In this document: positions 1 to 64,000 of the stretch, piece by piece | Layout of the letters: each line of letters opens with the position of its first letter | Position numbering within the stretch: the first letter of the stretch is position 1 | Source: Chthoniobacterales bacterium | Lineage (GTDB): Bacteria > Verrucomicrobiota > Verrucomicrobiia > Chthoniobacterales > Chthoniobacteraceae | NCBI GenBank assembly: GCA_038227825.1 | Contig: JBBRPQ010000018.1 | Coordinates: 13,675-77,674 of the forward strand | Direction of reading: 5' to 3' | Length of the DNA: 64,000 nt | The notes under the pieces: model-generated | Told to the model about the DNA's origin: nothing | Databases searched by the model: none | Seen by the model: the letters and a program-made list of their open reading frames with translations, nothing else | Made by a program: the position numbers and the translations under genes

Positions 1-2282
1 CAGCGCGCGCATTTCATTTCGTTTGCCATAAATGCGCTCGACACGATTTGCGCCTTCGCGGCCATCGGCAGATCGTTCTGCGATGCGACTGCGAAACCCG
101 CGGGCCCGCCGTAGTTCGCACTGCCTTCCATCGTGATCAGCTCGGTGACGAAGCGATCCATCGGCTTGTTGTCGAGCAGCGCTTCGTGAATCCACCAGCG
201 GAACGGCCCTGTGTTGTTCAGCGTGCCCTTGAGGATGTTCGGATTCTCCGCGAGTACGTCCTGCCAGTAGCTCGTCCAATGGTCCGCCCAATTTGGGCTC
301 GCGAGCAGGCGGTCGATTGCCTTCGCACGTTTGTCTCTGGAGGTGTCGGCCAGAAAAGTGGCGACTTCCATTTCAGTCGGAATGAGGCCCGTGATGTCGA
401 GCGTCACGCGGCGGAGGAACGATGCGTCATCGCAGAGCGGCGCGGCCTTCACGCCGGCCTTCGCGAGCTTGGCCGCGATGAAGCGATCCACGTCGTTGAA
501 AATCGAAGCATGTGCCGCGACCGACGGCACCGTCGGCGCTGCCTTCGCGTTCTTGCGTGCGATGTCGTGGCGCTGATTCCAGTAGGCTTCCTCCTCCGGG
601 TTGCGACGGCGTTCCGCGTTCAGCGCGGAAATGGCCGTGCGCTGTTTCTCCGTGAACGCCTGCCACTCGTCTCCCTTCAGTCGCGGCGCGCTGGTCTCCG
701 CACCGTCGGGCGCGAGCACTGCGAAGTCCTTCCCATCCTTCGACACCGCGACAAACACCTCGCCCAACTCGGGCCGGATGCCCTTGCCGCCCACGAGTGC
801 CTCGATGAGCAGCACGTGCGGTTGCCCGTCGCTGCTCAGGCGGCCCTGCACTTCCTTGTGGCCGGGAGGGAGCATCGGCATCGAGGGCACGAGCTGTTCC
901 TTCGCGAGATCCGGCACGGGTTCAATGTCTCCGCTTTTCGGTTTCTTCAGCGGCGTCTCGGCGACGATATGATTGTCGAACGCCACACGCACGCCCGTGA
1001 GCGCACGGAGATGCAGCGTATATTCACCTACTGGAATGCGCACGACGCCGGCGGCACGTACGAGGTAAGGGGCCGAGCGATCCACCTTCACGCCCTGCAC
1101 GTTGTATTTGTTCGTCACGTGGGCAAAGGCGAACGCCTGCTCCATGTATTCGTCCGTGCGAATTGCTGGCAGCACTGACCACGTCTCATCCGAATCCACG
1201 GAGTCCGCCTTTTTTCCAGGCTTGCCCGAGTCATTCGAAGCCCAGCCGACTTCCTGCTCGGCGGGCCGGTCAAATTCAAACACCTGCACGCGCACTTTGC
1301 CCTTCGGTAACTCCTCTGCCGCGATCACCGCAGGCGGGAGCGGCAGAGCCTCGCTCTTCTTCACCGTGATTTTCGACGCGGGCACCGGCAGTACTGTTGG
1401 CACTGGGCCGGTGCGCGCTGCGTGCAGCGCGATGCGTTCCGGCGAAAGCGCCGTGCGGTAAATTGCCAGCTCATCGATGCGCCCAGGGAACTGTGCGCTC
1501 GGCGCACCGCCCATCGAGCCGCCGATCCACACCTCGTCATTGTCCATCGCCGGACCTGCTGCGCTCGCGCCGCCCATGTCCCACACCCCCTTTACCTCCT
1601 CGCCATTGATCCAACTGCGGATGCTCTCAGGCGTGCCGAATTTATAACTCACCACGACATGATGCCACGCTTCGCCCGGCTGAAAGCCCTTCGTGCTCGT
1701 CCATCGGTGCCAACCCTTTTCCCCATGCGTCTCGCTGTCGTGAAAAAGGAATCCCGCGCAAGCCACGCCGCCTTGGCCACGCAGCCGCATCGCCCAGTTC
1801 TGATTCTCCGTGGACATTCCCGGCAGCCCCGTCCGCCCTTTGCCCACGATGTAAGCCTGCTGACCATCCGAGAGCTTTGGGCACTGCACCCAGGCCTCCA
1901 TCGTGATCGTCTCGCCCTTTGCAAAACGCAGCACGCTCTTCTCGCCCGTGTCCTTCACGCGCAGATGTGTGTCGCGCGGGTAGCCGGAAAAATCAGCCGC
2001 CGTATTTTCCTCGGCGAAATTTGCGAACACCGGAGGCCGCGGCCCCGCCTCCGCGAGCGAGACCTTGTCGCCCGCATTCGCGCGCAAAGCCTCGTCCGTC
2101 TCACTCGAAGTGCAGCACTCCTCGATGCTGTCGAAACGCCAGTAAGCCAGCGGCGAATCCGCCATCACGATCGAGCGGTAGGGCTTCACCTCAGCGGCGT
2201 GGGAAAAGGGAGCGGCAGCCGCTAAACATACGGCAAGCGCAGCGATGCTGGAACGGAGGGGACGGACGTTAGTCGTGGTCAT
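1..2282 (-). CDS. LamG-like plus PSCyt2 (DUF1549) domain protein; 3-prime end lies beyond the window
   Basis: Not in the supplied ORF track because it has no stop inside the window. The reverse strand from ATG 2282..2280 is open to position 1. It starts with a signal peptide MTTTNVRPLRSSIAALAVCLAAAAPFSHA. It has LamG-type WHHVVVSYKFG...GRIDELAIYRTAL. It then has FLRRVTLDITGLIPTEMEVATFLAD..LLASPNWADHWTSYWQDVL, the PSCyt2/DUF1549 signature. Confidence 0.8.
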   Translation of the reverse strand, partial: MTTTNVRPLRSSIAALAVCLAAAAPFSHAAEVKPYRSIVMADSPLAYWRFDSIEECCTSSETDEALRANAGDKVSLAEAGPRPPVFANFAEENTAADFSGYPRDTHLRVKDTGEKSVLRFAKGETITMEAWVQCPKLSDGQQAYIVGKGRTGLPGMSTENQNWAMRLRGQGGVACAGFLFHDSETHGEKGWHRWTSTKGFQPGEAWHHVVVSYKFGTPESIRSWINGEEVKGVWDMGGASAAGPAMDNDEVWIGGSMGGAPSAQFPGRIDELAIYRTALSPERIALHAARTGPVPTVLPVPASKITVKKSEALPLPPAVIAAEELPKGKVRVQVFEFDRPAEQEVGWASNDSGKPGKKADSVDSDETWSVLPAIRTDEYMEQAFAFAHVTNKYNVQGVKVDRSAPYLVRAAGVVRIPVGEYTLHLRALTGVRVAFDNHIVAETPLKKPKSGDIEPVPDLAKEQLVPSMPMLPPGHKEVQGRLSSDGQPHVLLIEALVGGKGIRPELGEVFVAVSKDGKDFAVLAPDGAETSAPRLKGDEWQAFTEKQRTAISALNAERRRNPEEEAYWNQRHDIARKNAKAAPTVPSVAAHASIFNDVDRFIAAKLAKAGVKAAPLCDDASFLRRVTLDITGLIPTEMEVATFLADTSRDKRAKAIDRLLASPNWADHWTSYWQDVLAENPNILKGTLNNTGPFRWWIHEALLDNKPMDRFVTELITMEGSANYGGPAGFAVASQNDLPMAAKAQIVSSAFMANEMKCAR

Positions 2283-2491
2283 AGGGCATTGGAAACATCC
2301 GTCGCCCGCCAAATCCATAGGCCCAAGGAAGTGGGCTGGATGGCTGTCGCGCCATTACTGGCGATTTTCATAAGGAGACTGGGCGCTTTCATTTTGCATG
2401 CAAATAGCCTCGGTTTGCTGCCGGCAAGTCATCTCTCTCCACATCCTTCATCATGAGAGCGGGGCTGTCGGAATGCGAAGCTGCCGCAGGT

Positions 2492-2809
2492 TCAGTGCCT
2501 CTCTCTTTTGCCGAAAAAAATGAAAGCCGCAATCGCAGCGAGGCCCGCGCCGCAAATCAGCCCATACCTTTCGCTCAGCACGGAGTCCTCCGAATGCATG
2601 ATCTTTCCCGCGCGGATGACATTCGTGTGAACGAATACTGCGCTCAAAAGGAGAGCGAGCCAAACCGTCGAGAAAAGGAGCGCCTTCCGCCAGCGCGACG
2701 AAATGCGCGGCTGGGAATCCTTCTCAGCGGGAAATGGCAGCGTTTGCCGAAAGTGGATTGCACCGGGGGGCGGGGTCCGTGGTTTGGAGCTGGGGAACTG
2801 GGGGCTCAT
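2492..2809 (-). CDS. small hypothetical membrane protein (2 predicted TM helices)
   Basis: 105-aa ORF with two hydrophobic helices (LLFSTVWLALLLSAVFV and LICGAGLAAIAAFIFF). No family recognised. Confidence 0.4.
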   Translation of the reverse strand: MSPQFPSSKPRTPPPGAIHFRQTLPFPAEKDSQPRISSRWRKALLFSTVWLALLLSAVFVHTNVIRAGKIMHSEDSVLSERYGLICGAGLAAIAAFIFFGKRERH

Positions 2810-3006
2810 TGCAGGGGATGTTTGTTAGCGGGGAACCTGAGGGTCGGAAGTGGGAATCCCGAAAATGCGCTTCCATTAGAAAAGGCATCAACTCAAGAGA
2901 CTCATCGAAAGCACGATGTTTGCAGGGGCAGCGAGTCGCGATGTGCGGGTGGGGGACAGGGCGAATCGCAGTCTCTGCTTGGAAATGAGGAAAGACTTCC
3001 GGCAGT

Positions 3007-4296
3007 GTGCGAGGCGTGCGCCGTCTGTCCCTTCAGCTCTACCGTCTCGCCGTGCTTGTGGCGATTGTGTGGCTGCTCCGCGAGCATGCGCTCCGGGTGC
3101 GGGTGGAGTCGCTGCGACCTCTCACCGTGGCGGAGGTGCAGCCGCTTTTTCCAAATGCGGTGGCGCTGGGAATTGATGCGGGGGATCGGGGCGGATGGCA
3201 TGTGCTCGCGGCGGATGGGGCGAGGCTGGGCTATGTGTTGCAGACGGCGCCGGAGTCGGATTCCATCACGGGATATCGGGGGTGGACGAATGTGCTGGTG
3301 GCCTTCGACACCGCGCTGCACGTGGCGGGGGTGCGCATCCGTGCGAGCCAGGACACGGTTGAGCATGTGGACGACATCAGGAAGGATCGCAGTTTTCTGA
3401 AGACGTGGAATGGACGGTCGTGGGATCAGGTGGCGGGGCGCACGCCGGAGGAGGAGGGGATCGAGGGAGTGAGCGGTGCGTCCATGACGAGTCTCGCGAT
3501 GGCGGATGGAATTGTGCGTCGGCTGCGTGCAGCGGACAAAGCGGCGAAGGTCGCGCCGGTGGCGTTCCGCTTTGGTGTGCGGGACATCGGGCTCGCGCTG
3601 GTGGTGATTTTGGGGACGGTGTTTGCATTCGCAGGGACGCATGGTCGGCCGTGGCTGCGGAGGGTGTTTCAAATTTTCGTCATCGGGTATGTGGGGTTCA
3701 TCAATGCGGACCTGCTCGCGCAGACGCTGATCGTGGGTTGGGCGCAGAATGGTGTGCCGTGGCGCACGGCACCGGGACTGGTGCTGATGCTCGCGGCGGC
3801 GCTCATCGTTCCGTGGGGTTCGGGGAAGCCGCTTTACTGCCAGCAGCTATGTCCGCACGGGCATGCGCAGGAATTCCTCGCGCGCCTCGCGCCGAAGCGA
3901 TGGCGGATGGTGCTGCCGAAAAGGTTCGCCGCGGGCCTGCGCTGGCTGCCCTTTCTCACGCTCGTGATGATTCTCGGCGTAGTGATGCTCGTGCTGCCGC
4001 ACGATCTTGCGGCATTCGAGCCGTTCGATGCGTATGCGATTCGCACGGCGGGTTGGGTGACGATGGCGATCGCGATCGCGGGGCTCGTCGCAGCGTGCTT
4101 CGTGCCGATGGCGTATTGCCACTACGGTTGCCCGACCGGTGCGCTGCTGAATTTCATCCGCAGCCATGGCGCGGCAGATCGGTTTGGTCGCCGTGAGGTC
4201 GCGGCTTTGGTGCTCGTGGTGATCGCTTTTGTGCTGTCGCGTATGGGCGTGCATTTCCACCACTGGCTGGAATCGGATGCGGCGGGCTGGCTGTGA
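3007..4296 (+). CDS. NosR/NirI/NapH-like membrane redox protein with FMN-binding-type domain
   Basis: 429-aa ORF with a GTG start. It has an N-terminal TM helix and an FMN_bind-like segment with GVSGASMTS. A polytopic domain follows with two Cx3CP motifs (CQQLCPHG, CHYGCPTG). Confidence 0.65.
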   Translation: MRGVRRLSLQLYRLAVLVAIVWLLREHALRVRVESLRPLTVAEVQPLFPNAVALGIDAGDRGGWHVLAADGARLGYVLQTAPESDSITGYRGWTNVLVAFDTALHVAGVRIRASQDTVEHVDDIRKDRSFLKTWNGRSWDQVAGRTPEEEGIEGVSGASMTSLAMADGIVRRLRAADKAAKVAPVAFRFGVRDIGLALVVILGTVFAFAGTHGRPWLRRVFQIFVIGYVGFINADLLAQTLIVGWAQNGVPWRTAPGLVLMLAAALIVPWGSGKPLYCQQLCPHGHAQEFLARLAPKRWRMVLPKRFAAGLRWLPFLTLVMILGVVMLVLPHDLAAFEPFDAYAIRTAGWVTMAIAIAGLVAACFVPMAYCHYGCPTGALLNFIRSHGAADRFGRREVAALVLVVIAFVLSRMGVHFHHWLESDAAGWL

Positions 4297-4355
4297 AAAT
4301 GGTGAGCAAGTGAGCATCTCTTGCGCTTCATCTTCCGCCAAGGTAAGCAGTTCTC

Positions 4356-5339
4356 ATGGCCTACAACGAACCCCGCACCATCGTGGTGCAATTCCCGCCG
4401 CATCTTGCGCGATGGGTCCCATTTCTGCCGTTTCTTATCTTCGCGCTATGGCTGCTGCTCACGAGTTGGTACACGATTCCTGCGGAGTCGGTGGGCGTGG
4501 TGCTGCGCTTTGGACAGTTCGACGCGATTCGCGAGCCGGGGCTGCATTTTAAGCTCCCGTTCGGCATCGATGAAGTCTTGCCGGTCGCAGTGAAGCGGCA
4601 GCTCAAGATCGAGTTGGGCTTCGGCACACCTGGGGGGACGAATCCACGCCAATACGGTGACAATCAGGATCGCGAGAAGACGATGGTCACCGGCGATCTG
4701 AATACGGCGCTCGTCGAGTGGGTGTTGCAATACCGCCTCGACGAGGCAAAGAGCTACCTCTTCAATGTGCGCCAGCCGGAGGAGACGCTGCGTGATCTTG
4801 CCGAGTCCATCATGCGCGAGGTCATCGGCGACCGCACGGTGGATGAGGTCATCACCGTCGGTCGGCAGGACATTGAAAATGTCTCACTCGTGCGACTGCG
4901 GGAGGTGGTGAAGGAATTCCAGCTCGGGATCATGGTGGATCAGGTGCAGCTCAAAAACATCAACCCGCCGCGCGAGGTGCAGGCGTCCTTCAACGAAGTC
5001 AACAAGGCCAAGCAGGATCGCGAAAACATGATGAACATCGCCAACGGTGAATATAACAAGGTCGTGCCCCGCGCGAGTGGCGAGGCCGAGCAGAAGATCA
5101 GCGTCGCCGAAGGCTACAAGCTCAAGCGCGTGAACGAGGCGCTCGGCGATGTCGCGGCTTTCAACGCGGTGCTCGCGGAATACCTGAAAGCTCCCGAGGT
5201 CACGCGGACGCGCATTTATCTGGAGACGATGGCGGAGGTGCTGCCTCAGGTGAGGGAACGGGTGATCGTGGATGACAGAATCACGCAACTGCTGCCGATG
5301 CTGCCGGCCACCGGTCGCGGAGGGGAGGCACGGAAATGA
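4356..5339 (+). CDS. hflK: FtsH protease modulator HflK (SPFH/band-7)
   Basis: N-terminal TM helix followed by an SPFH domain (VVLRFGQF..REPGLHFKLPFGIDEV). ATGA overlap with the next gene. Confidence 0.85.
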   Translation: MAYNEPRTIVVQFPPHLARWVPFLPFLIFALWLLLTSWYTIPAESVGVVLRFGQFDAIREPGLHFKLPFGIDEVLPVAVKRQLKIELGFGTPGGTNPRQYGDNQDREKTMVTGDLNTALVEWVLQYRLDEAKSYLFNVRQPEETLRDLAESIMREVIGDRTVDEVITVGRQDIENVSLVRLREVVKEFQLGIMVDQVQLKNINPPREVQASFNEVNKAKQDRENMMNIANGEYNKVVPRASGEAEQKISVAEGYKLKRVNEALGDVAAFNAVLAEYLKAPEVTRTRIYLETMAEVLPQVRERVIVDDRITQLLPMLPATGRGGEARK

Positions 5340-6367
5340 ACCCTTCACGCATTGCTCTCATTTTACTCGCAGTGGTCGCATTCGTCGTGCTGATCTCCAG
5401 CGGGTACACGGTGCGGGAGACGGATGTCGTCATCCTCACGCAGTTTGGCAAACAGATCGGCACGCCAGTGACACAGGCGGGATTGCACTGGAAGCTGCCA
5501 TTCATTCAGTCCGTCAACCGAATCGAAAAGCGATTGCTCGAATGGGACGGCCCGGTGAGTGAGATGCCGACGAAGGACAAGACCTACATTTCCGTCGAGG
5601 CATTCGCGCGCTGGAGGATTCACGATCCGGCGATGTATTTCGTGAGCCTCCGCGATGAGCGCAGCGCGCAGTCGCGGCTCGACGACATCATCGGCAGCGA
5701 GATCCGCATCGCGGTCGCACGCCATGAGCTCATCGAGGTCATCCGCAGTGACAAGGTGCGCAAACTGGCCGAAGCGGTGGAAAAGGATTTCGCGGGAAAT
5801 GCGGCCGTGCTGCCGCCGATCCAGCGCGGTCGTCGCGAGATCGAGGGGGACATTTTGAAAGCCGCGGCTCCGAAAGTGCAGTCACTCGGTATTGAGCTGC
5901 TTGATGTGCGCTTCAAGCGCGTGAACTACAATTCACAGGTTATCGAGCGCATCCATCAGCGGATGATCAGCGAGCGCACGCAGATCGCGCAGGGCTACCG
6001 TTCCGAGGGTGAAGGCAAGGCCGCGGGCATCACGGGAAAGCGGGATCGCGACCTTCGCGAAATCGAATCCACTGCATACCGCAAGGTGCAGGAAATCCAA
6101 GGCGCAGCCGACGCTGAGGCCACGCGCATCTATGCCGAGGCATTCAACAAGAGTCCGCAGGCTGTCGAATTTTACGGCTTCGTGAAGACGATGGAGACCT
6201 ACAAGAAGATCCTGCTCGGGGATACGAGCATCGTGCTCTCGACAGACAGCGAACTTTTCCGGCTGCTGAAAGATACGAGGCCTGCCTCCGCGAGGCCCGT
6301 AGTGATTCCGCCGCCGGCTCCTCCTACAGCTCCGCTTGCGCCTGCTCCGGCGCCCGCTGTGCAGTAG
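5336..6367 (+). CDS. hflC: FtsH protease modulator HflC (SPFH/band-7), Pro/Ala-rich tail
   Basis: SPFH domain (VILTQFGK..TQAGLHWKLPFIQSV). Translationally coupled to hflK. The C-terminus is PPPAPPTAPLAPAPAPAVQ. Confidence 0.85.
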   Translation: MNPSRIALILLAVVAFVVLISSGYTVRETDVVILTQFGKQIGTPVTQAGLHWKLPFIQSVNRIEKRLLEWDGPVSEMPTKDKTYISVEAFARWRIHDPAMYFVSLRDERSAQSRLDDIIGSEIRIAVARHELIEVIRSDKVRKLAEAVEKDFAGNAAVLPPIQRGRREIEGDILKAAAPKVQSLGIELLDVRFKRVNYNSQVIERIHQRMISERTQIAQGYRSEGEGKAAGITGKRDRDLREIESTAYRKVQEIQGAADAEATRIYAEAFNKSPQAVEFYGFVKTMETYKKILLGDTSIVLSTDSELFRLLKDTRPASARPVVIPPPAPPTAPLAPAPAPAVQ

Positions 6368-6394
6368 TGCGGATGCTGCGTGCGTCGCGGCGGA

Positions 6395-7339
6395 TCACTC
6401 CGTTGCGACTCCGGGCACGTCGAGCGAGCGCCCATTGTCCTTCGGAGTGAGACCGAGCAAGAATGGCCCGGCGGACTTTGCCCATGCTGCGGGTGTCGGA
6501 TAGCTGCTGGCGCCGCTGGCAAAGCACGAGCGCAGCATCTCCGTATTGATGATGCCCGGGTTCAGCGCGATTGCTGCGAGTCCCTTTGGCAATTCCTGCG
6601 CGAGTGCCTGAGTGAGTCCTTCGATGGCCCACTTGCTGGCGCAATAAATCGCGACGTCTGGCGCTGCGCTGCGACCCCAGCCGGAGCTGAAATTCACGAT
6701 GACGCCGCCGCGTTTTCCCATCGCGGGAACGAAGTGCCGGATGGTGTTCACGGTGCCCGCGATGTTGACGCTCAACGTGTTCGCGATGTCTGTGGCGGCC
6801 ACTTTCCAGAGCGGTGCGCTCGGTGCGATCACGCCCGCGTTATTGATAAGCAAATCCGGTGCGCCGTGCGTCACGGTGATCCGCTCCGCCCAGCGCTGCA
6901 CGGCCTCGTCGTCACTCACATCGAGCGCGGTGAAATCATGCGGCGGTCCGAACTTTTTCCGCAGCTCCGTGACGCCCGCTTCCGAGCGCGCGGTGCCGGC
7001 GAGCACATGACCTTTCGCGATGAAAAATTCCGCAAGCGCGCGACCGCATCCGCGCGTGCATCCGGTGAGTGCGATCACTTTTGCTCCATCGCGTGGAAGC
7101 ACGGACGCAAGCTGCTGCTCCGGTTTCCAGTCCTTCGGCTGCGCGTTTTTTGAATGCCACTTCATCCCGCCGCGCTTCCACGCTTCGCGCGCGGCCGAGT
7201 GGCTGATGCCTTTGTCGTCATCGTCCACGCCGTGCTGATAGCCACACGCGGGGCAGATCTCCGAGGAGCCGCCGCCGCTCAGGCTGCGCGGGGCTTCGAT
7301 GAGTTTTGTGAAACCGCAGACAGGGCAGATGTTGCTCAT
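6395..7339 (-). CDS. short-chain dehydrogenase/reductase with N-terminal Cys-rich CPxCG (CPCC-like) zinc-ribbon domain
   Basis: The N-terminus reads MSNICPVCGF..EICPACGYQHGVDDDD. The SDR part has the Rossmann motif LTGCTRGCG, NNAG and YCASK. The ATG at 7339 forms an ATGA overlap with the upstream stop at 7336..7338. The longest ORF would start at 7351. Confidence 0.75.
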   Translation of the reverse strand: MSNICPVCGFTKLIEAPRSLSGGGSSEICPACGYQHGVDDDDKGISHSAAREAWKRGGMKWHSKNAQPKDWKPEQQLASVLPRDGAKVIALTGCTRGCGRALAEFFIAKGHVLAGTARSEAGVTELRKKFGPPHDFTALDVSDDEAVQRWAERITVTHGAPDLLINNAGVIAPSAPLWKVAATDIANTLSVNIAGTVNTIRHFVPAMGKRGGVIVNFSSGWGRSAAPDVAIYCASKWAIEGLTQALAQELPKGLAAIALNPGIINTEMLRSCFASGASSYPTPAAWAKSAGPFLLGLTPKDNGRSLDVPGVATE

Positions 7340-8109
7340 TGTGAAATCCAAGGTGGCGTCTGAATCGGCTTGCCGGGCTGGCGCTGCCAGTAGCTCGCGC
7401 TGTCGGGGCGAAAATACGTTTTCGCCGTCCCGTCGCGATTGAAGGATGCGAATGCACGCGTCTTTGGATCGAACACCCGCACCGTGCCATCCGTATCGAG
7501 TTTCATCGGCAGATGCTCAGCCGTCGCGCGCTCGCGGAAGCGCCAGGCCTGCGCTGCATAGTCATCCTCGGACTTCGCCGCAAAATCGCCGCCATGCCGT
7601 GCAAAATGATCCGGAAGCGATCCGATGTTACCCCAGGTGCGACGCGTCGCGGGAGCATCCTGAGCCACCGCTTTTGGCACGACGGGCGGCAGGGTGGTCG
7701 GCTTCGGTTCGGCGGGCTTCGTCGTGAAGCCGGTGATTTTCTGGAAGATCGTCGTCTTCCGTGGCGGCGCAGGTGTGTCCGTTCCCGGTGCAGGCGTTCC
7801 TCCCGCGATGAAGCTCCCGGTCGTCAGGTCATGTTTCGCGGTGCCGATGCTGTAGAAATACTTCGCGCCCGGCTTCAGTCCTCGCAGCGTGAGCGTGTGG
7901 TCGGTGCCGACTTCGTCGGATGCGGTCTGATCGAGACGATCAGGGGAGAGGCCGTATCGGACGCGACCGCCGGCCGTGGTGTCGAGCTTCCAGCGGAGCG
8001 TGACCGCACCATCGGTGCCCGGCGCGATGTCCGGCGGATTCACGAGACTCACCGCCCATGTGTCGCACGAGGCGCAGAGCAGGAGGAAAAGGAGGAGCAG
8101 TCTTTGCAT
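7336..8109 (-). CDS. secreted protein: FN3-like N-domain, Pro/Thr linker, C-terminal HFARHGGDF...TYFRP module of unknown family
   Basis: Start taken at MQRLLLLFLLLCASC (signal peptide). The FN3 / purple-acid-phosphatase-N-like stretch reads VTLRWKLDTT..RVRYG..LTLRGLKPGAKYFY. The C-terminal roughly 100 aa are discussed in findings. Confidence 0.6.
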   Translation of the reverse strand: MQRLLLLFLLLCASCDTWAVSLVNPPDIAPGTDGAVTLRWKLDTTAGGRVRYGLSPDRLDQTASDEVGTDHTLTLRGLKPGAKYFYSIGTAKHDLTTGSFIAGGTPAPGTDTPAPPRKTTIFQKITGFTTKPAEPKPTTLPPVVPKAVAQDAPATRRTWGNIGSLPDHFARHGGDFAAKSEDDYAAQAWRFRERATAEHLPMKLDTDGTVRVFDPKTRAFASFNRDGTAKTYFRPDSASYWQRQPGKPIQTPPWISQ

Positions 8110-8183
8110 GAGAAACGTCACGTTAGGGATGGCCACCGGGGAAGGCCAGCGCGGAAGTTTTATCCCGACGATCGGCGCAGCGC

Positions 8184-8990
8184 CTATTGCTTGCGGACGA
8201 AATCACTCGCCTCACGAAACCAAGCTGCGCCTGGCTCGGTCGGGAAGTTGTTGTGAGTCGCGTCCGGCATTTCGATGAGCTTTTTCGGCCCTGCGTAGCC
8301 AGAGTGCAGCTTGCGGCCTTGCTCGGCGCCGACCACTTCATCGTTTTCAGCGATCATAAAAACGACCGGCCCGCGGTAGTTCGCGAGCGCCGCGATGTTG
8401 TCGAATTTATCCCTCAGCAGAAGTGACACCGGCAGCCACGGAAATCTCGCCTTTGCCACCTCCGCGAGCCGCGCAAACGGAATCACCATCATGGCGCCCG
8501 CAATATCATTCGGCATCGCTCCTGCGACTCCTGCAGCGGTGCCGCTGCCTATGCTTTCGCCCAGCAGGAAAATGGGCCGCTTGTCTTCTTCCAGGAGGCT
8601 CTCCACGGCGGCGCGGCCTGCGGTGAGGAATGCATTTTTTCCCGCAGTGCCGCGGCGCGAGCCATAGCCGGGATATTCGAGGATATAGACATCCCACAGT
8701 CCGCGGAATGCCTCCATATAGTAAGTGCGATCCAGCGCGCACCCCGCGTTGCCATGAAAGACAAGCAGGCGTGCCTTCGTTCGGGGCGTCACGCGTTTCC
8801 ATCCGATGAGTTTTTCCTTCGCATCGCGCCACGGTAGGATATCGCTGGCTGCTGCCTGTGCGAGCATCTCGGGCTCAGTCGCTTTCGTCGGGAAGTAGAG
8901 CATCTTGCTTTGGCAGCCAGCGATGAGCATGCAGATGCCGACGTATGCGAAAATCAGGATTTGGACGAGACGGAGGAGCGTGCGTTTCAA
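8184..8990 (-). CDS. alpha/beta hydrolase, membrane-anchored
   Basis: Nucleophile elbow GESIGSG and the HGNAG region are present, with TM helix LVQILIFAYVGICMLIAG. The start is uncertain: TTG at 8990 is chosen here. The longest ORF (9218) adds an Arg-rich, non-protein-like leader. Confidence 0.65.
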   Translation of the reverse strand: MKRTLLRLVQILIFAYVGICMLIAGCQSKMLYFPTKATEPEMLAQAAASDILPWRDAKEKLIGWKRVTPRTKARLLVFHGNAGCALDRTYYMEAFRGLWDVYILEYPGYGSRRGTAGKNAFLTAGRAAVESLLEEDKRPIFLLGESIGSGTAAGVAGAMPNDIAGAMMVIPFARLAEVAKARFPWLPVSLLLRDKFDNIAALANYRGPVVFMIAENDEVVGAEQGRKLHSGYAGPKKLIEMPDATHNNFPTEPGAAWFREASDFVRKQ

Positions 8991-9211
8991 TGGCGGAGAA
9001 ACTTTTGGAAACGGAATCAATGACGCATTTCCTATGCGAGGCCACGCACGGAGGCGAGCAGGACTCCGAAGTGTTCGTGAGAATCTTCCAGATCGCTGTG
9101 GAAGGAGGAAATATTTCACCGCTCGAAAACTCCGCGTGAAATTTAACCGCCTGCGAAATTCGCATTTACCCCTCGTAAGTTCGCCCGTGTGGTGGGAAGA
9201 TTTCGAAACAC

Positions 9212-9370
9212 ATGGCAAAACCCAACTACCAGTTTGAAAAGCGTCGGCGTGAAATGGACAAAAAGGCGAAGAAGGCCGAGAAGCTGAAGCGCAAGGATTC
9301 GCCGGAGACTTCCGAATCGCCCGACGCTACTTCCGACGCGACGCCTGAAGCCACGACCGACGCCGTCTAG
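9212..9370 (+). CDS. 52-aa lysine-rich small protein (below the ORF-track size cut-off)
   Basis: An ATG..TAG ORF reading MAKPNYQFEKRRREMDKKAKKAEKLKRKDSPETSESPDATSDATPEATTDAV, followed by a hairpin at 9403..9423. Confidence 0.45.
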   Translation: MAKPNYQFEKRRREMDKKAKKAEKLKRKDSPETSESPDATSDATPEATTDAV

Positions 9371-9402
9371 GGGAGCAGGCGGACGGACGACTTGTGAACA
9401 GG

Positions 9403-9423
9403 ACATGCCGAAGGTCGGCGTGT
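9403..9423 (+). terminator. candidate hairpin downstream of the small ORF
   Basis: ACATGCCGA-AGG-TCGGCGTGT forms a 9-bp stem (one G:U) followed by TTCAT. The U-tract is weak. Confidence 0.25.
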
Positions 9424-9445
9424 TTCATCGCCGTCGCCTCCAGAT

Positions 9446-10192
9446 TCATCGGCCCCCGGTGCGGGAACTTCGCACCTCTGGGCGGTAGGTGATCCGCACG
9501 AGCAGATCTCCGCGGCCGCCGCGAGGTTTCGGCAGGCCTTCGTTTGCAATGCGAATCACCGCGCCGCGTCCGACGCTGCGAGGAATCGTCACGCGCAGCA
9601 TGGAGCCGGTGATTCCCTGAATCATCTCCGTGCCGCCCTGTGTCGCGCGCTGTGAGCTGATGCGCAGATCGCTGCGCACGTCTGATCCGCTTGCCTTGAA
9701 ACGAAACCCGGGCGCGGCCTTCACGCGCACCGTCACGGTGCCGCCTTCAAAAGGCTCCGCGCGTGGCAGTCGAAAGCGTGCGCCGGGTGCGGTCAGCGGC
9801 GGGACTTCGAGTTGGAAAATCTCGGAGCCAGTCGGATTCGCCGGATCGTTCACGCGCACTTCGAGAGTGGCGCCACGGACGAAATCCTCCAGTCGCACCC
9901 GTGCGTCGTGGGAGATGTTGCGCTCGATTTTGCCGACCTCACGTGCCCGCGTTCGCACCGGAATATCCGCGTCGTCGAGTTCCCGGTCATAAGCCCGGCG
10001 TCTGGCTGGATCGATCAACGTGTCGTGCGCGTCATTCAGTGCGCGCATCTGTACGGCGGCCTCGGCATCGCCGGGATGCAGGTCGGGATGATGCCTTTTG
10101 GTGAGCGCACGATAGGCTGCGCGGATCTGCGCGGTGGTGCATCGGCGGTCCAGGCCGAGCGTGGCGTAATGATGTTGTTCAGCGTTTTCCAA
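9446..10192 (-). CDS. J-domain co-chaperone (CbpA/DnaJ-like, no Zn-finger)
   Basis: J-domain HYATLGLDRRCTTAQIRAAYRALTKRHHPDL. The DnaJ C-terminal-type domain ends GDLLVRITY. Confidence 0.8.
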   Translation of the reverse strand: MENAEQHHYATLGLDRRCTTAQIRAAYRALTKRHHPDLHPGDAEAAVQMRALNDAHDTLIDPARRRAYDRELDDADIPVRTRAREVGKIERNISHDARVRLEDFVRGATLEVRVNDPANPTGSEIFQLEVPPLTAPGARFRLPRAEPFEGGTVTVRVKAAPGFRFKASGSDVRSDLRISSQRATQGGTEMIQGITGSMLRVTIPRSVGRGAVIRIANEGLPKPRGGRGDLLVRITYRPEVRSSRTGGR

Positions 10193-10322
10193 TTCCAGAC
10201 GATGCTAGCGCGCAGACGCCGCGCTGCCAGCATCAACAAATCGTGCGTGTGCGAATTGCGGTCACCGCTGCTTTTTCGCTGGAATTGCACCGCGGCGGCG
10301 CAATGTTCGCCGGCCTTTGAAA

Positions 10323-11609
10323 ATGCAAGACAGCCACATCTCCACACGTGAACTCTACGACCGGCATGTGATCGCGACCTACGGTCGCTTTGATCTGCGG
10401 CTCGCGCGGGGACGCGGGTGCGAAGTGTGGGATGAGGACGGAAAGCGCTATCTGGATTTCGGTGCAGGCATCGCGGTGACGAGCATCGGCCATGCGCACC
10501 CGCGCGTGGTGCGTGTGTTGCAGGAGCAGGCGGCGACGCTCGTGCATGTGTCGAATCTGTACTACACGCGCCCGCAGGGTGAACTCGCCGCGCGTCTCGT
10601 GCGTCTCGTGAATGCGGGCGGCAAGGTGTTCTTTTGCAACTCCGGCGCGGAGGCAAATGAGGCGCTGTACAAGCTCGCGCGAAAATTCGGCAACGAGTGT
10701 GTTTCACCAAAGGCACCTGCGCCGCGGATCGGGATCGTGACGATGCTCGGAAGTTTTCACGGGCGCACGCTCGGGGGCATTTCTGCGACAGGGCAGGAGA
10801 AGGTGAAGAAGGGATTCGAGCCGATGGTCGAGGGATTCCGGCACGTGCCTTTTAATGACATCGCGGCGCTGCACGCTGCGGTGGATGTTCCCGGCACGGT
10901 GGCGATTCTCACGGAGCCTGTGCAGGGCGAGAGTGGAGTGCATCCGGCGAGCGCAGAGTTCCTGCGCGCCGCACGGAAGTTGTGCGATGAGCGGGATCTG
11001 CTGCTGATGTTTGACGAAGTGCAGTGCGGCCTCGGGCGGACGGGTGACTGGTGCGGCTGGAAATCGATCGCGCCGGACGTGATGCCTGACGCAGTGAGCT
11101 GGGCAAAAGGAATTGCCGGCGGATTCCCTCTCGGGGCGATCTGGGTGAATGAGCGTGAGGTCTCGTTGAAAGACGGCACGAAGAAGAAGCTCTGCGACCT
11201 GCTCGGGCCCGGTTCTCACGGCACTACGTTTGGCGGCACGCCGCTCGTGTGCGCCGGTGCGAATGAAGTGCTCTCCGTCATCGAAGAGGAGGGGATGCTG
11301 GAAAATGCGAAGGCTCTCGGCGCGCATGCGCTCACGGTTCTGCGGGCGATTCCTTCGCCGCTGATTCACGAGGTGCGTGGCCTGGGGCTCATGCTCGGCA
11401 TCGAGCTGGCACCGGATTTTGCGGAGCGCGTGAAGCTCCCGGATGGAAAAGTGCCGAGCATTTTCCTCGTGGAAAAACTGCACGAGGCCGGCTTGCTCAC
11501 GATCCCGAGCGCCACGCACGCGCTGCGCTGGCTGCCTGCGCTGAATGTGACGCGCGCGGAGATCGATGAGGCTGCGGCGATTCTCGCACGTGTCCTCGCG
11601 GCGCTGTGA
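10323..11609 (+). CDS. argD: class-III aminotransferase, acetylornithine aminotransferase-like
   Basis: YGRFDLRLARGRGCEVWDEDGKRYLDFGAGIAVTSIGHAHP, FFCNSGAEANEA, DEVQCGLGRTG, and the PLP-Lys region WAKGIAGG. ATG at 10323; the track uses the upstream TTG at 10317. Confidence 0.75.
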   Translation: MQDSHISTRELYDRHVIATYGRFDLRLARGRGCEVWDEDGKRYLDFGAGIAVTSIGHAHPRVVRVLQEQAATLVHVSNLYYTRPQGELAARLVRLVNAGGKVFFCNSGAEANEALYKLARKFGNECVSPKAPAPRIGIVTMLGSFHGRTLGGISATGQEKVKKGFEPMVEGFRHVPFNDIAALHAAVDVPGTVAILTEPVQGESGVHPASAEFLRAARKLCDERDLLLMFDEVQCGLGRTGDWCGWKSIAPDVMPDAVSWAKGIAGGFPLGAIWVNEREVSLKDGTKKKLCDLLGPGSHGTTFGGTPLVCAGANEVLSVIEEEGMLENAKALGAHALTVLRAIPSPLIHEVRGLGLMLGIELAPDFAERVKLPDGKVPSIFLVEKLHEAGLLTIPSATHALRWLPALNVTRAEIDEAAAILARVLAAL

Positions 11610-11664
11610 TGTGGTGTGCCGCGGGAGTTGCGGTGCGGTGCCTTCGCGCCTATTACCCGTCCCG

Positions 11665-12639
11665 ATGAAACTCTCCCTTCTGCTGCCTGCCGTCGCTCTT
11701 TGCGCGGTGCATTGGTCATCCGCCGCCGATCCTGTGCCGCCCGAAGGCATGGTCTTCGTGAAAGGTGGGACTTTTTCCATGGGCAGCAATGACGGTGCGA
11801 GCGACGAGAAGCCGGTGCATGAGGTCACGCTGAAACCGTTCTTCATGGACCGGACTTCAGTGACGAATGCGCAATTCGAGGAGTTCACCAAGGCGACGAA
11901 ATACGTGACGACCGCCGAGCGCCTGCTGACATCGAAGGACATCCCGGGGCTGCTCGCCGAATTCGAGGGCAAGGCCATGGGCCTTTGTTTCCGCGCGCCG
12001 AAGGGCGAGGTGGATCTGCGCAATACAGGCGCATGGTGGCAGCCGGTCTTCGGCGCAAGCTGGCGGCATCCCGACGGACCGGAGACGGATTTGAAGGGTC
12101 GCGAAAAACATCCCGTGGTCCACGTCTCGTGGGATGATGCGATGGCGTATTGCAAATGGGCGGGGAAGCGTCTGCCGACCGAGGCCGAGCGCGAGTATGC
12201 ATCGCGCGGCGGGCTCGACCAGGCGCGCTATGGGTGGGGGAATGAATTCAACCCCGGTGGAAAATGGATGGCGAACACGTGGCAGGGGAAATTCCCCGAG
12301 GCGAATTCTGGCGAGGATGGCTACAAATCCACGGCACCGGTCGGCAGTTATCAGCCGAATGGATACGGCCTCTTCGATATGGCGGGTAATGTGTGGGAGT
12401 GGTGCGCGGACTGGTATCTGCCGGAATATTATGGCCGTTCGTCGAAGGAGAATCCGAAGGGCCCGGACACGAGTTTCGATCCCGATGAGCCGGGTGTGAT
12501 GAAGCGGGTGACGCGCGGCGGATCGTGGATGTGTGCGGACAACTACTGCCGCGGCTACCGTCCGGCTACACGGATGAAGGTCGCGCCGGACACGGAATTT
12601 CAGAACACCGGATTCCGATGCGTGAAGGACACGCCGTGA
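11665..12639 (+). CDS. formylglycine-generating enzyme (SUMF1-type FGE) with signal peptide
   Basis: Start at MKLSLLLPAVALCAV. Similarity to eukaryotic SUMF1 runs the full length by eye (HPVVHVSWDDAMAYCKWAGKRLPTEAE, GNVWEWCADWY). Both catalytic Cys are present in GGSWMCADNYCRGYR (12532..12549). Confidence 0.85.
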   Translation: MKLSLLLPAVALCAVHWSSAADPVPPEGMVFVKGGTFSMGSNDGASDEKPVHEVTLKPFFMDRTSVTNAQFEEFTKATKYVTTAERLLTSKDIPGLLAEFEGKAMGLCFRAPKGEVDLRNTGAWWQPVFGASWRHPDGPETDLKGREKHPVVHVSWDDAMAYCKWAGKRLPTEAEREYASRGGLDQARYGWGNEFNPGGKWMANTWQGKFPEANSGEDGYKSTAPVGSYQPNGYGLFDMAGNVWEWCADWYLPEYYGRSSKENPKGPDTSFDPDEPGVMKRVTRGGSWMCADNYCRGYRPATRMKVAPDTEFQNTGFRCVKDTP

Positions 12640-13673
12640 GCGAGGATTCCGAGACAGCGCGCTCTGCGCGGAGGACGGGATTCATTTTTGCCGGAGTGAT
12701 CGTGGCGGCGGCGACACTGGCGCTTGCGTGGCTGCTGCCGGAGATGAAACGCATCGCGCGCAACCGCGAGACGCAGTCGCGCGAGGCGCGGGCGGGCAGC
12801 GACATGGTGCGAGTGGCGAGCGGCACGATCGAGATGGGGGCCAACGATGGCGCGCTGGACGAGCAGCCGAAGCACAATGTGACGCTGAAAGAGTTCTGGA
12901 TGGATCGCAGTGAGGTGACGAATGCGGAGTTTGCGCGCTTTGTGAAAGCGACGGGATATCTGACGAATGCGGAATTGCCCCGGCAGGGACAGGCGCAGGC
13001 GGGCTCGTGGTGTTTCAAGGCGGGAGCGGATGCAAAGGCGGCGGATCGGAAGACGTGGATCGCATTTGTCGCCGGGGCGAACTGGCGGCGACCGAATGGT
13101 GCTGGCAGCAGCATCGAGGGAAAGGACAAGTTCCCCGTCGTGCATGTGAGCCATGACGATGCGAATGCGTATTGCAAATGGGCGCGCAAGCGGCTGCCGA
13201 CCGAAGCGGAATGGGAATGCGCCGCGCGCGGTGGCATACTCCTCACGCGATATCCGTGGGGAAATGAAATCGCGCCTGACGGTGTCTGGCGTGCGAATAC
13301 GTGGCAGGGTGATTTTCCCGCGAAGGATGATGCGCTCGATGGCCATGCGGGACTTGCGCCGGTTGGCAGTTTCCCTCCGACCGGGTCTGGCCTGCGGGAT
13401 CTCTCCGGCAATGTCGCCGAATGGTGCGCGGACTGGTACCAGCACGACTATTATGCAGAGCTTCGTCCCAATCCGAATTTCGCAGCGCATCGCAATCCGC
13501 GCGGGCCGGACACGAGCACCGACCCGACCGAGCCGGGCGTTTGGAAGCGCGTCGTGCGAGGCGGTTCGTGGCTGAGCAGCGCGGCGGATGTGCGGGTCTC
13601 GGCGCGCGGGCGGGAGGAGCCTGGATTTTCGGCGGAGTGGATCGGATTCCGATGCGTGAAGGACGCGCAGTGA
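12636..13673 (+). CDS. FGE-family paralog lacking the catalytic Cys pair, N-terminal TM anchor
   Basis: GTG at 12636 gives a GTGA overlap with GAAGGA 6 nt upstream. An alternative ATG lies at 12618. The same fold motifs are present (FPVVHVSHDDANAYCKWARKRLPTEAEWE, GNVAEWCADWY), but the active-site region reads GGSWLSSAADVRVSAR. Confidence 0.8.
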   Translation: MSEDSETARSARRTGFIFAGVIVAAATLALAWLLPEMKRIARNRETQSREARAGSDMVRVASGTIEMGANDGALDEQPKHNVTLKEFWMDRSEVTNAEFARFVKATGYLTNAELPRQGQAQAGSWCFKAGADAKAADRKTWIAFVAGANWRRPNGAGSSIEGKDKFPVVHVSHDDANAYCKWARKRLPTEAEWECAARGGILLTRYPWGNEIAPDGVWRANTWQGDFPAKDDALDGHAGLAPVGSFPPTGSGLRDLSGNVAEWCADWYQHDYYAELRPNPNFAAHRNPRGPDTSTDPTEPGVWKRVVRGGSWLSSAADVRVSARGREEPGFSAEWIGFRCVKDAQ

Positions 13674-15430
13674 ACGTGGACGCCGACTCGAAAGTGCGCT
13701 GGGAAAAGTGGGGGAATCGGCTCGCGCTGCTGCTTCTGCTTGTGCTCACATTTGCCGTGCGATGCCACAATGGCGGGCAGATTTTTCACGATCAGGGCGT
13801 GTTCTTTATCGATGGCGACTGCTACTCGCGGATGACGCGCGTGAAGATGGTGAGCGAGGGACATTGGGTCATCCGCCACCATGATTTTGAAAACTGGCCG
13901 ATGGGCGTAACGCCTCACACGACTGCGCCACTTGATTGGATGATCGTGGCGCTGAAGCCCGTCGTGGAGGTCGCCATGAAGTCGGGCCTCGTGAGCAATG
14001 CTGAGACGTGGCGCGCGCAGTCACTCGATGTCGCGGGCGCGCTTATTTCGCCTCTGCTCGGCGTGCTCACCGCTGCTTGGCTCTGGTGGTGGGCGGGGAA
14101 AATGGGACTGCAGTTTCGCGCCGCGATGGTGCTGCTCTTTGCGCTGAGTCCGATCGCGGTACACGGCACCGTGCTTGGTCGGCCCGATCATCAGTCGCTC
14201 CTCATGTTCCTGCTCGCGGTCGCGCTCGGATGCGAGCTGTGGCTCATCCGCCCGGAGGATGATGGAAAGAAGTCGCATCGCGCGTGGGGCATCGCGGCTG
14301 GCTCCGCATGGGGGCTCGCGCTGTGGGTTTCGCTTTATGAACCGCTGGTGCTCCTCGTCCCGGTGATCCTTGCGCGACTGCTGCGGGAGAGAAAAAAGAT
14401 GCTCGCATGGGGCAGCCGCGAGGAATGGTTCGCACTGCTCGGTTTCGTGGCGCTCGGGCTCCTCGTGGATGGCTGGCGCATCGAAGTGCCAAACGCGGAG
14501 CTGCGCGAAAGTTTCGGGCGCTGGTCGGGGACGATTGGTGAACTGCGGCACCTCGATCCCACCGAGCCGCTGCTCTGGCAATGGCTCGGGCTACTCGTGC
14601 TGGCAGCACCGGTGCTGCTGTGCCTTGCGGGTCGTCAGGATCGCTGTGCCTTCGTGCTGCTCGGGGGATTCATGGTGCTGTTTGCGCTCACGCTCTGGCA
14701 GCGGCGCTGGGGATATTTTCTCCTGCTCATCTTTGCGATGTCGCTGCCGTGGCAGCTTCGCGCATTTCGCAGCACGTGGATCGGCTGGGTTGCATTCGCA
14801 ATCTCGCTTTGGCCTGTCGGGAAATCCTGGGGACCGGAATTAAACGACCTGCTGCGTCGCGGGAGGGATTCGGAGGTGCTGGATCGCGCGAAGGAGGATC
14901 GGGCATGGAGGCAGCTCGCGCAGACGCGGCTGCGGATGATCGCGATGAAGATGAGGGAAGGCCCGCGTGTGGGATTTGTCGCTCCGTGGTGGTTCTCGCC
15001 GCAGGTTGCCTACTGGTCCGGTCAGCCGGGAGTGGGTGGCACTAGCCATCAGAGTCTTCCGGGCACGCTCGACACGGCGCGCTTTTTTATCAGCGCCGAT
15101 CCGGATGCTGCTGCCGACATTTTGAAACGGCGCAGGGTCGGCTGGGTCATCGTGGATAATTCCGCCGATGTGGAGCAGCGCGACCGACAGCTCGCGGTGG
15201 CGAATTCCGAGACGCTCCTCGGGAAGCGCGCACCGGAGGAGCCGCTCGCCTTCACCCTCGCCGAGCACCCGCGGCAGGCACCGCCCTTCCTGCGGGAAAT
15301 CAAACCGATGGAACTCGGACTCGTGAAGCAGCTCACTCCGAGGGACGAGAACGATCCGCGCAGCCACGGCATCCAGATCATTGCCACGCAGATGCAGCGC
15401 CTGTATCGCGTGGAACTCGAAAAACCATGA
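13670..15430 (+). CDS. polytopic GT-C membrane protein, STT3/AglB/PglB-like
   Basis: GTG at 13670 (GTGA overlap; alternative ATG at 13652). First-loop motif FFIDGDCYSRMTR (DGD at 13811..13819), then HDFENWPMGV. TIxE-type motif TIGE at 14531..14542. WWF at 14987..14995 occupies the place of WWD. A soluble C-terminal domain follows. Confidence 0.6.
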   Translation: MNVDADSKVRWEKWGNRLALLLLLVLTFAVRCHNGGQIFHDQGVFFIDGDCYSRMTRVKMVSEGHWVIRHHDFENWPMGVTPHTTAPLDWMIVALKPVVEVAMKSGLVSNAETWRAQSLDVAGALISPLLGVLTAAWLWWWAGKMGLQFRAAMVLLFALSPIAVHGTVLGRPDHQSLLMFLLAVALGCELWLIRPEDDGKKSHRAWGIAAGSAWGLALWVSLYEPLVLLVPVILARLLRERKKMLAWGSREEWFALLGFVALGLLVDGWRIEVPNAELRESFGRWSGTIGELRHLDPTEPLLWQWLGLLVLAAPVLLCLAGRQDRCAFVLLGGFMVLFALTLWQRRWGYFLLLIFAMSLPWQLRAFRSTWIGWVAFAISLWPVGKSWGPELNDLLRRGRDSEVLDRAKEDRAWRQLAQTRLRMIAMKMREGPRVGFVAPWWFSPQVAYWSGQPGVGGTSHQSLPGTLDTARFFISADPDAAADILKRRRVGWVIVDNSADVEQRDRQLAVANSETLLGKRAPEEPLAFTLAEHPRQAPPFLREIKPMELGLVKQLTPRDENDPRSHGIQIIATQMQRLYRVELEKP

Positions 15431-16824
15431 GCTACGACTTTCTGATCATCGGCGGCGGCAGCGCCGGATATGCAGCAGCGCGCACCGCCGCATCGCTAGG
15501 ACTCAGCACGTGCGTGGTGGACGGCGCGGAGGAACTCGGCGGGCTGTGCATCCTGCGCGGCTGCATGCCGAGCAAGGCGCTGCTGGAATCCGCGTCCCGC
15601 TTTTCCACGCTGCGGCGCGCAAAGGAATTCGGCCTGCGCGCAAGCGGTCTCGAAGTGCATGGCTCGGAGATCCTCGCCCGCAAGCGCAGGCTCATCGGCG
15701 AATTCGCGGCTTATCGGCAGGAGCAGCTTGGTAGCGGAAAATTCGAGCTCGTCCGTGGCCACGCGAGGTTTCTCGATGAGCACACGATCGAGGTCACGCT
15801 GCGCGAAGGCGGCACGCGGCGCATCGCTGCGACGAGTTTTCTGCTGGCGACCGGATCGGTGGTGAGTGATTCACCGCTCGCGGCATTGAATGACATCGGC
15901 TGCTGGACCACGGATGATGCGCTGGAGAGTGCCGAGGTTCCGGAATCTATCGTCATCCTTGGAGGCGGTGCGACGGCGGTGGAATTCGCGACATATTACT
16001 CCGGCCTCGGGCGCGAGGTGACGCTCATTCAGCGCGGTGAGCACTTGCTGAAAGGAACCGATAGCGACCTCGCCGCAGCACTCGCGCACGGGCTGCGGAA
16101 TCGCGGCGTGCGTGTTTTCACCGGGACTCGGATCACGGGAGCAGAAATTGCCGCAGGGAAAAAGAAGATCACTTTCGAGCACGATGGAAAAGCGATGAGC
16201 GTCGAGGCGGTGCAGGTCTTGCAAGCACTGGGCCGCTCGCCCAATGTAGGTGACCTCGGCCTCGACTCCGCGGGAATCAAGCTCGACCGCGGCCGCCCCG
16301 CGATGCGCGCGACGCAGCAGACGAATGTGCCGCACATCTTTGCAGCCGGTGATGTCGCCGGGCCATTCGAGGTCGTCCACATCGCGATCCAGCAGGGCGA
16401 GATCGCCGCGCGGAATGCGGCGCGAATGATCGCAGGCAGTTGGGACGCCATGGAAGAGAGCGATTACCGGCTGAAGCTGTTCGCCGTATTCTCCGATCCC
16501 GAAATCGCCGTGGTCGGCCACAGTGAGACGGAGCTGCGTGCAGCAGGCGTCGCCTTCCGCACCGCGAGCTACCCATTCAATGACCACGGCAAATCGCTCT
16601 GCATGGGCGAGACGGATGGCTTTGTGAAACTGATCGTTGCCGTGGAAGGCGGCGAGATCCTCGGCGGCGCATGTGTCGGGCCGCATGCCGCGGAACTCAT
16701 CCACGAGATCGTCGTCGCCATGCGCTTCCGAGCGACGGCGGCGCAGCTTGCAGAGATCCCGCACTATCACCCGACGCTGAGCGAAATCTGGACGTATCCC
16801 GCTGAGGAACTAGCGACTCCGTAA
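15427..16824 (+). CDS. class-I pyridine nucleotide-disulfide oxidoreductase (dihydrolipoamide dehydrogenase / mercuric reductase-like)
   Basis: GGGSAGYAAA, redox-active CILRGCMPSK, and the dimerisation-domain motif HYHPTLSE. ATGA overlap with the preceding gene. Confidence 0.8.
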   Translation: MSYDFLIIGGGSAGYAAARTAASLGLSTCVVDGAEELGGLCILRGCMPSKALLESASRFSTLRRAKEFGLRASGLEVHGSEILARKRRLIGEFAAYRQEQLGSGKFELVRGHARFLDEHTIEVTLREGGTRRIAATSFLLATGSVVSDSPLAALNDIGCWTTDDALESAEVPESIVILGGGATAVEFATYYSGLGREVTLIQRGEHLLKGTDSDLAAALAHGLRNRGVRVFTGTRITGAEIAAGKKKITFEHDGKAMSVEAVQVLQALGRSPNVGDLGLDSAGIKLDRGRPAMRATQQTNVPHIFAAGDVAGPFEVVHIAIQQGEIAARNAARMIAGSWDAMEESDYRLKLFAVFSDPEIAVVGHSETELRAAGVAFRTASYPFNDHGKSLCMGETDGFVKLIVAVEGGEILGGACVGPHAAELIHEIVVAMRFRATAAQLAEIPHYHPTLSEIWTYPAEELATP

Positions 16825-16838
16825 GCGCGATCGACACC

Positions 16839-16900
16839 CAAGGAGCCGGGGCGCCCCCGCCCCGAGGAGAAACTAGGGGCGAGGGCGCCCCTGCTCCTTG
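16839..16900 (+). terminator. long GC-rich hairpin just after the operon stop
   Basis: CAAGGAGCCGGGGCGCCC ... GGGCGCCCCTGCTCCTTG: 18-nt arms with 1 mismatch and further pairing inside the loop. No U-tract. Confidence 0.35.
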
Positions 16901-16968
16901 AAAATGCGGCCGACCGCCAAGCTCCGACCTTCGGTTTACATTCTCAGGCCATTCCCAGTACTGTGAAA

Positions 16969-17015
16969 GACGCGCCGGATGCTTCGCACGCCCGGCGCGT
17001 CCTTCGGTTGTTTGC
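16969..17015 (+). terminator. candidate intrinsic terminator
   Basis: Perfect 10-bp stem GACGCGCCGG / CCGGCGCGTC followed by CTTCGGTTGTTTG. Confidence 0.3.
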
Positions 17016-17460
17016 CAGCCATACCGCCTAGTGTATAAGACAGGATGGCTCATTTCGCACTGCTCAGATTGCCATTGCCGAGACTGGGTCCGTCCACTCG
17101 CTGGCTCCGGCGAAACCATTCGCGGCGGAGCGCGCCCAGCAGACCTGGCCGGGAGTGAGGCTCTCGTTCACGGCGAATCGCAACAGTGACATGGCTAATC
17201 CCATGCCAACCACCCAATCAGCCCAAAAAGCAAGTCAACCCCAGCGAAAAGCAACCCGCTGAGCCCGAGAAGCAACCCGTATCACCCGAGAAGCAACTCA
17301 CTTTGCCGAGGAGGGGGCGAGGGGCAGACAAAGTATTGCATGAGTATTCGCTTGCCAGCCTTCTGAGAGGAGGACCCGAATAGCGACTTGCGCTGGGCTC
17401 AGGACGAAGCTCGCGGTGACCAAGCAAATAATCAGACTGTCCCTACTCCCACTATTCCCA

Positions 17461-17661
17461 ATGATCCCAAAAACCTTCGTGCTGACCCTGTTTTTTTTGG
17501 CGATCTGCGGTTTTACGCTCATTGGAGAATCTACGCTGGCTAACGTATCTCCACAAGAGCTTGTACACATAGAGGCAGCGGGAGAGACCAAAATGGGCGA
17601 CCTTTGCCAAAAAATACGCGCCTTGCCTGATGATGAAAAAAATTGCTATTGCAAAAGCTGA
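17461..17661 (+). CDS. N-terminal (signal-peptide) part of a hypothetical protein, ended just after an A7 run
   Basis: MIPKTFVLTLFFLAICGFTLIGES... in a lower-GC stretch. A stop follows shortly after AAAAAAA at 17636..17642. See findings. Confidence 0.4.
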   Translation: MIPKTFVLTLFFLAICGFTLIGESTLANVSPQELVHIEAAGETKMGDLCQKIRALPDDEKNCYCKS

Positions 17662-18368
17662 AGCAGGCTTGGGCAAAAGGAGGGGGTCTCTCATCCAATT
17701 CGAGGAAAGTCGCTTTCGAGCCGTTCTTGGTCGCCATAGGAGATTTGGAGACAATCGAGCTTCTAATCGGTCGATACCTAGAAAGTACCTATGCAGACAC
17801 ATACGCCCTGTATATAGCCGGAAATCCAATGGTAATCGCCCGAATGGGCGAGCATCTCCTGGGAAAAAACACAATCAGCGGGGCAACGGACTCTCCGGCA
17901 CCGGGGATTGCCGGTGGCACCTGGAGAATCTGCCGATATATTCTTCTGGCGGCGCCTGAGTTCAGCGGCGAACTGAAGGCGTGGGCGGAGATTTCGGCTG
18001 AAAACGTGGGATGGGACGAAGCGGACGGACTGCCAAATGAGCACATCAGCGTGATCCGCCAGTGGTGGAATCAAAACCGTGCGGCGTTCCATGCCGGTGA
18101 GTTCTCAAAGGTAAAGCCAGGCGGGATACTGGCGTCCTGGCAGGAGGCAGCCGATAGGATGGCGGCCCTAAAACACGGACGAACAAACCCTGTGCCAGCA
18201 ATCGAGGTTGAGTCGGGTCCGAAACCGCCCGCTGAAGTGGCTCCATCCGTTCCTGAGACACCGCTTATGCCAACCGGAAAACATGAGATGTATGCAGCCA
18301 TAGCTGCGCTTGTTTTGGCGGCTGCTCTCGTATTTAGAGGCGCCTTTTCAATAAAAGGTGACGCTTGA
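17643..18368 (+). CDS. hypothetical protein with Pro-rich linker and C-terminal TM anchor (probable continuation of 17461..17661)
   Basis: 241-aa ORF that opens (TTG) directly after the A7 run. It has a globular region, then PKPPAEVAPSVPETP, then MYAAIAALVLAAALVF. No family recognised. Confidence 0.5.
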   Translation: MLLQKLKQAWAKGGGLSSNSRKVAFEPFLVAIGDLETIELLIGRYLESTYADTYALYIAGNPMVIARMGEHLLGKNTISGATDSPAPGIAGGTWRICRYILLAAPEFSGELKAWAEISAENVGWDEADGLPNEHISVIRQWWNQNRAAFHAGEFSKVKPGGILASWQEAADRMAALKHGRTNPVPAIEVESGPKPPAEVAPSVPETPLMPTGKHEMYAAIAALVLAAALVFRGAFSIKGDA

Positions 18369-18752
18369 TTGGTGGGACGAGGGAGCAAGGGATAGATAAG
18401 ATGAAAGCCGGGAGAGCCAGAAAGGATTGAGGGTTTTCTGAGCGGGGAAGGTGTGGGAGAAAGAACGAAAGGATGTCACCACATCAATCAACACCATCGG
18501 AATCGGCATCCACAGGAAGAGCTGCGTGCTGGGCGCGCTCAACTGTATGCTTCGCCGCGAGTGGGACGTCGCAGAAGCGGGAAGCGGGTTTCGGATTGTT
18601 CCGCGAAGGTGGGCAAAGTCTGGACGTATCCCGCCGGAAGAACTGACTGCTGGGACTGTGTCGCGAAAGCAGCTTGGTCCCCTTTTTGGCCCTCGAATGG
18701 AGGGCGGGATGGGGATTGTGAATAACTTAAATCGAAGGGATGCGCGGGGTGA

Positions 18753-18780
18753 TTGACACGCCTTTCGCGTGACCCATACT
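18753..18780 (+). promoter_or_regulatory. candidate sigma70-type promoter for the bactofilin genes
   Basis: TTGACA (18753..18758), a 16-nt spacer, then CATACT (18775..18780). It lies about 108 nt upstream of the bactofilin ATG. Confidence 0.25.
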
Positions 18781-18887
18781 CGGCTTACGGTTTCGGACGA
18801 AAGCACAGTTTTCCGCTTCGCTGCCGGCCCTCGCCGGGGTTGCCGGAAGGTGAACGAAATTCAAATCAACCAACTCCAAATACGACC

Positions 18888-19289
18888 ATGGCAGACACTA
18901 CGAACAACCAGAAAAATCTCCTGAGCAGCGATGTCGAAATCAAAGGCTCAATCAAGTTTCAGACCGAACTCACGGTGGACGGGAAGATCGAGGGTGAGAT
19001 CACTTCGCCGGGCGTGCTGACGGTGGGCGAGAATTCGGAAATCAAGGGTGAAATCAAGACGAAGTCTGTGACCGTCTTCGGCAAGGTGCATGGGAACATC
19101 ACGGTGGATGAGCGCTGTGAACTGAAGGGTCGCGCGGTGCTGTATGGCGATCTGAAGGCGACGCGGCTTGTGATCGAGGAAGGTGCGACTTTTGTCGGCA
19201 AGTCCGAGGTGACGCCGAACAAGGTGCAGATGAAGCAGCCGGAGATCGTGCGCGCGCCCGAGGGTCGCGAAGGACGTGGCGGACGGTAG
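18888..19289 (+). CDS. bactofilin (DUF583/CcmA family)
   Basis: The characteristic repeat pattern is present: VEIKGSIKFQTELTVDGKIEGEITSPGVLTVGENSEIKGEIKTKSVTVFGKVHGNITV..LVIEEGATFVGK. Confidence 0.85.
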   Translation: MADTTNNQKNLLSSDVEIKGSIKFQTELTVDGKIEGEITSPGVLTVGENSEIKGEIKTKSVTVFGKVHGNITVDERCELKGRAVLYGDLKATRLVIEEGATFVGKSEVTPNKVQMKQPEIVRAPEGREGRGGR

Positions 19290-19401
19290 CAGACGGGGCT
19301 GAGGCTCTGCCAGGGTTTCTCCGCGCGCGGCGCGGCGGCTTTTTCTGAGCCGTCTCCGCAGTGCGTGTGTCTCTGGCGAGACCGAGGCCGAGAATCCCGC
19401 C

Positions 19402-20214
19402 GTGGCGAAGAACACCCGCAAGAACAGCGATAAGATTTCTGCTGTGTGCCCGCATTGCGGGTTCACGCAGGAGGAGTCTGTCGTGGCGAAGAGCACTTTC
19501 TGCCGGAAGTGTCAGGAGCACTATTCGCTGGAGCGTGCGCTCGCGGGGGAGAAGAGCATCGTGAAGGCGCCGTCGCTTTTTTCAAAGCTGAAGCGACTGG
19601 TGGTGGGCGAGTCGGAGCGCGAGGTGTGCTGCTTCGGCTGCGGGCACAGGCAGGTGCTGAGCACTTCGGCGCAGAGTACGATGTGCCCTGGGTGCGGTGC
19701 GTACATGGACTTGCGGGATTTTAAGATTACGAGCCCATTCGGGCGAAGTGTGCAGACGGCGGGCGAGGTGCATGTGGCTGCAAAAGGGGACGTGACGAGT
19801 ACGCGGCTGATGTGCGGTTCGGCGTTCATCGAGGGGAGTCTGCGGGGCTGCATCGTGTGTACGGGGAAGGCGCGCATCAAAATCAAGGGGCGGCTCACGG
19901 GCATGCTCGATACGCAGCACATGTGCATCGAAAAGGGGGGCGATATGGAGTTCGGGCGGCTGGTGCGGACGAAGCTATTTGAGGTGAATGGAAAGGTTCG
20001 TGCGCGTGTGGTGGCGGACAAGGTGGTGATCGGAAAGACAGGCTGGCTGGAGGGAACGGTGTATGCCCGCGCGATCACGGTGGAGAGTGGTGGGGTATTC
20101 AGTGGCGACCTGAATATCGGGCAGGAGGAATTCGACGTGCCGGAGGAACCGATGGAGACGGATCGAAGCATCGCGCGGTTTGACGATGACAACGCCGCAT
20201 TCGGCCCCGCGTAA
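19402..20214 (+). CDS. bactofilin-like protein with N-terminal double zinc-ribbon
   Basis: GTG start. There are two CxxC..CxxC pairs (CPHCG..CRKC; CFGCG..CPGCG). A bactofilin-type beta-helical repeat follows (VHVAAKGDVTSTRLMCGSAFIEGSLRG..VVIGKTGWLEGTVYARAITVESGGVFSG). Confidence 0.7.
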   Translation: MAKNTRKNSDKISAVCPHCGFTQEESVVAKSTFCRKCQEHYSLERALAGEKSIVKAPSLFSKLKRLVVGESEREVCCFGCGHRQVLSTSAQSTMCPGCGAYMDLRDFKITSPFGRSVQTAGEVHVAAKGDVTSTRLMCGSAFIEGSLRGCIVCTGKARIKIKGRLTGMLDTQHMCIEKGGDMEFGRLVRTKLFEVNGKVRARVVADKVVIGKTGWLEGTVYARAITVESGGVFSGDLNIGQEEFDVPEEPMETDRSIARFDDDNAAFGPA

Positions 20215-20222
20215 ATGGGACT

Positions 20223-20238
20223 GAGGGGCTCACCCCTC
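20223..20238. terminator. short GC hairpin between convergent genes
   Basis: GAGGGG-CTCA-CCCCTC lies between the stops at 20214 and 20244. Confidence 0.25.
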
Positions 20239-20243
20239 CAGAG

Positions 20244-21158
20244 CTACTTAGCCGGAGCGGTAGGAGTCGGCGGGGTAGTCGGCACCGGCGCAGTCGGAAC
20301 TGGAGGTGCGGGCGGGGAAGGGGGAGTCGGCGGTGCAGGGGCGGGTGCTGGTGGTGCGGCGGGCGCTGGGGTGAGGCTCATCGTCGGTGCAGGCGCACCG
20401 GGGATCTGCGGCGGCGTGCCGCCTTGCAAATTGATCGTGGGGGCAGGTGCAACCGGTGCAGGTGCGGGTGCAGGAGTCGGGCGCGGGGAGCCGCCGGTCT
20501 TCCGTCCTGCGGCATTCTTGATTTCCTCCAGCAAAGTGCGCGCATCATAGACGAACGGATTGCCGGGGAATTTCTGCTCCACCGTTTCCAGGAGCTTTTG
20601 CGCGTCGTCGGTTTTGTTGAGCGCCATGAGCACGCGTGCCTGACCGATGGAGGCGAGAGGTGCAAATGCGCTGCGCCCGTGCGCCGCGCCAAACTGCTGG
20701 TAAGCGGTGAGTGCCTCCTCATTTTTCCCAGCAGCCTCCAGCGATGCGGCGAGTGCCTGAGCGGCGCTCACGCGCAAAGGATGCACGGGATACTTGTCGA
20801 TAAATCCGCGCAGTGCCTTGGCTGCCTCCTCGGGTTTGCCTTCCTTGCGAAGTTCCTCGGCGAGTCGCACGGTGGCTGTGCCGGCTGCGGGCGTCCCCGA
20901 CCAGTCGTTGACGGTCTTCTGGAAATCAGCCGCAGTCTTTGCATTTGCGAGGGCCTCTTCGGAACCCACGCGCTTGCGGTAGTCCATGAAAAGATAAGCG
21001 CCCCATGCGGCGACGGCGAGCAGCGCGACGATGACCAGGCGGATGATGAGACGCTGGTGCTCGATCCAAAATGCGAGCAGATCGAACTCCTGCGGCGGCG
21101 GTACCGGAGTGGAGGACGCGGGTATTGGCTCGTTTGAATCCGAGGCGGGTAGGGACAT
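20244..21158 (-). CDS. membrane-anchored TPR-like protein (YfgM-like) with Pro/Ala-rich tail
   Basis: Start at MSLPASD. It has TM helix LIIRLVIVALLAVAAWGAYLF and TPR-like helices. The C-terminal roughly 90 aa are P/A/T-rich. Confidence 0.6.
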   Translation of the reverse strand: MSLPASDSNEPIPASSTPVPPPQEFDLLAFWIEHQRLIIRLVIVALLAVAAWGAYLFMDYRKRVGSEEALANAKTAADFQKTVNDWSGTPAAGTATVRLAEELRKEGKPEEAAKALRGFIDKYPVHPLRVSAAQALAASLEAAGKNEEALTAYQQFGAAHGRSAFAPLASIGQARVLMALNKTDDAQKLLETVEQKFPGNPFVYDARTLLEEIKNAAGRKTGGSPRPTPAPAPAPVAPAPTINLQGGTPPQIPGAPAPTMSLTPAPAAPPAPAPAPPTPPSPPAPPVPTAPVPTTPPTPTAPAK

Positions 21159-21236
21159 AAGGGGCGGGAAGCTTTCAGAGCCATTGCCAAAGTGCAAGCG
21201 CTCGGTTGCTTTCGAGCACGGCATTTTACTCCACCA

Positions 21237-23039
21237 TCAATCTGCAACCTGCGCCACGGCATCCGGTGACGGCGTGCAGGCGGCAAATTCCGCAATGTCC
21301 GTGGCGCACCGCCGGAGATCGGGATACGTGGCATCGGCACCGACTTTGCCGAGGCGTTCGCGTCGCACGGCGAAGGCTGCATCCTCCGTTTTCCAAACGC
21401 CGACAATGATCCGGGTGCCGGGCAACTGGGAGCGCAGGCGCTTGCACAGCGCGCGTGCGGCGATGCTGGAGGCTGGAGGGATCGAGGAGATGCACACGAT
21501 GCGTGGCGCGAGGGCCACGGCTTGCGCGACTTCCTCCGAGGCGAGGAGCGTGGACGACAGCACAGTGGTGGCGACGCCGGATTCTGCCAGGACTTGGGAA
21601 AGCATGAGTGCCGCGAGTTCATCTGCCTCGTGATATGCGGGCAGCAGGAGTATGGGCGCGCCTTCCGAGGCTGCGGGTGTCTGCGAAGGGGCGAGTTCAG
21701 CGATGATTTCGCGCACGATCTGGCAGGCTTCCGAGCGGGCATCTTCGGAAAGTTCCCCGGATCGGAAATCCGACTCGATGACGCGCAGGGCGGGGATCAC
21801 CACCTCGTCGAAGGCCGCAGATGCCGATTTTTCAGTGGCATATTGTTCGACGATGTCGCCCGCTTCCTCATTGTTTAGCGCGAGCAGGCGCTGGTAGAGG
21901 CGGTCGCTGGGGGCGATGGACGGTTTGTCGCCCATCAGCATGTCGAGAAAGGCGAGGTCTGGGAGATATTTCCCGGCTACTGCGAGGCATACCGTCATCG
22001 GCGTCGCAAGCACGAGGCCCACTCCGCCCCAGAGCCAAGTCCAGAAGACTGCGGAGACGACGACTGCAAGTGAGGAAATTTCCGTCGAGGTGCCGTACAG
22101 CCAGGGCTCGATCACGTTTGCCACGATGATCTCCGCGGCGACAAACAGCCCGAGCGTCAGCAGCGGCTGCGACCACGATTGAAACATGGCGATCGAGAGG
22201 GCGAGCGGAAACGCAGCCGCAATCCATGCACCGATGTAGGGCAGGAATCGCAGCACCATCCCGAGCAGTCCCCAGAAGACCGCATTCTGCACGCCGATAA
22301 AATGCAGCCCGATGGCGATGGCGATGCCGAAGCTGGCGTTCACGAGCAATTGCGCCCGCAGGTATCGGCCTATGCGCATCGCGGCCTCGTCGAGCGCCTG
22401 AGTGGTGACGCGCAAGCGGCTGCGACCGAGAAGGTGGATGAGCCTGTCCCGGAGATCTGATCCGGCTAGGAGCATGAAAATCACGATGACGATCACCATC
22501 ACCGTGTTGCCGAGCGGGCCGACGATGGGGGTCAGGAGGTCCATGAGTGTGCGGATGGGATTGTCATCCGCGCGCGTGATCTTGACGGGCATCGGTGCCG
22601 AGTTTGCCGGTGTCGTGACGGGCTCGGCGACGGGTGTTTGTTCCGATTTGGACATTGCCTCGCTAACTTCCGAGAGCGTCCGGCTCGCACGGCCGAGCAG
22701 ACTGTCCCCGCGCAATTTCAAGGCGGAGACTCGCGCGATGAGGTTGTCGCGATACTTAGGAAGTGAGCCCGCGAGATCGAGGAACTGATTCGTGACCAGA
22801 TACGTCAATCCTCCGATGAGCACGAAGGCCATCAACGCGGTGGCTAGCACTGCTCCCACGCGCCCGAAGCACCAGCGTTCCAGCCGCCGGACGAGAGGCG
22901 AGAGGAGGAAGCTCAGCAGTCCTGCGAGCACCAGGGGCAGGAAGAAATCCTGGGCATACCGCAGAGTCGCTGCGGCGATGATGAAGACTGCGATGACCCG
23001 GAGCGGGCCTGCGAAGCCCTTTGGTTCTGTCGATTTCAT
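21237..23039 (-). CDS. AI-2E (PerM/UPF0118) family transporter fused to a C-terminal B12-binding-like domain
   Basis: Start at MKSTEPKG. The AI-2E core includes NVIEPWLYG. The C-terminal roughly 200 aa have a helical cap plus a Rossmann-like segment (ILLLPAYHEADELAALML..IVCISSIP..RIIVGVW). Confidence 0.75.
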   Translation of the reverse strand: MKSTEPKGFAGPLRVIAVFIIAAATLRYAQDFFLPLVLAGLLSFLLSPLVRRLERWCFGRVGAVLATALMAFVLIGGLTYLVTNQFLDLAGSLPKYRDNLIARVSALKLRGDSLLGRASRTLSEVSEAMSKSEQTPVAEPVTTPANSAPMPVKITRADDNPIRTLMDLLTPIVGPLGNTVMVIVIVIFMLLAGSDLRDRLIHLLGRSRLRVTTQALDEAAMRIGRYLRAQLLVNASFGIAIAIGLHFIGVQNAVFWGLLGMVLRFLPYIGAWIAAAFPLALSIAMFQSWSQPLLTLGLFVAAEIIVANVIEPWLYGTSTEISSLAVVVSAVFWTWLWGGVGLVLATPMTVCLAVAGKYLPDLAFLDMLMGDKPSIAPSDRLYQRLLALNNEEAGDIVEQYATEKSASAAFDEVVIPALRVIESDFRSGELSEDARSEACQIVREIIAELAPSQTPAASEGAPILLLPAYHEADELAALMLSQVLAESGVATTVLSSTLLASEEVAQAVALAPRIVCISSIPPASSIAARALCKRLRSQLPGTRIIVGVWKTEDAAFAVRRERLGKVGADATYPDLRRCATDIAEFAACTPSPDAVAQVAD

Positions 23040-23073
23040 CCTGCAGCGCCTTCCCCGTGTGACAAAGGCGGGC

Positions 23074-23247
23074 TTATGATTTCGCTCGCGCGGTGTGAAG
23101 CAGTGCGCACAGGCCGCCGCCGATGAATGCCCATCCGATGATCGGATGCAGGGCCGGAGGATGAACCCCGGTTCGGGCGAGTCCAAAAGTCAGGATCAAT
23201 TCCCCCAGGACCATGAGCAATAGCCCCAAGAGAGCTGGTTTTTTCAT
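23074..23247 (-). CDS. 57-aa hypothetical two-helix membrane peptide (below the ORF-track cut-off)
   Basis: MKKPALLGLLLMVLGELILTFGLARTGVHPPALHPIIGWAFIGGGLCALLHTARAKS. It starts 7 nt after the stop of the UPF0391 gene. Confidence 0.35.
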   Translation of the reverse strand: MKKPALLGLLLMVLGELILTFGLARTGVHPPALHPIIGWAFIGGGLCALLHTARAKS

Positions 23248-23253
23248 GATGGG

Positions 23254-23418
23254 TCAGATTTTCGGACTCCGCCCGGTGAGCAGCGAAACAACCAGAAGCA
23301 CGATGAAGACAAACAGCAGCACTTTGGCGATGGTGAGTGCCGTGCCTGCGATTCCTCCGAAGCCGAAGACGGCTGCAAGGAGGGCGACGATGATGAAGAT
23401 AAGCGCGTAGTGGAGCAT
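23254..23418 (-). CDS. UPF0391/DUF1328 small membrane protein
   Basis: [50 protein letters not shown] matches the family pattern from memory. Confidence 0.7.
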
Positions 23419-23489
23419 GGGTGTGGGATGGATGCATCTTGCGGATGACATCCCCTCATCGCATCTCGCGCCCCTGCTGCGCTTCTATT

Positions 23490-24350
23490 TCAATCGCGCA
23501 GTCCCGGAATTCTTCCGTAGCCGATGAATGTGCTGCGCAAATCGCCGTTCACGGGAGCCCGCGGCATCGTGAAATCAAAGACGCTCACGCCATTCCGCTT
23601 TTGCCCGCGATAGCTGCGGCCATCGCTGGAGCCGGCCATTACTTTTGCCCCGGTGGATTTTTCCGTGCCGAGGTAGAGCATCGCGTGCGAGACCGGCGGG
23701 TCGTGGTCGGTCGCATAGGTGCCTGTCCAGAAAAGCAGGTCGCCAGGGAGCATTTCGTCCATTTCAAAAGTATCCGGCTTGCGGCTCACGACGGCACGGA
23801 AGCCGCGCGCTCGGCGGACCCATACATATTGTCCGCTCGAATCCCGCGGCGTCTGCGTGAACCCATGCTGTCGCAGCACAAAATAGATGAAGCCCGAGCA
23901 ATCCATCCCACCGGTTTTTGGATCACAGGAACCGAAGGTGTAGGTGAGATTTTGCCGGGTAAGCTCCAGGGAGGATTCAATGAGCCGCTTCACCGCGGGA
24001 GGCTGCGCCTGAAATTCGAGAAGGTCGTCCGTTGCAATGGTCGCACTCGGTGCCGCTGCCGAAGTGGTCGGTGGCGTCGTCTCTTTCTCCGCATCGGCCT
24101 TTGTTGCCTTCGCCTTGGTCTCCTGATTATTCGCTGTCGTCTCGTCGGAATTCTGCGCGGTCGGTTTTCGAGGCGTGCGCGGCTTCTTTTTCGGAGGAGA
24201 TGTTTCCGTGTCCTCGTCCACCGGTTTCTTCCGGAACTTTGTCGCTGCGAGGGCGCCATCCGTTCGTCCAAAGACGAAACATCCGATCACGAAGAATGCC
24301 ATGGGGCGGAGGAGCGCACGAATGCCGCTATTGTGTGGGCTTTTCCGCAT
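23490..24350 (-). CDS. NlpC/P60 (C40) peptidase with Lys/Thr/Glu-rich linker
   Basis: Signal/TM region, low-complexity linker, catalytic Cys in GGMDCSGFIYFVL, and His in HAMLYLG. Confidence 0.8.
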   Translation of the reverse strand: MRKSPHNSGIRALLRPMAFFVIGCFVFGRTDGALAATKFRKKPVDEDTETSPPKKKPRTPRKPTAQNSDETTANNQETKAKATKADAEKETTPPTTSAAAPSATIATDDLLEFQAQPPAVKRLIESSLELTRQNLTYTFGSCDPKTGGMDCSGFIYFVLRQHGFTQTPRDSSGQYVWVRRARGFRAVVSRKPDTFEMDEMLPGDLLFWTGTYATDHDPPVSHAMLYLGTEKSTGAKVMAGSSDGRSYRGQKRNGVSVFDFTMPRAPVNGDLRSTFIGYGRIPGLRD

Positions 24351-24485
24351 GAGTGAACACACCTTCAGTCACATTCAGGGAAATGCAAAGAGGGAGGACC
24401 GACCTTTTAAATGATTCGCTCCGATGGCCGTCCGCGGCGCGCTGTCCTTGACTCCATGGCTTCGCTCCGCTCGCATCCTCATCGC

Positions 24486-25520
24486 ATGAAACTCCTCAGA
24501 TCGTTTGTCCTCTCCCTCGCATTCGCCGCATCCGCATCCGCTGACGATCAGTGGATCACGTATGAGGGCAAGGAGGGGCCGGGAAAAGGCAAGCGCGTGG
24601 TCCTGCTCGCCGGGGACGAGGAATATCGCTCGGAGGAAGTGCTGCCGATGCTGGGTAAATTGCTCAGCCAGCGACATGGCTTCACATGCACCGTGCTGTT
24701 TGCGATTCACAAGGAGACCGGCGAGATCGATCCAAACACGCCCGACAATCTGCCGGGCGCTGAAGCGATCGACAAGGCGGACGTCGTCATCACCTCACTC
24801 CGCTTTCGTCGCTGGCCGGACGAGCAGTTGAAGCATTTCGCCGACTACGTGAAGGCGGGAAAGCCAGTCATCGGATTGCGCACGAGCACGCACGCTTTCT
24901 CGGGTATCAAGGGCGAATACTCCAAGTTCAATGCGTTCGGGAAAGAGGTGTATGGCGAGGGATGGGTGAGCCATTGGGGCAGGCACAAGAGCGAAGCGAC
25001 GCGCGGTGTGATCGAGGCCGCTGCAAAGGATGATGTGCTGCTGCGTGGTGTGAGCGATCTCTTCGGCGACACCGATGTGTATGAGGCCTACCCGCCTGCC
25101 GATGCGAAGGTCCTCGTCCGCGGCATTGTGCTCAAGGGCATGAAGCCGGAAGACGAACCGGCCGATTACAAAAAAAAGCGCGCAACCGACAAGGAAGAGC
25201 AGCAGGTGAATTCGCCCGCGATGCCCGTCGTCTGGACTCGTGTAAATGACAACGGATTCGGCAAGGGCAACAAAGTCCTGTGCACCACGATGGGCTCTGC
25301 GACCGACCTTCAGAATGAGGGCCTGCGCCGTCTCATCGTCAATGCGGTGTATTCTTTCGCGGGGCTGGATGTGCCCGCGAAGGCGAACGTCGAATACGTG
25401 GATCCCTTCAGGGCGCTTTTCTATGGATTCAATGGCTACCGAAAGGGGCTCAAAGTCTCCGACATGGCATTGGGCAAGGAACTGCCCGAACTTCCGCTGG
25501 CGAACGAAAAGAAAAAGTAG
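24486..25520 (+). CDS. secreted ThuA-like (class-I glutamine-amidotransferase-like fold) protein
   Basis: Start at MKLLRSFVLSLAFAASASA. The body includes KRVVLLAGDEEYRSEE..DVVITSLRFRRWPDEQLKHFADYVKAGKPVIGLRTSTHAF. The assignment is tentative. Confidence 0.55.
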   Translation: MKLLRSFVLSLAFAASASADDQWITYEGKEGPGKGKRVVLLAGDEEYRSEEVLPMLGKLLSQRHGFTCTVLFAIHKETGEIDPNTPDNLPGAEAIDKADVVITSLRFRRWPDEQLKHFADYVKAGKPVIGLRTSTHAFSGIKGEYSKFNAFGKEVYGEGWVSHWGRHKSEATRGVIEAAAKDDVLLRGVSDLFGDTDVYEAYPPADAKVLVRGIVLKGMKPEDEPADYKKKRATDKEEQQVNSPAMPVVWTRVNDNGFGKGNKVLCTTMGSATDLQNEGLRRLIVNAVYSFAGLDVPAKANVEYVDPFRALFYGFNGYRKGLKVSDMALGKELPELPLANEKKK

Positions 25521-25577
25521 CAGTCAGGAATCGCGCGCGACTCGCACCTGTGCGCATGAAGCGCCGCCGGGATTCCG

Positions 25578-26678
25578 TCACTCGTCTTCCTGCCAGGCTG
25601 GCCGGCGTCGGTCGTTTGCGATGTCGGCGCTGTTGCCCGCGAGCGCCACTTCGCGCCATCCGGACGAGTCGAAAAAGAAACGCCTGCTCGTGATTTTTAC
25701 GAACATGGACTCGATCGGGTGCATCGCCTCCGCGGGGATTTTCACCTCTGTGAATCCGTCCTTTACCCGCACCGTGCAGCGGCGGAGAAGCGCGCCGGAC
25801 GTCTCGTCCTGCATCTCCATCGTGCGGCTGCGTGCAGGAAGGGTGAGCGACCAGCGGATCATCCCGAGCGGAATGCTCTGGGCTGCGATAAAAAGCCTGC
25901 GCCTCGGGAGCGGCGTGCGGCCCGTGCGGATGCGCAGTCGCAGAGCGCCATCGATGAATTCCGCCTCGCGCACCGGATGAAATTCGGACGCAAAGGCCGG
26001 GGCTGCGATGGCATCGTAAGGTTCCTCGCTCCTCGCGTATGCAGTGAAGCGACGGCGACTCAGCGCCATCTGCGTCTCGTGGCAGAGGATGGCGTGCCGC
26101 TTGTCGCGCACCTCGGAGTCCGTGAGCCGCAGCAAAAGTGAGGGCCAGGGCGCGGAATTGCCGCGGCGGTGCACGACATAGGTGAAGATGCGGCAGCCGC
26201 GTGCGCCGAGAACGCAGCTGAATGCGAATCGCGCCAGCACATGCATCGCGCTGTGGTCCGGGTGCGCATCATCCGCCGAAGGCAGCACGACGATCGTCGG
26301 TCGCAGCGCCGCGAATTCCGCGCGCAGAGTGGCGATGGCCTGCTCACCGCCATGGAGCAGCACGCGGGTGACACCTTGGTCGGGAAGATTCAGGAAATTG
26401 GCAGACTCGTCATTCCCCAGGAGAAATCGCAAGGCCGCACGGGCTTCCTCACGCCTCCGCGCCGCCCACCGCAGGCGTGCGGATGTCGTCACAAACAGCC
26501 GCTTTTCAATCGCCCGCTGCGGCCACGGATTGTTATCGCCGCTTGTGGAGAAAATCACGCGCACCTCCGCGCCCGCCTGCCGCGCCCGCTGCAGCAATCC
26601 GCCGGTGCCGATGGATTCATCGTCCGGATGCGGTGCGATGACCAGAATGCGGTCCTTCGATGAAATGGAAAGCGCCAT
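25578..26678 (-). CDS. PIG-L/LmbE family deacetylase with extra C-terminal domain
   Basis: ILVIAPHPDDESIGTGG and the HPDH motif are present. The start is either ATG 26678 or ATG 26792. Confidence 0.75.
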   Translation of the reverse strand: MALSISSKDRILVIAPHPDDESIGTGGLLQRARQAGAEVRVIFSTSGDNNPWPQRAIEKRLFVTTSARLRWAARRREEARAALRFLLGNDESANFLNLPDQGVTRVLLHGGEQAIATLRAEFAALRPTIVVLPSADDAHPDHSAMHVLARFAFSCVLGARGCRIFTYVVHRRGNSAPWPSLLLRLTDSEVRDKRHAILCHETQMALSRRRFTAYARSEEPYDAIAAPAFASEFHPVREAEFIDGALRLRIRTGRTPLPRRRLFIAAQSIPLGMIRWSLTLPARSRTMEMQDETSGALLRRCTVRVKDGFTEVKIPAEAMHPIESMFVKITSRRFFFDSSGWREVALAGNSADIANDRRRPAWQEDE

Positions 26679-27317
26679 GGGCAATTCGCAAATTAGCGGG
26701 CGGGCTCTGGATGGCAATGCGCAAGATGACTCTGCGAACGCGCACTCTCTGCGCGTGTCGGCCCGCACGCTGCGGAATAATCCATTAGTCATCCCTGTGT
26801 TCCGATAGGGAACCCGGTTTTCCGTGAGAAAATGTTTGAATCCATTGGTGGCTTTTTAGTTTTCATTCATGCCGATGTCTGCGGTCCCTCCAGTAATGGT
26901 TGTTCATCGTGTCCCTGCGAGCGGGTTGGATAGAATTTTGCCCAACCCGGCCAGTCGGGGAACTTTGCCCCACAGAGACCGGTGCAACAGCAGCCCGCCG
27001 TAAGTCTCCCCGCGTCGCCGCAAAGCCGTCTTCCCCAGGAAAAAATCCCCTCGAACGGAGTGCCGCAAAGTGCCGTGCCGGCAAATGAAATGCCTGCAAA
27101 TCCGGCTTCCGAAGGTGTGCCAGTGGCGAATGTAAATCCCAGCGCTCCCCTTCCTCCTTCCCGCTCGTAGCAACCCAGATCCAACCAGTGAGGGGCAAGC
27201 AAGCGTTTTCCGGGGTGCTGGATCGAAGTATCCGTGAAACATCCGTTGACAACGCAGTGCTCCGCCTGCAACCTCCAATCCCTTTTTTCCAATAGGGAAA
27301 CCGCACTACCAACCGAT

Positions 27318-27533
27318 ATGATGAGCCATCTTGTAGATGAAGCCGCAAAGAAGATTAACAATGTTCCCTTTCTGGTGAACATGGTCTCAAAGCGGGTTCG
27401 CCAGTTGACCGCCGGGCATCGCCCGATGATCGAGCCCACTCCGAAGATGGGATTCGCGGATATCGCGCTCCAGGAAATCATCGAGGGAAAGCTCAGCTAC
27501 GAGCTGAAGGCGGTCGAAGAAGTGAAGGAATAG
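27318..27533 (+). CDS. rpoZ: DNA-directed RNA polymerase subunit omega
   Basis: MMSHLVDEAAKKINNVPFLVNMVSKRVRQLTAG...ADIALQEIIEGKL fits the RpoZ pattern. Confidence 0.75.
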   Translation: MMSHLVDEAAKKINNVPFLVNMVSKRVRQLTAGHRPMIEPTPKMGFADIALQEIIEGKLSYELKAVEEVKE

Positions 27534-27578
27534 CGTCGGCCCGGCCTATAAAGGGCCGCGGGCTGTCAGCATTAAAGC

Positions 27579-28046
27579 ATGGCCACGGGTGGCGACATTT
27601 CGGTCAACCGCAAGGCGCTGCGCGATTATCACATTCTCGCACGGTACGAGGCGGGCATCGTGCTGAGGGGGACTGAGGTGAAGTCGATCCGCGCGGGGCT
27701 TGCGAATGTGGCGAATTCCTTTGCGAAGATCGAGAAAGGCGAGGTGTGGCTGTACGATCTCGACATCCAAGCCTACGCGAAGGCGAGCCATACGCAGCAC
27801 GTCCCAAAGCAGACGCGCAAGCTGCTCCTGCACCGCCAGGAAATCGAAAAGCTTGCCGACAAGGTCCAAATCGAGGGGCACTCGCTTGTGGCCTTGCGGC
27901 TTTATTGGAAAGATGCGTGCGTGAAAGTGGAACTCGGCGTGGGCAAGGGAAAGCTGGCGCACGACAAGCGGGAAGACATCAAGACCCGGGTGGAAAAGCG
28001 CGAGTCCGATCGTGCTATGTCGGATTTCAACAAGAAGCGGCGATAG
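27579..28046 (+). CDS. smpB: SsrA-binding protein SmpB
   Basis: NRKALRDYHILARYEAGIVLRGTEVKSIR..RKLLLHRQEIEKL..GHSLVALRLYWKD..KVELGVGKGK. Confidence 0.9.
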   Translation: MATGGDISVNRKALRDYHILARYEAGIVLRGTEVKSIRAGLANVANSFAKIEKGEVWLYDLDIQAYAKASHTQHVPKQTRKLLLHRQEIEKLADKVQIEGHSLVALRLYWKDACVKVELGVGKGKLAHDKREDIKTRVEKRESDRAMSDFNKKRR

Positions 28047-28143
28047 TTCAGAGTTGAAACCTCGGTGAGGCTGGTGATCGCATTGCCATTCACCGCGCGC
28101 ACGGAGGCGGGCATCTCGTGTCTCACCTGCCGACTTTCCCAAG

Positions 28144-28560
28144 CTACTTCTTCAGCGCCTTCTCTGCGTCCTTGATCAGCTTTTCAAATTCCGGCGCGGT
28201 GCCGTAACCCGTGCGGGAGGCAAGCTGGCGACCATCCGGTGCGGCGATGACGACGAAAGGCAGCGTGCTGCCCTCTACCTTGAACTTTGAGGAAAACGCC
28301 TTGCTGGTCGCGCTGTCGTCGCAGTTCACGTCGGCATAGACGAACTTGCTCGGTGAAAGGTGCAACTTGCCGGCTTTGATCATTGCCTTCAGTGCCTGGC
28401 AGTTTCCGCAGGCTTCACGACCATATTGCAGGAAGACCATTTTGTTTTCCGACTGCGCCTTCGTGAGCGCTTCATTGACGTCGGTGATCTTCGGCGACGC
28501 AGCGAAGGCGGCGGAAGCAATGAGTGCGATTGCGGGCAAGAGGATGGAACGGAAGTTCAT
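28144..28560 (-). CDS. periplasmic thioredoxin-fold protein
   Basis: A signal peptide is followed by the CGNC active-site motif (YGREACGNCQAL). Confidence 0.75.
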   Translation of the reverse strand: MNFRSILLPAIALIASAAFAASPKITDVNEALTKAQSENKMVFLQYGREACGNCQALKAMIKAGKLHLSPSKFVYADVNCDDSATSKAFSSKFKVEGSTLPFVVIAAPDGRQLASRTGYGTAPEFEKLIKDAEKALKK

Positions 28561-28623
28561 GGTATGGGATGGGTTTCCGTGGACGTTAGCAAATCACCGA
28601 GCGAAGTCCGCAAAAAATCGTGG

Positions 28624-29883
28624 CTACGCTGCTGCGAGCGGTTCGCCGTAAGTCAGCGAATCGGGGAGGGGGACAAACTCACGGATCCAGTCCCAGAGCT
28701 GCGAGTAGTCCTTGCTCACATCGCCCGAGAGGCAGTCGGTGATCTGGTCCGCCGCCGCGGGGTGACGCATCACGACTTCGCGGAATGAAAACTTCGGATC
28801 GTAGAACGCATAAATGAGCTTGCGCATGTTCTCGATGCTCTCGTGGAGAGCACGGCCATAAGGCGCAAAGTGTGCAGGCGAGAGGTCGCCGCTCACGAGC
28901 CCTTCATGCACGGCTTCGCCAGCGAGATGCCCGGATTTCAGCGCAAGCAGCACGCCGCTGCTGAAGACCGGATCAAGGAATGCAAACGCATCGCCCAGCA
29001 GCAGCAGCCCCGGCGAGGCGCAATGGCGGGAGTAGCGAGTGTACTCGCTCGTCACAAAATATTCGCCGGTGCATTCGCCGGCGCCGAGGTGATCCTTGAT
29101 CCAGAGATTCTCCTCCACTTCGCGGTGAAAAATCGCCCGCGGCTCCTTCACACCGCCCCGCGTGAGATATTTGCCGTCGGCCACCACACCCACGCTCACC
29201 ATGTCGCCATGCTGCGGGATGTGCCAGAACCAGCCCTTGTCCGGAATCATCGCGACGGTCGTCTGGCCCTCATCGATCCCGGCTTCGCGCTTCGAGCCCC
29301 TGTAGTAGGTCCACACGGCGATCTTGTTGAGCTGCGGATCGGGGAAGCGCCAGCCGTGTTTGTTCGCCGCAAATGCGTCCCTGCCCGAGCAGTCGAGTGT
29401 GATGGGCGCGCGGACCTCGTAAGTACGGCCGGTGGTGCGGTCCGTGGCCTCGACGCCAGTCACGCGGTCGCCGTCCTTGAGCAAGCGGTTCACAGTGGTC
29501 TCCTCGCGCACCTCGGCACCTTTTTCGCACGCGTTGTCGCGCATCATCACGTCGAATTCCGAACGCAGGACCTGCCACGTCTGAGCCACGGTTTCGCGGT
29601 CGTAGCGGTTGAAAAAATAGAATGGCTGCGAGCGCTTCCCATCCGGCTGGACAAAGGACACGCTGTATTTCTTCGTGAAATGCGAGTTCCTCATTTTCGG
29701 GATCATCCCGATGCGCTCCAGCGGCCCGAAGGTGAATGGAATCAGCGATTCACCCACCCGGTATCGGGGAAACTTGTCACGTTCGAGCACAAGAACGCGA
29801 TGTCCGTATTCCGCAAGAATCGCCGCAGCAGTGGTGCCGGAAGGCCCGCCTCCGATGAGAATCGCGTCGTAATCGTTGTTCAT
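28624..29883 (-). CDS. FAD-dependent oxidoreductase of the flavin-dependent halogenase-like (Trp_halogenase) type
   Basis: Start at MNNDYDAILIGGGPSG. GESLIP and the WxWxIP motif (GWFWHIP) are present, plus LLLLGDAFAFLDPVFSSG. Confidence 0.65.
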   Translation of the reverse strand: MNNDYDAILIGGGPSGTTAAAILAEYGHRVLVLERDKFPRYRVGESLIPFTFGPLERIGMIPKMRNSHFTKKYSVSFVQPDGKRSQPFYFFNRYDRETVAQTWQVLRSEFDVMMRDNACEKGAEVREETTVNRLLKDGDRVTGVEATDRTTGRTYEVRAPITLDCSGRDAFAANKHGWRFPDPQLNKIAVWTYYRGSKREAGIDEGQTTVAMIPDKGWFWHIPQHGDMVSVGVVADGKYLTRGGVKEPRAIFHREVEENLWIKDHLGAGECTGEYFVTSEYTRYSRHCASPGLLLLGDAFAFLDPVFSSGVLLALKSGHLAGEAVHEGLVSGDLSPAHFAPYGRALHESIENMRKLIYAFYDPKFSFREVVMRHPAAADQITDCLSGDVSKDYSQLWDWIREFVPLPDSLTYGEPLAAA

Positions 29884-30063
29884 GGGTAGGCGAATGGGTG
29901 TGGATTCTGAATCACTTAACGCGATACGAATAGATAACGGAAATAGACGCTCGGTATCGCACTGATGCTTGGCCGCGATAAGCACAGCGTCATCGCTCAG
30001 TGCAGAGTTCCATGCCCGGCGTGGTCACATCGGCGCTCCATCGCCAGAGCGTGCATGGAGGAC

Positions 30064-31590
30064 TTATGCGCCGAAGAGACTCGCGACTTTCGCCTTCACT
30101 GCCGCATCCATTTTAATCAGAGGTGGCCACGTCCTCTTGAAGCCCTCGCCGGGGAGCTTCTTCGTGGCGTCGAAGCCCATCTTGCTGCCGACGGCGATCT
30201 CGCTTGTGGCGTGATCGAGCACGTCGGACGGGCCTTTCGTGAAGATGCTGTCGCGCTGCGGGTCGGTGTTGGCGAAGAGATGGAAGAGCACCTCGCTGGT
30301 GTTGTGGACGTTCACCTCCGCGTCCACGACTACGATGTATTTGGTGAACATCATCTGCCCCATGCCCCACAGGCCGTGCATGATTTTGTAGGCCTGCATC
30401 GGGTAGGTCTTTTTGATCGAGACGAAGACGAGATTGTGAAATGTGCCTTCCGCCGGGAGCGCGATGTCCACGATCTCGGGGAAGTTCATCTTAAAAATCG
30501 GCATGAACAACTTCACCGATGCCGCGCCGATGTAAAAATCCTCCATCGGCGGAATGCCGACGATGGTCGCGGGATAGACTGCGTCCTTCCGGTGCGTGAT
30601 GCAGGTGATGTGGAAGACGGGATACGGCTCGGGCAATGTGTAATAGCCGGTGTGGTCGCCGAACGGGCCTTCCATGCGCAGCGGCTCAGTGGGATCAATG
30701 TAGCCTTCGATGACGAAGTCGGCATTGGCGGGGACTTCGAGGTCGTTCGTCTCACACTTCACGAGCTCGACGGATTTCTTGCGCAGGTAGCCGGCGAGCA
30801 GGAACTCATCGAGGCCATCCGGCAGCGGTGCAGTCGCGGCAAAGGGAAACATCGGATCGCCGCCGAGGAAAATCGCGACGGGCATCCGTTCGCCTCGCTC
30901 ATAGTAGCGGCGTCCGTGACGTGCCGCGACCTTCTGGAGTTGCCAGTGCATGCCGGTCGTCCTGTCATCGTAAACTTGGATGCGGTACATCCCGAGATTC
31001 CGGTCGCCGGTATCCGGGTCCCTTGTGACGACACACGGCAGCGTGATGAATCGCCCGCCGTCGAGCGGCCAGCACTTGAGGATGGGAAGGTCGGCCAGCG
31101 TCGGTGACTGGTGACTCGTGACTGGTGAATGGATGTCCGGCGCGGCAGGCCACGGCTCGCTGCGCGATGCGGGAGCGTCGAATTTATGGATGACTTCCTT
31201 GCACGCGCCATCCTTCACGATCTTCGGGCGCGCATGGCGAAGCTCGATGGCCTGACCGAGCAGGCGCAGCGTCTCGCGGAAGGTGGTTGGCGGTTTCGGC
31301 TTCATCAGCGCGCCGAGTTCAGCCGCGACGGCGTCCACACTTTCCGCACCCATGCTCATCGCCATGCGCTTCCAGGAACCCATCGTGTTGATGGCTACTG
31401 GAAATGGTGACACCACGCCGTTGATCGTCGGCTTCTCGAAGAGCAGCGCCTTCCCGCCGCCGGGCGACTTCATCTCGCGGTCGGCGATCTCGGTGATTTC
31501 CAGTTCTGTCGCCGCGGGCGTGGAGATGCGCTTCAACTCACCCGCCCTGTCGAGTGCGTTTACGAAATCGCGGAATGAGCCGAATGCCAT
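30064..31590 (-). CDS. UbiD-family (prenyl-FMN dependent) decarboxylase
   Basis: Full-length UbiD pattern: FRDFVNALDRAGELKRI, LGMYRIQV, EGPFGDHTGYY, MGFDATKK. A low-complexity insertion lies at 31101..31130. Confidence 0.9.
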   Translation of the reverse strand: MAFGSFRDFVNALDRAGELKRISTPAATELEITEIADREMKSPGGGKALLFEKPTINGVVSPFPVAINTMGSWKRMAMSMGAESVDAVAAELGALMKPKPPTTFRETLRLLGQAIELRHARPKIVKDGACKEVIHKFDAPASRSEPWPAAPDIHSPVTSHQSPTLADLPILKCWPLDGGRFITLPCVVTRDPDTGDRNLGMYRIQVYDDRTTGMHWQLQKVAARHGRRYYERGERMPVAIFLGGDPMFPFAATAPLPDGLDEFLLAGYLRKKSVELVKCETNDLEVPANADFVIEGYIDPTEPLRMEGPFGDHTGYYTLPEPYPVFHITCITHRKDAVYPATIVGIPPMEDFYIGAASVKLFMPIFKMNFPEIVDIALPAEGTFHNLVFVSIKKTYPMQAYKIMHGLWGMGQMMFTKYIVVVDAEVNVHNTSEVLFHLFANTDPQRDSIFTKGPSDVLDHATSEIAVGSKMGFDATKKLPGEGFKRTWPPLIKMDAAVKAKVASLFGA

Positions 31591-31693
31591 AGGGTGCCGA
31601 TGCTAACAGGAACAACGCTGCGGGCAATGAAGCGGACGCGCTTTTCTCCTGCGCTTGCCACGCGCGCGCGAAGACGCCAGTTTTCCGTCCCGC

Positions 31694-32563
31694 ATGAAAG
31701 CAATCCTCCTCGCATCCCTCTCAATCGTCGCCTCCGTCACCGCTGCTGACAAAATCAAAGTCCTCATCGTGGACGGGCAGAACAACCATCAGTGGAAAAT
31801 GACCACGCCGGTGCTGAAGCAAATCCTCGAGGAACCGGGCATCTTCAGCGTGGACGTGTCCACCTCGCCCGAAAAAGGGAAGGGGATCGAAACCTGGGCG
31901 CCGAAATTTTCCGACTACGCCGTTGTTGTCTCGAACTACAACGGCGAGCCCTGGTCCGATGCGACGAAGGATGCCTTTGAAAAATTTGTGAGCGGCGGAG
32001 GCGGCTTTGTTGCCGTTCATGCGGCGGACAATTCATTCCCGGAATGGCTGGCCTACAATGAGATGATCGGTGTCGGCGGCTGGGGTGGCCGCACGGAGAA
32101 GAGCGGCCCGTATATTCGCCTTCGCGATGGAAAGTGGACGATGGATACGACGCCCGGTCGCGGCGGCAGCCATGGCAAGCAGCATGAGTTCGCGCTGAAC
32201 AACCGCGCGCCGGAGCATCCGATCATGAAGGGATTGCCTCCCGCATTCATGCATCGCCAGGACGAACTCTATAACAGCCTGCGCGGCCCTGCTAAGAATG
32301 TGACCATCCTCGCGAGCGCAATGTCGCCGAAGGAAATGGGCGGCAGCGGCGAGGAGGAGCCGCTGCTGATGGCGATCCCGTTTGGCAAAGGCCGCGTCTT
32401 CCACGACGCGCTCGGCCACGGTTCGGAGGCTGTGCATTGCGTTGCATTCGCGGTCACGCTCCAGCGTGGCACCGAGTGGGTCGCAACGGGGAATGTCACA
32501 CAGAGCATTCCGACGGAATTTCCCGACGACAAGGCAAGCAAGTCGCGCCAGGAAGCAAAATAG
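31694..32563 (+). CDS. secreted ThuA domain protein
   Basis: Start at MKAILLASLSIVASVTA. The body includes KVLIVDGQNNHQW..YAVVVSNYNGEPW..GGGFVAVHAADNSF..HDALGH. Confidence 0.8.
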   Translation: MKAILLASLSIVASVTAADKIKVLIVDGQNNHQWKMTTPVLKQILEEPGIFSVDVSTSPEKGKGIETWAPKFSDYAVVVSNYNGEPWSDATKDAFEKFVSGGGGFVAVHAADNSFPEWLAYNEMIGVGGWGGRTEKSGPYIRLRDGKWTMDTTPGRGGSHGKQHEFALNNRAPEHPIMKGLPPAFMHRQDELYNSLRGPAKNVTILASAMSPKEMGGSGEEEPLLMAIPFGKGRVFHDALGHGSEAVHCVAFAVTLQRGTEWVATGNVTQSIPTEFPDDKASKSRQEAK

Positions 32564-32583
32564 CCACGGAGGTCGCTGTAAGA

Positions 32584-32696
32584 ATGTAGCGCCGACGATT
32601 CGTCGGCTCAGGCGTGCGATATCGGACGAGGCGTTCCGATTTTGCCGCGAGTCTGCATTTCTTACCCCAGTTGCCGACGAGTCGTCGGCGCTACAT
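32584..32696. repeat. 113-nt palindromic (REP/MITE-like) element between convergent genes
   Basis: The 24-nt terminal inverted repeats are ATGTAGCGCCGACGATTCGTCGGC and GCCGACGAGTCGTCGGCGCTACAT (1 mismatch). Each arm is itself a hairpin. The right arm supplies the stop codon of the gene at 32691..33878. Confidence 0.7.
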
Positions 32697-33878
32697 TGCC
32701 GCGCCCCGGCCCGCGCGTGTTCCGGTCGCGAAGCAGCCTTGCAGCAGGAAGCCTCCGGTTGGCGCCTCCCAGTCAATCATCTCACCTGCGCAGAAGACGC
32801 CCGGCAGTTTTTTAAGCATCAGCGAATCGTCGAGTTCGCTCCAGCACACGCCGCCCGACGTCGAAATCGCCTCCGCGACGGGTCGCGGTGCGACAAGCGG
32901 GATGCGACAGTCCTTCGCAGCGATTGCGAGTTTTTCCGCTGAGTCAAAAGGCCCGTGGAATTGCTCCAGCATCGCGCACGCGGCATCGGGCAGCCGCCAG
33001 CGAGTCTGCGCCTCTGCGATGAAATAGCGGCGCACGGATTCCATCTTGCGGACGAGTTGCTCGACGGTGAAGGATGGCTTGAAATCAATCCGGATCTCCG
33101 GCGATGGCATCGCCCGCAGGGTGCGTCCGAGGTGGTAGATGAGCGTGCCTTCGAGGCCGTAGGCCACTGGCATCAGTTCGCCGATGAATGACGTCTCACC
33201 TGCGCGCACGCACAGATTGTGCAGCGGCTTTCCTTCGACGCGCTCGCGTGTCTCCGTCGTCCATGCGACCTCCCAGCCGCAGTTTGCGGACTGAAGCGGA
33301 TTCACCCTGACCCCGAGCGACTGCAGGATGTCGGTCCAGCCACCATCCGATCCCGTCTCCGGCCAAGACGAGCCACCGAGGGCGAGCACCACCGCATCGT
33401 GCATGGGCACTTCGAGTCCGTCTTGGAAAAGGACGCCGATCGGTGTTCCCATGCGCAATCCGCTCCAGCGGTGATTCATCACGATTTTCACTCCCAGCGC
33501 ATGCAGATGGGCCGTCCAGTGCCGGAGCAGGAGCGCGGCTTTCATGTGGGTCGGAAAGATTTTACCGCTCGTCGATTCAAACGTCTCCACGCCGAGTCCC
33601 GCAGCCCATTTGCGCAGCGCATTGTTGTCGAATTCCGCGATGCAGTCGCGCCAGAAATTCTCCGGCATCTCGCCTCCTGAGTAAGCGTTTGCGAATGCCT
33701 CGGGGTCCGCGCTGTTCGTGAGATTCAGTCCGCTCTTGCCGGCAACAAGAAGCTTTCTGCCGACGGACTGCTGTCCCTCATAAACCGTCACAGCCGCACC
33801 CGCATGCGATGCGACTTCCGCCGCACGCAGTCCTGCGGGACCGCCGCCGATCACGGCGATATTTCTCTGTGCGCTCAA
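32691..33878 (-). CDS. HI0933/BaiN-like flavoprotein (TIGR03862-type)
   Basis: TTG start. [55 protein letters not shown]. Confidence 0.8.
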
Positions 33879-33896
33879 AGTCAGACGCGCAGCGCG

Positions 33897-35105
33897 CTAA
33901 AGCAGGTGGCCCATCTTGAGCCGCTTGGTTTCGAGATACTTCGCGTTGTGCCGGTTCGGCGCGGACTTCAGCGGCACGACCTCCGTGATTTTCAGGCCGT
34001 AGCCTTCGAGGCCGATGACCTTCTTCGGATTGTTCGTCATGAAGCGCATCTTCCGCACGCCGATGTCGTGCAGAATCTGTGCGCCGACGCCGTAGTCGCG
34101 AAGCTCCGGCGCGAAGCCGAGCTGGAGGTTCGCCTCGACCGTATCGAGGCCGGATTCCTGCAGCTTGTAGGCGTGAATTTTTGCGGGCAGCCCGATGCCT
34201 CTTCCCTCGTGCTGGCGCATGTAAAGCAGCACGCCGTTGCCGGCCTTTTCGATCAGTTCCATCGCGCGATGGAGCTGCGTGCCGCAATCGCAGCGCAACG
34301 AGCCGAGCACATCGCCGGTGAGGCACTCGCTGTGAACGCGCACGAGTGCCGGGCGCTTCGCGGAGATCGTTCCTTTCACGAGTGCGAGATGATGCGCGCC
34401 GTCCACGAGCGAGCGGTAGAGGTGCAGATCAAATTCGCCAAACTGCGTCGGCATCTTGATCACCTGTTCGCGCTCGATGAGCCTCTCACTTCGCCGGCGA
34501 TACGCGATCAGATCGCTGATGCTGCACAGCTTCAGCTTGTGCTTTTTCTTAAAGGTGAGCAGCTCGGGCAGACGCGCCATTGAGCCGTCCGCATTCATGA
34601 TTTCGCAAATCACTGCCGCGGGCTGGAGTCCCGCGAGCCGCGCGAGATCCACGCTCGCCTCCGTGTGGCCCGCGCGTCGCAGCACGCCGCCATCCTTTGC
34701 GCGCAGCGGGAAAATGTGGCCGGGCTGCACGAGGTCGCGCGCGACGGATTTCGGATCGGCGAGGACGCTGATGGTCTTCGCGCGGTCGCCGGCGCTGATG
34801 CCGGTCGTGACTCCGTGCGCGGCATCCACCGCGACCGTGAAGTCCGTCTTGTGCGTCTCGCGATTGTCCCGCGTCATCCTTTCGAGACCGAGCGCGTCGG
34901 CGCGCGTCTCGGTGACTGGCGCGCAGATGAGCCCGCGTCCGTGCGTCGCCATGAAATTCACGGTCGCCGGCGTCACTTTCTCCGCAGCCATCACGAGGTC
35001 GCCCTCGTTCTCGCGATCAGCGTCGTCGGTGACGATCACCATGCGTCCCGCACGGATGTCGCGGATGACGGCGTCTATCGGATCAAACTTTGGTGATGCG
35101 GGCAT
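33897..35105 (-). CDS. ribBA: bifunctional 3,4-dihydroxy-2-butanone-4-phosphate synthase / GTP cyclohydrolase II
   Basis: RibB motifs: VIVTDDADRENEGDLV and GHTEASVDLA. RibA motifs: VRVHSECLTGDVLGSLRCDCG and GRGIGL. Confidence 0.9.
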   Translation of the reverse strand: MPASPKFDPIDAVIRDIRAGRMVIVTDDADRENEGDLVMAAEKVTPATVNFMATHGRGLICAPVTETRADALGLERMTRDNRETHKTDFTVAVDAAHGVTTGISAGDRAKTISVLADPKSVARDLVQPGHIFPLRAKDGGVLRRAGHTEASVDLARLAGLQPAAVICEIMNADGSMARLPELLTFKKKHKLKLCSISDLIAYRRRSERLIEREQVIKMPTQFGEFDLHLYRSLVDGAHHLALVKGTISAKRPALVRVHSECLTGDVLGSLRCDCGTQLHRAMELIEKAGNGVLLYMRQHEGRGIGLPAKIHAYKLQESGLDTVEANLQLGFAPELRDYGVGAQILHDIGVRKMRFMTNNPKKVIGLEGYGLKITEVVPLKSAPNRHNAKYLETKRLKMGHLL

Positions 35106-35228
35106 TGACGAAAGGTTGCGGTCTGAGCGCTGGAAATCAAAGGGCGAAAGTTTCCACGCGTGGAAGTGGTGGCACGAACGGCTGCCAGCTTTCCATGAAG
35201 ATGCGCGCAAACTGCGCGCCGACGGGCG

Positions 35229-36218
35229 TCATTTCTTCGCGCGACGGATCACGATCTCCGTCCGCCGATGGCCCTGCATTTCCTCGATCGTCCCAGTCAG
35301 CGGAACGCCCTCGGCTGGGCGGGTCGCTCCGTAGCCGGCGGTTTTTACGTTTTCCGGCGGCACATTCACATTTACGACAAACCACGCCCGTACGGATTCC
35401 GCGCGGCGCTCGCTGAGTTTCTGATTATACTCCGCGGAACCGGTCGGATCCGTATGTCCTTCGATGGTGAATTTTGCCGTCGCAACGTCACTGCCAAGAA
35501 ATTTTTTCAGCGCCTCGGCGATTTTGTCCAATTCCTGGCGCCCATCGTTGCTCACATCCGCGCTGTCGTGACCAAAGGTAAGATTGCCAGGAAGTGAGAG
35601 CCGCCGGCTCGCCCCTGTGCCACTCGTGAGCCCATTCAGGATTCCTTCCACGTCCTGTCCAGCGACTTGGATCGCCTTTGCCGAACCATCGCCATCCGGA
35701 CCGCCCTCGCTCGCCATGCGCGCACTGACTTTCGGTCCGGTGCGGCCGGCGTTGAAAAAGGAGTCGTCGAGCTTCGGCAGCAGATCGTCTGGGTTGGTCT
35801 TCGGCGTCGTGTTGAGCTTCGCCATTTCGACCATCGGCTTTTCGTCCGGCAGCAGCTTCGTGGTATCAATCTCCTTGTGCCTCGGTGATACGCTGATTTC
35901 GTCCGGCGCAGGCAATTCCGCAGGCAGCGTGAGATCCTTCTTTTTGTCCGGCGTCTTCTTTTCCTGCACGACGGTCTTCACCTCATCCTTCTTCGGCTTG
36001 TCATCGATGACCTTCACCCGGTGCAGGGTGGACTCCGCCTTCGCGGGCGGCAGATCTGGCGGGCCAAAATTCTCCAGCGTCTTGAACTGGAAGAAAATCG
36101 CGAGCCCGGCGTGGACGACCAGCGATCCGGTGAGCGCAGTGATGAACCAGCCCCTCGTCAGCGAAGGTGGCTGCTCCTGTTCGGTGAATGCATCGTAGCG
36201 CGGCATCTCATAGTTCAA
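35229..36218 (-). CDS. OmpA/MotB-domain protein with N-terminal TM and Lys/Pro-rich spacer
   Basis: The C-terminal peptidoglycan-binding motif reads FTIEGHTDPTGSAEYNQKLSERRAESV. Confidence 0.75.
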   Translation of the reverse strand: MNYEMPRYDAFTEQEQPPSLTRGWFITALTGSLVVHAGLAIFFQFKTLENFGPPDLPPAKAESTLHRVKVIDDKPKKDEVKTVVQEKKTPDKKKDLTLPAELPAPDEISVSPRHKEIDTTKLLPDEKPMVEMAKLNTTPKTNPDDLLPKLDDSFFNAGRTGPKVSARMASEGGPDGDGSAKAIQVAGQDVEGILNGLTSGTGASRRLSLPGNLTFGHDSADVSNDGRQELDKIAEALKKFLGSDVATAKFTIEGHTDPTGSAEYNQKLSERRAESVRAWFVVNVNVPPENVKTAGYGATRPAEGVPLTGTIEEMQGHRRTEIVIRRAKK

Positions 36219-36272
36219 TACCGCTGCCCGAAGTGAAATGCAAACACGCAGGCGTGCCGTATTCCGCGCGCA

Positions 36273-37601
36273 TCACTCGGGCAAATCCTGTCCTTTCGTC
36301 TCAGGCAGGAACGTCAGCATCACGATGCCGAAGATGAAAAGCCCGCCAAGGCAGGTGATCGCGGTGCGCAGGCTGAAGACAGACTTCATCCATGGCGACA
36401 GCCAGAACAGCACCGGGCTCGCGAGGATGCGGCCGGTATTGAAACAAAAGCCCGATCCCGTCGAGCGAAGGTGCGTGGGGAACAGCGTGGGAAAATAAAC
36501 CGCATATCCCGCGTGGATGCTCTGCGCGAAAAATGCGAACAGCGGCAGCAGCACGAGCAGCGCGATGTAGCCGTTGTCCATTGGCGGAATCACGCCATCC
36601 GCCTTCAGCGCGTGCGCGTCTGGTGTCGAAAGGAGCCACGGTACCCAGCACACGACCGGCGTGACCACGAGCGCGCCGATGTGCATGAAGACGAACGTGC
36701 GCTTCGATCCCCATCGCGCGCTCAGCGGGCCGAACGCAAGCATCCCCGCTCCCGCGCCCGCGGCCTGGATGTAGCCGAACGCGATCTTCGACTTGCTCGC
36801 CCAATTCGGATCACCGACCCGCTTCAGCAATTCCTCCGCGAGATTTTGCCCCGCGACAACAACGCCCCAGAATGTCGCCAGCCCTGCCATCGCGAGCAGC
36901 GCGCCGCACAACGCGCGCGATCGCCATTTCGGATCGCCGAGCAATTCGCGGAAGCTCCCGAGCCGCCCGGCCTTGGTCTGCCTAGCCTCCTTCCATGCCT
37001 CCGGCTCGCGGATGCTCATCCGCACCCACAGCACGAGCAGCGCAGGCACGACGCCGAGCAGGTACGCCGTGCGCCAGTGATTGCCGACAAAGAGACCCGC
37101 AGTCGCCGCGAGCCACAGCCCGCCGACGCTCGTCGCGTGAAAAATCCCGCCAGCCCGCTCGCGCGCTGCTTTCGGAAAAACCTCCGCCACGAGCGCCGCG
37201 CCGACAGCCCACTCGCCGCCCACGCCCATCGCGACGAGAAACCTCAGCACGCCGAAGTGCCACAGCTCGGTAACGCCCGCGCTCAGCCCCGAGAACACCG
37301 AGTAGAACAGAATCGTGAGCGCCATCACCGGATTGCGGCCGATGCGATCCGCCATCGAGCTGAACAGCCAGCCGCCGATCGTGCCGCCGAGAAGGAACAC
37401 CGCGCTGAACTTGTCGCCCCATGATTTGATGTCCGCATCACTCGCATGGCCCTTCAGCAGCTCCGGCAGCATGTCGCCGCGCGTGATGTTGAAAAGCTGG
37501 CCCTCAAACGCATCGAACATCCACCCGAGCGACGCGACGATGAGCACGATCCACTGGTAGCGTGTGACGCTCGAATACCACTTCGGCTGCTCGGGGCTCA
37601 T
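36273..37601 (-). CDS. MFS transporter
   Basis: Roughly 12 hydrophobic segments and the MFS loop motif MADRIGRNP. Start taken at MSPEQPKWY. Confidence 0.8.
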   Translation of the reverse strand: MSPEQPKWYSSVTRYQWIVLIVASLGWMFDAFEGQLFNITRGDMLPELLKGHASDADIKSWGDKFSAVFLLGGTIGGWLFSSMADRIGRNPVMALTILFYSVFSGLSAGVTELWHFGVLRFLVAMGVGGEWAVGAALVAEVFPKAARERAGGIFHATSVGGLWLAATAGLFVGNHWRTAYLLGVVPALLVLWVRMSIREPEAWKEARQTKAGRLGSFRELLGDPKWRSRALCGALLAMAGLATFWGVVVAGQNLAEELLKRVGDPNWASKSKIAFGYIQAAGAGAGMLAFGPLSARWGSKRTFVFMHIGALVVTPVVCWVPWLLSTPDAHALKADGVIPPMDNGYIALLVLLPLFAFFAQSIHAGYAVYFPTLFPTHLRSTGSGFCFNTGRILASPVLFWLSPWMKSVFSLRTAITCLGGLFIFGIVMLTFLPETKGQDLPE

Positions 37602-37628
37602 TCGGTGAATTTCGCGGCACGCCCTCAA

Positions 37629-38912
37629 TCAAAGCGCGACAGTTCGTCCGGGCACGGCGATGGGGTAATTGCCATCCGCATCCGGCTTCACGGGCGGGTC
37701 CATGTCCCACGACACTTTCTCCGGCATGAGCTGGAGCTTGGAATTGATAGCCTCATCCCACTCGATGAGCTTGCCAGAGTAAGTCGCCATGCGGCCCATG
37801 ATCGCCGTCATCGTGCTCATCGCGGCGATCTCGAGTTCGTTGTATGGCGTGTCGTTTCGGATCGCCTCGATGAGAGGGTAATGTTCGAGCTGGTGCCCGT
37901 CTTCGCCGGTCTTGAGCCGCATCTCCCAAGGATTCGCGCCAGTGATGCGGAACAGCTTTGATCCCACATTCAGATCCGCGCGCCCCTTCGTGCCGACGAC
38001 ATGCTCGCTCACCTCCTGATGCGTGCCTGCCTGGCCCTGCCGGCATTGGCTGAAAAGTTTCGTCCCATCCGCATACTCATACTCGACGAAGTGATGATCG
38101 AAAATCTGCCCGTGCAGAGCCTTGTCATTGCGCACCTGCCGCCCGCCCATGCCCTGCGCGCGCACGGGATGACCGCCCTTGATCCAGTTCATGATGTCAA
38201 TGTTATGGATGTGCTGATCCACGATGAAGTCGCCGGAGATCCACGTGAAATAGTACCAGTTGCGAAGCTGGTAGTGCAGCTCGTCCTCGTCTGCCAGCCT
38301 CGGCTGGCCCGCGCGCGCATTGCCGAGCCAGTAGCAAGTCATCGAAGTGATGTCGCCGATCGCCCCTTCATGGATGCGCTTCACCGTCTCGATATAGGAA
38401 GGCTGATGATGCCGCTGCAGCCCGACGCCGATCTTCAGATTCTTCTTCTTCGCCTCCGCTGCCGCTGCGAACACGACGCGAACTCCCGGAGCATCCACCG
38501 CGAGCGGTTTCTCGACGAAGACATGCTTCCCCTGCTTCACCGCCTCCGCGAGATGATACGGATGAAATCCCTGCGGCGTCCCGATGATCACAAGGTCCGC
38601 AAGCGTGATGGCCTCCCTGTAAGCCTCGAAGCCGATGAACTGATTCGCCGTCGAGACGTCCACCTGCCCAGGATGTTTTTTCTTCAGCACGCCGAGACTC
38701 TTGTCGAGTTGCTCCTGCGAAATGTCGGCCATCGCGATCAGCCGCAGCCCCTTGTCCGTCGTGAGATTCTGGCTCGCCGCGCCAGTGCCGCGCCCGCCGC
38801 AACCGATCATCGCGACTTTGATCGTGTCGGAATATTTTGCGGCAAGCGAATGCGTCGCCACGGCGATTGTTGCAGCCGTCGTGGTGGTGATGAATCGGCG
38901 TCGTGTAGTCAT
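37629..38912 (-). CDS. Gfo/Idh/MocA oxidoreductase with Tat signal
   Basis: MTTRRRFITTTTAATIAVA, then IGCGGRGTGAA and EKPLA. Confidence 0.85.
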   Translation of the reverse strand: MTTRRRFITTTTAATIAVATHSLAAKYSDTIKVAMIGCGGRGTGAASQNLTTDKGLRLIAMADISQEQLDKSLGVLKKKHPGQVDVSTANQFIGFEAYREAITLADLVIIGTPQGFHPYHLAEAVKQGKHVFVEKPLAVDAPGVRVVFAAAAEAKKKNLKIGVGLQRHHQPSYIETVKRIHEGAIGDITSMTCYWLGNARAGQPRLADEDELHYQLRNWYYFTWISGDFIVDQHIHNIDIMNWIKGGHPVRAQGMGGRQVRNDKALHGQIFDHHFVEYEYADGTKLFSQCRQGQAGTHQEVSEHVVGTKGRADLNVGSKLFRITGANPWEMRLKTGEDGHQLEHYPLIEAIRNDTPYNELEIAAMSTMTAIMGRMATYSGKLIEWDEAINSKLQLMPEKVSWDMDPPVKPDADGNYPIAVPGRTVAL

Positions 38913-38930
38913 GGTGGGATTTGGTTGGCG

Positions 38931-39977
38931 TTAAAACTTCAGCATCTCGGCGACAGGCAGTGGACGCTTTTGCCGGATGGATTCCTCGGCGACTAGGCAC
39001 AGGCCCGCGGACCACAGGCCGTCGAATCCGCTCGCGGCGGGCGGCGTGCCGTGGCGCACCATCTCGACACAGCGAGCGATTTCCGCATGCAGTTCGAAGA
39101 CCTCGCCGCTCTGCTTTTCGAGCTTCACTTCCTCCAGCTTCTCGCCGTCGAAGACTTTCAGAAATGCCACCGGCTCCAGCGTGCGATCCAGCGCACCGCT
39201 CCAGCCCGCCCACAGCGCGCCCTTCGTGCCGCTCACCTTCACGGTCTGGTGATGCTCGAATGCCGCGAGCGTCTGCGAGACGACGGCGTAGCTGCCGTTC
39301 GCGCAGCGGAACATCGCGCTGAAATTGTCAAACAGCGCGGGCCGCTGCGGGTCGCGCGAATTTGCGTACGCGTGAAGCTCGATGGGATCGCCGCTGCCTT
39401 CGAGATACCACCGCGCGAGATCGAAAAAATGAATAGGCTCCTCCAGCACCCAGCTCCCGACGCGCGTCGGATCATAGCGCCATCCGTCAGCACCGAGGCG
39501 GTAGGGTTTCCGCGAAAGCTCCACGAGCACATACTGCGGCTCGCCGATTACGCCGCGCTCGATGATTTTTTTGATCTCACCCCATTGCGACGAGAGCCGG
39601 AACTCGTGTCCGACCGCAAGATGCACGCCGTGATTCCGCGCTGCGGCGACAATGGCCTTGCAGTCCTCCAGCGTGGTCGCCATCGGCTTTTCGAGCAGGA
39701 CGTGCTTGCCGCGTTCCATCGCTGCGAGCGCGAGCGCGCGGTGCGTGTGGCTCGGCGTGGCGATGTCGATGATGTCGAAGTCTGCCTCCGCGACCATTGC
39801 CAGGCTGTCGGAGAAAATCTTTGCACCCGGATGCAGCCTGCACGCTTCCTCGCGCGAAGCCTCGGACGGCGCGGCAATGGCGACGAGCTGCGCGTCAGGA
39901 TTTCCAGCGATGGACTGCGCGTGAAATTTCCCCCAAGCGCCGAAACCGGCGAGGGCGAAGCGGACGGGCTGTGTCAT
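38931..39977 (-). CDS. Gfo/Idh/MocA oxidoreductase (cytoplasmic)
   Basis: FALAGFGAWGKFHA and LLEKPMA. Confidence 0.85.
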   Translation of the reverse strand: MTQPVRFALAGFGAWGKFHAQSIAGNPDAQLVAIAAPSEASREEACRLHPGAKIFSDSLAMVAEADFDIIDIATPSHTHRALALAAMERGKHVLLEKPMATTLEDCKAIVAAARNHGVHLAVGHEFRLSSQWGEIKKIIERGVIGEPQYVLVELSRKPYRLGADGWRYDPTRVGSWVLEEPIHFFDLARWYLEGSGDPIELHAYANSRDPQRPALFDNFSAMFRCANGSYAVVSQTLAAFEHHQTVKVSGTKGALWAGWSGALDRTLEPVAFLKVFDGEKLEEVKLEKQSGEVFELHAEIARCVEMVRHGTPPAASGFDGLWSAGLCLVAEESIRQKRPLPVAEMLKF

Positions 39978-39978
39978 G

Positions 39979-41124
39979 TCAGTGGCGAGGTGCGGTGGTG
40001 AGCGGCGTGACGGGCTCCTTCACGAGCCGTCCCTGCAACTCGTTCAACCGGCAGGCTGGCAGTTTTGGCAGGACGTATTTTGCAAACAGTTCGCACTCGT
40101 CGAGGTGCGGATAGCCGCTGATGATGAACGCGCGGATGCCCATGTCCATGTAGCGGTTCAGCTTTGCGAGCACCTGATCGGGGTCGCCCACGATCGCGCT
40201 CGCGCAGCCGCTGCGCGCGAGGCCGATGCCACTCCACAGATGCGGCTCGATGTAGAGATCCTTGCTCTGCGCGCGCAGTTCGTCCTGCCGCTTCACGCCC
40301 GCGCTTTGGCTGTCCTGCGAACGCGCTTTGATCTCCGCGCCCTTCGTGGCGTCGAGTTTTGAAATGAGACGTTCTGCAGCGGCGCGTGCCTCAGATTCGG
40401 TCTCGCGCACGATGACGTGTGTGCGGAAGCCGAAATCAATCATGCGCCCGTGCGCGGCGGCTTTTTCCGACATCACGCGCATCGTCTCCGCGATGCGATC
40501 CTCCGTCTCCGGCCACATGAGGAACACATCGCAATGCTTCGCACATAGCTCCTGCGCAGCAGGCGAGATGCCTCCGAAATACATCAGCGGCCCGCCATTC
40601 TGCTGGTAGCACTTTGCCGGCTCCGTCGTCGGCAGGGTGATGTTGTAAAACTCGCCCTTCCACTCGAACGCGCCATCCGTGCGCCACATGCCTTGCAGGA
40701 TTTGGATGATCTCGCTGGCCCGCGCGTAGCGCACCTCGTTGCTCTCCTTTGCGCCCGGCATGTCGGACGAGATGATGTTGATGCACAGCCGACCCTTCGC
40801 GATGTGGTCCACCGTGGCGAGCGCGCGGGCGAGCATCGGCGGCCAGACCTCACCCATGCGCAGCGCGATGAGTTGATTGATCTGCCGCGTCTGCGGTGCC
40901 ATCGCCGCGGCAAAGGCGAGCGCGTCCTGCCCCGCAATCCAGCCGGAGGGCAGCAGGATGTTTTGAAAACCGTGAGCGTCCGCGCAGCGCATGATCTCGC
41001 CGCAGTGTGCGTAGCTGCTGCGCAGCGCGCCATCAGGCACGCCGAGGAATTCGTAGTCGTCGCCGCACAGCGCGGAAAACCATGCGGTCTCGCAGCGGCG
41101 TTCGGGGGTGCGGATGGGGAGCAT
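39979..41124 (-). CDS. luciferase-like (LLM class) flavin-dependent monooxygenase, SsuD-like
   Basis: Start at MLPIRT. The sequence shows a TIM-barrel LLM pattern ([33 protein letters not shown]). Confidence 0.75.
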
Positions 41125-41205
41125 CGGGAATGACGAATGACGGATGACCAATGGCGAGGCAAGCAGCACATCCGCGGAACGCACCTTGTAGGCGATGGTC
41201 TGCTC

Positions 41206-41296
41206 GTAGCGTTGCTCTCCAGAGCTGCGCAGATCGCGTCGGGGAGTGATGAAGTGCCCACGCCTGCAAGCGCGCAGCTCTGGAAAGCTACGCTAC
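41206..41296. repeat. 91-nt palindromic element, same family as 54294..54363
   Basis: Arms are GTAGCGTTGCTCTCCAGAGCTGCGC and GCGCAGCTCTGGAAAGCTACGCTAC (2 mismatches). The right arm closely resembles the right arm at 54338..54363. Confidence 0.6.
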
Positions 41297-41366
41297 GGCT
41301 GCCGCCGCGTTCCCGCTTGCACCAACCGTCGCGTGCTCGCATCTTCGCCGCCCTTTTTCAAAACCT

Positions 41367-43133
41367 ATGAGCCAGACCAAAGAAATCCCGTTGATGGAAA
41401 AAATCGTGAGCCTGTGCAAGCGGCGCGGCTTCATTTTCCAAAGTTCGGAAATCTACGGCGGCATCAACGGCTTCTGGGACTACGGCCCGCTCGGCGCGGA
41501 GCTGAAGCGCAACCTGCGCGACACCTGGTGGCGCGCGATGACGCGCGACCGCGAGGACGTGGTGGGCCTCGACGCGACCATCATCATGCACCCGGCGATT
41601 TGGAAGGCGTCGGGGCATGTGGACACGTTTGCGGACCTCATGCGCGAGTGCTCGATCACGAACAAGCGCGTGCGCGCGGATCACGTCGAACCGCAGAGCG
41701 GCACGGTGATGCGCTTCACGGCGGTCGAGTCGCCATCGGGCTGGCGGATGGATCGCCATTTCACGGTGCTCATGAAAAAGACCGAGCACATCGAAAGCTT
41801 CCGCAAGCGCGTGCGCGCGATGCTCGCGCAGGGTGCGGGTGCGGCTGCTGGAAAGCCCGAGGAGCTCGTCCTGCACGGCGAGGTGAAGATTGATGTGCTG
41901 GAGAACACGGTGGATTTTCACCCCGAGACCGGCGGGATGCTCACCGAGGCGCGGCCTTTCAATCTCATGCTGAAGACCTACGTCGGCCCGACGGCGACGG
42001 AGGATGACATCGCGTATCTGCGGCCCGAGACAGCGCAGGCGATCTTTGCGCAGTTCAAGAACACCGTGGACAGCACGCGCGTGAAGGTGCCCTTCGGCAT
42101 CTGCCAAATCGGCAAGGCGTTTCGCAACGAGGTCACGCCGCGCAATTTCACGTTCCGCTCCCGCGAGTTCGAGCAGATGGAGCTGGAGTTTTTCATCCCG
42201 CCGGACGAGGCGGTGCGGATCGTCCACCTCAGCGTCGCGCCGTGGAGCGAAGGCGCGGACCTTTCCTCGCCGCAGCCAAATTGGGGCTGGGAAATGTGGC
42301 ATCGCTACTGGGTCGCGCAGCGCACGGCTTACTATGCGGGCATCGGGCTCGGTTCGGACGTGCTCGACTATCACTGGCAGACAAAAGCGGACCTAGCGCA
42401 TTACGCCCGCGCGTGCGTGGACATCCTGTTCAAGTTTCCGTTTGGCACCGAGGAGCTCGAGGGCATCGCCGCGCGCGGTGACTTCGACCTCACGCAGCAC
42501 CAGAAGCACAGCGGCAAACCGCTGGAGATTTTCGACGAGGAACTCCGCGCCGCCGCCGCGAAGCTCAGCGACATGGAGCGTCACGACTTCATCGGTCGGG
42601 TGGAATTGGAGTGGGCCGACCGCGGCAAGTCGCGCGAAGAGGCCAAGGCATTCTGCGACCGGCTGCTGAAAGGCTTCTACGTCCCGCACGTCATCGAGCC
42701 GTCCGCCGGACTCGACCGCCTCGCGCTCGCTGTGCTCGCGCTCGCCTACACCGAAGTCGAGAAGACGGACGCGAAGGGCAACAAGGAGACAGTCACGGTG
42801 ATGCGGTTCCACCCGCGCATCGCGCCGAAGAAAGTCGCCGTGTTTCCGCTGCTGAAAAACAAGCCCGAACTCGTGGCGAAGGCGCGGGAGATTTACGAGA
42901 CGCTGAAGAAGCACATGGCCGCCGACTACGACGAGGGCGGTAGCATCGGCAAACGCTACGCGCGGCAGGACGAGGCGGGCACACCGTTCTGCGTCACCGT
43001 GGATTTCGACACGCTCGGCGAAAAAGGCCCGGAACTGAAGGATACCGTGACGCTCCGCCACCGCGACGACGGCTCGCAAGAGCGCGTGCCGATCAGCGAA
43101 CTGCTCGGACGCCTGCTGCCGCTGGTGAGCTAG
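41367..43133 (+). CDS. glyQS: glycine--tRNA ligase (class II, homodimeric type)
   Basis: LCKRRGFIFQSSEIYGGINGFWDYGPLG, FRNEVTPRNFTFRSREFEQMELEFF, and PSAGLDRL. Confidence 0.9.
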   Translation: MSQTKEIPLMEKIVSLCKRRGFIFQSSEIYGGINGFWDYGPLGAELKRNLRDTWWRAMTRDREDVVGLDATIIMHPAIWKASGHVDTFADLMRECSITNKRVRADHVEPQSGTVMRFTAVESPSGWRMDRHFTVLMKKTEHIESFRKRVRAMLAQGAGAAAGKPEELVLHGEVKIDVLENTVDFHPETGGMLTEARPFNLMLKTYVGPTATEDDIAYLRPETAQAIFAQFKNTVDSTRVKVPFGICQIGKAFRNEVTPRNFTFRSREFEQMELEFFIPPDEAVRIVHLSVAPWSEGADLSSPQPNWGWEMWHRYWVAQRTAYYAGIGLGSDVLDYHWQTKADLAHYARACVDILFKFPFGTEELEGIAARGDFDLTQHQKHSGKPLEIFDEELRAAAAKLSDMERHDFIGRVELEWADRGKSREEAKAFCDRLLKGFYVPHVIEPSAGLDRLALAVLALAYTEVEKTDAKGNKETVTVMRFHPRIAPKKVAVFPLLKNKPELVAKAREIYETLKKHMAADYDEGGSIGKRYARQDEAGTPFCVTVDFDTLGEKGPELKDTVTLRHRDDGSQERVPISELLGRLLPLVS

Positions 43134-43197
43134 TCCCTTCGATTGCCCGTCTTTTCAGCACGGCATTCACCGGTCCTCCATGGCGGGTCAGGTGACG

Positions 43198-43335
43198 ATT
43201 TCTGCGAAAACTTCGCGAACGTTGCCGCCTCAATGTGCGCAGGGATGTGCCGCATGAGGTTCAGGTAGTTAGGCATATCCATTTCCAAAGGCTGCTGCAG
43301 CGCGAGCCGGGTTCGTTGAGTGATGGCTGCATTTC
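43198..43335 (-). pseudogene. tgt: orphan 3-prime fragment of tgt
   Basis: The minus-strand translation PNYLNLMRHIPAHIEAATFAKFSQK parallels the intact Tgt C-terminus HFYLNLMRRIRTHIEAGTFAEFRKKF. Only the last roughly 25-45 codons are present. It lies convergent with glyQS. Confidence 0.65.
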
Positions 43336-43414
43336 TCAAGTGCCATGTGATTTCTGTGAGGTCACATCAAGGGGCATCAGGCACGCTTTGTGCATAAGCG
43401 GTTCAGCCAACCTG

Positions 43415-44998
43415 ATGAAAAACCACATTTCTCCCGCCTTTGTGGCACAGCGCGCCGGGAGTTTTTCTGAGCATGGCGGCCGCTCCGTTTCAGGCATTCG
43501 TGCCGAAACACGAAGCGATTCGGCTTTTCGGGTTTTGGAGCGAAATGCTGAGCCCGTCTCGCGGCAGGCAGGCTCTGTGGATATTCCTCTTTGCGTGGAT
43601 TGCGATGGAACCTTGATCGCTGGCGATCTGTTGATCGAGTCAGTGTTGCGGGCCGTTTTTGCGAAACCTTCGATCTTGTTTTGCCTTCCCGCTTGGCTGT
43701 TGGCTGGCAAGGCCGAGTTCAAGCGGAAGGTCGCCGGATTGACGGAATTCGATCCCGGGGCGCTTCCATATCGGGCGGAGGTTTTGGAGTTCCTGCGTGA
43801 GGAGTTCCAGCGTGGCCGGAGGCTATTTCTCGTGACAGCAGCCGAAAAGACCCTCGCTGAGAAGGTGGCCGATCATCTGGGGATATTCGAAGGTGTTCTG
43901 GCCAGTGATGGGGAATGTAATCTCAAAGGCAGTGCAAAGGCAGATCGCTTGGCGCAAATGTTCGGTCGTGAGGGATTTGATTATGCAGGAGATGCAGATG
44001 CTGATCTCCCGGTTTGGGAGGCTTCCAGGAATGCAATCACAGTTGCGAGTTCCACGGCGACACTTCGAAAGCTAGAAGCCACGAAGACCCCCATTTTGAC
44101 ATTTCCAAGACCGGAGACGTCTCTCAGCACTTGGCTGAGGCTCATGCGAATCCATCAGTGGGCTAAGAACCTCCTGATTTTTGTTCCCCTCATCACATCG
44201 CATCGTTTCAACGAGTTTGCGACTCTAGCGAACACGCTCTTGGGCTTTCTGGCATTTGGATTGATGGGATCGAGCACCTACATCCTGAACGATCTGGCGG
44301 ATATCCAAAATGACAGAAATCATCCCTCTAAAAGGAACCGGCCGATTGCTTCTGGCGAGATTGCGCCCAGGGATTCGATCGTATTTGCATTGATGCTTTC
44401 CGGGGGAGCCGCGGCGCTATGCCTTGGTCTTTCCCTGTCGTGCGTTTCGATTCTGGCATGCTACACCCTGCTTACCGTCACCTATACCTTAGCCGTGAAG
44501 CAGAAGCTCATGATGGATGTGGTCATGCTGGCTGGTTTGTATGCTATCCGCATTATTTTTGGTCACGCGTTGGGTGGCATTCCATTCTCAGTTTGGCTTT
44601 CAGCATTCGCGATCTTCACTCTATTCAGCCTTGCCCTGGCGAAAAGATATACGGAATTGATCAATCCGGCGGTGCGTAGAGCGGGTGCAACCAAAGGGAG
44701 AGACTATAAACCTGGAGATGAGGGTCCAGTGTCTCAACTTGGAACGGCGAGCGGAATGGTCGGTATCATGGTGTTGGTTCTTTATGTGAACAGTCCGGAA
44801 GTGCAGAAGCTTTACAATGAGCCGCGTCTGCTCCTGTTGTTGTGCCCTCTTTTTCTATATTGGATCGGAAGAATATGGATGCTGACCCACCGAGGTGAAT
44901 TGCACGATGACCCAGTGGTTTTTGCCCTTAGGGACCGTGTGAGTTACCATGTTGGTGGCATGGCTGTTGCAGTGCTCATTCTGGCCTCATGGTTATGA
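43415..44998 (+). CDS. HAD-phosphatase / UbiA-family polyprenyl-phosphate phosphoribosyltransferase-like fusion
   Basis: HAD motif I is DCDGT and motif IV is GDADAD. The UbiA motif reads NDLADIQNDRNHPSKRNRPIASG, and multiple TM helices follow. The start is uncertain (ATG 43415; the HAD domain begins around 43585). Confidence 0.75.
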   Translation: MKNHISPAFVAQRAGSFSEHGGRSVSGIRAETRSDSAFRVLERNAEPVSRQAGSVDIPLCVDCDGTLIAGDLLIESVLRAVFAKPSILFCLPAWLLAGKAEFKRKVAGLTEFDPGALPYRAEVLEFLREEFQRGRRLFLVTAAEKTLAEKVADHLGIFEGVLASDGECNLKGSAKADRLAQMFGREGFDYAGDADADLPVWEASRNAITVASSTATLRKLEATKTPILTFPRPETSLSTWLRLMRIHQWAKNLLIFVPLITSHRFNEFATLANTLLGFLAFGLMGSSTYILNDLADIQNDRNHPSKRNRPIASGEIAPRDSIVFALMLSGGAAALCLGLSLSCVSILACYTLLTVTYTLAVKQKLMMDVVMLAGLYAIRIIFGHALGGIPFSVWLSAFAIFTLFSLALAKRYTELINPAVRRAGATKGRDYKPGDEGPVSQLGTASGMVGIMVLVLYVNSPEVQKLYNEPRLLLLLCPLFLYWIGRIWMLTHRGELHDDPVVFALRDRVSYHVGGMAVAVLILASWL

Positions 44999-46881
44999 AA
45001 CGATTTCGCAATTGGATTGCGAAAAAATGCGAAAACCGAGTAGCCGACATCATTTCGGCACTCGTCTATGCAAGGATCCAGGGCCAGGCGGCTCAGTTTA
45101 CTGATGGACTTGCCAATCAAGTGGCAAAATTAGTGGCCGCGCAGCAGGCTCGGATGCCGGATATCCTTAGGTTGCCTATCCGCATTCTTACAGTGCTATT
45201 CGATGCCAGTGGTTTGGGTTTCTTTCTCCGAGTATTTCGCCGCCAGAATAGCGGCCAACGTTCCACGCAGGCTGCTCTTTGGCGGAATGCCATCTTCGGC
45301 CCTTGCCGAGACCTGATGCGCTTTTATGACAGCCTGATCACTCTGGCGTCGCTCGACGGAGAGACGCCCCAAGCCATCAAGCCGAATCGAGCGTACAGCA
45401 GCGCCCCGGCGATTGTCAGCAGCTCGGATTGCGAAGTCGCCGTGATCGGGTCCGGTCCTGGGGGTGCCATTTCGGGAGTGATCTGGGCAGAGGCGGGTGC
45501 GAATACCTTGATGCTTGAAGAAGGCGCAAACCTGCCGCTGGAATCTTGCAAGCCGTTTTCGATCGCTGAAATGGTGCAGAAGTACCGTCGAGGTGGCCTA
45601 ACAGCGACATTGGGAAAAAGCAAAATCGCCTATGTGGAGGCTGCGTGTGTTGGGGGAGGCAGTGAGGTGAACAGCGGGCTCTACCATCGGACTCCAAATG
45701 ACGTCCTCACACATTGGGCGGACCGCTACCGACTTGAATCTGCAGCGCTTAGCGACATGGAGCCGCATTTTGAAGCATGTGAACGCGATTTTTCGGTTTC
45801 GTATCTTCAAGGCGCGGCGCCCGGAGCATCGCTGAAATTGAAACAGGGTGCTGATGCGCTGGGATGGCGTTGTCAGGAGGTCCCGCGGTGGTTTCGCTAC
45901 AGCAAAACTGGTCCCAACGGAACGGACATTGGCAACCCTGTGTCTGGTGAGCGCCAGTCGATGACCCGTGCGATGATACCGAGATTTGTTGCATCTGGTG
46001 GCAAATTGATCAGCGAGGCCAGAGTGCTCAAGATTCACCGTGATCGGACAAGGTGGTTGCTTGATGTGAGAAGTTCCAGCGGCCAGATCGGGCGGATTTC
46101 TGCGGAGAGGGTGATCCTTTCTGCGGGGGCGATCGGGACGCCCGCGCTTCTGCAGAGATCTTCGCTTGGGAAAAATGTCGGTCGCCGGCTGCAGATGCAT
46201 CCGACTATCAAGGTTGTGGCGCTGTTCGACGAGGAAGTGAACAGCGCGGAAATGGGTGTCCCGGTTCACCAAGTGAAGGAATTCGCGCCTGGATTCAGCT
46301 TCGGATGCTCCATTAGCTCGAAACCCTACCTCGCCCTAGCGATGCTCGATCACCCGGACCATGCGCACCTCGTGGAAACAAATTGGAAACGCATGGCGAT
46401 CTATTACGCAATGATAGTGCCGGAAGGTCACGGTTCGGTGAGAGCCTTACCGGGCTTTAATGATCCGCTCGTCACATATGCTCTTTCAAACGGTGACATG
46501 AGGGCCCTCTCTCAAGCGCTCCGAAAGCTCTGCGAATTGCTCTTCGCTGCGGGTGCGCGTTCCCTCTTTCCCAGCATCACGGGCCAACCACATTTGAGGG
46601 ACCAGGATGATCTTGGCACGCTGCCTGCGTTGATTCCGCGCAGCCGAGCCAACCTAATGACCATACACCTCTTTTCCAGTTGCCCGATGGGCGAAGACCA
46701 ATCCATGTGCGTGGGCGATTCCTATGGGCGGGTTCATGGCCACGAAAGGCTCATTATCTCCGATGCAAGCCTCCTGCCGAGCGCCCCGGGAGTGAACCCG
46801 CAGGGCTCCGTGATGGCTTTTGCGCGGCGCAATGCCTTGGCGCTTGCAGGTGCGTCAAGTGCGGAAATGAGCCACCGCTGA
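44989..46881 (+). CDS. GMC-family FAD oxidoreductase with roughly 130-aa N-terminal extension
   Basis: VAVIGSGPGGAISG. The C-terminal GMC motif reads VHGHERLIISDASLLPSAPGVNPQGSVMAFA. An alternative ATG at 44995 would give an ATGA overlap. Confidence 0.8.
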   Translation: MVMKRFRNWIAKKCENRVADIISALVYARIQGQAAQFTDGLANQVAKLVAAQQARMPDILRLPIRILTVLFDASGLGFFLRVFRRQNSGQRSTQAALWRNAIFGPCRDLMRFYDSLITLASLDGETPQAIKPNRAYSSAPAIVSSSDCEVAVIGSGPGGAISGVIWAEAGANTLMLEEGANLPLESCKPFSIAEMVQKYRRGGLTATLGKSKIAYVEAACVGGGSEVNSGLYHRTPNDVLTHWADRYRLESAALSDMEPHFEACERDFSVSYLQGAAPGASLKLKQGADALGWRCQEVPRWFRYSKTGPNGTDIGNPVSGERQSMTRAMIPRFVASGGKLISEARVLKIHRDRTRWLLDVRSSSGQIGRISAERVILSAGAIGTPALLQRSSLGKNVGRRLQMHPTIKVVALFDEEVNSAEMGVPVHQVKEFAPGFSFGCSISSKPYLALAMLDHPDHAHLVETNWKRMAIYYAMIVPEGHGSVRALPGFNDPLVTYALSNGDMRALSQALRKLCELLFAAGARSLFPSITGQPHLRDQDDLGTLPALIPRSRANLMTIHLFSSCPMGEDQSMCVGDSYGRVHGHERLIISDASLLPSAPGVNPQGSVMAFARRNALALAGASSAEMSHR

Positions 46882-46882
46882 A

Positions 46883-47956
46883 ATGGCACGAATCTTTGTT
46901 ACCGGGGCAGCCGGGTGGTTGGGGTTGAACCTGATTGAAGCGTTAGCCGGCGCTCACAATGCCGATTCCGGATTGGAATCGGAGGCGTTGACGCTCTTGC
47001 TCCATTCCAGCGACTCAGAGCGTGAGGTTCGCACCAAGATGCCTCATGCGCGCATCGTTCGGGGAGACTTAACTTATCCGGGCTCGTTGAAGGACCTTTT
47101 TGCTGATGGCCGTGACGGCATCCTATTTCACATGGCCGGGATCATTCATCCGAGCCGTGTGCGCGAATTCTTCGAAATCAACCGCGACGGCACCCGGCAT
47201 CTTCTCGAAGCTGCAAAGGAGGCGGGAGTTCGCAGGGCTGTCGTCGTTTCTTCAAACTCCCCCTGCGGTTGCAATCCTCACCCGGATCATCGTTTTGACG
47301 AAGATTCATCATACCGACCGTATATGAATTACGGGAAGTCTAAAATGGAAATGGAGCAGCTTGTGCAGGAGTTTTACGAAAGGGGGGATATGGAAACGGT
47401 GATTGTCCGTGCTCCATGGTTTTACGGGCCTCACCAGCCACCGAGGCAGAAGCTCTTCTTCGAGATGATCCGCGATGGCAAAATGCCACTGGTAGGCGAC
47501 GGCCAAAATCTTCGTTCAATGGCATATACGGGAAACCTTGCGCAGGGCCTCCTTTTGGCTGCAACCAAAGCCAAAGCTGCGGGGCAAACCTACTGGATAG
47601 CCGACGAGCGTCCCTATTCAATGAACGAGATCATCGAGACTATCGAGCGTCTTCTGGAGTCTGAATTCCAGCAGAGCTGTGCTCATCGGCGTATCAAGCT
47701 GCCAAATGTGGTCAGCGACATCGCATATCTTGCTGACTTATGCATGCAGTCCCTTGGGTTGTATCATCAAAAGATCCACGTCCTTTCCGAAATGAACAAA
47801 TCGATCGCCTGCTCAATCGATAAGGCGAAACGGGAGTTGAATTACCTTCCCGTCGTCTCGCTGGAGGAAGGAATGAGACGGAGCTTGGCGGAAGTCTTTT
47901 CCACAACCAGCAACAAGAAAAAAAACTTTGAGTATGCTGGGCGCGGCACCTGTTAA
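46883..47956 (+). CDS. extended SDR, NAD-dependent epimerase/dehydratase family
   Basis: IFVTGAAGWLGLNL and YGKSK. The gene starts 1 nt after the GMC stop. Confidence 0.85.
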   Translation: MARIFVTGAAGWLGLNLIEALAGAHNADSGLESEALTLLLHSSDSEREVRTKMPHARIVRGDLTYPGSLKDLFADGRDGILFHMAGIIHPSRVREFFEINRDGTRHLLEAAKEAGVRRAVVVSSNSPCGCNPHPDHRFDEDSSYRPYMNYGKSKMEMEQLVQEFYERGDMETVIVRAPWFYGPHQPPRQKLFFEMIRDGKMPLVGDGQNLRSMAYTGNLAQGLLLAATKAKAAGQTYWIADERPYSMNEIIETIERLLESEFQQSCAHRRIKLPNVVSDIAYLADLCMQSLGLYHQKIHVLSEMNKSIACSIDKAKRELNYLPVVSLEEGMRRSLAEVFSTTSNKKKNFEYAGRGTC

Positions 47957-49628
47957 TTCCCATACGGACGGTGTTGCCGCAGTTGGCAGCTCCGCAAATG
48001 GTGCCAGCGCGCAATGGTGGCTCTCTGCCTGGTTTGCGATTCCGTTTCTGATCGTGGTGGTGCTGTTGTCGCGACTAACATCGATTTCGATTAATTCAGA
48101 GCTGAACCCGGACGAGAGTCAGATGCTGGCGCAGGCCATGCGAATCGGAATCGATCCGGTGCCCTGGAGGGGAATGGATGGCACGACAAGCGGACCCGTT
48201 AACTCCTGGGCGCTGTTTGTTCTCCATAAGCTGGGTATGCCACTTAGGCATTCGCATGCGCACGCTGTCGCAGCAGCAATTCTCGCCTCGTTGAGCGTCT
48301 TGACTTATGCTACGCTCCGCCAAGTTGGGTCAAAGTCGCATGCATTTATTGGAGCGGGGCTGACCGCATTCGTCATCACCCTGGCCCAGGACGACAATTT
48401 CACCCATTTTACAAGCGAGCTCATTTCTGCTCAGCTCATGGCGATGGCACTGTTTTGTTGCGCGCTGCGTTTCCGCTTTCCGATGCAAAGCATTGCGTTG
48501 GACTGTGCATCAGGATTGATGCTGGGAATCATCCCGTGGGCAAAGCTCCAGTCGATATTGGGAGCGGGAGCGCTCGCCATGTGGCTTGGTTGGCAGATAT
48601 GGCGTGGCTCCTTCTTCGGTGAGAATTTCCCGAATAAAAGATTCAAGCACCTGATTGCTTTTGGCGCTGCGTTTCTGCTGCCTGCGATACTGATGATGGG
48701 AGTCATCATCAATTTCGGAGCGGTAGAAGACTTTTGGGGCTCCTACATTCAAACAAGTATGGCCTACTCCTCCGCTGATCGGAACGGGAGTTCTTTTTTA
48801 CAGAGGGCTGTCCTTCTTTTTACCAAGGAGCACGCCGGTTACTTGAGTCAATCTGTTGGTCTTTTTGCGCTGGCATGGGGTGTGTGTAGATTCCAAGGTT
48901 GGAAAACCGCCATCCTTCCCGCCAAGAAACTCATCCCTCTATTAGCCGGCATGGCGATCATCACCGCCGTAGCAGTATTAAAACCTCCTTACCTCTTTTC
49001 GCACTATGGGATCCTCCTGTTTCAGCCTTTGACATTGTTGGCCGGCTGCATTCTTGCAGCTTGGAAGCCAAATTCCCTTTCGCTTCAAGGTCAACGGTTT
49101 CCTGCAATCTTGCTGATTCTCTGCTTTGCTGGTGTCCACATAGCAAAGCTATCGCCTCCGATTTTGTATTCACACTACTGGAATCAGGTGCGCCCTGATA
49201 ACAAGGGGGGGGCTTTGCGATTGGTTAGTGATGGGATGGATGCGATAGCGCCTGACATTAAAAGTCTGGTGGTATGGGGCTGGATGCCATCCCTTTATGT
49301 GGAGAAGGGGATAGCGCCAGCGACACGTCATGCAATCTGTCACTTCCTGATCGATCCGGGTCCTGCGCAGGCTAGGCTTCGTGAAGGATTCCTGTCGGAT
49401 ATCCGCCGGGAGAAGCCGGATATGATTGTGGATGTGGTTGCTGGGGGATGTTTTCGTTGGTACTGGGATTGTACGCGCAGGATGGGTTGCTTTCCTGAAC
49501 TGTTGGAATATGTGCAAACCCACTATGTTCTGTCAGCCGAATTGGGAGTGAAGAGTCCTGTGAATCCAGTCCGCTTCTACCTATCCCGCGAATACTTGGC
49601 AGGCCGTGCAAGATTGGAGGCTGAATGA
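47934..49628 (+). CDS. polytopic GT-C-like membrane glycosyltransferase candidate
   Basis: At least 10 hydrophobic helices. The first loop carries an acidic motif LNPDESQMLAQAMR. The C-terminal soluble domain includes VVWGWMPSLYV. It overlaps the previous gene by 23 nt. Confidence 0.6.
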   Translation: MLGAAPVNSHTDGVAAVGSSANGASAQWWLSAWFAIPFLIVVVLLSRLTSISINSELNPDESQMLAQAMRIGIDPVPWRGMDGTTSGPVNSWALFVLHKLGMPLRHSHAHAVAAAILASLSVLTYATLRQVGSKSHAFIGAGLTAFVITLAQDDNFTHFTSELISAQLMAMALFCCALRFRFPMQSIALDCASGLMLGIIPWAKLQSILGAGALAMWLGWQIWRGSFFGENFPNKRFKHLIAFGAAFLLPAILMMGVIINFGAVEDFWGSYIQTSMAYSSADRNGSSFLQRAVLLFTKEHAGYLSQSVGLFALAWGVCRFQGWKTAILPAKKLIPLLAGMAIITAVAVLKPPYLFSHYGILLFQPLTLLAGCILAAWKPNSLSLQGQRFPAILLILCFAGVHIAKLSPPILYSHYWNQVRPDNKGGALRLVSDGMDAIAPDIKSLVVWGWMPSLYVEKGIAPATRHAICHFLIDPGPAQARLREGFLSDIRREKPDMIVDVVAGGCFRWYWDCTRRMGCFPELLEYVQTHYVLSAELGVKSPVNPVRFYLSREYLAGRARLEAE

Positions 49629-50653
49629 GGGCGTTGGTCACTGGCGGCTCAGGTTACTTTGGTTCACTTCTGGTGAGGAAAATGCGCGACGAAGGGCATG
49701 AGGTCGCCGTCCTTGATGTGAATGATGCGAGTGACCGTCCTGTGGATGTCATGTTTCACGGAGTGGATATCCGTGACCGTCGTGCGCTGATGGATTGTGT
49801 GCGCGGTTACACGCATGTTTTTCACAATGTGGCCCAAGTGCCCCTTGCGAAGGATAAGCGGCTTTTCCGCTCTGTGAATGTCGATGGCACTGCAAACATT
49901 CTAGAAGCGAGCCTCGCTGCGGGCGTGAGGAAATTCGTTTATACTTCATCCAGCGCGGTTTTTGGAGTGCCGCTGTCAAATCCTGTCTTGGAGGATACAC
50001 CGCCCGAGCCAGGTGAGGCGTATGGTGCCGCAAAACTCGAAGGTGAGAGGAAGTGCCATGAAGTGTCTGCCCGTGGTCTTGATGTTTCCATCATCCGGCC
50101 CCGTACGATTCTTGGGCACGGCCGGTTGGGAATATTCCAGATTCTTTTCGAATGGATACGGAAGGGCCTAAATGTGCCGGTTTTGGGAGATGGGAATAAC
50201 GTCTATCAATTTGTCCATTCAGATGATTTGGCGACAGCATGCATGCTCGCGGCGGCTCGTCCAGGACCCGCAACCTACAATATCGGCGCTGCCGAGTTCG
50301 GAACCATGAGGGAGGCCCTGGAAGGCCTATGTGCTCATGCCCAGACCGGTTCAAAAGTCCGTTCTGTGCCTATGGGACTTGCGGTCGCTGGTATGAAGCT
50401 GACATCAGTTCTCGGTTTGTCCCCGCTTGGGGCCTACCACGCGTTGATGTATGGACGCTCCATGTATTTCGATATCGGCAAGGCTCAGCGCGAATTGGCA
50501 TTCACGCCGCGATTCACGAACGCAGAGATGCTGAGGCAAAGCTATGATTGGTACCTCATGAACGCATCCGGCGCGGCGGCTGCGTGTGGTCAAAGTCACC
50601 ATCGTTCGCCAGTTAAGCAGGGAGTGTTGTCACTGTTCGCTCGATTTTTATAG
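49625..50653 (+). CDS. extended SDR, NAD-dependent epimerase/dehydratase family
   Basis: ALVTGGSGYFGSLL and YGAAK. ATGA overlap with the GT-C-like gene. Confidence 0.85.
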   Translation: MRALVTGGSGYFGSLLVRKMRDEGHEVAVLDVNDASDRPVDVMFHGVDIRDRRALMDCVRGYTHVFHNVAQVPLAKDKRLFRSVNVDGTANILEASLAAGVRKFVYTSSSAVFGVPLSNPVLEDTPPEPGEAYGAAKLEGERKCHEVSARGLDVSIIRPRTILGHGRLGIFQILFEWIRKGLNVPVLGDGNNVYQFVHSDDLATACMLAAARPGPATYNIGAAEFGTMREALEGLCAHAQTGSKVRSVPMGLAVAGMKLTSVLGLSPLGAYHALMYGRSMYFDIGKAQRELAFTPRFTNAEMLRQSYDWYLMNASGAAAACGQSHHRSPVKQGVLSLFARFL

Positions 50654-50773
50654 CTGACGCCAAACAGGCCTTCCGTGCAGGTGAAGGTGGCGGCTTCTGC
50701 TTGTGTTGCGGAGAAATGTTTGATTTTTGGAAGCCGAGTGTTCGCTTGGTGACACGGCTCGCATGATGCGATT

Positions 50774-51892
50774 TTAGTCGTGCGTTTCTTCCGCCTTCCA
50801 CGGCACGTATTCGCCCACGAACTTTTTCCGGAACTCCGCGAATGTCCCGGCCTCGATGTGCGTGCGGATGCGGCGCATGAGATTCAGGTAGAAGTGCAGG
50901 TTGTGCAGCGTGACGAGGCGCAGGCCGAGGATTTCGTTGGCCTTGAGGAGATGGCGCAGGTAGCCGCGGGCGAACTTCCGGCACGCGGGGCATTCGCAGC
51001 CGGATTCGATGGGGCCTTCGTCCATCGTGAACTCGGCGTTTTTCAGATTCAGCGTGCCGCGCTCGGTGAAGGCGGTGCCGTTGCGCGCGATGCGCGTGGG
51101 CAGCACGCAGTCGAATAGGTCCACGCCGCGCGCGACCATTTCCACGAGCTGCGGGGGCGTGCCGAGGCCCATCGCGTAGCGCGGCTTGTCGGCGGGCAGG
51201 AAGGGCTCGGCGGACTCGACGGCCTTCATCATTTCCGGCTCGGGCTCGCCGACACTCACGCCGCCGATGGCGTATCCGTCGAAGCCGATTTGCACGAGCG
51301 CCTCGGCGCTTTCGCGGCGCAGGTCGGCGTAGCTGCTGCCTTGCACGATGCCGAATTTCATCCCCGGCGTCTCGACCTGCTTGCACACGGCGGCCCACTG
51401 GAGCGTGAGCGCGAGCGACTTTGCGGCGTAGTCGCGCTCGCACGGATGCGGCGGGCATTCGTCGAAAAGCATGGCGATGTCGCTGCCGAGCGTGGCCTGG
51501 ATTTCCATCGCCTCGCGCGGACCGAGGAACATCGGCGAGCCGTCGAGGTGATTTTGAAAATGCACGCCCTCGGGGGTGATTTTGCGCAGCTTCGCGAGCG
51601 AGAAGACCTGGAAGCCGCCGCTGTCGGTGAGGATCGGCCGATCCCAGGCCATGAAGCGGTGCAGCCCGCCGAATTTGCGCATCACGTCCATGCCGGGGCG
51701 GACGAAAAGGTGATACGTGTTGCCGAGGATGATCTGCGCGCCGAGCTGCGTGAGTTCGTCCGGCGACACCGCCTTCACCGAGCCCTGCGTGCCGACGGGC
51801 ATGAACTGCGGCGTCTGGATGTCGCCGCGCTTCGTGCGAAGGATTCCGCGGCGGGCTTTGGATGAAGGATCGGTGCCGAGCAGTGTGAACAT
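50774..51892 (-). CDS. tgt: queuine tRNA-ribosyltransferase (tRNA-guanine transglycosylase)
   Basis: Start at MFTLLGTD. Motifs present: [36 protein letters not shown], the Zn site CECPAC, and HNLHFYLNLM. Confidence 0.9.
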   Translation of the reverse strand: MFTLLGTDPSSKARRGILRTKRGDIQTPQFMPVGTQGSVKAVSPDELTQLGAQIILGNTYHLFVRPGMDVMRKFGGLHRFMAWDRPILTDSGGFQVFSLAKLRKITPEGVHFQNHLDGSPMFLGPREAMEIQATLGSDIAMLFDECPPHPCERDYAAKSLALTLQWAAVCKQVETPGMKFGIVQGSSYADLRRESAEALVQIGFDGYAIGGVSVGEPEPEMMKAVESAEPFLPADKPRYAMGLGTPPQLVEMVARGVDLFDCVLPTRIARNGTAFTERGTLNLKNAEFTMDEGPIESGCECPACRKFARGYLRHLLKANEILGLRLVTLHNLHFYLNLMRRIRTHIEAGTFAEFRKKFVGEYVPWKAEETHD

Positions 51893-52152
51893 GGGGCGGA
51901 GACGATAGTCGGCGGCGATGCGGGATGAAGGACGAAAGTCGGATGAAATTTCGCCGTGAACGATGGCCTCTGCAATTTCGGCGGGCTTGGCTCTCCAGAG
52001 GCCGTGCAAAAGTGTGTTTGCTGTGCGATTCGCGCGTCGGGACTGAATTTGGAAGCCATGACACCATGAAATCCGTGCATTTGACTCTTCAGTTCCTGGA
52101 TTCATGGCTTCCAAATTCGATGCTGCGGATTTTTTGTACAGTCTCTCAGCGA

Positions 52153-52593
52153 TCAGGGACGGCGTCCTTCGTTCACCTCGTAGTAGTCGAAGAACGTCAC
52201 AAGGTCGGTGCGGTGCGCGAGACCGCTGGCGGCTTTGTAGGCTTCGAGTTCCTGCGTGGAGCCGTCGTCCTCGTCGCGCCAGCCGCGCTTTTCCATGAAC
52301 TTGTTCCAGACGAGCAGTTGCTCTTCCGTGGGGCGCGTGCCGCACGAGTGGCACCATGCGAGCACTTCGTCATCGTGGCCGCTTGCGAGCGTGCGTTCGC
52401 GCAGTGCGGGATACGTGACACCGAGCAGGCGGCAGCAGCGGGCATCGAAACCGTCGCCGAGATTCGCGTGGAAATCCGAGCGCAACTGGCCGGCGGCGTG
52501 GAGGCGTATTTTATCAAGCATCCTCGCGAAATAGACGAGGCCGCCGGTGCGATCATAGGCGCTGCGGGGGACGCGGTCGGCGGGCGGGTTCAT
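52153..52593 (-). CDS. DUF5069-like protein
   Basis: Start at MNPPADR. VPRSAYDRTGGLVYFARMLDKIRLHAAG matches my memory of the DUF5069 N-terminal pattern. Confidence 0.6.
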   Translation of the reverse strand: MNPPADRVPRSAYDRTGGLVYFARMLDKIRLHAAGQLRSDFHANLGDGFDARCCRLLGVTYPALRERTLASGHDDEVLAWCHSCGTRPTEEQLLVWNKFMEKRGWRDEDDGSTQELEAYKAASGLAHRTDLVTFFDYYEVNEGRRP

Positions 52594-52603
52594 CGTGGGA
52601 TGA

Positions 52604-54216
<1,613 letters not shown>

Positions 54217-54293
54217 GAGCGGCGAGGAAGAAGGAAACGGCGGCGGAAATCCAGCACCGTCCTCGCAGCCGCTGCGCGGATGCCGGGGTGCCC

Positions 54294-54363
54294 TGTAGCG
54301 TAGGTCTCCTGACCTGCGCGTTGCTGGGGCACGGCCTGCGCAGCTCGGGAGATCTACGCTACA
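54294..54363. repeat. 70-nt palindromic element followed by A8
   Basis: Arms are TGTAGCGTAGGTCTCC and GGAGATCTACGCTACA (1 mismatch). Inner pairing is CTGCGC/GCGCAG. It belongs to the same family as 41206..41296. Confidence 0.6.
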
Positions 54364-54596
54364 AAAAAAACCGCGTGCGACCGACTCAGAATCGGCCGCA
54401 GTTTTTAAACCCGCTGCAGACGCTTTTCGCGAGAGGATGAAGGACGAAAGTCAGACCGGAAAACTGTCTAAAAATACGTTCACAAATGGCAGCGTTTCAC
54501 GTTCAGCATGAGTGGTTTGTGAAGCGAATTTTAATAAACGCATTGCCATGATGAAAATCTCGCCAATCGGAATCTATCGGGAGAATTGTATCAATC

Positions 54597-55085
54597 ATGA
54601 GTTACTCCCTGAACATCAATGGTCAGACTTACGTGGTGGATGCTCCTTCCGCGGATACGCCGTTGCTCTGGGTCTTGCGCGACATCCTCCACCTTACGGG
54701 CACGAAGTATGGCTGCGGCATCTCCGTGTGCTGGGCGTGCACCGTCCTCATCAATGGGCAGGCCGACAAGTCCTGCGACGTCACCGTCGGCTCCGCGGTC
54801 GGGAAGACGATCACAACCATCGAAGGGCTCGCCAATTTCCGCCTCGCCTCCGATGCGCCTGGCGCGAAGGGCATGGGACAAAAATTGCAGGAGGCGTGGG
54901 TCGCGAATCAAGCGCCGCAGTGCGGCTATTGCCAGTCCGGGATGCTCATGCAGGCAGCGGGGCTCTTTGTGAATCAGCGGCATCCGGCGAATGGCGACAT
55001 CAATGGCGCGATGCAGAATGTCTGCGTGTGCGGCACGTATCAGCGCGTGAAGGCCGCGATCAACGCCGCATCCACCGCAGTCTAA
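54597..55085 (+). CDS. (2Fe-2S)-binding small subunit of a molybdenum hydroxylase (IorA/CoxS-like)
   Basis: GTKYGCGISVCWACTVLINGQ and QCGYCQSGM. Confidence 0.85.
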   Translation: MSYSLNINGQTYVVDAPSADTPLLWVLRDILHLTGTKYGCGISVCWACTVLINGQADKSCDVTVGSAVGKTITTIEGLANFRLASDAPGAKGMGQKLQEAWVANQAPQCGYCQSGMLMQAAGLFVNQRHPANGDINGAMQNVCVCGTYQRVKAAINAASTAV

Positions 55086-55100
55086 CCCGAGGTAATCCCC

Positions 55101-57335
55101 ATGAACGAATCCACCATTTCCAAGGCGACGGCGCTCGATCGCCGTCAGTTTCTGAAAGTCTCCAGCGGCTTCCTGCTCGCGCTTACTTTCCCGATCGTCG
55201 CGAATCGCGCCCTCGCCGATACCAACATGCCGGCGAATGCCACGGGCACTGCCTTCATCCGCATCGGCACGGATGAATCCATCACGATCCTCGTCGGCGG
55301 CGGCGAGATGGGGCAGGGGATTTACACCGGCCTCTCGATGGGCGCGGCGGAGGAGCTGCGCGTAAAATGGGAGATGGTGAAAGTGGAGCCGCTCCCTGCG
55401 ATTGCATCGTGGCTCTCGGCGGGCAGCGGCGGCATCCGTTCGCGGCTTCCCACTTTTCTGAAAGCCGGCGCGGCTGCGCGCGAGATGCTCGTGAGCGCGG
55501 CGGCGGCGCAGTGGGGCGTGGCGACCACCGCGTGCCTCGCCGTGGACGGCACGGTGAAAAACACGGTGACGAATGAAGTGCTCACCTATGGCCAGCTCGC
55601 GCCTGCGGCGGCGCTGCTCCCGGTGCCGACAGCGCCGGTGCTCACGCCCGCGGCTTCGTACAAAATCATCGGCACACCTGCCGCGCGGGTGGATCTCCCG
55701 CCGAAGACAAACGGCACCGCGAAGTACGGCCTCGACGCCGTGGTGGACGGCATGGCCCTCGCGATCGTGCAGCATTGCCCGACGATGGGCGGCACGCTGG
55801 CGAGCACACCTGGAGTCCCGCCGAATGCGAGCACGGTGGTGGCACTTTACCCGGCCAGCGCCTATCCGATCACCGCGACGACCACCGCGCTGCCGAACGC
55901 ATACGCACTCGTCTCGTGGCTGCCGAACACGACGACATGGACGCTCATGGAAGCCGCGAAGGACATCGGCGGCGGCGTCTGGACCATCCCGCCGGACGCC
56001 GCGCTGCTCGACAGCACGGTCTTCAAATCACAGGCCATGAGCCTGCTCGGTCGCGGCACGCCTTTCATCGCGGAGACAAAAGGCAACGTGGACACGGCCT
56101 TCGCCAGCGCGGCGCGCGTGCTCGACATGACTTACACGCTGCCCTACCTCCCGCACGCCTGCATGGAAGTGCTGAACTGCACCGTGCGCATGACGCCCGC
56201 AACCGCGCCATTCACCGCGTGCGAAGTCTGGGCGCCGACGCAGGCCCCGAATTCCGTGCTCACCACCGCGGCCGCCGTGACCGGCCTGCCGAAGACCGCC
56301 ATCACGATTTATCCGATGCTCATGGGCGGCGGACTCGGGAGAAAATTCGAGCAGGACTACATCGCGCAAGCCATCGCGACGGCGATGACCATCGGTCGCC
56401 CCGTGAAACTCACGTGGCCGCGCGAGCAGGACATGCAGCGCGACCAATACCGCCCGATGGCCGTCACGCGCATCCAAGTCTCGCTCGACGCCGCGAACAA
56501 CATCACCGCGTGGAAAAACCGCCACGTCTCGCCGTCCATTTCCGCGCAGCGCCGTACGACGCCGCTCACCGCGTCGGACAACAACGCCACCGAGGGCGCG
56601 ACCGCGCTGCCGTATAATTTCCCGAGCCGCCTCATTGATTACGTGCAGCACATGTCGCCGATCCCCGTCGGCTACTGGCGCTCCGTCGGCTACGCGATCA
56701 ATTGCTTCGCCGTGGAATGTGCGATGGATGAAATCGCGTTCGCGATGGGCATCAGCGAACTCACGCTCCGCCGGAATCTCCTGACCACGAGCACCGATCC
56801 GCTCGCCGCGCGCACGCTGGCAGTGGTCAATGCCGCCGCCGCCACCGCCGGCTGGGAGACCACCACGGTGCCGGCCGGGCGCGCCCGCGGCATCGCTGTC
56901 GGGCAGGCCTTTGGCACCATCGTTGCGGAGGTCGCGGAGATCGGCGTGACAAAAAATGCCGCGGGCGTCGTCACAAATTTCACCGTGTATAAAGTCGCGT
57001 GCGCCGTGGATTGCGGCACCGCCGTGAACCCGAACTCCGTCGAAGCGCAGATGCAGGGCGGAATTTTCCACGGCCTCAGCGCCGCGAAATGGGGCGAGCT
57101 GAAATGGACCGCCGGAAAAGCGAGCGTCACGAACTTCAACAAATACCGCATGACGCGGCTGGGCGAATCGCCCGTGATCACAACGACCATCATCAACAGC
57201 GGCGCAGCGATGAGTGGCACCGGCGAGCCCGGCGTCCCGCCGATCGCGCCCGCCATCGCGAACGCCTACTTCAAGCTCACCGGCATCCGCGTGCGCAACC
57301 TGCCCTTCTTTCCCGGCGCGACGATGGGCGGCTAG
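55101..57335 (+). CDS. molybdopterin-binding large subunit (IorB / aldehyde oxidase-xanthine dehydrogenase family) with Tat signal
   Basis: LDRRQFLKVSSGF, GGGEMGQGIYT, GGGLGRK and GEPGVPP. Confidence 0.85.
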   Translation: MNESTISKATALDRRQFLKVSSGFLLALTFPIVANRALADTNMPANATGTAFIRIGTDESITILVGGGEMGQGIYTGLSMGAAEELRVKWEMVKVEPLPAIASWLSAGSGGIRSRLPTFLKAGAAAREMLVSAAAAQWGVATTACLAVDGTVKNTVTNEVLTYGQLAPAAALLPVPTAPVLTPAASYKIIGTPAARVDLPPKTNGTAKYGLDAVVDGMALAIVQHCPTMGGTLASTPGVPPNASTVVALYPASAYPITATTTALPNAYALVSWLPNTTTWTLMEAAKDIGGGVWTIPPDAALLDSTVFKSQAMSLLGRGTPFIAETKGNVDTAFASAARVLDMTYTLPYLPHACMEVLNCTVRMTPATAPFTACEVWAPTQAPNSVLTTAAAVTGLPKTAITIYPMLMGGGLGRKFEQDYIAQAIATAMTIGRPVKLTWPREQDMQRDQYRPMAVTRIQVSLDAANNITAWKNRHVSPSISAQRRTTPLTASDNNATEGATALPYNFPSRLIDYVQHMSPIPVGYWRSVGYAINCFAVECAMDEIAFAMGISELTLRRNLLTTSTDPLAARTLAVVNAAAATAGWETTTVPAGRARGIAVGQAFGTIVAEVAEIGVTKNAAGVVTNFTVYKVACAVDCGTAVNPNSVEAQMQGGIFHGLSAAKWGELKWTAGKASVTNFNKYRMTRLGESPVITTTIINSGAAMSGTGEPGVPPIAPAIANAYFKLTGIRVRNLPFFPGATMGG

Positions 57336-57359
57336 CCTTTGTGTTAAAAATTTAGCACC

Positions 57360-58502
57360 ATGAAAACCATCCAGGCCATCGTCGAACTCGCGGCTCAGTC
57401 GCGCGCCGGCGACGTGCTCGCGATGGCGACCGTGATGAAAGTGCGCGGCTCCGCCTACCGCCGCCCCGGCGCGCGGATGCTGATGAATGCGGACGGTCGC
57501 ACCGCCGGAATGATCAGCGGCGGCTGCCTCGAAAACGACGCCCGTGAGCGCGCACGCGAAGTCATCGCGACGGGCCGCCCCGTGCTCGTCACTTATGATT
57601 CCACCGCGCCCGAGGACATCGTCTTTGGCCTCGGCCTCGGCTGCAACGGCGTCCTGCAAGTGCTCATCGAACCGCTCACCGTCGGCGACGAAACCGGCCT
57701 GCTCGCCTTCCTTGCCGCGTGCGTCGCGCGCCGGCAGATGGGCCGCATCGCCACGATTTTCCAGTCGGAAAATATCCCGCTCGGCGCGCGCGTGCTGCGC
57801 TGGCCGGATGCGCGCGTGACATCCACCTGCACCGATCCCGCCGTGGCCGCCACGCTCCTCGGCGCATTGCAGGAAAACGCCACGCGCCGCAACGCCATCC
57901 GCGGAATCGTCCTGCCGGATCACACGAGCGCGGGCGTGCTCATCGAGACCGTCGCGCCGCCGCTGCCGCTCACCATTTTCGGCGCAGGCGACGACGCGAT
58001 CCCGCTCGCGCAGGCGGCGAAACTCCTCGGCTGGCACGTCACCGTCATTGATGCGCGCCCCGCGTACGCGACCGCCGAGCGTTTCCCGAGCGCCGACGCC
58101 GTGATCTGCGAGCGCCCGGAAACTCTCGGTTCGCACTCGCAAGCCGTCTTCCCGCCCGAGGCGATGGTCATGATCATGACGCACAGCTTCACGCGCGACC
58201 GCACGTTGCTGCGCACGCTCCTGCCGCGCGACCTGCGCTACATCGGCATCCTCGGCCCGAAGTCGCGCACGCAGCGCCTGCTCGACGAACTCGCGGACGA
58301 CGGCGTGATCTTTGCCGTGGAAAATCTCGCGCGACTCCACGGCCCCGCCGGCCTCGACATCGGCGCAGAGACTCCGGAAGAGATCGCCATTTCCATCCTT
58401 GGCGAAATGCAGGCCGTCCTCTCGCAACGCCCCGGCGGCGCACTCCGCGAGCGCAATGCACCGATTCACGATCCCGCGGATCAAACCCACGCCACCGCAT
58501 GA
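57360..58502 (+). CDS. XdhC/CoxI-family molybdenum-cofactor insertion accessory protein
   Basis: ATVMKVRGSAYRRPGARM..GMISGGCLE and LTIFGAGDDAIPLA. Confidence 0.85.
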   Translation: MKTIQAIVELAAQSRAGDVLAMATVMKVRGSAYRRPGARMLMNADGRTAGMISGGCLENDARERAREVIATGRPVLVTYDSTAPEDIVFGLGLGCNGVLQVLIEPLTVGDETGLLAFLAACVARRQMGRIATIFQSENIPLGARVLRWPDARVTSTCTDPAVAATLLGALQENATRRNAIRGIVLPDHTSAGVLIETVAPPLPLTIFGAGDDAIPLAQAAKLLGWHVTVIDARPAYATAERFPSADAVICERPETLGSHSQAVFPPEAMVMIMTHSFTRDRTLLRTLLPRDLRYIGILGPKSRTQRLLDELADDGVIFAVENLARLHGPAGLDIGAETPEEIAISILGEMQAVLSQRPGGALRERNAPIHDPADQTHATA

Positions 58503-59116
58503 GCACCGGCATCATCATCCTCGCCGCCGGAGAATCGGTCCGCATGGGCGAGCCGAAGCAGCTCCTCGCATATCATGGCACGACGCTCCTCCAGCACGCC
58601 ATCGCCACCGCACTCGAACTCGACGGCACGCCGGTCGTCGTCGTGCTCGGCGCGCACGCCGAGAAGATCCGCACGCAGATCAGTGAGCCTCGCGTGACGT
58701 TCGCGGAAAATCCCGACTGGCTCGAAGGCATGGGCGCTTCCGTGCGGGTCGGCCTCAGCGCGATGCTCGCCGCGCACCCGGATGTTGCCGGCGTCATTTT
58801 CCTGCCGTGCGATCAGCCGCTCCTCACGGCCGCCACGCTGCGCGATCTCATCGCCGCACACGAACGCACCGGTCGCGCGATTGCGGCGTCGGAATACGGC
58901 GGCGTGCTCGGCGTGCCCGCGCTTTTTGCACGCGATCATTTTCCCGAACTGCTCGCGCTCGACGGTGCCACCGGCGCGCGGCAAATCATCTGGGCGCACC
59001 GTGCAAATGCGATTGGCGTGCCGTTTCCCGAAGGCGCGGTGGATGTGGACACGCCCGCCGACTACGCCCGCCTGCACGAACCTTTCCGCGAACATTCCAT
59101 CCCTGCCATCGTATGA
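58499..59116 (+). CDS. MobA/MocA-like molybdenum cofactor nucleotidyltransferase
   Basis: IILAAGESVRMGEPKQLL and LPCDQPLL. ATGA overlaps occur at both ends. Confidence 0.8.
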   Translation: MSTGIIILAAGESVRMGEPKQLLAYHGTTLLQHAIATALELDGTPVVVVLGAHAEKIRTQISEPRVTFAENPDWLEGMGASVRVGLSAMLAAHPDVAGVIFLPCDQPLLTAATLRDLIAAHERTGRAIAASEYGGVLGVPALFARDHFPELLALDGATGARQIIWAHRANAIGVPFPEGAVDVDTPADYARLHEPFREHSIPAIV

Positions 59117-61026
59117 AAATCACGCAACTCCTCCCGATCTTCGCCTGCCTCGCGACTGCGCAAGCGGCCACGCTCAACGTGACCACCACCGCCGACACCG
59201 GCGCGGGCTCCCTCCGCACTCAGATCGCCGCTGCCGCGACCGGCGACACCGTGGCCATCACCGCCGCCGGCACGATCACACTCACGACCGGCGCGATTAG
59301 CGTGACCGGCAAGAACCTGATCATCTCCGGCCCCGGTGCGAACAGTCTCACCATCACGACCGCAGCGACGACACGCGCGCTCAGCATCGTAAATGCACAG
59401 TGCACAATCAGCGGCATCACTTTCAACAACTGCAAGGGCCTCGTCGGCGACGTGGACACCGGCGGCGCGATCGCCGTGGACAACTTCACCTCCGGCGGCG
59501 TCACGAACCTCACGACCATCAGCGACTGTGCGTTCACGAACAACCAGTCCGGCTGGGGTGGCGCGGTGGACATCTTCCAGGGCGGCCTCGCGATGACGCG
59601 CTGCACCTTCACCGGCAACACCTGCACCGGCGTCGCCTTCGGCACGAACGGCGGCGGCGGCGCGCTCAGCCTCGGCCCAACCGTCGTATCCACGATCACG
59701 AACTGCACTTTCTCCGGCAACGCGCAGAACGGAGCCGCGACCGGCCAGCCCGGCGGCGGGGCGATTTACAATTATGGCGTCGGCTTTGCGAACCCGCCGA
59801 CGGTCACGGTTGAGCACTGCACCTTTATCGGTAACGTGGACGCCGGAAGCGCGGCGGGCGCGATCAAGGGCAACTACACATCCAGCTACCACACGGCTGC
59901 GAAGCTGAAGAACTGCCTGCTCGTGAACAACCAGGCACCCGCGGCGGTGCTGAGGAATTTCTCCGGCAATCCGACGGGCGCACTCACCGCGAGCTACACT
60001 TCGCTCGGCGGAAACGTCACCGATGAATTGACGACGAGCACGCTCTTCATGGCGGGCGGCGACAAATTGAACAACGCGACGATCACGGGAACCGTGTCTC
60101 CGGCGCTCGCGCCGAATGGCGGGCCCATCGCGACACACGCCATCACGCGCGGCTCACCTGCACAGCGCAGCGGTCTGTCTTCGACAGTCACCACGGATCA
60201 GCGCGGTGCGCCCCGGCACGCGAATGCGGATGCCGGCGCATTTGAACTCATCGAGCCGGAGATCAGCGTCAGCGTTGCGACGGTGTCGCTGGTGGAAAGT
60301 GGGGCGCTCGCGTTTGGCACCACGCCGGTCGGCACGCCGGTGAGCAACGCGGTGACGGTCACCAACACGCAGACGAGCCCCTTCGCGAGCGGCCCGCTCC
60401 TGCTTGGCAGCCTGTCGGCGCCTGTCGGATTTTCGGTCGGCGGTTTCCCGGCAATTTCGATTTTCAACGGCCAGTCCGCCACGTTCAGCGTCGTGCTTTC
60501 TGCGAACGACACCGGCCCATTTAGCGCCTCGCTCTCGTTTGCCGGAAATGATTCATTCAATCCCAGCCTCGCAAGCGCCATCACCGGTTCGCCGAACCAG
60601 CACGTCATCAATCTCACCGGCCTTGTCACCGACACCGTGGCTCACTGGCGCACGCAGAATTTCGGCCCCGGCGCGACGAATGCCGGCAATGCCGCCGACA
60701 CCGCAAATCCCACGGGCGACGGCATCGCGAACCTGCTGAAATATTCGCTCGGCCTCGATCCGCAGGTCGCCTATCCGCAGGGCGCGGCAGTGACCACGGG
60801 CCTCGATGCCGGCGGGCATCTCACGATGATGGTGACGAAGAATGCACTGGCGGCTGACGTGAACCTCGCGATCGAAGTGACCGGGAATCTGGGCGATTCA
60901 CTCGCGTGGGATGCGTCCGGCACGACCGTTGACCAGAACACTGCGACGATTTTTCAGGCCCACGACAACACGCCGGTTTCCGCCGCGCAGGCACGCTTCA
61001 TCCGGCTGAAGGTCACGCGCCCGTAG
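59113..61026 (+). CDS. secreted right-handed beta-helix protein (choice-of-anchor-Q-like) with Ig-like and C-terminal domains
   Basis: Start at MKITQLLPIFACLATAQA. The opening is LNVTTTADTGAGSLRTQI. Repeated GGAI/GGAV..N.TF.GN turns follow, then DQRGAPR. The track ORF start at 58807 lies inside the mocA-like gene. Confidence 0.7.
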   Translation: MKITQLLPIFACLATAQAATLNVTTTADTGAGSLRTQIAAAATGDTVAITAAGTITLTTGAISVTGKNLIISGPGANSLTITTAATTRALSIVNAQCTISGITFNNCKGLVGDVDTGGAIAVDNFTSGGVTNLTTISDCAFTNNQSGWGGAVDIFQGGLAMTRCTFTGNTCTGVAFGTNGGGGALSLGPTVVSTITNCTFSGNAQNGAATGQPGGGAIYNYGVGFANPPTVTVEHCTFIGNVDAGSAAGAIKGNYTSSYHTAAKLKNCLLVNNQAPAAVLRNFSGNPTGALTASYTSLGGNVTDELTTSTLFMAGGDKLNNATITGTVSPALAPNGGPIATHAITRGSPAQRSGLSSTVTTDQRGAPRHANADAGAFELIEPEISVSVATVSLVESGALAFGTTPVGTPVSNAVTVTNTQTSPFASGPLLLGSLSAPVGFSVGGFPAISIFNGQSATFSVVLSANDTGPFSASLSFAGNDSFNPSLASAITGSPNQHVINLTGLVTDTVAHWRTQNFGPGATNAGNAADTANPTGDGIANLLKYSLGLDPQVAYPQGAAVTTGLDAGGHLTMMVTKNALAADVNLAIEVTGNLGDSLAWDASGTTVDQNTATIFQAHDNTPVSAAQARFIRLKVTRP

Positions 61027-61030
61027 GGTG

Positions 61031-61777
61031 TCACTTCCGCAGTTCGCGCGCGCGTTCCTCCGCGTCCACGAGCGAGAGGAACACGTTTTCCAATCCGCCT
61101 TTCGCGACGCTCGTCGCGCGCAATTCCTCAACGGTGCCGAGCGCGATGAGACGCCCGGCGTGGATGATGCCGACGCGATCCGCGAGTTCCTCGGCGACGC
61201 TGAGCTGATGCGTGCTGAGGAAGATCGTCATGCCGCCGCGCGAGCGGGCCTTGAATTCATCCTTCACGATGCGCGCGTGCATCGGGTCGAGGCCGACCAT
61301 CGGCTCGTCAATCACGAGCACCGTGGGATCGTGCAACAGCGCGCTGCTGATGACGAGGCGCTGGCGCGTGCCGTGGCTGAGGTTTTCCGTCAGCTCGTGG
61401 CGGTAGTCGTTGAGATGGAAACGGTCAAAGAGCGCATCCATCTTTTCCACGATGGCCCGCGGCTCCATGCCGAAGATGTCGCCGACGAACTGCATGAATT
61501 CGAACGCGGTCAGCTTGTCGTAGGTGTATGGGAAATCGGGCACGTAGGCGAGGCGTGCCTTGGCATTCTCGGGATCTTTCTGGACGTCAAAGCCCGCCAC
61601 GGATGCGGTGCCGCTGGTCGGCTTCAGCAGGCCGGCGAGCATTTTGATGGTCGTCGTCTTGCCCGCACCGTTCGGGCCGAGGAAGGCGAAGAATTCGCCC
61701 TGAGCAACATCGAGGTCGAGTGATTGCACGGCGGTGAGCGCGCCGAAGTTTTTCGAGAGGCTCCGGGTCTGGATCAT
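61031..61777 (-). CDS. ABC transporter ATP-binding protein
   Basis: Walker A GPNGAGKTT, signature LSHGTRQR, and Walker B LVIDEP. Confidence 0.85.
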   Translation of the reverse strand: MIQTRSLSKNFGALTAVQSLDLDVAQGEFFAFLGPNGAGKTTTIKMLAGLLKPTSGTASVAGFDVQKDPENAKARLAYVPDFPYTYDKLTAFEFMQFVGDIFGMEPRAIVEKMDALFDRFHLNDYRHELTENLSHGTRQRLVISSALLHDPTVLVIDEPMVGLDPMHARIVKDEFKARSRGGMTIFLSTHQLSVAEELADRVGIIHAGRLIALGTVEELRATSVAKGGLENVFLSLVDAEERARELRK

Positions 61778-62526
61778 CGGAGGAGATTGAACGGGGTAAG
61801 CCGCCAGCCGAATGCCGGTGCTTGGGCGGAGAGCACCTGGCCGAGCTGGCTGATCTGCGTCTCAAATATGCTTTGCTCGCCGGCCTTCAGGACGAGGAGG
61901 AATGTCTCCAGTTTCTGTCCACGGAGGGTGAGCGAGGAGGATTGGGCGGAAAAATCAAACTGTGGGATCTCGTTTTGCGTGGCTTTGATCTGGTGCAGCA
62001 TCATCTGGGGAATGCCCACGCGTGACATGAGTGAGGCGAAGCCTGCCTCGTCGAGTGTGAACGCCGCCTTGTGTAAAATCCGGTCACCTGTCTTCAAGGC
62101 GAGTAGCGCATTTTTCCCCGCGAAATCCACCAGGATGTCGGCGTGCTGTCCGGGTTCCGGCATGGAAAGGTCCACGTGCAGGCGCTCCGGCGCGGACTCG
62201 GGGCTGAGGTCCAGATTCGCGACCCACGAAAGTCTTGGCTGATGGCCGCCGGGGAGTGAAAGGGTTGCGCTGCCGTTGAAGTCGAGGACGCGTTTGCCGG
62301 AGGCCGCCAAGGTTCGCGGCTGGATGTGGACGAAGCCAATCTCCTTTTCCGACGAGAAAATGCGGAGGTCTGAAGCCTGTTCGTGCTGGAAGAGGAGCTG
62401 ACCGACGTAGCTGGGCGGAATGGCGTTCAGCCTGGTGGCTTCGGGGTAAAGCTCGCGCACCACGAGGAGGCTCGTCATCACCACCCAGAAGCCGGTGATG
62501 CAGATGATGGCGAGGCGATGAAGCAT
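61774..62526 (-). CDS. hypothetical N-terminally anchored protein
   Basis: 250-aa ORF with TM helix LAIICITGFWVVMTSLLVV. ATGA overlap with the ABC ATPase gene. No family recognised. Confidence 0.5.
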   Translation of the reverse strand: MLHRLAIICITGFWVVMTSLLVVRELYPEATRLNAIPPSYVGQLLFQHEQASDLRIFSSEKEIGFVHIQPRTLAASGKRVLDFNGSATLSLPGGHQPRLSWVANLDLSPESAPERLHVDLSMPEPGQHADILVDFAGKNALLALKTGDRILHKAAFTLDEAGFASLMSRVGIPQMMLHQIKATQNEIPQFDFSAQSSSLTLRGQKLETFLLVLKAGEQSIFETQISQLGQVLSAQAPAFGWRLTPFNLLR

Positions 62527-62557
62527 GGATCAGCCTAGCAGCAATTCCCGCGCACGC

Positions 62558-63379
62558 TCATCGCTTTGGCGCCGCGCGCGTCACTTTCTTTTCCACGAGC
62601 GCGTAGGCGTTGTGGTTGTGGATGCTCTCGAAGTTCTCTGCCTCCACGCGATACCAGGCGATGTTCTTTTCGCGGTTTGACCGTGCGGCGATGTTGCGCA
62701 CGAGATCCTCGACGAAGACCGGGTTGTCATATGCGCGCTCTGTGACCGCCTTTTCGTCGGGGCGCTTCAGCAGGCTGTAGAGTTCGCAACTCGCGCTCTG
62801 CTCCACGAGCGCAATCATGTCCTCGATCCAGATCGGCTTCACGCTGCGCAGGCTGTAGGTCACTCGGCCCCGCTGATTGTGCGCGCCGCGATCCGAGATG
62901 GCCTTGGAGCACGGGCACAGCGTGGCGACGGGAACGATGACGGTGACGACGAAATCCGTGCGCCCTTTTTCCAGCGTCGCCTCAAATCGCACGACGTAAT
63001 CCATCAGGCCGACCGCCTTGGTCGCAGGTGCGCGCTTTTCGAGAAAGAAGGGGAACTCGAAAGTGACGTGTGAACATTTTGATTCGAGCCGCTTTGCCAG
63101 ATCGCGGAGAATCGTCTGGATATTATCGACGTGCAGGACGGGGCCGAACTCATTCAGCACCTCGACGAAGCGGCTCATGTGCGTGCCTTTGAAATGATGC
63201 GGCAAGTCCACTGTGAGCGCGACGGTCGCCACGGTGTGCTGGAGTTTGCGCGCCTTGTCGCGCACCTGGATCGGGTAGCGAAGATCGCGCACGCCGACGC
63301 GGTCGATCGCGATTCCGCGCCGGTCGCGCTGGTTCTGTGTGTCGTGCAATTTTTTGATCGGCTGCAACTCCATGCGCAT
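62558..63379 (-). CDS. folE2: GTP cyclohydrolase FolE2/MptA (type IB)
   Basis: RGIAIDRVGVRDLRYPI, DLPHHFKGTHMSRF, CPCSK and VENFESIHNHNAYA. The start is ATG 63379 or 63373. Confidence 0.85.
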   Translation of the reverse strand: MRMELQPIKKLHDTQNQRDRRGIAIDRVGVRDLRYPIQVRDKARKLQHTVATVALTVDLPHHFKGTHMSRFVEVLNEFGPVLHVDNIQTILRDLAKRLESKCSHVTFEFPFFLEKRAPATKAVGLMDYVVRFEATLEKGRTDFVVTVIVPVATLCPCSKAISDRGAHNQRGRVTYSLRSVKPIWIEDMIALVEQSASCELYSLLKRPDEKAVTERAYDNPVFVEDLVRNIAARSNREKNIAWYRVEAENFESIHNHNAYALVEKKVTRAAPKR

Positions 63380-63445
63380 GAGTGAGACGACTCGCGCGCA
63401 TTCGGGCAAGACGCGAGTCGCCAATTCTGAAACGCGCAACCGACG

Positions 63446-64000
63446 TTACTCCGCACGGATGCGCAAGTATCCCTGTGGCGTGGAAAAATGCACGGTGTAT
63501 GTGCTGATCGGCGCTGTTGCCGGGATTCCGATGGCGATCGGTTTCCAGTCCGCAATGTCGAGCGCAGCGGTTGTCTCGATGGTGTATTTTTTTCCTGCGA
63601 TGGCCTGCCAGTGCAGTTCGTCATAGGCGAGTTCCAGTTTGCGCGCGTTGCTGGTCGGCAACACGGGCACGCCGAAGCCGTAAGTCGCGAGTCCGTTCAG
63701 GTAAGTGCCGATGCGCGGCGTGCGGTATTTTCGCTGCACCATTGCCGGGCCGGTCGTGATGGAGATCGCGGGCAAGGTGATGCTGGGATTCGCCGGCACG
63801 AAACGCCCCGATTCCCACGGCCAGAGCCAGCGCACGCCCATGATTTCGCCGAGGAAATGATAGGTGCCGAGCAGTGTGCCCGGCTGGCAGTCGGTGAGAT
63901 TCGACCAGTCGTCCTGTCCTCCGTCGCGCCCAACGATGTAGAGATTCGAGCCCGCCGTGCGGATGACGTAGAACTCCAAGTCGAGCCCCGCCGTGCTGAT
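63446..64000 (-). CDS. DUF4838-like protein fragment, 5-prime end beyond the window
   Basis: The frame is open to the right edge. FYVIRTAGSNLYIVGRD..GTLLGTYHFLGEIMGVRWLWP is typical of the N-terminal part of DUF4838 proteins. The ORF then ends early after a short beta-rich tail (..YLRIRAE). Confidence 0.5.
   Translation of the reverse strand: MSTAGLDLEFYVIRTAGSNLYIVGRDGGQDDWSNLTDCQPGTLLGTYHFLGEIMGVRWLWPWESGRFVPANPSITLPAISITTGPAMVQRKYRTPRIGTYLNGLATYGFGVPVLPTSNARKLELAYDELHWQAIAGKKYTIETTAALDIADWKPIAIGIPATAPISTYTVHFSTPQGYLRIRAE

Follow-up and report, generated by a model that had tools for sequence, protein, structure and literature searches.

A stranded tgt 3' end beside glyQS marks the far edge of an operon gained next to tgt in a Chthoniobacterales bacterium

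Background

The locus described here raises the question of how a second copy of the end of tgt came to lie against glyQS, some 7.5 kb from the intact gene, and what kind of event placed the intervening DNA there. The window, by which we mean the whole 64,000-nucleotide stretch that was analyzed, comes from a Chthoniobacterales contig. A preliminary description, made from its sequence by itself, had noticed the fragment and attributed the arrangement to an integrated element.

Results and Discussion

The fragment beside glyQS

The intact tgt gene lies on the minus strand at 50774-51892 and specifies a protein of 372 amino acids that scores 525 bits against the Pfam TGT model. The open reading frame listed for it (50774-52357, 527 aa) is over-extended: homology to Tgt models and to the proteins of relatives begins at the methionine at 51892, and the 155-aa N-terminal extension of the listed frame has no homology. 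The intact protein ends in ...HFYLNLMRRIRTHIEAGTFAEFRKKFVGEYVPWKAEETHD followed by the stop codon, and the minus-strand translation of the orphan fragment has the core ...MPNYLNLMRHIPAHIEAATFAKFSQKSSPDPPWRTGE..., for which the count of 15 identities in 21 core residues given in the preliminary description is correct. In the wider comparison, the minus-strand translation of 43130-43339, which reads ...LEMDMPNYLNLMRHIPAHIEAATFAKFSQKSSPDPPWRTGE..., was set against the complete Tgt end, ...LHNLHFYLNLMRRIRTHIEAGTFAEFRKKFVGEYVPWKAEETHD and stop.

The orphan occupies 43166-43268 on the minus strand (103 bases) and corresponds to nucleotides 1001-1107 of tgt, i.e. codons 335-369, its counterpart in the intact gene being 50786-50892. 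It shares 19 of 35 residues with Tgt (BLASTP, E=1e-9 in a single pairwise comparison), and a six-frame tblastn search of the whole window with Tgt recovers it at E=6.4e-6. At the nucleotide level, 48 of the 60 bases of 43209-43268 are identical to 50832-50891 (80%; blastn, E=2e-9), and Smith-Waterman scores of 36-45 lie more than 14 standard deviations above those of shuffled sequences (12.6 +/- 1.6, maximum 19). The similarity is not due to chance, and the orphan is a genuine copy of approximately the last 35 codons of tgt. The preliminary description had offered a lack of significant similarity to the tgt 3' end on proper alignment as grounds for abandoning its reading; the match at E=6.4e-6 against the whole window speaks for the fragment. 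Its by-eye estimate of 70-75% nucleotide identity also agrees with the measured values, which are 71% in a MAFFT alignment, 67% within a 78-nt core and 80% within the most similar stretch of 60 nt, the longest exact run common to the orphan and the intact tgt end being 9 nt. The extent of the fragment had to be redrawn: a tgt-like segment does lie within the interval first given, 43198-43335, but the significant similarity spans 43166-43268 and has a sharp upstream edge at 43268|43269, with the remainder of that interval (43269-43335) showing no significant likeness to tgt (shuffle test, p about 0.1-0.2). An extension by about 50 nt upstream to around 43320, suggested by MAFFT, was rejected as no better than shuffles.

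An empty site in a relative and the age of the orphan

A scan for Tgt across 185,579 species genomes yielded 80 loci, all from Verrucomicrobiota, among which the closest Tgt relatives belong to metagenome-assembled genomes of Chthoniobacterales with 92-96% Tgt identity. In four of the closest relatives glyQS lies downstream of tgt. One of these, L003, has the two genes in convergent orientation with just 7 nt between their stop codons. In the window, glyQS (41367-43133, plus strand) encodes a single-chain glycyl-tRNA synthetase of 588 aa and is convergent with the orphan. The 32 bases between them (43134-43165, minus strand) comprise what is left of the decayed resident tgt tail, together with the spacer that leads to the stop codon of glyQS; they are colinear, save for small indels, with the tgt stop, 7-nt spacer and glyQS stop of L003. 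Given that positions 43267-41920 as a whole align as one colinear block with the tgt end, spacer and glyQS of L003 (79%), this relative represents the empty site and the orphan occupies the ancestral position of the tgt end. The comparison of the glyQS-tgt interval among relatives, proposed in the preliminary description, has thus supplied the empty arrangement, and with it support for the view that the orphan lies where an ancestral tgt stop would be expected and marks the far edge of a roughly 7.5-kb insertion, with glyQS as the far flank. That description had also pointed out that operon-free relatives still carrying the fragment would speak against its reading; no tgt remnant was found beside glyQS in the operon-free relatives L001, L007 and L008, in which other DNA occupies the interval.

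Over its 78-nt gap-free core, the orphan shares 71-73% of bases with the tgt genes of L001, L003 and L006, members of its own clade, and 55-63% with those of more distant Chthoniobacterales. It has lost residues that are invariant in Tgt of 25 relatives, with the arginine of an RIR motif replaced by proline and both the phenylalanine and the valine of an FV motif by serine; in addition, two nearly invariant residues are changed (the glycine of GTF to alanine and the arginine of FR to serine), and the fragment carries indels relative to tgt. The distribution of its differences over codon positions (6:7:13) was rejected as a marker of decay: it does not distinguish decay from functional divergence, since genuine orthologues that are about as distant do not differ from the orphan in this respect in the variable C-terminus. 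The loss of residues and the indels serve instead as the evidence of decay. The closeness to own-clade tgt, the lost invariant residues and the acquired indels together identify the orphan as the old, decayed end of the resident gene, such that of the two origins first offered for it, old or foreign, only the former is retained.

The insert between the orphan and the intact gene

Between the orphan and the stop codon of the intact tgt lie 7.5 kb occupied by five co-directional genes that abut or overlap. The GC content of this insert is 54%, versus 62-64% in the flanks, and a windowed profile, also called for in the preliminary description, places it at 50-60% against 62-68% on either side. 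The third-position GC (GC3) of the five genes ranges from 0.55 to 0.61, versus 0.72-0.88 in every neighboring gene examined (tgt 0.88, glyQS 0.86). The interval is thus a single operon of lower GC, just as had been described, and its deviant composition shows that the ultimate source of the operon lies outside this clade. A non-coding leader (43269-43414, plus strand) begins at the junction with the resident tgt at 43268|43269, and at the other end a spacer of 120 nt (50654-50773) separates the operon from the tgt stop and contains a hairpin with a T-run after it (50759-50771, plus strand). Depending on whether the first gene starts at the ATG at 43415 or the GTG at 43577, the space outside the five genes amounts to 146-308 nt on the leader side. 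An independent Logan assembly of the run SRR19962015 (L082, 7792 bp) covers 43082-50873 with one mismatch (99.99% identity) and spans both junctions, which excludes misassembly. The DNA between the orphan and the intact tgt is hence an insertion, the far edge of which is marked by the orphan.

Scans with Pfam and NCBIfam models detected no integrase or transposase in the five genes of the insert, and none was found among the annotated neighboring genes, in line with the earlier remark that no integrase remains; the insert likewise has no terminal or boundary inverted repeats, and the window contains no tRNA genes. An insertion sequence or transposon was rejected as the vehicle, there being neither a transposase nor terminal inverted repeats. 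As a separate observation, the queA RNA motif of Rfam (RF03093) is matched weakly (27.1 bits versus a gathering score of 52.6, E=0.088) at 43497-43584 on the plus strand, adjoining the upstream side of the first gene. The products of tgt and queA act in one pathway, and this match is probably due to chance.

Predicted function of the operon

All five genes are on the plus strand. The first (43415-44998) encodes a fusion protein in which a HAD phosphatase is combined with a UbiA-family polyprenyl-phosphate phosphoribosyltransferase, recognized by Pfam HAD and UbiA models and by NCBIfam PRK08238 at 602 bits (cut-off 351). It also matches models of the DPPR synthase (decaprenyl-phosphate phosphoribosyltransferase) at 1e-39 to 1e-41, below the cut-offs of those models, and the structure of Rv3806c, an enzyme of this kind (PDB 8j8j; E=2e-22); its N-terminal half contains the HAD domain (PF12710, 1e-8) with a DxDxT motif (CVDCDGTL). 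The NCBI annotation of this gene (P0004, 284 aa) is too short, homologues supporting a length of 473-527 aa; no exact-protein matches were found to this NCBI call or to the Tgt and glycyl-tRNA synthetase of the window. The second gene (44989-46881) encodes a GMC-family FAD oxidoreductase by Pfam and NCBIfam, a candidate for the oxidase half of a ribose-to-arabinose epimerization, and by the same models the third (46883-47956) and fifth (49625-50653) encode extended SDR epimerases/reductases.

The fourth gene (47934-49628, 564 aa) has no sequence match in Pfam, NCBIfam or PDB, and belongs to a rare family, with 34 homologues, mostly metagenomic, found among 5.8 billion clustered proteins. One of these is labelled RgtA/B/C/D-like, and another lies in a galactofuranose/exosortase glycan cluster (L163). 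An AlphaFold (AF2) model built from 28 homologues (pLDDT 89.4, pTM 0.90) was compared with the PDB using Foldseek: all matches with E <= 0.06 are GT-C enzymes (ArnT, STT3, PMT, PglB, AftA/B and Emb, including EmbB), the 32 best are likewise all GT-C, and the TM-score against ArnT is 0.54-0.57. Residues N58, D60 and E61 of the first loop are conserved in the family. The modelled fold thus identifies the product as a predicted GT-C-fold membrane glycosyltransferase.

Genes for these five functions also lie together in a metagenome-assembled genome of Opitutus, in a different gene order, and in contig L081, which carries the closest other copy of the operon in an unrelated genomic context. The surroundings of the other close operon homologues with available DNA are unrelated as well. 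Together these genes look like a self-contained system in which a polyprenyl-phosphate pentofuranose would be made and then moved to a surface glycan by the GT-C enzyme. The sugar is probably ribofuranose converted to arabinofuranose, in the manner of DprE1/E2, a view drawn only from the presence of oxidase and reductase genes. A three-component scheme of this type has been described for the periplasmic or extracytoplasmic addition of pentofuranose, comprising a polyprenyl-phosphate-ribose synthase, a HAD phosphatase and a GT-C enzyme along with auxiliary epimerases (Kelly et al. 2024, PMC11127046). The operon resembles these systems and the mycobacterial DPA pathway (Rv3806c, DprE1/E2, Aft/Emb) in that the UbiA-type phosphoribosyltransferase, the HAD-type phosphatase, the GT-C transferase and the auxiliary epimerase genes are all predicted in it. 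It differs from them in the fusion of phosphatase and transferase, in an oxidase that is a GMC flavoprotein rather than a homologue of DprE1 (a VAO-type enzyme), in a GT-C protein from a rare unannotated family and in its verrucomicrobial host.

A second displaced end and recurrent changes around tgt

The 5' end of tgt is also duplicated. A second orphan on the minus strand (53857-54259), approximately 2 kb upstream of the intact gene, comprises tgt codons 1-120 (53857-54216; 94% nucleotide identity, with Q49 changed to a stop) preceded by a leader (54217-54259) of the type found upstream of tgt in L001, L003 and L007, relatives in which glyQS lies next to tgt. The intervening segment (51893-53856, minus strand) carries a gene for a 403-aa protein (52604-53815) with a native GC3 of 0.75, and this gene adjoins tgt directly upstream in L048 and L004. 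Thus, the intact tgt has the leader and upstream gene of L048 and L004, and the 5' orphan the leader of the other group; two host haplotypes have therefore recombined and been joined at the 5' end of tgt, an outcome that neither a target-site duplication nor an att site would give. The two orphans are unequally diverged: 21 of 360 positions differ in the 5' orphan, with no indels, versus 12 of 60 to 26 of 78 in the 3' orphan, which has at least two (Fisher p=8e-4 to 5e-10).

Partial copies of tgt are also seen in relatives. In L004 (528-2643), tgt is followed by vapBC and then by 234 nt that repeat the tgt end at 92-94% identity, and in L010/L011 (L011 11065-11946) by a 786-bp insert with a single Kinase-PolyVal gene and then a 48-nt copy, identical at 47 of 48 positions and finishing exactly at the stop codon. 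The left edges of these repeats differ (tgt nucleotide about 874 in L004, 1001 in the window and about 1069 in L011), the cargos are unrelated, and the lengths of the duplications run from 48 nt (L010/L011) and 234 nt (L004) to about 105 and about 400 nt in the window, occurring at 3' and 5' ends. Across relatives, the 3' flank of tgt has at least seven different contents, including nothing (L003), vapBC (L007, 11202-11875, and L008), a PD-(D/E)XK nuclease with a HicB-like gene (L001, 11120-13524), a GIY-YIG protein (L002, 7328-8077), an AbiEii-like toxin gene (L006, 12707-13462) and housekeeping genes (L005). This flank looks like a hot spot for cassettes of the defense or selfish type. Among the Pfam families that recur in 80 ORFs downstream of tgt from about 50 related loci there is no recombinase, and no recombinase occurs in the tgt 3' flank of the closest relatives. 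We tentatively propose, at somewhat less than even confidence, that tgt in this Chthoniobacterales lineage is a two-sided, integrase-free recombination hot spot, at which cassettes (defense-type genes, toxin-antitoxin pairs and the glycan operon) may have been added repeatedly by recombination with the conserved gene as anchor, each leaving a displaced gene end as a natural footprint of homology-facilitated illegitimate recombination, in at least four independent cases (the 3' and 5' ends in the window, L004 and L010/L011).

Several further observations concern this neighborhood. The GIY-YIG, PD-(D/E)XK and HNH genes in the tgt flank of relatives raise the idea of homing-like spread; a free-standing homing-endonuclease type of spread was set aside for the window, the cargo of which has no nuclease. 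Gene content is variable across the whole neighborhood: a block of native GC at 36207-41306 (an MFS transporter, two GFO/IDH/MocA oxidoreductases and a luciferase-like monooxygenase) and another at 54260-61030 (a molybdo-hydroxylase, XdhC and MobA) are absent from this place in L001 and L003, the latter block being found upstream of tgt in L013. Finally, the Tgt of L003 shares 94% identity with that of the window, and the other flanking genes of this relative show the usual nucleotide identity of about 75-84%, but for its glycyl-tRNA synthetase (11127-13121) the figure is just 70%. This suggests that L003 is mosaic here, a recombination event having had its breakpoint between tgt and glyQS.

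How the operon may have been added

The operon was added downstream of a complete tgt, and the last ~105 nt of the resident gene were left stranded against glyQS as a decayed pseudogene. As to mechanism, we favor, with middling confidence, homology-anchored recombination at tgt combined with an illegitimate join at the far side. The starting point would have been a convergent, nearly touching tgt and glyQS as in L003, and the donor a related genome already carrying tgt followed by the operon. At one end a crossover inside tgt would have supplied the homologous anchor, and at the other an illegitimate join would have been made at tgt nucleotide 1000/1001 (43268|43269 in the window), a process that might be named homology-facilitated illegitimate recombination; if the incoming fragment was circularized, a single crossover of the Campbell type would be equivalent. 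Such an event would restore a whole tgt and displace the resident 3' end with no need for an integrase. Later, the same process would have brought in the upstream gene and pushed aside the 5' end of the resident tgt (53857-54259).

This mechanism is favored because the duplications occur at either gene end, vary in length and lack a recombinase, and because it is the simplest process that gives both a complete gene and a displaced end. On the anchor side tgt runs without a break, and with the sequence usual for the clade, as far as the insert, and on the far side there is the sharp, non-homologous edge at 43268|43269. The intact gene is 96.5% identical to L001 over nucleotides 964-1104, the same as in the rest of the gene, so that a donor, if there was one, would have been a close relative; this lends no support to the preliminary suggestion that the 3' end was a replacement supplied by an element, as it bears no foreign sign. 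For the 5' event a donor-type haplotype is at hand in L048 and L004, which carry the upstream gene directly before tgt. For the 3' event, none of the 80 genome loci has tgt followed directly by the operon, and a metagenome scan with the glycyl-tRNA synthetase for a close relative returned nothing nearer than 76-83% and no tgt-glyQS neighbors. With identity between the two 3' copies down to 67-80%, the crossover point can no longer be seen. Moreover, since the GC of the operon indicates an ultimate source outside this clade, an earlier, unexplained step that placed it beside a tgt is still needed. There is a precedent for the general scheme: for T6SS effector and Rhs loci it has been proposed that recombination with a conserved 5' part as its anchor left orphaned 3' regions behind (PMC5361080). 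The tgt locus resembles such Rhs, CDI and T6SS effector-immunity loci in the use of a conserved gene part as anchor, with new DNA downstream, the old 3' part kept as an orphan, no recombinase and repeated events. It differs in that the anchor is a housekeeping tRNA-modification gene and not a polymorphic toxin, that the displaced piece is functionless and decaying, and that the cargo is a metabolic operon instead of a toxin-immunity pair.

The reading closest to the preliminary description invokes a site-specific integrative element with a tgt 3' end of its own. By integrating into tgt, this element would have rebuilt the gene and pushed the resident end aside, and its integrase and other mobility genes would have been deleted afterwards. 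We consider this unlikely, although the topology matches that of islands in tRNA and tmRNA genes and at the ends of some protein genes, as in Islander-type islands (PMC4383910) and dusA islands (PMC4482086), in which the target is regenerated and a fragment displaced. Like these and the trmE/SGI1 and prfC/SXT-type gene-end islands, the tgt locus has a regenerated target gene, a displaced fragment at the far end, an empty site in a relative (L003) and a cargo of deviant, seemingly foreign composition; copies of the tgt end recur in L004 and L010/L011 as well. Unlike them, it now shows neither an integrase nor other mobility genes, nor an identical att core. The tgt end does recur as an att-like direct repeat of about 105 nt (67-80% identical) with a longest exact run of 9 nt; decay could have erased a core as well as the integrase. 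However, no integrase or remnant of one is seen, the five genes filling the interval save for spacers of 146-308 and 120 nt, and the survey of about 50 related loci and of the closest relatives gave no recombinase family common to the ORFs downstream of tgt. Furthermore, the repeats differ from case to case in length (48, about 105 and 234 nt) and left edge, one duplication lies at the 5' end and joins two leader haplotypes, the inserts of L004 and L011, which consist of vapBC and of one kinase gene, do not come near the size of an element, and no report of an island at the tgt end was found in the literature searched. Since the partial tgt duplications vary in length, lie at both ends of the gene and occur in other genomes too, general recombination fits better than a single att site. 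Taken with the missing integrase and inverted repeats and the 9-nt longest run, this leaves the earlier description of the locus as the classic footprint of an element integrated at a gene 3' end unsupported.

A single event might instead account for both orphans, if a donor segment of about 10.5 kb (43269-53856) with the upstream gene, a complete tgt and the operon had replaced the middle of the resident tgt. Both orphans are indeed in resident positions, the 5' one with its L001-type leader and the 3' one abutting glyQS, and they bracket one intact tgt. The very unequal decay noted above and the native GC3 (0.75) of the upstream gene, as opposed to that of the operon, render this improbable. 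More improbable still is an insertion independent of homology, in which foreign DNA would have been captured at a staggered double-strand break in tgt, fill-in would have produced a target duplication of ~105 nt, and the last four codons of the intact gene would derive from the insert. The likeness of the intact tgt to its relatives does stop at 50786, 12 nt before the stop codon, and its tail (THD and the stop) is unlike that of all relatives; however, the Tgt tail varies among relatives anyway. The L011 repeat ends exactly at the stop codon, as expected of two native gene ends and not of a random stagger, and the 5' duplication joins two haplotypes and is hence not a target duplication. Duplications of this length are not known to arise from break repair in bacteria. 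Lastly, a chance similarity or assembly artefact is practically impossible: the match is short (35 codons), but it has E=6e-6 against the whole window and a Smith-Waterman score >14 standard deviations above shuffles, runs colinearly with L003 into glyQS, and has the same junctions in a second assembly.

Conclusions

In itself, the locus is a rather ordinary trace of gene gain that adds one more case to scars of a known kind, and the recurring integrase-free duplications at both ends of tgt lend it a mildly interesting point. In this uncultured verrucomicrobium from freshwater, the orphan gives one horizontal gene gain a precise boundary and a polarity. If recombination anchored on tgt is the true mechanism, then genomes with no recognizable mobile elements can add cassettes at a fixed place, and displaced target fragments by themselves are no evidence for an integrase. 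Neither the boundary and its polarity nor the point on cassette addition will surprise specialists. As for the organism, the gained operon is a complete predicted system for lipid-linked pentofuranose glycosylation, which would probably alter its cell surface.

Follow-up and report, generated by a model that had tools for sequence, protein, structure and literature searches.

A horizontally acquired five-gene module predicted to make and transfer a lipid-linked pentofuranose in a Chthoniobacterales bacterium

Introduction

Can five adjacent genes in a Chthoniobacterales genome supply both a lipid-linked pentose and the enzyme that transfers it? A sequence-only reading of the 64,000-nucleotide stretch analysed here (the window) proposed that they do, as a compact counterpart of the mycobacterial decaprenyl-phospho-arabinose pathway built from non-orthologous parts. 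It named three findings that would overturn the proposal: a UbiA domain grouping with quinone, heme or chlorophyll prenyltransferases, GMC and SDR genes that do not accompany it in other genomes, and a membrane protein lacking a GT-C fold. We looked for each and found none of them. The logic of the pathway stands; the locus is not a one-off, however, and its fused phosphatase is not new.

Systems of this general kind were described by Kelly et al. 2024, who characterised biochemically a fusion of a HAD phosphoribose phosphatase (PRP) with a UbiA polyprenyl-phosphate 5-phosphoribosyltransferase (PPPRS), ORF15 of C. youngae (PMC11127046). The pentofuranose systems in that work combine a synthase with a flippase and a GT-C, epimerases being optional; in C. 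youngae O1/O2 these are the PRP-PPPRS ORF15, the MATE flippase ORF14, the GT-C ORF12 (GT136) and the SDR epimerase ORF13 (PMC11127046).

Results

Operon and island

A check of the sequence and its open reading frames found five ORFs on the plus strand at 43415-50653, as first read, here called g1 to g5, and the junctions between them could be read directly. The g2 start ATG at 44989 overlaps g1, and an ATGA at 44995-44998 offers a second pairing of g1 stop and g2 start; the g2 stop TGA (46879-46881) is followed by the g3 ATG at 46883; the g4 ATG at 47934, in frame with a TTG at 47928, overlaps the g3 stop TAA (47954-47956); and g4 and g5 share the ATGA at 49625-49628. Searches for internal promoter or terminator signals in the five-gene module found none above shuffle expectation. 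Since every junction is an overlapping or abutting one and no such internal signal is seen, we take the five genes to form one operon. All of the motifs first quoted for these genes are in the translations (DCDGT, GDADAD, NDLADIQNDRNHPSKRNRPIASG, GAAGWLG/YGKSK and GGSGYFG/YGAAK), and profile searches assigned HAD (PF12710) and UbiA (PF01040) domains to g1, GMC_oxred_N/C to g2 and Epimerase (PF01370) to g3 and g5.

The module is an island, bracketed by a repeated tgt fragment and foreign by its codon usage. Its GC content is 0.541 and that of the window outside it 0.620, which bears out the lower-GC insertion suggested at first, and GC3 drops to 0.55-0.61 in the module genes from 0.86-0.88 in glyS and tgt on either side. 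The left edge carries a degenerate copy of the tgt 3' end (43209..43268, no strand assigned), a direct repeat of 50832-50891, where the tgt 3' coding end on the minus strand forms the right-hand copy; the resident tgt proper lies at about 50774-51892 on the minus strand. The 60-nt left repeat shares 80% identity with the right-hand copy and 84% with the 3' end of the tgt gene in a relative (L170), and the five-gene module is absent from a close relative. The genome had been called PVC-like, and the upstream glycine-tRNA ligase indeed clusters at 90% identity with a protein of a Chthoniobacteraceae MAG, within Verrucomicrobiota.

Predicted donor synthase

By its sequence, g1 (43415..44998, plus strand) is a PRP-PPPRS fusion of the C. 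youngae ORF15 type, with the corresponding activity predicted, as judged by NCBIfam, Pfam and PDB matches. It scores 602.1 bits against NCBIfam NF006088/PRK08238, the HAD-UbiA fusion model (cutoff 351), over nearly the full length, residues 53-526 covering profile positions 8-481 of 482. The start codon is ambiguous between ATG 43415 and one closer to 43577; homologues start about 10 residues before PLCVDxDGT, so that nothing in them corresponds to the first ~50 residues read from ATG 43415. An extension of the ORF to GTG 43235 was rejected as spurious, since it runs over the tgt-fragment remnant.

The HAD/PRP domain (residues ~58-215; 43586..44059, plus strand; PF12710) has its catalytic motif I, DCDGT, at 43598-43612 on the plus strand, and D62, D64, G65, T66, T141, K175 and D197 are invariant in four aligned homologues. 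The motif I Asp corresponds to D18, the phosphatase nucleophile of ORF15 (PMC11127046). The fused HAD phosphatase is therefore not new, the same architecture having already been characterised in ORF15 (PMC11127046).

The UbiA/PPPRS domain (residues ~234-527; 44114..44995, plus strand) has its Asp-rich motif, NDLADIQNDRNHPSKRNRPIASG, at 44288-44356 on the plus strand, and within this motif N292, D293, D296 and D300, invariant in the aligned homologues, align with the Rv3806c motif; their equivalents N247/D248/D251/D255 are needed for ORF15 activity (PMC11127046). After the fusion model, the next best matches of g1 are three decaprenyl-phosphate phosphoribosyltransferase models at 100-141 bits, and the quinone, heme, chlorophyll and archaeal-lipid UbiA families score at most 48 bits. 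The best solved relative is Rv3806c itself (8j8j, E 1e-22), with NDxxDxxxDRxHPxKRxRPIAxG as the common motif, in agreement with the Rv3806c type recognised at first sight.

Proposed tailoring enzymes

The second gene, g2 (44989..46881, plus strand), encodes a GMC-family FAD oxidoreductase with domain scores of 107.6 bits for GMC_oxred_N (cutoff 23) and 65.5 bits for GMC_oxred_C (cutoff 24.6). The N-terminal extension, first put at roughly 130 aa, amounts to ~145 residues ahead of the GMC core. In the AlphaFold2 (AF2) model (pLDDT 85) this conserved region, residues 1-145 (44989-45423, plus strand), forms five helices, at residues 2-31, 39-54, 58-79, 88-99 and 104-122. Homologues of g2 fill more than 1860 clusters, the best 120 being ~50% identical across ~95% of the length, with the FAD motif G154xG156xxG159 and the catalytic pair H560 and N603 unchanged in all of 52 sequences.

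The nearest folds in Foldseek include membrane-bound fructose dehydrogenase, B. cepacia FAD-glucose dehydrogenase, C-glycoside 3-oxidases, bacterial pyranose oxidases and cholesterol oxidase. Like these sugar and secondary-alcohol oxidoreductases, g2 has a GMC fold of two domains, a GxGxxG motif for FAD binding and a catalytic His/Asn pair. Identity to them is just 14-19%, and in g2 the five-helix extension lies N-terminal to the core. The GMC fold matches all fall between E 1e-23 and 1e-20, and Foldseek does not separate GMC subfamilies, so the regiochemistry of g2 is not to be read from the model. Since g2 belongs to GMC_oxred_N/C and not to FAD_binding_4, it would be at most a functional analogue of DprE1 and not a member of that family, and no DprE1-like sequence was found within the 64-kb window. 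To judge from its genomic context, its substrate would be a lipid-linked pentofuranose; we know of no GMC enzyme acting on such a compound.

Two extended SDRs complete the set: g3 (SDRa; 46883..47956, plus strand; GAAGWLG and YGKSK; PF01370, 108 bits) and g5 (SDRb; 49625..50653, plus strand; GGSGYFG and YGAAK; PF01370, 142 bits). They are 357 and 342 aa long and only 27% identical to each other, and the best PDB relatives of SDRb are GalE-type 4-epimerases. Neither was retained as a candidate DprE2 member, both being extended SDRs (PF01370) and not classical adh_short proteins of ~250 aa; a search of the 64-kb window for an adh_short relative of the DprE2-like neighbours found none.

GT-C protein

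The fourth gene, g4 (47934..49628, plus strand), encodes a polytopic membrane protein that ends in a soluble alpha/beta domain. A GT-C-like fold had been proposed for it, and in its AF2 model (pLDDT 89, pTM 0.90) the top 34 Foldseek PDB matches are all GT-C. AftB, Emb, AftA and AftD are among these fold matches, with OST and PMT enzymes ranking above them. The acidic first-loop motif also held up: TM1 is followed, within the first extracytoplasmic loop, by an Asp-Glu pair (48111-48116, plus strand; D62/E63 counted from TTG 47928, D60/E61 from ATG 47934) that is nearly invariant in 29 relatives and invariant in 63 more diverse ones.

In sequence, g4 matches no Pfam or NCBIfam model, and its profile matches no PDB sequence, so we regard it as a separate sequence family. 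Among the 63 relatives, Pfam finds PMT_2 in three and GT87 in one, and EpsG in none of them nor in g4. A g4-type gene adjoins the cassette in an Opitutus MAG, with a different gene order, and other relatives belong to glycan loci that also contain GT2, GLF and exosortase genes.

Conservation of the cassette

We surveyed the gene neighbourhood from both sides. From the GMC side we took 80 loci, 48 of which have enough flank to score HAD-UbiA and 33 to score the SDRs. HAD-UbiA lies directly upstream of the GMC gene in 34 of the 48 (71%), and downstream of it SDRa, 52-64% identical to g3, occurs in 30 of the 33 (91%) and SDRb in 28 (85%), so that the GMC and SDR genes are co-conserved with the synthase as the sequence-only reading required. 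The other 14 of the 48 loci lack a full HAD-UbiA immediately upstream, several of them having rearranged orders, and a DprE1/2-like gene was found in 0/80. The same gene set recurs in dozens of independent loci, which puts the arrangement far beyond chance.

From the other side, the best 80 HAD-UbiA loci from species genomes were examined by ORF clustering and tblastn. A FAD_binding_4 (DprE1-like) gene is present in 28 of them, mostly directly downstream, and an adh_short (DprE2-like) gene in 21. By ORF clustering, the slot after HAD-UbiA holds GMC and two extended SDRs in four of these best 80 loci, and tblastn added a fifth, truncated locus (L010); none of the best 80 carries both tailoring sets together. 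The UbiA sequences follow the same division, those of GMC-type loci having a nearest neighbour of the same type in 50/50 cases and falling in one split, of 98% purity, in 42/50. HAD-UbiA loci of the DprE1/E2 type are common across many bacterial phyla.

The GMC cassette is present in at least 519 metagenome loci, and its transferase partner differs from locus to locus. The module does have a putative non-orthologous oxidase, the GMC protein, as had been claimed, but it is not a one-off of odd parts, the cassette being widespread and found even on rhizobial symbiosis plasmids. The pair of SDRs is constant, which speaks for chemistry beyond a DprE1/DprE2-style C2 inversion and suggests an extra step. 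Two Peribacteria loci have SDRa and SDRb orthologues beside HAD-UbiA but lack the GMC gene, so that the SDR chemistry may not strictly depend on the flavoprotein.

Within the cassette, an SMR transporter occurs in L008, L145, L151, L164 and the rhizobial loci. A tblastn search of the 64-kb window gave no match to the SMR protein of L008; the tightly packed module has no room for a flippase gene between its five genes, and its flanks are glyS and tgt.

Discussion

How does the module relate to characterised systems? With the C. youngae system it has in common the architecture and catalytic motifs of the first enzyme and the general logic, in which lipid-linked Ribf is made, optionally epimerised and then used by a GT-C, an extended SDR tailoring the sugar. 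C. youngae has a lone ORF13-type SDR, whereas the module has a GMC protein and two extended SDRs; C. youngae encodes the MATE flippase ORF14, whereas the module has neither MATE nor SMR. Thus, of the components encoded with the synthase in such systems, the GT-C is here, as g4, and the flippase is not. The GT-C sequence families probably differ as well, g4 having no Pfam match and ORF12 being listed in Table S1 of Kelly et al. with the CDD prediction 'EpsG glycosyltransferase family' (PMC11127046).

The mycobacterial decaprenyl-phospho-arabinose pathway (Rv3806c, Rv3807c, DprE1, DprE2 and the Emb/Aft GT-C enzymes) has Gram-negative relatives in noeCHOP of Azorhizobium and in the pilin D-Araf system of P. 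aeruginosa PA7 with TfpW. Its first step is homologous to that proposed here and its final transferase is likewise a GT-C. The tailoring logic is probably common as well, FAD-dependent oxidation followed by nicotinamide-dependent reduction; in mycobacteria, C2 epimerisation is the work of an FAD oxidase and then an NAD(P)H reductase (PMC11127046). The parts differ: the phosphatase is Rv3807c in mycobacteria and a fused HAD domain here, and according to Kelly et al. the two are unrelated (PMC11127046); DprE1 has the VAO/FAD_binding_4 fold whereas g2 has the GMC fold; and DprE2 is one classical adh_short protein of ~250 aa, where the module has two extended SDRs of about 340-357 aa.

We consider it likely that this horizontally acquired operon makes a polyprenyl-phosphate-linked pentofuranose from PRPP at the cytoplasmic face, changes its stereochemistry and transfers it to an extracytoplasmic acceptor. 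In the first step, for which homology is strong and the catalytic motifs are conserved, the UbiA domain of g1 would use PRPP to load ribose-5-phosphate onto a polyprenyl phosphate, probably undecaprenyl phosphate, and the fused HAD domain, with its ORF15-like architecture and catalytic Asp, would then remove the 5-phosphate. Since g2 stands in the operon slot that DprE1 fills in sister loci, and GMC enzymes oxidising sugars and secondary alcohols are among its fold relatives, we propose that it turns a secondary hydroxyl of the lipid-linked ribofuranose, the one at C2 or C3, into a ketone. SDRa and SDRb would reduce and/or further epimerise this keto-sugar to an epimeric pentofuranose, giving arabinofuranose if C2 alone is inverted and xylo- or lyxofuranose if C3 is involved too. 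A flippase encoded outside the module would carry the donor across the membrane, a step suggested by the SMR-type transporter in several related loci. Finally the candidate transferase g4, on account of its GT-C fold, its conserved Asp-Glu after TM1 and its relatives in glycan loci, may pass the pentose on to its acceptor, be it a glycan, a lipid or a protein. Arabinofuranose could be the product, as one option in a prediction made from genes alone.

Which pentose is made separates the two alternatives that survive best. There is a real possibility, short of an even chance, that the product is another epimer, namely xylofuranose, lyxofuranose (C2 and C3 inverted) or an L-series pentofuranose (C4, via a 3-keto sugar), with one step for each SDR. 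Two conserved, divergent SDRs beside a single oxidase fit this well, the flavoprotein being the source of the keto intermediate, and the closest solved relatives of SDRb are GalE-type epimerases; a single GalE-like SDR, ORF13, converts lipid-linked Ribf to Xylf. Among GMC sugar oxidoreductases there are some that attack glycosides at C2 and/or C3 (the fold neighbours 8qve, 7dve, 7qva and 7qf8), and Kelly et al. note that Lyxf would need both centres inverted and is not known from solved glycans (PMC11127046). The case is tempered by the roles of SDRa and SDRb, which are putative and assigned by weak similarity.

It is possible, if rather doubtful, that GMC and one SDR are simply DprE1/DprE2 analogues making polyprenyl-phospho-D-arabinofuranose, with g4 as the arabinofuranosyltransferase and the second SDR accessory or redundant. 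GMC and SDR genes occupy the exact DprE1/DprE2 slot and are mutually exclusive with DprE1/DprE2, oxidase-then-reductase logic is established for C2 epimerisation in mycobacteria (PMC11127046), and arabinosyltransferases are among the g4 fold matches. However, OST and PMT outrank those matches, retention of both SDR paralogues in about 85-90% of loci is hard to square with dispensability, and, with DprE1/E2-type loci common in many phyla, it has to be explained why this sugar should have a further route.

A bolder form of the pathway seems to us rather unlikely: a flavin-driven, two-reductase GMC+SDRa+SDRb route from lipid-linked ribofuranose to a pentofuranose new to bacterial glycans, such as D-lyxofuranose (C2 and C3) or an L-series pentofuranose via a 3-keto intermediate. 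If true, such a sugar would be found on the surface glycans of Verrucomicrobiota, Acidobacteriota and rhizobia, and the N-terminal helices of g2 would be a built-in small subunit docking it to the membrane or the synthase.

Much further from the evidence, and very improbable, is that GMC and the SDRs tailor an isoprenoid or sterol-like lipid or acceptor, that g1 is a conventional prenyltransferase and that the product is a modified membrane lipid. Cholesterol oxidase is among the GMC fold matches, both SDRs match the 3-beta-HSD family with weak scores on the HpnA and OleD models, and the NCBI name of the g1 family is just 'UbiA family prenyltransferase'; but the HpnA and OleD scores are far under their cutoffs, the motif specific to phosphoribosyltransferases is present in the UbiA domain, whose scores with DPPRS models are 3-fold higher than with any model of a prenyltransferase and which is fused to a phosphoribose-phosphatase-type HAD domain, the cassette is accompanied by GT-C partners and SMR flippases, and DprE1/E2 fill the same slot in sister loci. 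That the cluster is decaying or silent island cargo with no function in the host can be given hardly any credence, for despite the foreign GC3, the lack of a flippase in the window and a g1 gene call of just 284 aa on the NCBI contig, it consists of five intact ORFs with conserved catalytic residues and overlapping or abutting start and stop codons.

The pentofuranose pathway that we favour can also be set beside rhizobial loci on S. fredii NGR234 pNGR234a (NGR_RS31055-31085, beside nodS) and Rhizobium sp. CCGE531 pRCCGE531b (CCGE531_RS32020-32050), the CCGE531 accession appearing as a candidate locus in Kelly et al., Fig. S12 (PMC11127046). These hold orthologues of all four donor genes, with identities of 38% for HAD-UbiA, 38% for GMC, 49% for SDRa and 56-60% for SDRb. 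The general system has been described before, and what differs is the GMC+SDRa+SDRb tailoring set in place of DprE1/DprE2; the GMC cassette is a widespread, uncharacterised variant of the known lipid-linked pentose pathway. The rhizobial loci differ from the module in having an SMR transporter and two divergent operons, and they adjoin a large polytopic hypothetical protein of 658 aa with no sequence relation to g4. Their GMC protein is ~500 aa long and is preceded by a separate ~125-aa ORF, whereas the extension of g2 is fused; a weak match (hhalign E 0.0025) suggests that this ORF may be the counterpart of the g2 N-terminal extension.

Organization of the module

The five plus-strand genes at 43415-50653 form a variant of known polyprenyl-phosphate pentofuranose glycosylation systems. 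The ORF calls and their junctions, read in the window sequence, are as the sequence-only reading had described them, and Pfam agrees with the domains it had proposed for g1, g2, g3 and g5. By Pfam, g1 (43415-44998) encodes a HAD-UbiA fusion, g2 (44989-46881) a protein with GMC_oxred_N and GMC_oxred_C domains after about 145 extra N-terminal residues, and g3 (46883-47956) and g5 (49625-50653) each an extended SDR of the 'Epimerase' family, here termed SDRa and SDRb; g4 (47934-49628) encodes a polytopic protein that itself has no Pfam match. The g1/g2 and g4/g5 junctions are ATGA overlaps (44995-44998 and 49625-49628), the TGA of g2 (46879-46881) is separated by a single base from the ATG of g3 at 46883, and the ATG of g4 at 47934 overlaps the g3 TAA (47954-47956) by 23 nt. 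A promoter and terminator scan of 42900-51000 gave signals at the level of shuffled sequence and was uninformative. On the 85,422-nt NCBI contig the g1 gene call is 284 aa, which by length would be the UbiA domain alone starting near M244, and the full 527-aa product is present on a Logan contig; the discrepancy stems either from a public annotation that overlooks the fused HAD domain or from a difference between the assemblies.

The HAD-UbiA fusion groups with phosphoribosyltransferases

The g1 protein scored 602 bits (cutoff 351) against NCBIfam NF006088 (PRK08238), a 482-position model that covers the entire HAD-UbiA fusion. Its next-best matches were three decaprenyl-phosphate phosphoribosyltransferase models (141, 135 and 100 bits), and it reached at most 48 bits against quinone, heme-o, chlorophyll and archaeal-lipid UbiA models. 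Among solved structures it is closest to M. tuberculosis Rv3806c (8j8j, E 1.3e-22), in which NDVRDVEADREHPTKRFRPIAAG is aligned with the g1 motif NDLADIQNDRNHPSKRNRPIASG. The UbiA domain of g1 sides with the phosphoribosyltransferases and not with other prenyltransferases.

The same HAD-UbiA architecture occurs in C. youngae ORF15, which was shown biochemically to make polyprenyl-P-ribofuranose from PRPP, its HAD (PRP) domain taking off the 5-phosphate (Kelly et al. 2024, PMC11127046). The essential residues and HAD nucleophile of ORF15 correspond to N292, D293, D296, D300 and D62 of g1, all invariant across four homologues of 44-48% identity. Because ORF15 has this architecture and is biochemically characterised (PMC11127046), the fused phosphatase is not novel. 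The sequence-only interpretation is supported in part: its UbiA grouping, its expectation of co-conserved genes and its GT-C fold stood.

GMC and SDR genes form a conserved donor cassette with HAD-UbiA

A HAD-UbiA alignment scan, taking one genome per species, returned at least 588 species. Among the best 80 of these loci, a DprE1-like FAD_binding_4 gene of some 440 aa occurs in 28, mostly directly downstream of HAD-UbiA, and a DprE2-like adh_short gene of some 250 aa in 21. Four of the 80 have a GMC gene and two extended SDRs instead, as judged by ORF clustering, and a fifth, truncated locus of this type, L010, was recovered by tblastn; the two gene sets occur together in none of the 80. A metagenome scan that started from GMC recovered at least 519 loci, of which the best 80 were analysed: HAD-UbiA lies immediately upstream of GMC in 34 of the 48 with sufficient flank, SDRa was seen in 30/33 and SDRb in 28/33, and neither DprE1/2-like genes nor g4 relatives were found (0/80 each). 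The HAD-UbiA proteins of GMC-type loci also cluster: all 50 are closest to another protein of their own type, and 42 of them fall in a single split (98% purity). From these locus counts the conserved unit is therefore a four-gene donor cassette of HAD-UbiA, GMC, SDRa and SDRb, in line with the co-conservation that had been anticipated for the GMC and SDR genes. In an Opitutus MAG all four are present together with a g4-like gene, in a different order.

Two variants were seen beside this cassette. SDRa and SDRb orthologues (39-43% identity) accompany HAD-UbiA in Candidatus Peribacteria MAGs (L038, 5015-7081; L076, 4634-5674), with no GMC gene in the 21-kb and 7-kb loci, respectively; these may represent a form of the system in CPR bacteria that does without the flavoprotein. 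Some HAD-UbiA loci of the DprE1/DprE2 type carry an extra extended SDR (L011, L071 and, in Luteibacter sp. OK325, L018 at 10582-14434, where it directly follows the DprE2-like gene), so that multi-step tailoring of lipid-linked pentoses may take place in the classical type too.

The GMC flavoprotein and the two SDRs

The N-terminally extended GMC family is large, with more than 1860 homologue clusters of g2, and is without annotation. The top 120 clusters are about 50% identical over about 95% of the length, and the extension is therefore a family feature; in the g2 model (pLDDT 85) it comprises five helices (residues 2-122) before the GMC core. G154xG156xxG159, H560 and N603 are invariant in the homologues. 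The nearest folds all have E-values between 1e-23 and 1e-20, and Foldseek on the model could not rank GMC subfamilies; among these folds are the fructose dehydrogenase large subunit, the B. cepacia FAD-glucose dehydrogenase alpha subunit, cholesterol oxidase, C-glycoside 3-oxidases, bacterial pyranose oxidases and choline oxidase. Since, in addition, the g2 sequence matches PDB entries only in the C-terminal FAD/active-site segment, its regiochemistry cannot be inferred. Many of these fold neighbours oxidise secondary hydroxyls of sugars or sterols, which is compatible with, and no proof of, a predicted oxidation of a lipid-linked ribofuranose at C2 or C3.

The two SDRs are 27% identical to each other, both keep the GxxGxxG and YxxxK motifs, and both fall below every equivalog cutoff. 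The closest solved relatives of g5 are GalE-type epimerases and those of g3 are 4,6-dehydratases and MoeE5; no counterpart of the Asp-Glu pair characteristic of 4,6-dehydratases was seen when the g3 translation was read by eye. Inversion at C2 needs one oxidase and one reductase, and it is mainly because two SDRs constantly pair with one oxidase that we do not accept arabinose outright; as the specific product we regard it as doubtful. An additional step at C3 (or C4) would yield lyxo-, xylo- or L-series pentofuranoses. By itself, the GalE-like SDR ORF13 converts lipid-linked Ribf to Xylf (PMC11127046). An ORF13-type epimerase role was also sought through the extended SDRs of other HAD-UbiA loci; these are 22-31% identical to SDRa and SDRb and no role could be assigned from them.

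The membrane protein has a GT-C fold and is exchanged between loci

An AlphaFold2 model of g4 built on 29 homologues (pLDDT 89, pTM 0.90) bears out the GT-C fold proposed for this protein, in that the top 34 Foldseek PDB matches are all GT-C enzymes, including STT3/PglB/AglB, PMTs, DPY19, AftB, EmbA/B/C, AftD, AftA and ALG9, with PIGU, a GT-C-like GPI-transamidase subunit, also among them. These matches have E-values of 1e-5 to 5e-2 and query TM-scores of 0.3 to 0.5, and unrelated transporters rank after them at probability 0.2 or less. The g4 family profile had no match among PDB sequences. Of 63 diverse relatives, three match PMT_2, one GT87 and one PTPS_related, all of which we regard as families of the GT-C type. 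Right after TM1 lies an Asp-Glu pair (D62/E63 of g4, numbered from TTG 47928) that is invariant in the 63, and the catalytic acid of GT-C enzymes sits at the corresponding position, as noted for ORF12 (PMC11127046). The modelled fold, with the weak PMT_2 and GT87 matches of the relatives, is the basis for placing g4 among GT-C proteins; in sequence it belongs to a family of its own. A word-indexed search had found only the 29 homologues, and the apparent rarity was overturned by an exhaustive HMM search: the family is large, with 1501 representative clusters at E <=1e-30 and 10161 at <=1e-3, and neither Pfam nor NCBIfam models it. Roughly one in four of the listed members is about 850 aa long with an extra C-terminal region, and relatives lie in varied glycan loci with no UbiA gene, for example with GT2 and a methyltransferase or with GLF and an exosortase.

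The idea of one conserved transferase across GMC-type loci was rejected, as profile comparison of the 658-aa NGR234, 608-aa L008 and 503-aa L039 partner proteins revealed no significant relationship to the g4 family. Polytopic ORFs of 430 aa or more lie nearby in 34 of the 55 GMC-type loci having extra flank; they form about 24 BLAST clusters, and g4 joins only the Opitutus gene. The transferase of the cassette is thus exchangeable. The commonest polytopic partner is another unannotated protein of 520-570 aa, found in L062 (4197-5765), where its gene is divergent and upstream of HAD-UbiA, and in ten other loci (e.g. L098, L100, L101, L108 and L114); it is a likely candidate for a cognate transferase family.

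Cassettes on rhizobial symbiosis plasmids

By tblastn against plasmids, the cassette was also found on rhizobial symbiosis plasmids: S. fredii NGR234 pNGR234a (299625-307690, NGR_RS31055-31085, a few kb from nodS), Rhizobium sp. CCGE531 pRCCGE531b (451293-459235) and, in part, M. japonicum pMLa. On one strand SDRb (56-60% identity) comes first, then an SMR transporter, next a hypothetical ORF of about 125 aa, and last a GMC gene of about 500 aa (38%); divergent on the opposite strand are a polytopic hypothetical protein of 658 aa, then SDRa (49%) and HAD-UbiA (38%). All have generic names only. Unlike these loci, the window module is without an SMR transporter, and its GMC protein has a fused N-terminal extension where the rhizobial GMC is preceded by the separate small ORF. 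Comparison of that ORF with the g2 extension gave E 0.003 by BLASTP and 12% probability (E 0.0025) by hhalign, and by sequence it may be the unfused counterpart.

The CCGE531 accession is among the 'candidate' systems of Fig. S12 of Kelly et al., whose legend states that several such systems have multiple epimerases and does not name which; the words 'GMC', 'oxidoreductase' and 'FAD' are absent from the supplement (PMC11127046). No description of a GMC-type variant was found in the open-access literature searched.

Proposed pathway

We propose that the UbiA domain of g1 would convert PRPP and polyprenyl-P to polyprenyl-P-Rib-5-P and the HAD domain would dephosphorylate it; g2 would then carry out an FAD-dependent oxidation to a keto-pentofuranose, and g3 and g5 an NAD(P)H-dependent reduction and/or epimerisation. 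The product would be flipped by a putative transporter, for which no SMR, GtrA or MATE candidate turned up in the module or elsewhere in the 64-kb window, and g4 would transfer the sugar to an acceptor. We consider this overall scheme probable. Homology or fold similarity to characterised enzymes underlies both g1 steps and the transfer, and gene-slot equivalence with co-conservation underlies the oxidation and the reduction.

The module differs from DprE1/DprE2 systems in having a GMC flavoprotein and two extended SDRs in their place, and from known pentofuranose systems in that its GT-C protein comes from an unannotated family. No established route other than DprE1/DprE2 is known to lead from lipid-linked ribose to arabinose, and DprE1 ranks among the leading drug targets in tuberculosis. 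A non-homologous set of enzymes that is widespread and fills this operon slot may mean that the chemistry arose twice in evolution; alternatively, in view of the second SDR, it may point to a new lipid-linked pentose, which if real would be a new surface-glycan building block of soil and plant-associated bacteria. Because the cassette lies beside nod genes on the NGR234 symbiosis plasmid, a tractable organism is available in which to test the question directly, and the answer may be relevant to symbiotic surface signals.

Genomic setting of the island

The module lies between an upstream glycine-tRNA ligase gene (glyS), whose product shares a 90% cluster with a protein from a Chthoniobacteraceae MAG, and a downstream, convergent tgt. 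In the close relative GCA_038239865.1 both flanking genes are kept (91% and 95% DNA identity) and the space between them holds unrelated cargo, a PDDEXK_4 protein. The lower GC content that had been remarked on is confirmed (0.541 versus 0.620 elsewhere in the window; GC3 0.55-0.61 versus 0.86-0.88), and a 60-nt direct repeat of the tgt 3' end, 80% identical, brackets the module at 43209-43268 and 50832-50891. Its deviant composition, its absence from the relative and the bracketing repeat identify the module as an island acquired at a tgt locus that is prone to recombination. There is no integrase within it, and because Rfam and tRNA scans of the entire window found nothing, the island has no association with a tRNA gene and there is no sign of a riboswitch.

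At its 5' coding end tgt is itself directly duplicated (361 nt, 94% identity; 51533-51893 and 53857-54217) around an insert of about 1.96 kb (51894-53856) whose ORFs have no convincing Pfam match. Counting the 3'-end repeat at 43209-43268, partial copies lie on both sides of tgt, which suggests repeated Campbell-type insertions at this locus. A segment of about 5 kb (36206-41307), absent between conserved blocks in GCA_038239865.1, is probably another variable insertion; it carries on the minus strand two GFO/IDH/MocA oxidoreductases (37629-38912 and 38931-39977) and a luciferase-like monooxygenase (39979-41184). A second GC dip at 17001-19000 (0.544-0.553 versus about 0.62) may mark another foreign segment.
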